A stretch of DNA of 32,000 bases from Trichlorobacter lovleyi SZ (GCF_000020385.1 NC_010814.1:1770001-1802000); one strand, 5' to 3'. Positions 1-32,000 are shown, numbered from the stretch's first letter. A program made the numbers and translations. The notes: generated from the sequence alone by a model not told the origin.

Positions 1-353
1 TGACACTGGAGCGTGGAGAACGGCCCTGGGGCACCTATACGGTGCTTGAGGAGAACAGTCACTACAAGATCAAGCGGATCGAGGTGTTGCCAGGTCAGCG
101 GCTGTCTCTGCAGAAGCATCATCATCGCAGTGAACACTGGATCGTTGTCTCGGGAACTGCTCTGGTGACCTGTGGTGACCGTGAATTCATGGTGAATGTC
201 AATGAGTCCACCTTTATTCCGATCGGTGAACAGCATCGCCTGCAGAATCCAGGTAAGATCCCGCTGGTGATTATTGAGGTGCAGAGTGGTGAATACCTGG
301 GAGAGGATGACATTGTCCGTTTTCAGGATGACTACCAGCGGGCTGAGGAGTAG
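1..353 (+). CDS. C-terminal cupin (type II phosphomannose isomerase) end of a ManC/XanB-like mannose-1-phosphate guanylyltransferase/mannose-6-phosphate isomerase; 5' end lies outside the window
   Basis: Frame 3 is open from nt 3 (..LERGERPWGTYTVLEE..), so the track ORF 42-353 is only a tail. Cupin motifs GQRLSLQKHHHRSEHWIVVSG and IPIGEQHRLQNPG are present. TAG at 351-353. Confidence 0.8.
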   Translation, partial: TLERGERPWGTYTVLEENSHYKIKRIEVLPGQRLSLQKHHHRSEHWIVVSGTALVTCGDREFMVNVNESTFIPIGEQHRLQNPGKIPLVIIEVQSGEYLGEDDIVRFQDDYQRAEE

Positions 354-362
354 GGAGGCACT

Positions 363-1439
363 ATGTATATTGTGATCCTGGCAGGAGGCTCCGGCACCCG
401 TTTCTGGCCGGTTTCCCGTGCGGCCCGTCCCAAACAGCTGATCAGTGTGACTGACGGTCCCACCATGCTGCAACGGACTGTCGAGCGTATCCTGCCGTTG
501 AAGCCCAAAAGGGTTCTGGTCATAACCAATCGGTTGCAGGCTGCTGAAACAGAACGCCAGCTGGCTGGATATCGTGCATCAGTTCCGGTTGACGTGATTG
601 CCGAGCCAGTGGGGCGCAATACTGCTCCGGCAGTGGGGTTGGCTGCCACCATCATTGCTGCCCATGACCCGGAAGGGGTAATGGTGGTGCTGCCTGCTGA
701 CCATTACATCAGGGATGATGAAGGACTACGTCAGAGCCTGCAACTGGCAGCCAATTCTGCCCGAAATGGCTGGCTGATGACCCTGGGTATTGTACCCACC
801 AGTCCCGAGACCGGCTATGGCTACCTTGAGGCAGATATGAGCCTGCGGGGGCTTGGTCCCTTTCCGGTGACCCGCTTTGTGGAAAAGCCGGATCGTGCCA
901 CAGCCCTTGCCTATCTGGAGGCTGGTACTTATTTCTGGAACAGTGGCATGTTTGTCTGGCGGGCTGACACAATTTTGAGCGAGATTGGGCGCTATATGCC
1001 GGAACTTGCCGCCCAGCTGGAACGGATGACCTTTGGTGACGTATGGGACTTGGCTGATCTGACAGCCCAGATTGCTGATATCTATGCTGCCATTGCTGGG
1101 CAGTCCATTGATTACGGTGTCATGGAACAGTCTGACCGGGTCCAGATGGTCCCTGCTGATATTGGCTGGAGCGACGTGGGCAGCTGGTCAGCCTTGCCGG
1201 AAGTTACGGAACTTGACGCAGAGGGCACGGTGGTTGCCAACTGCAGCAGGTATGTGAATGTTGACAGCAGCGGCTGTATTGTCTCCGGTAATGGTCATGT
1301 TGTGGCCACGGTGGGGGTGCATGACCTGATTGTGGTTGCAACTGGCGATGCCGTGCTGGTCTGCCCAAAGGATCGGGCCCAGGATGTCAAGAAGGTGGTT
1401 GAGCAGCTGGCTGCTCAAGGTCTGGAGACCTATTTGTAG
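363..1439 (+). CDS. mannose-1-phosphate guanylyltransferase (nucleotidyltransferase-only paralog, no cupin domain)
   Basis: N-terminal sugar-nucleotidyltransferase signature ILAGGSGTRFWPVSR. GYGY and FVEKP motifs are typical of GDP-mannose pyrophosphorylases. 358 aa; GGAGG-like RBS at 354-359. Confidence 0.85.
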   Translation: MYIVILAGGSGTRFWPVSRAARPKQLISVTDGPTMLQRTVERILPLKPKRVLVITNRLQAAETERQLAGYRASVPVDVIAEPVGRNTAPAVGLAATIIAAHDPEGVMVVLPADHYIRDDEGLRQSLQLAANSARNGWLMTLGIVPTSPETGYGYLEADMSLRGLGPFPVTRFVEKPDRATALAYLEAGTYFWNSGMFVWRADTILSEIGRYMPELAAQLERMTFGDVWDLADLTAQIADIYAAIAGQSIDYGVMEQSDRVQMVPADIGWSDVGSWSALPEVTELDAEGTVVANCSRYVNVDSSGCIVSGNGHVVATVGVHDLIVVATGDAVLVCPKDRAQDVKKVVEQLAAQGLETYL

Positions 1440-1446
1440 GTATGGC

Positions 1447-1476
1447 AAGGGGGAGGATGCTCTCCCCCTTTTTTTG
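1447..1476 (+). terminator. rho-independent terminator after the guanylyltransferase gene
   Basis: Stem AAGGGGGAG (1447-1455) / CTCCCCCTT (1462-1470), 6-nt loop, followed by a T-run. Confidence 0.8.
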
Positions 1477-1482
1477 ATCTGC

Positions 1483-1515
1483 TTGTCAACTTTAGTTTGT
1501 CTGGAAGGTTAACAA
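1483..1515. promoter_or_regulatory. BirA-operator-like inverted repeat TTGTCAAC-N17-GTTAACAA overlapping the bioF RBS/start
   Basis: Half-sites at 1483-1490 and 1508-1515 are reverse complements with one mismatch. Resembles the TGTAAAC..GTTTACA architecture of bio operators. Confidence 0.45.
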
Positions 1516-2690
1516 TGCCGTTACAGCTTCTATCCCAAAGGCTTGAAAAAACCCAGCATGATGGTCTGTACCGCAGTCTGCGGTCGGTTGAGCGGACAAC
1601 ACCGCAGGTCTTTGTTGAAGGTCGCCAGGCGCTCCTGTTCTGCTCAAATAACTACCTGGGGCTGGCAGAACATCCAAGCCTTGCACAGGCTGCAGCTGAT
1701 GCTGCCTTGCAGTACGGCACCTCCAGTGCAGCCTCGCGGTTGGTCTCAGGCAACCAGCCGTTACATGCCATGCTCGAAGCAAAACTGTCTGCCTGGAAAG
1801 GAACGGAAACTGCCCTGCTGTTTAACAGCGGTTATGCAGCGAACACCGGCATCATTGCTGCGCTGGCCGGACGGGGGGATATCATCTTCTCTGACCGGCT
1901 GAATCACGCCAGCATCATTGATGGAGCCCTGCTCTCAGGTGCCAGGCTGATCCGCTACCCCCACAATGATACCCTGGCACTGGCACGCCTGTTGGAACAG
2001 CATCAGACAGACGGTCTCAGGCTGATTGTAACAGACGGAGTCTTCAGTATGGATGGCGATATCGCTCCGTTACAAGGGATTGCTGATCTGGCAGAGCAGC
2101 ATAGGGCCCTGTTGATGGTGGATGATGCCCACGCCGGAGGGGTACTGGGACAGCAGGGCAGAGGAACCGTTGATTTCTGTGGCGTTACAGGGCGTGTGGC
2201 TATCCAGATGGGAACCTTTGGCAAGGCCCTGGGCAGTTTTGGCGCCTATGCTGCCTGTTCAAGGCTGGTTCGGGACTATCTGATCAATCGTTCCCGTTCA
2301 TTGATCTTTTCCACCTCTCTGCCACCGGCAGTGTTGGCTGCCTCAGCAGCAGCAGTTGAGCTGGTGCAGGCAGAAGAAGGTCAGCAATTACGGCAGCAGC
2401 TTACAGATAACAGTCACCTGCTGCGTTACCTCCTGCAACAGGCAGGCTACAAGGTGCCCGATGGCTGCACCCCGATTGTCCCGGTAATGGTGGGTGAAGC
2501 GGAAACCACCACACGCTTTTCAACCAGATTGCTGGAGGAAGGGGTCTTTGTGCAGGGGATTCGCCCCCCCACGGTGCCAAAAGGGACCAGTCGCCTGCGC
2601 TGTACGGTCATGGCCAGCCATAGCCCGGACCAGATCCAGCAGGCAGTCGCCGCCATTACCCGGGTTGGCCGGGAACTGGGGGTGCTCTGA
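1515..2690 (+). CDS. bioF: 8-amino-7-oxononanoate synthase
   Basis: PLP alpha-oxoamine synthase motifs (NSGYAANTG, DDAHAGGVLG, MGTFGKALGSFGAY). ATG 1515 is preceded by GGAAGG; the track ORF begins at an upstream TTG (1497). Followed by bioH and bioC. Confidence 0.9.
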   Translation: MPLQLLSQRLEKTQHDGLYRSLRSVERTTPQVFVEGRQALLFCSNNYLGLAEHPSLAQAAADAALQYGTSSAASRLVSGNQPLHAMLEAKLSAWKGTETALLFNSGYAANTGIIAALAGRGDIIFSDRLNHASIIDGALLSGARLIRYPHNDTLALARLLEQHQTDGLRLIVTDGVFSMDGDIAPLQGIADLAEQHRALLMVDDAHAGGVLGQQGRGTVDFCGVTGRVAIQMGTFGKALGSFGAYAACSRLVRDYLINRSRSLIFSTSLPPAVLAASAAAVELVQAEEGQQLRQQLTDNSHLLRYLLQQAGYKVPDGCTPIVPVMVGEAETTTRFSTRLLEEGVFVQGIRPPTVPKGTSRLRCTVMASHSPDQIQQAVAAITRVGRELGVL

Positions 2691-3505
2691 TGCCGTTTGC
2701 AGGGCCGATCTGGTATGAAGAACATGGCGAGGGACAACCGATCCTCCTGTTTGTGCATGGCTGGTGCATGTCATCAGCTGTCTGGGGATTGCAGCGGGAT
2801 TTTTTTGCAGAGCAGTACCGCATTATTGCTTTAGATCTGCGGGGACATGGGCAGTCAGTGGTACCAGAGAAAGGAACAACAGGATTTGGCGGCTACGCTG
2901 CTGATATTGTCAATGTTGTTGAGCAGCTTGACCTGCGGGATGTGGTTGCCGTTGGCTGGTCCCTGGGGGCGCAGACCCTGCTCAAAGCTTGGCCGGATCT
3001 GCAGGGACGGCTGGTCGGGCTGGTGTTGGTGGGGGCAACGCCACGTTTTTCAGCAGCGCCTCATTTTCCCTATGGGTTACCCCCGAAAGAGGCTGAAGGG
3101 ATGCGCCTGAAGGTGCGCCGTAGTCTTGAACGAGCACTGGAAGGTTTTCATCGCAATCTGTTTGTTGAGCATGAACTTGATGACCCTGTTGTTGCGCAAC
3201 AGGTTGCCGAACAGTTGGGGCGGGTTGTTGCGCCACAGCCTGCTGCTGCCCTTGCTGGGCTTGAGGCGTTGATGGAGGAAGAGCTTATGGAAGAGGCCCA
3301 GCAGGTCACCTGTCCCACCCTGCTGCTACATGGCGATCAGGACCGGGTCTGTCTGCCTGCTGCTTCAGCTTGGCTGGAACAACGGATGCACAACTGTCGG
3401 CGCACGCTCTATGCTGGTTGTGGGCATGCGCCGTTTCTCAGCCGTGCCCGGCAGTTTAACCATGATCTGTTACATTTTGTTGGAGATCTGCATGGCACGT
3501 ATTGA
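2690..3505 (+). CDS. bioH: pimeloyl-ACP methyl ester carboxylesterase (alpha/beta hydrolase)
   Basis: HGW oxyanion motif, GWSLGA nucleophile elbow, GCGHAPF histidine motif. TGATG start/stop overlap with bioF. Sits between bioF and bioC. Confidence 0.8.
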   Translation: MPFAGPIWYEEHGEGQPILLFVHGWCMSSAVWGLQRDFFAEQYRIIALDLRGHGQSVVPEKGTTGFGGYAADIVNVVEQLDLRDVVAVGWSLGAQTLLKAWPDLQGRLVGLVLVGATPRFSAAPHFPYGLPPKEAEGMRLKVRRSLERALEGFHRNLFVEHELDDPVVAQQVAEQLGRVVAPQPAAALAGLEALMEEELMEEAQQVTCPTLLLHGDQDRVCLPAASAWLEQRMHNCRRTLYAGCGHAPFLSRARQFNHDLLHFVGDLHGTY

Positions 3506-4307
3506 TCGACAGAGGGTGCAGAGTTCATTTCACCGTGGTGCAGGAGCGTATGACCAGCATACGCCGGTTCAGCAGCGGGTTTTACAACACCTGATACAGC
3601 TGATTGGTCAGTATCCGTTTGCCCCCAATGCAACTGTCCTGGATATTGGTTGCGGCACCGGACGTCTGCTGGAACTGTTGGGACACTGCTTTCCTGGTAC
3701 TGCTTTAACCGGTCTTGACCTGGCTCCCAATATGCTGCAGCAGGCTGCTGAACGGCTGCCAGCAACTGTCAGGCTGGTGCAGGGAGACGCGGAACAACTC
3801 CCCTTTGGCAACAGCAGTTTTCAGATGGTGCTTTCCAGCTCTACCTTTCAGTGGCTTGATACCCTGCAGTGCTGTTTTGAAGAGGTTCGGCGGGTGCTTG
3901 AACCAGAGGGGCTATTTCTGTTCAGCCTGTTTGGTGAAGGGACGCTCTTTGAGTTACGGGAATCGTGGTGCCAAGCATTACTGAACACCGGACGGGCAGG
4001 CGAGACAGCAAACAACGGCACCCATCGCTTTCATGACAGTGAGCAGGTCCGGCATGCCATGGAACTGGCGGGCTTCCGAGATATATCGGTCTGGTCGGGG
4101 CTTGAACAGATCTGGTATCCGGATGTGCCGCATCTGCTGCAGGCAATCAAACGGATTGGGGCGGGGACAGCGCGGCCGCCATCCGGTGGCGGATTGGGGT
4201 GGCGCAGGGTGCTGCATGAAATGGCAGCGGTCTACTGCGAACGGTTCGGTACGCCTGACGGTGTGCCGGTCAGCTATACGGTGATTTACGCAACAGGCAA
4301 GCGCTGA
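3492..4307 (+). CDS. bioC: malonyl-ACP O-methyltransferase
   Basis: Starts MARIDRQRVQSSFHRGAGAYDQHTPVQ. SAM-binding motif VLDIGCGTG and BioC-like GDAEQLPF. ATG 3492 overlaps the bioH end by 14 nt; the upstream part of track ORF 3330-4307 is out-of-frame overlap with bioH. Confidence 0.85.
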   Translation: MARIDRQRVQSSFHRGAGAYDQHTPVQQRVLQHLIQLIGQYPFAPNATVLDIGCGTGRLLELLGHCFPGTALTGLDLAPNMLQQAAERLPATVRLVQGDAEQLPFGNSSFQMVLSSSTFQWLDTLQCCFEEVRRVLEPEGLFLFSLFGEGTLFELRESWCQALLNTGRAGETANNGTHRFHDSEQVRHAMELAGFRDISVWSGLEQIWYPDVPHLLQAIKRIGAGTARPPSGGGLGWRRVLHEMAAVYCERFGTPDGVPVSYTVIYATGKR

Positions 4308-4588
4308 TCTGAGTTCATCAATGCAGCGATCAGTTTCTTTGCCAGGGGGTGAATAACGCTGTAATGAACCTCTACACCGTCACGTTTGCCTTCAATGATC
4401 CCCTTGTTCTTCAGCAGGGCCAGATGCTGGGAAACCGTAGCCTGGGGCAGGTTGAGACATTCCCAGATATGCTTGACATTGCACTCCTGGGTGCAAAGCC
4501 CGGCCACGATCTTGAGCCGGATCGGATGCCCCAGAACCTTCAGTATTTCTGCCTCATTGCTAAACATCATGTTTTTGTCAAAATCCAT
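4286..4588 (-). CDS. ArsR/SmtB-family HTH transcriptional regulator
   Basis: LKVLGHPIRLKIVAGLCTQECNVKHIWECLNLPQATVSQHLALLKNKGII is a classic ArsR wHTH with a CxxxC where ArsR metal sites lie. Start taken at ATG 4588 (MDFDKN..). The 3' end overlaps the convergent bioC by 22 nt. Confidence 0.8.
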   Translation of the reverse strand: MDFDKNMMFSNEAEILKVLGHPIRLKIVAGLCTQECNVKHIWECLNLPQATVSQHLALLKNKGIIEGKRDGVEVHYSVIHPLAKKLIAALMNSDQRLPVA

Positions 4589-4684
4589 GGAAAGTCCTAT
4601 CTGTAGGCGATTTTTGAAAACTATATATATAAATATTTTTCCTGTCAATCGGCTCAAAACAATTGTTGTTTAAAAACAAAAGGC

Positions 4685-4713
4685 TTGCAACCTCCGGGGA
4701 GCTGTGGTATTGC
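4685..4713 (+). promoter_or_regulatory. candidate sigma70 promoter of the rimP-nusA-infB operon
   Basis: TTGCAA (4685-4690), N17, then TGgTATTGC extended -10 (4705-4713). Confidence 0.3.
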
Positions 4714-4742
4714 CTTGCCTACATTTTGTGCTGTCTGACAAA

Positions 4743-4767
4743 GTGGGCTCGCAAAGCCCACTTTTTT
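4743..4767 (+). terminator. intrinsic-terminator-like hairpin in the rimP leader (possible attenuator)
   Basis: GTGGGCT (4743-4749) / AGCCCAC (4755-4761), 5-nt loop, T6 run 4762-4767. Lies 18 nt upstream of the rimP ATG, with no + strand gene upstream to terminate. Confidence 0.6.
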
Positions 4768-4784
4768 ATTGCCTGGAGTTTTTC

Positions 4785-5264
4785 ATGAGCGCAACTGATC
4801 CGATACAGCGGGTAGAAACATTGCTTCAGCCGATTCTTGATGCAATGGGACTTGAACTGGTGGAACTTGAGTTCAAGAAGGTTGGACGGAGCTATCTGCT
4901 GCGGGTTTTTATTGACAAACCGGATGGGGTGAATCTGGATGACTGTGCTGAAGTAAGCCGTGAGCTATCGGTGCAGCTTGATGTTGAGGATTGTATTGCC
5001 AGCCGCTATACCTTGGAGGTTTCGTCACCGGGCCTTGACCGGCCACTGAAAAAGGAACAGGATTTCATTCGGTATCAAGGGCGGCTTGCTGTGGTTAAAA
5101 CCACGGAGCTTTTGAAGGATGAAAAAGGAAGTCCGCGCAAGACATTCCTCGGTTTTCTTGAGGGGGTTGAGGATGGCGAGGTGATGATCCGTTTAAAGGA
5201 AGGTCCCCAGGCCCGTATTCCCTGGGACAAGATTGCTAAGGCGCATCTTGAGTTTGAATTCTAG
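4785..5264 (+). CDS. rimP: ribosome maturation factor RimP
   Basis: MSATDPIQRVETLLQPILDAMGLELVELEF.. and LEVSSPGLDRPL motif. Immediately upstream of nusA. Start at ATG 4785, not the track's 4704. Confidence 0.9.
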   Translation: MSATDPIQRVETLLQPILDAMGLELVELEFKKVGRSYLLRVFIDKPDGVNLDDCAEVSRELSVQLDVEDCIASRYTLEVSSPGLDRPLKKEQDFIRYQGRLAVVKTTELLKDEKGSPRKTFLGFLEGVEDGEVMIRLKEGPQARIPWDKIAKAHLEFEF

Positions 5265-5336
5265 CGTAATCAGCGTAACCAAAGAACTTTGCCGTATTTA
5301 ATTTTTAATCCGTGACCGCATAAGGAGATTCGTGCC

Positions 5337-6494
5337 GTGGATACAATCGTCAGTCTCAAACAGGCCATCGAGCAGATCGTGAAAGAGAAGGGGATCGACC
5401 GTCAGGTGGTGATCGAGGCGATGGAACAGGCAGTTCTGTCTGCTGCCAATAAAAAATATCGTAATACCCGCAATCTGGAAGCGCACTATAACAACGACAC
5501 TGGCGAAGTGGAGTTGTTTGAATATGTTGTGGTGGTGGAAGAGGTGCAGGACTCCTATACCGAGATCTCATTGGATGAGGCTCGTGAAATGGACCCGGAG
5601 TGTGAGGTTGGCGATGAGCTGGGTGAGAAAATAGACTCCGGTGATTTTGGCCGGATTGCTGCCCAGACAGCCAAGCAGGTGATTATCCAGAAAGTGCGCG
5701 AAGCGGAGCGTGAGACTGTCTTTAATGAGTACAAGGACCGTCAGTGGGAGATCGTGACCGGTCAGGTCCGCCGGTTTGAGCGTGGGGATCTGCTGATTGA
5801 CCTTGGCCGGGCAGAAGCTATACTGTCAGGCAAAGAGCAGATGCCCCGCGAAGTGTATCGCCCCGGAGACCGGATTCGGGCCATTATCACCGACATCGCC
5901 ATGACCACCAAGGGGCCGCAGATCATCCTGTCCCGCACCCATCCCCAGATGCTGGCCAAGCTGTTTGAGGCAGAAGTTCCGGAAATCGGCGAAGGGTTGG
6001 TTGAGATTGTCAACGTTGTCCGTGATCCGGGGAGCCGGGCCAAGATTGCTGTTGCTTCTCATGATCGTGATATTGATCCGGTTGGCGCCTGCGTTGGCAT
6101 GCGCGGCTCACGGGTTCAGAATGTGGTTTCCGAACTGCGTGGCGAGAAGATCGATATCATACCCTGGTCAGCCGATATTGCCCGCTTTGTCTGCAACGCA
6201 CTATCGCCGGCTCAGGTGGTCAAGGTCTTTATGGATGAGGAACAGCGTACGCTTGAGGTGATTGTACCTGATGACCAGCTGTCCCTGGCAATCGGCAAGC
6301 GTGGCCAGAACGTTAGTCTTGCTGCCCGCCTGACCGGCTGCCGGATCGATATCAAGGGTGAAGGCAAGGTGGAGGAAGGTGATCTTGAAGAGTTTGCTTC
6401 CTTCGATGGCACACACGTTGAAGAAGAACCGGAAGAAATGGCTGTGGATGAAGAGACAGATCAGCAACAACCGGAGCCGGAGATTGCTGCCTAG
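5337..6494 (+). CDS. nusA: transcription termination/antitermination factor NusA
   Basis: N-terminal domain, S1 and two KH regions recognisable (GDRIRA.., RTHPQMLAKLF, DPVGACVGMRGSRVQ, LAIGKRGQNV). GTG start with AAGGAG RBS at 5323-5328. Acidic C-terminal tail. Confidence 0.95.
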   Translation: MDTIVSLKQAIEQIVKEKGIDRQVVIEAMEQAVLSAANKKYRNTRNLEAHYNNDTGEVELFEYVVVVEEVQDSYTEISLDEAREMDPECEVGDELGEKIDSGDFGRIAAQTAKQVIIQKVREAERETVFNEYKDRQWEIVTGQVRRFERGDLLIDLGRAEAILSGKEQMPREVYRPGDRIRAIITDIAMTTKGPQIILSRTHPQMLAKLFEAEVPEIGEGLVEIVNVVRDPGSRAKIAVASHDRDIDPVGACVGMRGSRVQNVVSELRGEKIDIIPWSADIARFVCNALSPAQVVKVFMDEEQRTLEVIVPDDQLSLAIGKRGQNVSLAARLTGCRIDIKGEGKVEEGDLEEFASFDGTHVEEEPEEMAVDEETDQQQPEPEIAA

Positions 6495-6497
6495 CAT

Positions 6498-7109
6498 ATG
6501 AAGCAGCACGGTGGGACAGGGCCACAGCGAAGTTGTATCGCCTGTAGACGTGAAGGGGATAAAGCGAACTTTCTTCGCTTTGTGATCGCGCCGGACGGCA
6601 CGGTAACCCCGGACCTTGAAGGAAAGCTGCCCGGACGTGGAGCATATCTTTGTCAGTCCAGGCGTTGCGTGCTGGATGCTGCCTCCAAGCGGCAGTTTAA
6701 TCGTGCCTTCAAGGGGATGGCTGCAACTGTTGATGGTCCGGCATTGGTAACGCTTCTGCAGCAGATCATGGAACAACGGATCAGCGGCTATCTTGCCCTG
6801 GCAAACAAGGCTGGTGCAACGGTGTCCGGTGGTGAGGCAATTGAACGGTCCCTGAAGGGGATGAAACTGCCGCGTCTGCTGGTGCTGGCAACGGATATCT
6901 CTTCAGCCATTGCTGAAAAGCTGGAAGGGATGGCGGCACGGGCGGCTGTGCCGGTGGTGCAGGTGTTGTCCAAGGAGTTGTTGGGACAACTGGTAGGTAA
7001 AGAGTCGGATCGAAGCGCTGTAGCCGTGATGTCGGACGGCTTTGCATGGTCACTTGTTAAGGAAATTGAGCGATACAGGAACTACCTGGAGGAGGAGAGC
7101 GGTCGATGA
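6498..7109 (+). CDS. ylxR: YlxR (DUF448) RNA-binding domain fused to an L7Ae/YlxQ-like domain
   Basis: N-terminus [19 protein letters not shown]...GRGAYLC = YlxR signature. C-terminus [33 protein letters not shown] is L7Ae/YlxQ-like. Sits between nusA and infB. Confidence 0.75.
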
Positions 7110-9955
7110 GTAAGACCCGGGTAAGCAATCTTGCGGAAAAGCTGGGCATCGATACCAAGGAGGTGCTTGCCAGACTGAAGGCGTTGGGCTATGACGCCAA
7201 GGCTGGATCCTCTACGGTTGATGATGAGGCGGTGGCCAAGCTGACAGCATCCAGACCGGCTGAGTCCGGCCCTGAAGAGGTTCGGGTTACGACGAACATA
7301 GTCCGTCGCAGATCAAGACCTTCTGCAGCAGCTGAGCCTGAAGCGGAAGCCCCGGCTGTTGTCGAGCCTGCTGCTCCTGCTGCTCCTGCTGTCGCGGTTG
7401 AAAAGGCCGCTCCTGTTATCCCGGAGCGGGTTTCTGTAGTGAAAAAGGCTGTTGAAGCGATTGTTGCTCCGGCAGTAACCGAGGCCGCACCGGTGCCTGC
7501 GGCAGTGACAGCCCATGTAGATGCTGGTACAGCTGCTGAGCCGGCTGTTGCCCAAGAAGCCTCACCGGCGGTGACAGCAGCCAAACCTGTGCCGGCTACG
7601 CCAGCTGCCCCTCCTCAGCCGGAACGTGCCAGCGCAACTCAAGCCCGTATTCTGGGTATGATTGAGATTCCAATCACTCCTGAAGCTCGACCCTATCGTC
7701 GTGAACCGGGTCGAGGTCCCGGACCGGGTGGTGATCGTGGTCCCCGTCCAACAGGTGGTCAGGATAACCGTGGTCCCCGTCCGGCTGGTACTCAGGATAA
7801 CCGTGGCCCTCGTCCAACAGGTGGTCAGGATAGCCGTGGTCCCCGTCCGGCTGGTGCTCAGGATAGCCGTGGTCCCCGTCCGGCTGGACCGCCGCGGGAT
7901 GCTGCTGCACCCCGTCCGGCCGGTGCACGTCCTGTCCAGCTGACCCAGGTTGATCTGCCACCACAGGGCGAGGAGCGCCGTAAAACCCTGGGGCCGAACC
8001 GGAAACCGGGTGGTCCTGCCAAGGATACTGCCGCCGACAAGGCTAAAAAGGGAGCAGCAGCCAAAGGCAAAGGTCGTGAGCAGCTTAGCAAACAGGCCTT
8101 GCTCTCAAGAGAGGAGCGCCAGTTTGATCCGTTCCATAAGTCTCGTAAAAAAGGCAAGGAACGTGAAGAACCGGGCAAAACAGAGCTTACGACACCCAAG
8201 GCGATCAAGCGGATTATCAAAATATCTGAAACCATCACCATTGGTGAACTTGCCAAGCGGATGGGGATCAAGGCTACTGACCTGATCAAGGCCATGATGA
8301 AGATGGGATCAATGGTTACCATCAACCATGTGCTTGACCATGATGCTGCGGTACTGCTTGCCTCAGATTATGGCTATGAAGTGGAAAACGTGGCCGTTGA
8401 CCTGGATGAAATCCTGGAGTTTACCCCGGATGCTCCGGAGTTGTTGCAGGAACGTCCGCCAGTGGTTACCATTATGGGCCACGTTGACCATGGTAAGACT
8501 TCGTTGCTGGATGCTATTCGCGAGGCCAACGTCATTGCAGGTGAGGCCGGCGGCATTACCCAGCATATCGGTGCCTATGACGTGGAGTTGCATGGCCGCA
8601 AGATCACCTTCCTGGATACCCCTGGTCACGAGGCGTTTACTGCCATGCGTGCCCGCGGTGCCAAGGTCACCGACATTGTTATCCTGGTAGTGGCTGCTGA
8701 CGACGGTGTCATGCCCCAGACCAAGGAAGCGATCAACCATTCCAAGGCTGCCGGAGTGCCGATCATTGTTGCCATCAACAAGATCGACAAGCCGGATGCC
8801 CGTCCCGAAAAGGTCAAGCAGGAACTGACCGAGCATGGCATTGTCTCCTCAGAGTGGGGTGGTGATGTCACCATGGTTGAAGTATCCGCAAAGAAACGCT
8901 TGAACCTGGAAGAACTGCTGGAGATGATTCTGTTGCAGGCCGATCTGATGGATCTGAAAGCAAACCCGGATAAGGCTGCCAAAGGTACCATCGTTGAAGG
9001 CAAGTTGGATAAGGGGCGTGGACCGGTTGCGACGGTACTGGTACAGGAAGGTACCTTGCGTACCGGCGATTACTGTGTGGTTGGCGTCCACTCCGGCCGC
9101 GTACGGGCCATGCAGAATGACCGTGGCGAGCGGGTGCTTGCCGCCGGACCGGCTATGCCGGTTGAGGTGGTGGGTCTGCCCGGAGTACCGGATGCCGGTG
9201 ATATCTTTGTGGCCATGACGGATGAGAAACAGGCCAAAGAGATCGCAACCCTGCGCCAGATTAAACAGCGTGAGCTGGAACTGGCCAAGCATGCCAAGAT
9301 GTCTCTGGAACAGTTGTACGAGAAGATCCAGAAGGGCGAAGTCAAGGATCTCAACGTGATCGTCAAGGCAGACGTTCAGGGCTCGGTTGAGGCGGTGGCA
9401 GAATCGCTGCGTAAGCTGTCAACTGAAGCGGTTCGCCTGAATGTGATCCATACCGCTGTTGGTGCCATTACCGAGACCGACGTCAACCTTGCCACTGCCT
9501 CCAATGCGATTATCATCGGTTTCAGTATCCGTCCTGAAGTCAAGGCCCAGGCCATGGCTGAGAAAGAAGGGGTGGATATCCGTCTCTACAACGTGATTTA
9601 TGACGCTGTAGATGATGTCCGTAAGGCAATGGAAGGTCTGCTTGAACCGGTATTCAAGGAAAAATATCTTGGTCGTGCCGAGATCCGTGAGATTTTCTCG
9701 GTACCCAAGGTCGGTAACGTTGCCGGCTGCTATATTCAGGATGGTAAGATTCTCCGTAATGCCCAGGTTCGTTTGCTGCGTGACAACGTCGTGGTCTACC
9801 AGGGTAAGCTGGGCACCTTACGGCGCTTCAAGGATGATGTTAAAGAGGTTGCAACCGGCTATGAGTGCGGTATGGGGCTGGAGAACTACAATGACATCAA
9901 GGTTGGCGATATCATTGAGGCGTTTGAGATGGAGAAGGTGGCAGCCAAGCTGTAG
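7106..9955 (+). CDS. infB: translation initiation factor IF-2
   Basis: G-domain motifs [21 protein letters not shown]. 949 aa with a long Ala/Pro/Gly-rich N-terminal region. ATGA overlap with the preceding gene. Confidence 0.97.
7736..7888 (+). repeat. in-frame 33-nt tandem repeat (about 4.6 copies) encoding RGPRP(T/A)G(G/T/A)QD(N/S) in the IF-2 N-terminal region
   Basis: Units at 7736-7768, 7769-7801, 7802-7834 and 7835-7867, with a partial unit from 7868. Near-identical at the nucleotide level. Confidence 0.9.
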
Positions 9956-10098
9956 AAACGATCTTTTTCCGCCCTGGCCCAGTCAAGCTTCAGCATGACT
10001 GGTGCGGCGTACTGCAATGTACGCCTCCGCACCATGCTTCGCTTGCCAGAACCAGAGCAAAAAAAAACTTCGTTTCGGTAGGTTAAAAGGTATTTGTT

Positions 10099-10470
10099 AT
10101 GAAGCACAAACGTTCGGACAAGGTCGCTGAGACCATCCATACAACCATATCCACGATCCTGTCCCGGGGGTTGAATGACCCCCGGATCGGGTTTGTCACC
10201 ATTACCGGGGTTGAGGTGACCGATGACCTGCACCTGGCGCGGATCTTTTTTACGGTGATTGGTGATGAGGCCGCTAAAAAGAGTAGTGAAGCAGGTCTGA
10301 ACAGTGCGGCACGCTTTATCCGCCATGAATTGGGGAAAGTTTTGAAGATGCGCTATACCCCTGACATCCTTTTTAAATATGACCATTCTCAGGAGTATGG
10401 CCAGCGGATTGATGACCTGCTGCGGGAGGTGGGAACCGGCAATGACGGAAACGATTCAGAAGATCGTTAA
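10099..10470 (+). CDS. rbfA: ribosome-binding factor A
   Basis: KRSDKVAETIHTTISTIL..DPRIGFVTITGVEVTDDLHLARIFF is typical RbfA. Downstream of infB. Confidence 0.92.
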   Translation: MKHKRSDKVAETIHTTISTILSRGLNDPRIGFVTITGVEVTDDLHLARIFFTVIGDEAAKKSSEAGLNSAARFIRHELGKVLKMRYTPDILFKYDHSQEYGQRIDDLLREVGTGNDGNDSEDR

Positions 10471-11407
10471 CGCTATCCGGCAGAGCCGGACCGTTTTGAT
10501 TACCAGCCATGAAGGCCCTGATGGTGATGCCATTGGCTCGTCATTGGGGCTTGCTGCATTTTTGAAGGCGATCGGCAAGCAGGTGGTAGTGCATCTGGCT
10601 GACCCGGTGCCTGAACTGTACCGCTTTCTGCCCGGTGCTGATCTGGTCTGCAGCGATATCCCTGATCAGGATTTTGATCTTGCCTTTGTGCTGGATGTAG
10701 GAGAGTTCCGCCGTGCAGGCAAACAATTTGGTGCCTTTACCCGGATTGGTCAAACCATCAACCTTGATCACCACCTGACCTGCGAACATTTTGGCAACCT
10801 TAACCTGATCGATGAACAGGCTGCGGCAACCGGCCTGCTGATCTGGCGGGTTGCCAAGGCCTACGGCTTCACCGCGGATTATGCTACCGCCCTCTGTCTC
10901 TATGTGGCGGTGCTGACTGATACCGGTTCGTTTCGCTACTCAAACTCGAATCAGGAAGCCTTTACTGCTGCAGGTGAACTGGTTCAGCAGGGCAGTTTGA
11001 ATGCCTGGCATGTGGCGGAAAAACTGTATGAAAGCCAGCCTCGCAAGCGTCTTGAGCTGCTGGCACAGGCGCTGCCGACCCTTGAGTTTGTGAAAGAGGG
11101 GCAGGTTGCCTCAATCACCGTGACACTGGATATGTATGCTGCAACAGGTGCGACGGCCGAGTTGACCGATGGATTTGTAAACTACCCGCGCTCGGTGGCC
11201 GGGGTTGAGGTGTCAGTGTTTTTTCGTCAGCTCGATGAACGCAAGTACAAGGTCGGCTTCCGTTCGAAGGGAACTGTCAATGTGGCTACACTCGCCCAGG
11301 CCTTTGGCGGCGGCGGTCATCACAACGCTGCCGGAGGCACGGTGGAGGGAAGCCTGGACGAGGTCAAGCGGATCGTCTATGGAGCGGTTGAAGCAGCACA
11401 GTGGTAG
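10442..11407 (+). CDS. nrnA: DHH/DHHA1 phosphoesterase (NrnA-type oligoribonuclease/pAp phosphatase)
   Basis: Motifs HEGPDGDAIGS, NLDHH, TDTGSFRYSN, GGGGHHNAAGG. ATG 10442 overlaps the rbfA end. Confidence 0.85.
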   Translation: MTETIQKIVNAIRQSRTVLITSHEGPDGDAIGSSLGLAAFLKAIGKQVVVHLADPVPELYRFLPGADLVCSDIPDQDFDLAFVLDVGEFRRAGKQFGAFTRIGQTINLDHHLTCEHFGNLNLIDEQAAATGLLIWRVAKAYGFTADYATALCLYVAVLTDTGSFRYSNSNQEAFTAAGELVQQGSLNAWHVAEKLYESQPRKRLELLAQALPTLEFVKEGQVASITVTLDMYAATGATAELTDGFVNYPRSVAGVEVSVFFRQLDERKYKVGFRSKGTVNVATLAQAFGGGGHHNAAGGTVEGSLDEVKRIVYGAVEAAQW

Positions 11408-12279
11408 ACGGCTTTCTGGTCATTGATAAACCTGCCGGTATCAGCTCCCATGATGTCGTTAACCGGGTGCGGCGTATCCTTGGTACCAGGAAGGTCGGTC
11501 ATACCGGCACCCTTGATCCCTTTGCAACCGGAGTATTGCCGATTGCTGTGGGTGAAGGCACCAAGGCGATCCAGTTTCTGGATGAAGGTGAAAAGGCCTA
11601 TGAGGCGGTCATCCGGCTTGGCCTGGTAACTGATACCCTTGATATCACCGGAACTGTGCTGCAGGAACATGATTCTGGCGGGCTAGGGCAGGAACAGCTT
11701 TTAAGCGCTATGGAAGCCCTGACGGGCGAAATCAGTCAGGTTCCGCCGATGTACTCTGCCATCAAGCAGGGTGGGCAGCCGTTGTACAAGCTGGCTCGCA
11801 AAGGGATTGAGGTTGAACGGCAATCCCGCCAGGTCATCATTCACAGCTTTGAACTGCTTGAGTTCTCATCACCCCTGGCAACCGTTCGGGCACACTGCTC
11901 ACGTGGTACCTATGTGCGGACATTGGCTGATGATCTGGGAAAACTGCTTGGATGCGGTGCCTGTCTGACTGCGTTGCGGCGTACCCTAAGCGGCCCGTTC
12001 CGGCTGGCTGATGCCATGACGCTGGAACAGCTTGCCAGCTATGCAGAAGAAGGTGTCGCACAACATCATGTTGTGCATGTGCCGACAGCACTTTCCCACC
12101 TGGCTCAGATTCAATTGACTGAATCTGAGCTGCAGAAGCTTAAAAACGGTATTCCGCCTCGGGACAGGCTGCTTGAGATGCCCCCCGGTATGTTCAGCCT
12201 GATGTATGGCCAACAGGTGATAGCAGTTGCAGAACAGACCCCTGAGAAGGCTGTCAGCCTGAAAAGGGTCTTCAACTGA
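11401..12279 (+). CDS. truB: tRNA pseudouridine(55) synthase
   Basis: GFLVIDKPAGISSHDVV, GHTGTLDPFATGVLPI (catalytic Asp), YSAIK. GTG start overlapping the nrnA stop. Confidence 0.93.
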   Translation: MVDGFLVIDKPAGISSHDVVNRVRRILGTRKVGHTGTLDPFATGVLPIAVGEGTKAIQFLDEGEKAYEAVIRLGLVTDTLDITGTVLQEHDSGGLGQEQLLSAMEALTGEISQVPPMYSAIKQGGQPLYKLARKGIEVERQSRQVIIHSFELLEFSSPLATVRAHCSRGTYVRTLADDLGKLLGCGACLTALRRTLSGPFRLADAMTLEQLASYAEEGVAQHHVVHVPTALSHLAQIQLTESELQKLKNGIPPRDRLLEMPPGMFSLMYGQQVIAVAEQTPEKAVSLKRVFN

Positions 12280-12386
12280 TGGAAATGCTTTACAGGTTCA
12301 GGTAAGGTGTGATAGAGGTATATCCCTTTTAGTGTTTAAAGTGTTTCGACACATACATCCCCATGCTGTACAGGAGGAGCCCACAG

Positions 12387-12653
12387 GTGCTGGCTACAGA
12401 AAAAAAGCAGGAAATCATTAACAACTTTAAGAAGCATGAAGGCGATACCGGATCCCCTGAGGTCCAGATTGCAATCCTGACCGCACGCATTGTGTATCTG
12501 ACCGATCACTTCAAGATCCACAAGAAGGATCATCACAGCCGTCGCGGTCTGTTGAAGCTGGTTGGCCAGCGTCGTCGCATGCTTGACTATCTCAAGTCCC
12601 GTGATCTTGATCGTTACAAGAAGGTGATCGAGCAGCTCGGTATCCGCAGGTAG
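12387..12653 (+). CDS. rpsO: 30S ribosomal protein S15
   Basis: (V)[49 protein letters not shown] 12387 is preceded by AGGAGG (12372-12377). 88 aa, the expected size. Confidence 0.93.
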
Positions 12654-12656
12654 GAA

Positions 12657-12706
12657 GCGGGCAGCTATCCCGGCACGGCCCAGGGATCTGCCCGCCTCTT
12701 TTATTG
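12657..12706 (+). terminator. long hairpin / terminator after rpsO
   Basis: GCGGGCAG..ATCCC / GGGAT..CTGCCCGC, followed by CTCTTTTATTGTTT. Confidence 0.7.
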
Positions 12707-12712
12707 TTTCGC

Positions 12713-12743
12713 AAAAGGGCTGTTAAGGCCCTTTTATTTTTTT
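12713..12743 (+). terminator. second hairpin with T-run in the rpsO-pnp spacer
   Basis: AAAAGGGC (12713-12720) / GCCCTTTT (12728-12735), 7-nt loop, then ATTTTTTT. Confidence 0.65.
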
Positions 12744-12834
12744 GTCAACCGTGTTGGGGGCGTGGATAGAAAAGCTCTGGTTTCAGGGAGTTTCCATCGA
12801 CGGCCCCAGCGCACATTTCATGTGAGGAGAAAAC

Positions 12835-14946
12835 ATGACATTCAACGAAAAGTGCGTAGAAGCTCAGGTAGGAAACATGAACGTAAAGATCTCCACCGGC
12901 AAGATGGCCAAGCAGGCCAGTGGTGCGGTGGTGATCAGCAGTGGCGATACCATGGTGCTGGTGACCGTGGTGGGCACCAAAGAGGCAAAGCCGGGTCAGG
13001 ATTTCTTTCCTTTGACCGTCAACTACACCGAGAAGACCTATGCCGGTGGCAAGATTCCCGGCAGTTTCTTCAAGCGCGAAGGGCGTCCCTCCGAGGACGA
13101 GACCTTGATCTGCCGTCTGATCGACCGTCCGATCCGTCCTCTGTTCCCGGAATCCTACCTGTGTGATACCCAGGTCATGGCAACCGTTATTTCAGCAGAA
13201 GAAGACCATGATCCTGCTATTCTCTCCATGATTGGCGCATCTGCAGCCCTGATGATTTCCGACATCCCGTTTGAAGGCCCGATTGCCGGTGTTAAAGTAG
13301 GCCGTGTTGATGGCAAGCTGATTGCCAACCCCAGTGCAGAGCAGCTGAAGCTGAGTGACCTGGAGATCGTGGTTGCTGCCGGTAAGGATGCCATCTTCAT
13401 GGTTGAAGGTGAGGCCGACTTTGTTTCTGAAGAAGATCTGCTTGAGGCGGTCTTCTTTGCCAAGGACGCAGTGCAGGGAATCCTGGCTGCACAGGAAGAG
13501 CTGGCCAGGCAGGTTGGTGTTGCCAAGCGTGAAGTAGCTCCTCTGGTTGTTGATGAAGCACTGAAGGCAAAGGTAAAGGCGCTGGCCTTTGATCGTATTG
13601 CCCAGGCATTCAAGATCAAGGCCAAGCAGGAGCGTTATGCTGCTGTAGCCCAGATCAAGGAAGAGGTAGTTGCCGCCCTGGCGGAAGAGTTCGAAGGTCG
13701 TGATAAAGAGATCAAAGGCTTTATCGGCGATATAGAATATGATCGTATGCGTCACGATGTGCTGGAAACCGGCATCCGTATTGATGGCCGTGATACCAAA
13801 ACCGTTCGTCCGATCGCCATTGAGGCCGGCCTGCTGCCCCGCGCACACGGCTCCACCCTGTTTACCCGTGGTGAGACCCAGGTGCTGGCTGCTGCCACGC
13901 TGGGTACTTCACAGGATGAGCAGCGGATGGATTCGCTCTACGGCGAATACCGCAAGAAGTTCATGCTGCACTATAACTTTCCTCCCTTCTCGGTTGGTGA
14001 AACCAGCTTCCGTCTGGCTCCGGGCCGTCGTGAGATCGGTCACGGCATGTTGGCAGAGCGGGCTATCTCCGCTATCCTGCCGAACCATGATGACTTTCCG
14101 TACACCATCCGGATCGTGGCAGAGACTCTGGAGAGCAACGGTTCCTCCTCCATGGCCACTGTCTGCGGCGGCTGCCTCTCCCTGATGGATGCCGGTGTAC
14201 CGGTCAAGGCACCGGTAGCCGGTATTGCCATGGGTCTGATCAAGGAAGGCGAGAAGGTTGCCATCCTGACCGACATCCTGGGGGATGAAGATCATCTGGG
14301 CGATATGGACTTCAAGGTTGCCGGTTCCGCAGACGGTGTAACTGCCCTGCAGATGGATATCAAGATCGGTGGCGTCAGCAAGGAGATCATGCAGCAGGCC
14401 CTGAAGCAGGCCAAGGAAGGCCGTCTGCATATCCTGGGCAAGATGGCCCAGTGTCTGGCTGCCCCCCGTGAAGAGATGTCTGCCTTTGCCCCGCGTATCA
14501 CTACCATCTGGATCAAGCCTGACCGGATCCGCGATGTTATCGGTACCGGCGGCAAGACCATCCGCAGCATTACCGAGGCAACCGGCGTCATGATTGATAT
14601 TGATTCCGACAACAGCGGCAAGATCAATATCGCCAGCTCCGACAAGGCTGCCTGTGATGCGGCGATCCAGATGATCCGCGGCCTGACTGATGAGGTTGAA
14701 GAAGGCAAGCTCTATATGGGTACCGTCAAGAAGATCATGGAGTTTGGTGCCTTTGTTGAAGTGCTGCCCGGCACTGATGGTCTGGTGCATATCTCTGAGC
14801 TGGACGAGACCCGCGTCAAGAATGTGACCGATATCCTGAATGAAGGCGACAAGGTGCTGGTCAAGTGTATCGGCGTGGATAAACAGGGTAAGATCAAGCT
14901 CTCGCGCAAGGCCGCTCTTGGCCAGTCGCTGGAAGAAAAAGACTGA
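12835..14946 (+). CDS. pnp: polyribonucleotide nucleotidyltransferase (PNPase)
   Basis: Two RNase PH domains (GSSSMA motif), a KH domain ([11 protein letters not shown]) and an S1 domain ([19 protein letters not shown]). 703 aa; GAGGAG RBS. Confidence 0.97.
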
Positions 14947-14968
14947 TCCTGTTACAGGTAAGTTACAA

Positions 14969-15002
14969 AGGGGACGGGGCTGCGGTCCCGCCCCCTTTTT
15001 TG
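14969..15002 (+). terminator. rho-independent terminator after pnp
   Basis: GGGG(A)CGGG / CCCGCCCC stem with 8-nt loop, followed by T6. Confidence 0.8.
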
Positions 15003-15054
15003 TTGACGGTACACACTCAAATCCTGCATAAGTCCCGATTGAGGAGGGTTGTCT

Positions 15055-16962
15055 ATGGAACGCTGGTCAATCAATGAGTCTGCCAAGGTATACAACCTGG
15101 ATAACTGGGGGGCAGACCTGTTTTCAATCAACAAAAAGGGCAATATCTGCGTTCACCCTTCCTCAAACTCAAAGAACGCCATTGATTTGCGCGCCCTGGT
15201 TGATGACCTGATCAAGCGTAAGATCAAGCCGCCGATCCTGCTCCGTTTCATGGATGTGCTGCAGGGGCGGATCGCCTCCATCAACCGGGTCTTCCGTAAT
15301 GCCATTGCGGAAAACGACTATCCTGCCAAGTATCAGACCTTCTACCCGATCAAGGTAAATCAGCAGCGCCAGGTGGTTGAGGCGATTGCCAGCTACGGCA
15401 AACGCTACAATATCGGCCTTGAGGTCGGTTCAAAGCCGGAGCTGGTGGCAGGGATCGCTATCTCCACCGGCAATGGCCTACCGATCATCTGCAACGGCTA
15501 CAAGGATGCCGAATATATCGAGACCGTGCTGTTTGCCACCCGGGTCGGCTACAACATCACCATCGTGGTTGAGAAGCTGTTTGAGCTGGAAAAGATCATT
15601 GAACTTGCCAAGAAGACCGGTATCAGACCCAGCCTGGGTATCCGGGTCAAGCTCTCCTCCAAAGGGACCGGTAAATGGGCCACCAGCGGCGGCGAAGATG
15701 CCAAGTTCGGTCTGCGGATGTCAGAGATCATGGCAGCCATCAAGATGCTGCAGGAGGCGGATCTGCTGGACTGTGTCAACCTGCTGCATTCCCATATCGG
15801 CAGCCAGGTCACGAAGATCGACAAGATCAAGACCGCCCTGATTGAGGCAGCCCGGATTTACTCGGAGATGCGCAAGCTGGGGGTCAATATCCAGTATCTG
15901 GATATTGGCGGTGGTCTGGGGGTTGATTATGACGGTTCCAAGTCCAGCTATTTCTCCAGTGTCAACTACACCGTGGAAGAGTACGCCAATGACGTGATCT
16001 ACCAGATCAAGAACATCTGCGATGAAGCCGGGGTGGACTGCCCCAACATCATCTCAGAATCCGGCCGAGCCACGGTTGCCCATTATTCCGTGCTGGTCAC
16101 CAATGTCCTGAACACCAACACCCAGAACCTGATGCCGGATTATGAGCAGATTCTTGAAGAGATGGAAAAGCCGGCCCCCACGGTTAAAAAACTGCTGGAT
16201 ATTTACAAGAGCATTGACCGCTATTCACTGCGGGAGGATTACCACGACACCCTGCAGCTGATCAATGAGGCGGTCAGCCTGTTCAATCTGGGGTATCTGA
16301 CCCTGCAGGATCGTGCCATTGCCGAGTGGCTCTATTCCAAGATCATTAAGAAGATCAACAGTATTGTGGAGAAGATCAAACCGATCCCGGAGGAGTTGCA
16401 GAACTTCCAGCTTGCCCTGCGCCAGACCTATTTTGCCAACTTTTCGCTGTTCCAGTCCATTCCTGACTCCTGGGCCATTGATCAGCTCTTCCCGATCATG
16501 CCGTTGCAGCGCCTGGGCCAGCGTCCTGATGTGATGGCCTCAATCGCGGATATTACCTGTGATTCAGACGGTGAGATCACCAGCTTTGTAGGGGAAAATG
16601 GACGCAGCAAGTTCCTGCCGATGCACAAGCTGAAAAAAGACGAAGATTACTACATCGGCTTTTTCCTGATCGGTGCCTATCAAGAAATTCTGGGTGATCT
16701 GCACAACCTGTTTGGTGACACCAATGCCGTGCATATCACCTTCAACAAAAAGACCGGCTACATGATTGATACGGTCATCAACGGTGATGCCACTTGGGAA
16801 ACCCTGAAGTATGTCCAGTACAAGGGGCCGGAGATCCTTAAGCATGTGCGGGATAACCTTGAAAAACAAGTTGCCATCAAGAAGGTCTCCATTGAGGAGA
16901 GCAGCCACTTTATTGAACTGTTGGATAGAACCCTGTTGGGCTATACATACCTGGGTGAATAG
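15055..16962 (+). CDS. speA: biosynthetic arginine decarboxylase
   Basis: MERWSINESAKVYNLDNWG.. N-terminus, FYPIKVNQQ (PLP-Lys), HSHIGSQ, DIGGGLGVDYDG. ATG 15055 is 6 nt after GAGGAGGG; the track start is TTG 15049. Confidence 0.93.
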   Translation: MERWSINESAKVYNLDNWGADLFSINKKGNICVHPSSNSKNAIDLRALVDDLIKRKIKPPILLRFMDVLQGRIASINRVFRNAIAENDYPAKYQTFYPIKVNQQRQVVEAIASYGKRYNIGLEVGSKPELVAGIAISTGNGLPIICNGYKDAEYIETVLFATRVGYNITIVVEKLFELEKIIELAKKTGIRPSLGIRVKLSSKGTGKWATSGGEDAKFGLRMSEIMAAIKMLQEADLLDCVNLLHSHIGSQVTKIDKIKTALIEAARIYSEMRKLGVNIQYLDIGGGLGVDYDGSKSSYFSSVNYTVEEYANDVIYQIKNICDEAGVDCPNIISESGRATVAHYSVLVTNVLNTNTQNLMPDYEQILEEMEKPAPTVKKLLDIYKSIDRYSLREDYHDTLQLINEAVSLFNLGYLTLQDRAIAEWLYSKIIKKINSIVEKIKPIPEELQNFQLALRQTYFANFSLFQSIPDSWAIDQLFPIMPLQRLGQRPDVMASIADITCDSDGEITSFVGENGRSKFLPMHKLKKDEDYYIGFFLIGAYQEILGDLHNLFGDTNAVHITFNKKTGYMIDTVINGDATWETLKYVQYKGPEILKHVRDNLEKQVAIKKVSIEESSHFIELLDRTLLGYTYLGE

Positions 16963-17057
16963 CTGGTTTGTAAATGTTGTGTGACAAGCTTGCACCTGTT
17001 GTTGCTGCTGTCTAAACTGTCTATCAATTTCCAATTTAACTCAGGAGGAAGCAGTCC

Positions 17058-18254
<1,197 letters not shown>

Positions 18255-18391
18255 AAACGCCATCTCTGCGCCCTGGCCGATTCAGCCCCTGCAGAGGCTT
18301 CTTTGACGTGCTTTTCTGTACGCCTTCATCGCCTCTTAGGTGCTGTCTCAGCCATCATTGCAGGTCTGACGTTTCTTGGACGGATTAATTT

Positions 18392-25043: not shown

Positions 25044-26423
25044 ATGAGTAAATCCCCGCGACATACCCCCGTTACGACACCAGCCACCACTGATGCAATC
25101 CTTGAAAGCATCTCCGATGGTGTCTTTACTGTTGATCCTGAGTGGAGGATTACCTCCTTTAACCGGGCAGCGGAAGAGATTACCGGCATCTCACGCAGGG
25201 ATGCCATTGGGCGGCTCTGTTCGGAAGTGTTCCGTTCCAACATGTGCGAGACCGATTGCGCCCTGCGCAAAACCCTGAAAAACGGCAGGCCGATCATCGG
25301 GCGTTCCGGCTATATCATTGATGAAGAGGGAAACCGCATCCCGATCAGTCTTTCGACAGCAGTATTGAAGGACAGCAATGGCAAAGTGGTGGGTGGGGCC
25401 GAGACCTTTCGGGATCTGAGTGAGGTGGAGACCCTGCGCCATGAGCTTGAGGGACGTTTTCATGTGGGGGAGATTGTCAGCCGCAGTCCCCTGATGCAGC
25501 GTCTGTTTGAGGTGATTCCCTCCATTGCGGTCAGTCCCAGTACGGTTCTGCTGAACGGCGAGACCGGAACCGGCAAAGAGCTGATGGCGCGGACCATCCA
25601 TAGTCTGAGCAAGCACAGTAGCGGGCCGTTTGTGGCGCTTAACTGCGGTGCGTTGCCGGATACCCTGCTGGAGTCAGAGCTGTTCGGCTACAAGGCCGGA
25701 GCCTTTACCGGAGCCACCAAGGACAAGCCGGGCCGCTTTGCCCTGGCCAAAGGCGGCACCCTGTTTCTGGATGAGATCGGTGAAGTGAGTCCGGCATTGC
25801 AGGTCCGCCTGCTGCGGGTCCTGCAGGAACACTGCTATGAGCCGCTGGGCGGTACGACCCCGGTAACAACCGATGCGCGGATCATTGTTGCCACCAATCG
25901 TGACCTGGCAGAGTTGACCCGTAACGGGACCTTTCGTGAGGATCTCTACTACCGGGTAAATGTAGTGCGGATCGAGCTGCCACCGCTTCGACGGCGCAAA
26001 GAGGATCTGCCGCTGCTGGTGGAGCAGTTTATTGCCAAGTTCAACCGTCTGCACCATGCCACGGTGCGGGGCATGGCGCCTGAGGCGCTTTCGTTGCTGA
26101 TGGCCCATGACTGGCCCGGCAACGTGCGAGAACTGGAAAACGTGATTGAGCGGGCCTTTGTACTCTGCCCGGATGGCACGATTGAAATCAGGCATCTGCC
26201 GGATGAACTGACCCTCCATGGCAGCCGCTCTGTTGGTCATGCTTCTCTGCAGGATGCCCGTTCCCAGCTGGAGGCCCAGACCATTCAGGCTGCTCTGGAA
26301 CGCAACAACTATAACCGCCTGGCAACGGCCAAGGCGTTAGGCATGCATAAGACCTCGCTGTTCCGCAAGATCAGACAACTCGGCATTCCCCTGCCGGAAA
26401 AAGATGGGCGTTCAAAACAGTAG
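25044..26423 (+). CDS. sigma54-dependent transcriptional activator with an N-terminal PAS domain (Cys-rich) and a C-terminal Fis-type HTH
   Basis: PAS: ILESISDGVFTVDPEWRITSFNRAAEEITG, with CX9CX3C (RLCSEVFRSNMCETDC). AAA+: GETGTGKE, GAFTGA, LFLDEIGE. HTH: RLATAKALGMHKTSLFRKIRQLGI. Confidence 0.92.
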   Translation: MSKSPRHTPVTTPATTDAILESISDGVFTVDPEWRITSFNRAAEEITGISRRDAIGRLCSEVFRSNMCETDCALRKTLKNGRPIIGRSGYIIDEEGNRIPISLSTAVLKDSNGKVVGGAETFRDLSEVETLRHELEGRFHVGEIVSRSPLMQRLFEVIPSIAVSPSTVLLNGETGTGKELMARTIHSLSKHSSGPFVALNCGALPDTLLESELFGYKAGAFTGATKDKPGRFALAKGGTLFLDEIGEVSPALQVRLLRVLQEHCYEPLGGTTPVTTDARIIVATNRDLAELTRNGTFREDLYYRVNVVRIELPPLRRRKEDLPLLVEQFIAKFNRLHHATVRGMAPEALSLLMAHDWPGNVRELENVIERAFVLCPDGTIEIRHLPDELTLHGSRSVGHASLQDARSQLEAQTIQAALERNNYNRLATAKALGMHKTSLFRKIRQLGIPLPEKDGRSKQ

Positions 26424-26547
26424 AGTCCTTTATCTGCTACCCTGTAGGTCAACAACAGTTGCATTAATACTACCATTCCCCCTCCTTAAAGTTATTCTCC
26501 CTTAAAACAATAATGCAATATCAGTATGTTAAAGGCTTGTTGTCCCT

Positions 26548-26564
26548 TGGCATGGTCACTGCAT
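26548..26564 (+). promoter_or_regulatory. sigma54 (-24/-12) promoter
   Basis: TGGCAT-GGTCA-CTGCAT: GG and GC elements with canonical spacing. 47 nt upstream of the first operon ATG, directly downstream of the EBP gene. Confidence 0.8.
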
Positions 26565-26610
26565 AGTGTAAACAGCATGTAGCGCACTACCAGTCTGGAG
26601 CTCCAAGGTA

Positions 26611-27021
26611 ATGAGAACAGCCTTTTCCCTCTGGAACGAACGGATAGCACCGGTGTTTGATGTTGCCAGACATCTCTGGATTGTTGATGCAGAGGATGGC
26701 CGGATCATTGGTCAGACAGGTCGTAGATTTTCCAGTGATGATCCGAAGGAGCGAGCACTGCGGCTGACAACCATGCAGGTGGAGCAGTTAGTCTGTGGCG
26801 CCATCACCCGCAGTTCTTATGAGGCATTGGCTGAGCGGGGCATTCAGGTGGTCTCGTTTATTGCCGGAGATCTTGATCAGGTAGTGCATGCCTGTCTGGC
26901 GGATCAGCTGAAGGATGGAAAGCTGAAAATGCCGGGCTGTCACCGGGGCAAGCGGCACGGCGCACGACGCTATCCCGGCAGAGACGCGTGCGTCATGAGG
27001 TCAGAGCCTACAAGGGAGTAA
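26611..27021 (+). CDS. NifX/NifB-C-terminal-like (dinitrogenase FeMo-cofactor biosynthesis fold) protein with a basic Cys-containing tail
   Basis: WNERIAPVFDVARHLWIVD..., LVCGAITRSSYEALAERGIQVVSFIAGDLDQVV, C-terminal KMPGCHRGKRHGARR. Confidence 0.7.
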   Translation: MRTAFSLWNERIAPVFDVARHLWIVDAEDGRIIGQTGRRFSSDDPKERALRLTTMQVEQLVCGAITRSSYEALAERGIQVVSFIAGDLDQVVHACLADQLKDGKLKMPGCHRGKRHGARRYPGRDACVMRSEPTRE

Positions 27022-27026
27022 TGCAT

Positions 27027-27257
27027 ATGCCAAACAGAAATGGACAAGGACCAATGGGAGCCGGTTCAGGAACCGGACGTGGACGTGGAGTATGTAACAG
27101 AAATAAACAGCCGGGGATGCTGAATCAGGAAGCCTCTCAGGATCAGGTGGCGGCTGAACCGCAACGCCCTGATCCAGGCTGCAGGGGACCGCAAGGGTGC
27201 GGTACTGGCAAGGGACATCGTAAAAACAGCTGTGGCAGCGGGCGAGGCCAACGCTAG
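27027..27257 (+). CDS. DUF5320-like small Gly/Arg/Cys-rich protein
   Basis: MPNRNGQGPMGAGSGTGRGRGVC matches the DUF5320 N-terminal signature (MPxxDGTGPxGxGPxTGRGxGxC). ATG 27027 is 8 nt after AGGGAG. The C-terminus holds 4 more Cys in a Gly-rich context. Confidence 0.65.
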   Translation: MPNRNGQGPMGAGSGTGRGRGVCNRNKQPGMLNQEASQDQVAAEPQRPDPGCRGPQGCGTGKGHRKNSCGSGRGQR

Positions 27258-27310
27258 AGGATTCCCGGTCATGCAGGCCTATCACCTCTGAAGGCTGAGC
27301 AGTGCGGGAG

Positions 27311-27350
27311 CGCCGGTGTCTTACCGGAGGGAGAGGCACCGGCGTATTTT
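27311..27350 (+). terminator. intra-operon hairpin with a short T-tract (partial terminator, attenuator or processing site)
   Basis: CGCCGGTGTCT (27311-21) / AGAGGCACCGGCG (27332-44) followed by TATTTT. Confidence 0.5.
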
Positions 27351-27366
27351 AAAGTCAGGAGAATCT

Positions 27367-27729
27367 ATGAATACCATTGCATTTACCACCGCCGGACAGG
27401 AGCTTGCTGCTGCACTTGATCCGCGTTTCGGGCGGGCAGCAAATTTCCTGATCTACGATACAGATCAAAAAACCACACGGATTATTGAAAACCAACAGGG
27501 CCGCAGCGCTTCCCAGGGGGCAGGCATACAGGCAGCAGAAACCATTGTGCGTGCCGGTGTTGATGCCCTGGTAACCGGCCATTGCGGCCCCAAGGCCTTT
27601 AAGGTGCTGGATGCTGCCGGGGTAAAAGTTTTTAACTGCACTGCTGCAACTGTTGATGAGGCCCTGCAACAGTTACAGGCAGGCAAGCTGACAGCTGCAG
27701 AAAACTCTGATGTCGAAGGGCACTGGTAA
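27367..27729 (+). CDS. NifX/NifB-like (MTH1175-type) FeMo-cofactor-fold protein
   Basis: MNTIAFTTAGQELAAALDPRFGRAANFLIYD...GAGIQAAETIVRAGVDALVTGHCGPKAFKVLDAAGVKVF. AGGAGA RBS. The track ORF starts upstream at 27316. Confidence 0.8.
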   Translation: MNTIAFTTAGQELAAALDPRFGRAANFLIYDTDQKTTRIIENQQGRSASQGAGIQAAETIVRAGVDALVTGHCGPKAFKVLDAAGVKVFNCTAATVDEALQQLQAGKLTAAENSDVEGHW

Positions 27730-28610
27730 TGGCGGCGTCATCCCGGAACAGGTCATACAGAATAGCGGTTGCTTCCGGCAAAGGTGGTACCGGCAAGACC
27801 ACGGTTGCCCTGAATCTGGCTGCCATGTTTGGAGAACCGCTACAGCTGGCGGATTGTGATGTTGAAGAGCCCAACGTCAATCTGTTTCTGCGTTGCGATC
27901 AGGTGGAGGCAACAGAAGTTACCATGCTGGTGCCGGAGGTTGATCAGCAGCGCTGTAACGGTTGTGGCGCCTGTGGTGAACTGTGCCAGTTTCGCGGGAT
28001 TGTTGCCATCGGAACCAGGGCGCTGGTGTTTCCGGAGCTGTGTCATGGCTGCGGCGGCTGTGCCCTGGTCTGCCCAACCGGAGCCATAACTGAGCGCCCC
28101 CACCGGATCGGCACGATCTCCGCAGGGCAATCCGGTGCCATCAGGTTGATTGAAGGCAGGCTGGAGGTGGGGGTCTCGCTGGTTCCGCCGGTGATCAGAG
28201 CGGTGCGGGATGGTCTGATGGACGGGATTCCTGCCATTCTTGATGCCCCTCCAGGTACTTCCTGTCCGGTGGTGGCCACCCTGCGTGAGTCTGATTATCT
28301 GCTGCTGGTTACTGATCCGACCCCCTTTGGCCTGCATGACCTCAAGCTGGCTGTTGCCCTGGCCCGTGAGCTGAATCTGGCCTGCGGTGTGGTGGTAAAC
28401 CGGGCAGGAGAGGATCTGGTCGGCCTGTATGGTTACTGCCGGTCAGAAAACCTGCCGGTACTGCTTTCACTGCCGGATGACCGCCAGATAGCGGAAATCA
28501 CCTCCCGGGGGGATCTGGTTGCCAGGGTACTGCCGGAATACGGTCTGATGTTTGCCGAGCTGGCCGAAAAGCTGAAACAGGAGTTGGGAACAACAGGAGG
28601 TACGCCATGA
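27729..28610 (+). CDS. MinD/ParA-superfamily P-loop ATPase with inserted 2x[4Fe-4S] ferredoxin domain (COG1149 type)
   Basis: Deviant Walker A SGKGGTGKTT. CNGCGACGELC and CHGCGGCALVCP ferredoxin motifs. TAATG overlap with the upstream gene. Confidence 0.88.
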   Translation: MAASSRNRSYRIAVASGKGGTGKTTVALNLAAMFGEPLQLADCDVEEPNVNLFLRCDQVEATEVTMLVPEVDQQRCNGCGACGELCQFRGIVAIGTRALVFPELCHGCGGCALVCPTGAITERPHRIGTISAGQSGAIRLIEGRLEVGVSLVPPVIRAVRDGLMDGIPAILDAPPGTSCPVVATLRESDYLLLVTDPTPFGLHDLKLAVALARELNLACGVVVNRAGEDLVGLYGYCRSENLPVLLSLPDDRQIAEITSRGDLVARVLPEYGLMFAELAEKLKQELGTTGGTP

Positions 28611-29485
28611 GCAAGGAGCATATCCGCGAACTGGTGGTACTGTCCGGCAAAGGCGGCACCGGCAAAACCAGTGTTACCGCCTCGTTTGCCCTGCTGGCAA
28701 AAAAAGCGGTGCTGGCTGACTGTGATGTTGATGCTGCTGATCTGCATCTGCTGCTGACGCCGATGGTTGAACAGCGCCATGCCTTCATGAGTGGTCATGA
28801 AGCGGTGATCCGTCAGCAGGATTGCACCGGCTGCGGCATCTGCATGGATAGCTGCCGTTTTGATGCGATCCGTCGTGAAGACATCAGCTACCGGATTGAT
28901 CCGGTGGCCTGTGAAGGCTGCGGTGTCTGCTATCGGCTCTGTCCGGTCAAGGCGATTGATTTTCCTGATCGGGTCTGCGGTGAATGGATGGTCTCCGGTA
29001 CCCGTTGTGGCCCGATGGTGCATGCCCAACTGGGAGTGGCAGCAGAGAACTCGGGCAAGCTGGTTACCACCGTGCGGGAACAGGCCTGGGCTGTGGCGGT
29101 GGATAAGCGGATTCCGCTGATCATCTCAGACGGTCCTCCCGGTATCGGCTGTCCGGTAATTGCATCATTAAGTGGCGTTTCACTGGCCGTGGTGATTACC
29201 GAGCCAACCGTATCCGGCCTGCATGATCTGCAGCGTCTGTTGGCCCTGGCCCGTCATTTTTCTGTGCCAACCGCAGTCTGTGTCAACAAGTGGGATATCA
29301 ACCCGCAGCAGACCGAGCGGATCGAGGCAGCAGCAGAAGCTGCCGGTGCAGCGATACTGGGGCGTATCCGTTATGACCGTTCCGTAACCCAGGCCCAGCT
29401 GCAGCAAAAAGCGGTGGTGGAGCTTGAAGCAGCAGCCGGTGATGATATTCGCGTTGTCTGGAAACAGGTAACAGAGTTGTTATAA
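28607..29485 (+). CDS. second MinD/ParA-superfamily ATPase with inserted 2x[4Fe-4S] ferredoxin domain
   Basis: SGKGGTGKTS; CTGCGICMDSC and CEGCGVCYRLCP. ATGA overlap with the upstream paralog. Confidence 0.88.
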   Translation: MSKEHIRELVVLSGKGGTGKTSVTASFALLAKKAVLADCDVDAADLHLLLTPMVEQRHAFMSGHEAVIRQQDCTGCGICMDSCRFDAIRREDISYRIDPVACEGCGVCYRLCPVKAIDFPDRVCGEWMVSGTRCGPMVHAQLGVAAENSGKLVTTVREQAWAVAVDKRIPLIISDGPPGIGCPVIASLSGVSLAVVITEPTVSGLHDLQRLLALARHFSVPTAVCVNKWDINPQQTERIEAAAEAAGAAILGRIRYDRSVTQAQLQQKAVVELEAAAGDDIRVVWKQVTELL

Positions 29486-29513
29486 ACCCTTTTTGTTTTA
29501 AGGAGGCAACAGC

Positions 29514-30440
29514 ATGGACGCAGCACAGCAGCAAACCCCGCAGCAGGAACAATCCTGCCCACCTTCAGCATGTGAATCATGTTCATCCAGCAGTTGCTCG
29601 GCAACCAGCAAAAAGCTGACTGAAACCGAGCAGGAGTTTGAAGACCGCCGTCGTCTGGCCTCGCGCCTGTGCAGGATCAAGCACAAGATTGTGGTGCTGT
29701 CCGGCAAAGGCGGGGTTGGCAAAAGCACGGTGGCGGTCAATCTTGCCATGGGGCTGCATCTGGCAGGCAAGAAGGTCGGTTTGCTGGATGTGGATATCCA
29801 TGGTCCCAGCGTACCCACCATGCTTGGCCTTGAGAAGAGCCAGGTTTTGGAAGGCAATGGCGAGCTGGTACCGGTTGATCTGAACGGTATGAAGGTCATC
29901 TCGCTGGGGTTCTTTCTGAAAGAACAGGATGAAGCGGTGATCTGGCGCGGTGCCATGAAGACCGGCGTGATTACCCAGTTTATCCGTGACGTGGCCTGGG
30001 GTGACTTGGACTACCTGATTGTTGATTCACCTCCGGGCACCGGTGATGAACCACTTTCGGTCTGCCAGACCCTGGAGGATGCAGATGGCGCGGTGATCGT
30101 CACCACCCCCCAGAAGGTTGCAGCGGTAGATGTCCGTAAATCCATCTCCTTCTGTCGTCAGATCAATCTGCCGGTGCTAGGGGTGATCGAGAATATGAAC
30201 GGCTTTGTCTGCCCCAAATGCGGGGAGCTGACTGCGGTCTTCCAGTCAGGTGGCGGCAAGTTGATGGCCGATGATATGGGGGTGCCGTTTCTGGGGTCAG
30301 TACCGATTGATCCCCGGATTTCCGAAGCAGGGGATAGTGGAGTAGCATTTTTGCAACGGTATGCCGACTCCACCACTGCAGGGCTGTTCCAGTCACTGAT
30401 AATTCCGGTTATGGAAGAGCTGGAGGCGGCACAATTATGA
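29514..30440 (+). CDS. Mrp/NBP35/ApbC-family Fe-S cluster carrier ATPase with a Cys-rich N-terminal extension
   Basis: SGKGGVGKSTVAVNLA, DSPPGTGDE, CPKCG (bridging-cluster CxxC). N-terminus CPPSACESCSSSSCS. AAGGAGG RBS. Confidence 0.88.
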   Translation: MDAAQQQTPQQEQSCPPSACESCSSSSCSATSKKLTETEQEFEDRRRLASRLCRIKHKIVVLSGKGGVGKSTVAVNLAMGLHLAGKKVGLLDVDIHGPSVPTMLGLEKSQVLEGNGELVPVDLNGMKVISLGFFLKEQDEAVIWRGAMKTGVITQFIRDVAWGDLDYLIVDSPPGTGDEPLSVCQTLEDADGAVIVTTPQKVAAVDVRKSISFCRQINLPVLGVIENMNGFVCPKCGELTAVFQSGGGKLMADDMGVPFLGSVPIDPRISEAGDSGVAFLQRYADSTTAGLFQSLIIPVMEELEAAQL

Positions 30441-30670
30441 CCATAACGCTCACAGCGGATACATCAGTACTGGAACTTGTGGAACATCACCCGGAGACCG
30501 AAGCGGTCTTTGAGCGTTACACCAAACGGCTTGGTATCTGTATCTGCTGCGAGTGTCTGTTCTGCAGCCTGAAAGATGTTGCAGCACGTTATGAACTTGA
30601 TCTTGATGAGCTGATGGCCCGTTTGAACAGCGCTATTGAATCTGATCTGAAGGAGTCACCGTGCGCCTGA
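30437..30670 (+). CDS. DUF1858-domain small protein with an unusual CICCECLFC cluster
   Basis: 77 aa. LELVEHHPETEAVFERY...L.DVAARYELDLDELMARLN is DUF1858/ScdA-N-like. ATGA overlap with the Mrp gene. Confidence 0.65.
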   Translation: MTITLTADTSVLELVEHHPETEAVFERYTKRLGICICCECLFCSLKDVAARYELDLDELMARLNSAIESDLKESPCA

Positions 30671-32000
30671 ACGACCCATCCCTTTTACGCCAATCCTGTT
30701 ACCTGAACGGCCAGTGGCTTGCTGCTGACAGCGGCAAGACCATTGATGTCACCAACCCTGCCACCGGTGAAGTTCTGGGCACTATTCCCAAAATGGGTAC
30801 TGCTGAAACCCGTCGTGCCATAGAGGCAGCCAATGCAGCCTGGCCAGCCTGGCGGGTAAAGACCGCCAAAGAACGGGCAACCATCCTGCGGCGCTGGTTT
30901 GAACTGATGCTGGAAAACCAGGAAGACCTGGCCATTATCATGACTGCCGAGCAGGGCAAGCCGTTGGCTGAATCCCGTGGTGAGATATCCTACGCAGCCT
31001 CATTCATTGAATGGTTTGCCGAAGAAGGCAAACGGCTCTATGGAGACACCATCCCTGCCCATGGCCGTGACAAGCGGATTGTGGTCATCAAAGAACCGAT
31101 CGGTGTCTGTGCTGCCATCACCCCATGGAACTTCCCCTCTGCCATGATTACCCGTAAAGCAGGCCCAGCCCTGGCTGCCGGTTGCACCATGGTGGTCAAA
31201 CCTGCCACCGCCACCCCTTTCTCGGCACTGGCCCTGGCTGAACTGGGTGAACGGGCTGGCATCCCTGCCGGGGTATTCAGCGTCATCACCGGTTCATCCA
31301 GTGAAATCGGCACTGAAATGACCTCCAACCCGATTGTGCGCAAACTGACCTTTACCGGCTCCACTGAGATCGGCAAGCAGTTGACCGCCCAATGCGCTGC
31401 CACCATGAAGAAGGTCTCCATGGAACTGGGTGGTAATGCACCGTTTATTGTCTTTGATGATGCGGATCTGGATGCGGCCGTGGAAGGAGCCATCGCCTCC
31501 AAGTACCGCAACACCGGACAGACCTGTGTCTGCACCAACCGCCTGCTGGTACAGGCTGGTGTCTATGACCTGTTTGCAGAGAAACTGGCAACCGCAGTTG
31601 CCAAGATGCGGGTGGGTGATGGCCTCAAGGATGATGTCCAGCAGGGACCACTGATTGATGAGGCCTCAGTACAAAAAGTGGAAGAGCATATCCATGATGC
31701 TGTATCCAAAGGGGCCCGCATAGCATTAGGCGGCAAACGCCATGAACTGGGCGGCACCTTCTTCCAGCCCACCATCCTCTGTGATGTAACCCCCCAGATG
31801 CTGGTGGCACGGGAAGAGACCTTTGGACCGGTGGCGCCGATCTTCAAATTCACCACTGATGCAGAAGCAATAAAAATGGCCAACGACACGGAATTCGGTC
31901 TGGCCTCCTACTTCTATACCCGTGACATCGGCAGGGTCTGGCGGGTGGCAGAGGCATTGGAATACGGCATGGTGGGGATCAACACCGGCCTGGTCTCCAC
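30661..32000 (+). CDS. gabD: NAD(P)+-dependent succinate-semialdehyde dehydrogenase (3' end outside the window)
   Basis: Not in the ORF track because it has no stop in the window. Frame 1 is open from GTG 30661 (AAGGAG RBS at 30650-55). The translation VRLNDPSLLRQSCYLNGQWLAADSGKTIDVTNPATGEVLG...EQGKPLAESRGEISYAASFIEWFAEEGKR...ITPWNFPSAMITRKAGPALAAGCTMV...ELGGNAPFIVFDDADLD...GQTCVC is near-colinear with E. coli GabD. Confidence 0.9.
   Translation, partial: MRLNDPSLLRQSCYLNGQWLAADSGKTIDVTNPATGEVLGTIPKMGTAETRRAIEAANAAWPAWRVKTAKERATILRRWFELMLENQEDLAIIMTAEQGKPLAESRGEISYAASFIEWFAEEGKRLYGDTIPAHGRDKRIVVIKEPIGVCAAITPWNFPSAMITRKAGPALAAGCTMVVKPATATPFSALALAELGERAGIPAGVFSVITGSSSEIGTEMTSNPIVRKLTFTGSTEIGKQLTAQCAATMKKVSMELGGNAPFIVFDDADLDAAVEGAIASKYRNTGQTCVCTNRLLVQAGVYDLFAEKLATAVAKMRVGDGLKDDVQQGPLIDEASVQKVEEHIHDAVSKGARIALGGKRHELGGTFFQPTILCDVTPQMLVAREETFGPVAPIFKFTTDAEAIKMANDTEFGLASYFYTRDIGRVWRVAEALEYGMVGINTGLVS

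Follow-up and report, generated by a model that had tools for sequence, protein, structure and literature searches.

What is encoded between positions 25044 and 30670 of the 32,000-nucleotide stretch of Trichlorobacter lovleyi SZ DNA analysed here (the window)? A reading made from the sequence alone had distinguished eight ORFs, predicted to specify an Fe-S and metallocluster protein set gated by sigma-54 and an enhancer-binding protein (EBP), and had called them an uncharacterised system of unknown biochemical role. All eight ORFs are present at the coordinates given there, Pfam and NCBIfam profile searches assigned a domain to each (DUF1858 below the Pfam cutoff), and the motifs (GAFTGA, MPGC with a basic tail, GPMGAGSGTGRGRGVC, CPPSACESCSSSSC, CPKCG, and CICCECLFC) can all be read in the translations. 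The functional reading holds. The label "uncharacterised" does not: the locus is the already described orp gene cluster of anaerobes, named and published in Desulfovibrio, with parts that are partly characterised. Specifically, it is very likely orthologous to the orp (ORange Protein) system of Desulfovibrio vulgaris Hildenborough (DvH), in a Geobacteraceae-type (Trichlorobacter-like) form. Similar neighbourhoods had been proposed for sulfate reducers, and the Desulfovibrio cluster is an example. A documented role for the homologs, which the sequence-only reading had taken to be lacking, is largely on record for four of the eight proteins, because work on the orange protein, MrpORP, Orp3/Orp4, and OrpR has been published. 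This orp-like locus displays a conserved gene order, a conserved promoter, conserved Cys ligands, and homologies (Table 1).

Table 1. Features of the orp-like locus, in window coordinates.
Feature	Position	Strand	Basis
orpR-like sigma-54 enhancer-binding protein, 459 aa	25044..26423	+	Pfam PAS_9/Sigma54_activat/AAA_lid_14/HTH_8
Candidate OrpR UAS, two degenerate palindromes AGAGTnGC-N6-GCnACTCT	26422..26476	+	By-eye footprinting in alignment
IHF-like site TATCAGTATGTTA (exact WATCARNNNNTTR)	26519..26531	+	Exact consensus match
Sigma-54 promoter TGGCATGGTCACTGCA (-24 GG, -12 GC)	26548..26563	+	Sole exact TGGCAY-N5-YTGCW in window
First NifX-like protein (X1), 136 aa	26611..27021	+	Pfam PF02579 Nitro_FeMo-Co, 32.6 bits (weak)
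DUF5320-type Gly/Arg-rich small protein, 76 aa	27027..27257	+	Pfam PF17253, 29.8 bits
Stem-loop then UAUUUUAAA, terminator- or attenuator-like	27310..27345	+	dG -28 kcal/mol, z -4.07
Orange protein (ORP/Orp8) homolog, 120 aa	27367..27729	+	Best PDB 2wfb; Nitro_FeMo-Co 88.9 bits
MinD-type ATPase with inserted 2x[4Fe-4S] ferredoxin, Orp3/Orp4-type paralog A	27729..28610	+	CbiA/ParA + Fer4
MinD-ferredoxin ATPase paralog B	28607..29485	+	CbiA/ParA + Fer4
Mrp/NBP35 Fe-S carrier, P-loop part of MrpORP (Orp9)	29514..30440	+	NCBIfam NF041136
Cys-rich DUF1858/ScdA_N-like protein, 77 aa	30437..30670	+	DUF1858 22.4 bits (Pfam cutoff 32.2)
gabD-like NADP succinate-semialdehyde dehydrogenase, partial	30661..32000	+	TIGR01780 695 bits (cutoff 646)

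The activator comprises three parts: a PAS domain with C59-X8-C68-X3-C72 and E61 (the spacing had been given as CX9CX3C); an AAA+ domain in which the claimed GAFTGA motif is indeed intact; and a Fis-type HTH. All 29 distinct cluster-linked activator homologs retain the Cys triad and an acidic residue (D/E) at +2. The DvH cluster likewise encodes its own PAS-[Cys3] sigma-54 activator, OrpR, a [4Fe-4S]-PAS redox sensor on which sigma-54 transcription of orp depends absolutely and whose ligand set (C52/C61/C65 and D/E54) binds the redox-sensing [4Fe-4S] cluster (PMC8359166). Triad spacing (C-X8-C-X3-C) is identical in the two proteins and both have an acidic residue at +2, whereas OrpR has GAFTDA in place of GAFTGA. 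This signature marks the window activator as a candidate redox-sensing sigma-54 activator.

The canonical -24/-12 promoter reported to follow the activator gene is present. Its pattern, TGGCAY-N5-YTGCW, occurs exactly once in the 32 kb window, where chance would give 0.35 matches, and the predicted transcription start lies near 26574. CTTGGCAyGnTCnnTGC is invariant in four relatives though the surrounding intergenic DNA has diverged, and the TGGCAY-N5-YTGCW regex matches between the activator and X1 genes in 19 of 27 relative loci, with the window and its copy L002 matching in addition. Farther upstream, starting at the orpR stop codon, are two palindromes (26422-26443 and 26455-26476; centres 33 bp apart) that carry three and four mismatches, respectively, as counted by eye; at up to three mismatches the palindrome has four matches in the window against 1.29 expected. 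One relative, L089, has a perfect palindrome, AGAGTAGCTATATAGCTACTCT, at the equivalent position. These are putative activator-binding sites, and the window copies are weak. They differ from the DvH activator sites, and the published OrpR site, GGGCGYRTTTTGCGCCC, is absent. An IHF-like site, its centre some 48 nt ahead of the predicted start, separates the candidate UAS from the promoter; the 32 kb window has just one other exact match, and conservation of the site in relatives is partial. A -24/-12 promoter and an IHF-type site are features common to DvH and the window; in the DvH orp promoters the functional IHF sites, at -43 and -79, have the same placement between activator site and promoter, and IHF is a co-activator (PMC3897727).

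Likeness to DvH was set by published descriptions, with the MrpORP model (NF041136) as the one direct sequence comparison. This model is the top NCBIfam match of the window Mrp: 379.5 bits over model positions 2-253 of 365, against 231 bits for the ApbC model (Pfam ParA/NUBPL scores 337.6 bits). The score falls below the equivalog cutoff of 450 because the Di-Nase domain, part of MrpORP (DVU2109 / Dde_3202), is missing. MrpORP and the window protein share the P-loop domain, the N-terminal Cys cluster (CPPSACESCSSSSC in the window), and CPKC (CPKCG in the window); deviant Walker A, CXXC, and N-terminal Cys cluster are as in the DvH Mrp/NBP35 carrier, and CPxC is found in 43 of 44 homologs. In two relatives (L093 and L094; 92-94% identical), Di-Nase is a separate downstream gene of 112-115 aa, scoring 124 bits to NF041136 positions 265-365; in L001, a contig of 99% identity, gabD is followed instead by a sensor gene. 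The best structure matches are eukaryotic Cfd1/Nbp35 and archaeal Mrp Fe-S scaffolds (6g2g, 2ph1, 3kb1; E 4e-73 to 9e-60), Cfd1 (6g2g) being the closest, consistent with the literature, which puts MrpORP closer to Cfd1/Nbp35 than to ApbC. These three proteins come from outside orp-type clusters, and their N-terminal Cys motifs differ from that of the window Mrp.

The two ATPases are 34% identical, and each contains the two CX2CX2CX3C motifs already noted. In paralog A the eight ferredoxin Cys, C43, and C179 are invariant (86/86 homologs); across the 82 homologs of paralog B, each of the eight is conserved in 81-82 and C182 in all. The pair matches, by published description, the paralogous MinD-type Orp3/Orp4 of DvH, each with two [4Fe-4S] motifs, which are loaded in vitro by the Fe-S carrier MrpORP (PMC6345978). 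Archaeal MinD (1g3q) is closest in PDB profile searches (E 2e-14), aligning before and after the ferredoxin insert in paralog A. ATPase core and deviant Walker A are common to archaeal MinD (1g3q, 1ion) and the window proteins; the latter differ in the insertion of a ~70-residue 2x[4Fe-4S] domain after switch I, in extra invariant Cys (C43, C179), and in having no MinC/MinE partners. As minD equivalogs the ATPases were rejected, at 23-40 bits, far under the 212.9 cutoff.

This nearness to archaeal MinD, along with literature reports of morphological defects upon OrpR inactivation and of MrpORP localised at the poles, might suggest a different role: MinD-like spatial regulation of division or of where the septum forms, with the metal clusters serving only as redox inputs rather than in an assembly or delivery machine. 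We judge this role unlikely, given the low minD scores, the absence of minC/minE-like genes from the window and from relatives' flanks, and the prediction that five of the seven operon products bind clusters; the DvH authors, who suggested the link to cell division, themselves call it a hypothesis (PMC8359166). A division role touches function rather than identity, and is compatible with the orp assignment.

An orange protein homolog is encoded in both the DvH cluster and the window, where its ORF has an alternative start at 27316. The top PDB match of this second NifX-like protein is ORP from D. (Megalodesulfovibrio) gigas (2wfb; E 4.8e-21, residues 1-111), the crystal structure of a protein with an [S2MoS2CuS2MoS2] cluster. 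Both proteins have 120 residues and contain DPRFGRA and GPKAF blocks; the D. gigas protein has Val in place of Cys73, a residue found in 53 of 71 cluster-linked homologs.

At its C-terminal end, X1 carries MPGC, which is conserved, together with a basic tail; C62 is conserved in 44 of 45 homologs and C110, within MPGC, in all 45. Judging from in-frame ORFs, X1 appears in four other loci to be fused to a Gly/Arg-rich, CxCPxCG-type tail. The DUF5320 ORF has an alternative start at 26988, and a start at the in-frame ATG of 27021 would form TAATG with the X1 stop; in the identical contig L002 the gene is called as 76 aa. In 38 of 48 loci, the interval from X1 to the first ATPase holds small Gly/Arg-rich ORFs, one of which, in L009, scores 108.6 bits to DUF5320. 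The X1 and DUF5320 proteins may be counterparts of the uncharacterised Orp5/Orp7.

Three products with the Nitro_FeMo-Co fold or weak nifB/nifX model matches, together with precomputed Fer4_NifH matches of some ATPase homologs, might instead indicate an accessory system for a nitrogenase-type cofactor (FeMo-co or related), whose NifX/NafY-like carriers and NifH-like ATPase mature an enzyme encoded elsewhere. This is highly improbable: the nifX and nifB models score 18 and 21 bits (cutoffs 112 and 344); MinD and Mrp, rather than NifH, come up in the ATPase PDB profile search; the Mo-Cu orange protein, rather than NifX, is the nearest structural relative; and nitrogenase, nifEN, and nifB genes are absent from the window, which upholds the earlier placement outside any nif context, and from the 10-kb flanks of close relatives.

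Searches found only 19 homologs of the 77-aa protein, which carries CICCECLFC and an invariant C35-x-C37-C38; the DUF1858 model also matches 14 of 15 close homologs. Its gene, seen only in close relatives, is directly 3' of Mrp in Geobacter/Trichlorobacter-like contigs wherever the neighbourhood is readable. Models PF04405, PF08984, and TIGR03980 (RIC/ScdA/YtfE N-terminal; hybrid-cluster-protein-associated redox disulfide) all match weakly, under their curated cutoffs, with a conserved Cys pair in common; unlike RIC/ScdA/YtfE, the protein stands alone, has no hemerythrin-type di-iron domain, and carries a C-x-CC motif. It may be an Orp5 or Orp7 counterpart.

How far does the transcription unit extend? 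Seven coupled genes had been proposed. The three overlapping junctions (TAATG 27729, ATGA 28607, ATGA 30437) agree with the ORF coordinates; coupling throughout is contradicted by a 110-nt gap (27258-27366) containing a strong hairpin, and by a 28-nt gap before Mrp. The hairpin, which could end transcription ahead of the ORP gene, is matched in strength by hairpins in the corresponding position of L087, L089, and L091 (z -4.1 to -4.7), the one in L089 being unrelated in sequence; an Rfam search returned zero family matches for the window hairpin. Searches found no second sigma-54 promoter upstream of the ORP gene and no other terminator inside the operon. The proposed end at 30670 also requires revision: gabD begins with GTG at 30661, giving a 10-nt overlap with the DUF1858 stop, so that the unit extends further. 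No terminator was found between these two genes, which are probably co-transcribed. The gabD-like product, truncated by the window end, also matches NF008415 (812 bits); the gene occupies the equivalent position in L001, L003, L088, L093, and L094, and is clearly a lineage-specific insertion.

That these are chance neighbours, or make up several transcription units unrelated to one another and without a shared function, might be argued from the dividing hairpin and the gabD insertion, but is scarcely credible given that the hairpin is the sole terminator-like site, three junctions overlap, the DvH ORP proteins form a five-protein complex (PMC6345978), and the gene order (activator, NifX-like, DUF5320, ORP, ATPase, ATPase, Mrp) recurs in MAGs from many anaerobe phyla. 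Among 80 GTDB loci retrieved with an ATPase profile, about three quarters have a detected ORP gene beside the two ATPase genes; the activator and X1 genes upstream, and Mrp downstream, were each found in a third to half. The DvH orp homologs reportedly co-purify as a complex, as described by Fievet in 2011. In layout, DvH orp (DVU2103-DVU2109) consists of two divergent operons flanking orpR, whereas the window genes run in one direction, with DUF1858 and gabD as extras and with the conserved terminator-like hairpin dividing the set.

For this orp-type locus we infer regulation, complex formation, metal content, and cellular role by transfer from DvH combined with sequence evidence. At low redox potential, the PAS domain of the activator would keep a [4Fe-4S] cluster on C59/C68/C72, freeing the AAA+ domain. 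Bound to palindromic sites just past its own stop codon, and with an IHF-induced bend, the activator would open the sigma-54 promoter. The first part of the transcript would specify the two-Cys NifX-like protein and the Gly/Arg-rich DUF5320 protein; past the terminator-like hairpin would follow the orange protein, the two MinD-ferredoxin ATPases, Mrp/NBP35, the DUF1858 protein, and, in this lineage, succinate-semialdehyde dehydrogenase. In Desulfovibrio, the orange protein holds a non-covalent Mo/Cu-sulfide cluster, and MinD-type ATPases of this kind receive [4Fe-4S] clusters from the Mrp homolog in DvH/DdG20 assays. A rise in redox potential would damage the sensor cluster and thereby shut off the operon.

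The gene set is a copy of the known orange protein (orp) system of Desulfovibrio vulgaris Hildenborough (DvH), with lineage-specific additions (DUF1858 and gabD), a Di-Nase domain that is missing or split off, and a conserved hairpin within the operon. The sequence-only reading had called the system uncharacterised; its functional reading was otherwise right in spirit, but the annotation should read orp rather than unknown. This identity follows from two matches that point to the DvH literature. The second NifX-like protein has as its best PDB match 2wfb, the D. gigas orange protein (ORP; E 4.8e-21, residues 1-111 of 120), and the top NCBIfam model for the Mrp product is NF041136, "iron-sulfur cluster carrier protein MrpORP". 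All eight open reading frames described from sequence are present at the coordinates proposed for them, profile HMMs (Pfam and NCBIfam) bore out every domain call, and the listed Cys motifs and GAFTGA are all seen in the translations. The spacing of the PAS motif, however, put at CX9CX3C, is C-X8-C-X3-C.

Features of the window, in window positions, and of related loci or contigs carrying cluster genes (L handles), in positions of the locus named
Feature	Position	Strand	Remarks
tRNA-Arg(TCT) gene	19613-19689		
ORF, 131 aa	19862-20257		no Pfam match
att-like repeats of tRNA 3' end	24045-24061; 24839-24856		15/17 bases; 16/18 bases
orpR-like activator gene	25044-26423	+	PAS, Sigma54_activat, AAA_lid_14, HTH_8 (Pfam/NCBIfam)
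Candidate activator sites	26422-26443; 26455-26476		two degenerate palindromes, AGAGTnGC-N6-GCnACTCT
Candidate IHF site	26519-26531	+	exact consensus TATCAGTATGTTA; one of two exact matches in window
Sigma-54 promoter	26548-26563	+	TGGCATGGTCACTGCA; sole exact TGGCAY-N5-YTGCW in 32 kb window
First NifX-like gene	26611-27021	+	Nitro_FeMo-Co fold, 32.6 bits
DUF5320 gene	27027-27257	+	29.8 bits (Pfam)
Stem-loop, then U-tract	27310-27345		between DUF5320 and ORP genes; dG -28 kcal/mol, z -4.1
Second NifX-like gene (ORP homolog)	27367-27729	+	Nitro_FeMo-Co fold, 88.9 bits
ATPase A gene	27729-28610	+	CbiA/ParA + Fer4
ATPase B gene	28607-29485	+	CbiA/ParA + Fer4
Mrp gene	29514-30440	+	ParA/NUBPL type, 337.6 bits
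DUF1858 gene	30437-30670	+	22.4 bits, under cutoff
gabD	30661-32000	+	TIGR01780, 695 bits; runs off window
Gly/Arg-rich proteins, kinds and fusions	L009 7644-8280; L010, L019, L023, L030		in the last four, in-frame ORFs continuing the first NifX-like gene
Third Nitro_FeMo-Co gene	L094 2285-2865; L093 11691-12280; L087 14411-14991; L089 12899-13282		112-127 aa, after cluster
Other ORP cluster type	L098 5942-9917; L100 7001-9905		

In DvH, the operons orp5-orp4-orp3 and orp7-orp8-orp9 lie on either side of orpR (DVU2106), a sigma-54 activator gene. Two of the products, Orp3 and Orp4, are paralogs that each carry two [4Fe-4S] motifs; the orange protein, with its [S2MoS2CuS2MoS2] cluster, is Orp8; and Orp9 is MrpORP, which passes Fe-S clusters to Orp3 and Orp4 in vitro. 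The complex comprises five proteins: Orp3, Orp4, Orp5, Orp8, and Orp9 (PMC6345978). OrpR is a redox-potential sensor by virtue of a [4Fe-4S] cluster bound by C52, C61, and C65 of its PAS domain, where residue 54 is a conserved D/E; orp transcription depends absolutely on OrpR, whose regulon is confined to the orp operons (PMC8359166). Expression of orp requires IHF sites, which are placed between those for OrpR and the promoters (PMC3897727).

The window shares an orange protein homolog with this description. By description its two ATPases fit Orp3 and Orp4 as published, being P-loop paralogs with two [4Fe-4S] ferredoxin motifs each. Mrp is like MrpORP in its P-loop domain, deviant Walker A (GKGGVGKS), and CXXC (CPKC); the activator is like OrpR in its three PAS Cys, spaced C-X8-C-X3-C, and the acidic residue at +2; and at the sequence level a sigma-54 (-24/-12) promoter stands ahead of the orp genes in both organisms. 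The arrangement differs: two divergent operons flank orpR in DvH, whereas all window genes lie on one strand, downstream of the activator. This unidirectional order also occurs in most loci of other phyla.

Transfer of the DvH model, drawing on observed homology, synteny, and motif conservation, is the best-supported account, with all of its biochemistry carried over by inference. An activator with a reduced [4Fe-4S]-PAS domain would, together with IHF, open the sigma-54 promoter, and the operon products would form a metalloprotein complex. Within it, the two MinD-ferredoxin ATPases would receive clusters from Mrp, and a Mo/Cu-sulfide cluster would sit on the orange protein; oxidation would turn the system off.

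The activator carries C59-X8-C68-X3-C72 plus E61, and 29/29 distinct activator homologs from loci with the same cluster keep all three Cys as well as the acidic residue. Alignment with three relatives, whose activators are 83-85% identical to that of the window, shows the block CTTGGCAyGnTCnnTGC to be invariant while the flanking intergenic DNA diverges. Of 27 relative loci in diverse MAGs, counted without the window and the L002 copy identical to it, 19 have TGGCAY-N5-YTGCW between the activator and first NifX-like genes. The candidate IHF site, an exact WATCARNNNNTTR, is partially conserved in relatives; its distance from the predicted start, about 48 nt on the upstream side, is similar to that of the functional DvH site at -43. 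The first candidate activator palindrome begins at the orpR stop codon, and one relative has a perfect palindrome at the same place; because the window copies match the consensus weakly, we infer these sites rather than assert them. The published DvH OrpR palindrome was not found in the window. A search of the + strand from 26563 to 27367, allowing two mismatches, gave no second sigma-54 promoter before the ORP gene. A GGGCAC..TTGCA string upstream of orpR was rejected as a promoter: its spacing is wrong. The published range of OrpR is restricted to Deltaproteobacteria (PMC8359166), but the redox-sensor signature and the promoter are conserved far beyond that group.

The translational coupling first proposed holds in part: the overlaps TAATG or ATGA at 27729, 28607, and 30437 agree with the ORF coordinates, but a hairpin-bearing gap of 110 nt separates the DUF5320 gene from the next. 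Three relatives have hairpins of equal strength in the same position, one of them unrelated in sequence. An Rfam search of the gap (27258-27366) for a riboswitch, such as one for Moco, gave no match at E up to 1. The hairpin may be a partial terminator or attenuator that gives the two operon halves different expression levels.

Nor does the operon end at 30670, as had been thought: the transcription unit extends beyond this point. There gabD, for NADP succinate-semialdehyde dehydrogenase, overlaps the last 10 nt of the DUF1858 gene, and read-through from the orp promoter probably reaches it. It begins inside the DUF1858 gene in the window, L001, L003, L088, L093, and L094, and is absent in L089, L091, and L095; its restriction to the closest relatives marks it as a recent insertion into the orp transcription unit. 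The DUF1858 gene lies directly 3' of Mrp, usually overlapping its stop codon, in close relatives (Trichlorobacter- and Geobacter-labelled MAGs plus metagenome contigs), L091 being without it. Although its product falls under the DUF1858 cutoff, 14/15 close homologs match the same model. Only 19 homologs were found, all within this narrow group of relatives, and C35-x-C37-C38 is invariant. Assignment of the product to RIC/ScdA/YtfE was rejected (ScdA_N 19.1 bits versus 32.5; 77 aa, with no hemerythrin-like di-iron second domain), and the JGI name "YtfE (RIC family)" for a 99% homolog overstates the match.

The other small proteins lie in the first half of the operon. The first NifX-like protein has C62 in 44/45 homologs and the MPGC cysteine (C110) in all 45. 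Gly/Arg-rich small proteins are encoded between the first NifX-like and first ATPase genes in 38/48 loci and, by reading, are of two kinds: canonical DUF5320 plus a coiled-coil tail (one, in L009, scores 108.6 bits), and a kind ending CxCPxCG...CPxCG. The latter has no Pfam match, and in some loci is apparently fused to the first NifX-like protein after MPGC.

Window Mrp differs from MrpORP in lacking the fusion of P-loop and Di-Nase domains: only the P-loop part is present. It scores 379.5 bits against NF041136 (ApbC, 231), below the cutoff of 450, matching model positions 2-253 and leaving the C-terminal 112 unmatched. In L093 and L094 (92-94% DNA identity), an 81-aa ORF comes after gabD, and then a Nitro_FeMo-Co gene of 112-115 aa. 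The L094 copy (112 aa), the only one scored, gives 124 bits against the MrpORP model's Di-Nase part, so in this clade MrpORP is divided between two genes. The C-x-CC DUF1858 gene sits where the two parts are split in the Geobacter/Trichlorobacter-like relatives. L001, which is 99% identical to window 27897-32000, has a membrane sensor gene after gabD and no Di-Nase gene there, so the window strain is probably without an adjacent Di-Nase gene. The first NifX-like gene was rejected as the detached domain, with 21 bits against the model part that gives 124 for the different, downstream gene of relatives. A natural variant with MrpORP domains split, or Di-Nase lost, could help to decide the purpose of Di-Nase.

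Several features of these relatives lie to one side. Downstream of the third Nitro_FeMo-Co gene come a response-regulator-type sigma-54 activator and a histidine kinase; upstream of it, in all but L089, is an 81-aa ORF without family match. In L093 (JGI Ga0645783_00952, a 148-kb contig), gene calls break the activator, Mrp, gabD, and response-regulator activator into two pieces each, which suggests assembly frameshift errors, not real pseudogenes.

ATPases A and B are 34% identical. The eight ferredoxin Cys are individually conserved in 86/86 homologs of A and 81-82/82 of B. The DvH authors suggested a tie of the system to cell division (PMC8359166), and a PDB profile search with the ATPases gave MinD, Mrp, and ParA-type ATPases along with ferredoxin-domain proteins. 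A purely MinD-like role is nevertheless doubtful: the cluster has no Min partners (neither minC nor minE lies near it in the window), and the ATPases score 23 and 40 bits against the minD equivalog TIGR01968, far under the cutoff of 212.9.

Both ATPases have two further conserved Cys: one belongs to a D-C-D motif that follows the Walker A strand, the other lies seven residues beyond the Walker B Asp (DAPPGTSC). In A, C43 and C179 occur in 86/86 homologs; in B, C39 occurs in 76/82 and C182 in 82/82. The extra Cys could be ligands of an additional cluster bridging the dimer. The Cys beyond Walker B resembles NifH Cys132; a NifH-like assignment was not supported at the sequence level, the PDB search having returned no NifH.

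A role in nif-type cofactor maturation would suit the Nitro_FeMo-Co fold of two products, but is unlikely: scores reach 18 bits against 112 for TIGR02663 (nifX) and 21 against 344 for TIGR01290 (nifB). Moreover, the window and the relatives' flanks contain no nitrogenase-family genes, in keeping with the placement outside any nif context already proposed. Chance juxtaposition of the genes is excluded by synteny.

That synteny came from a search of GTDB representative genomes with a profile of the first ATPase, which gave at least 80 loci (best listed identity 59%); the expected recurrence of the gene order across anaerobes is indeed seen. By tblastn with the window proteins, about three quarters of the loci have an ORP gene beside the ATPase pair, and many of the others, in which none was detected, are short contigs. 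The activator and first NifX-like genes upstream, and Mrp downstream, each occur in a third to a half. MAG labels include Syntrophia/Smithella, Acidobacteriota, Planctomycetota, Verrucomicrobiota, NC10, Spirochaetes, Hydrogenedentota, and others. A search seeded with D. gigas ORP gave mostly metagenome proteins, and the metagenomic relatives closest to it belong to another cluster type (ORP, ATPase, ATPase, Nitro_FeMo-Co, and a Zn_ribbon_8 small protein), with a DUF134 gene upstream in L098 and L099. Neither an OrpR-type activator nor an Mrp gene was found in the ORP clusters L098, L099, and L100.

Upstream, window 1-19546 is ordinary chromosome: rimP-nusA-ylxR-infB, DHH phosphoesterase, truB, pnp, and arginine decarboxylase, along with saccharopine-dehydrogenase-like and Orn/DAP/Arg-decarboxylase-fold genes with a possible part in polyamine synthesis. 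Beyond it, the tRNA gene and the att-like repeats of its 3' end enclose an island of about 5.2 kb (19613-24856). Within the island lie a minus-strand remnant of a prohead protease (Peptidase_S78), two transposases (one of the IS110 family, one DUF772/DDE), and an RHH-ParE toxin-antitoxin pair. The orpR start is 190 nt past the right-hand repeat, and relatives carry other genes upstream of orpR.

We advance one wider proposal tentatively, holding it to be possible but on balance rather improbable: that the ORP system exceeds the five-protein Desulfovibrio complex in both size and distribution. Its core would comprise OrpR, a two-Cys NifX-like protein, a DUF5320-type protein, ORP, two ATPases, and Mrp, an order seen in MAGs labelled Planctomycetota, Verrucomicrobiota, Acidobacteriota, NC10, Spirochaetes, and others. 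The small proteins (first NifX-like, DUF5320, and the lineage's DUF1858) would belong to an ATP-driven cluster-handling machine, as genuine subunits or as its chaperones, and gabD would be under OrpR.

The ORP system is an anaerobe-specific gene set that is conserved, metal-rich, and tightly regulated. The window copy brings no new principle; much of its worth lies in showing the gene set to be extended and widely distributed. It allows a definition of the small proteins accompanying the core: two-Cys NifX-like, DUF5320-type, and, in the Geobacter/Trichlorobacter-like relatives, DUF1858. If the wider proposal is true, read-through into gabD would place a carbon-metabolism enzyme under the redox-sensing OrpR switch in this lineage.
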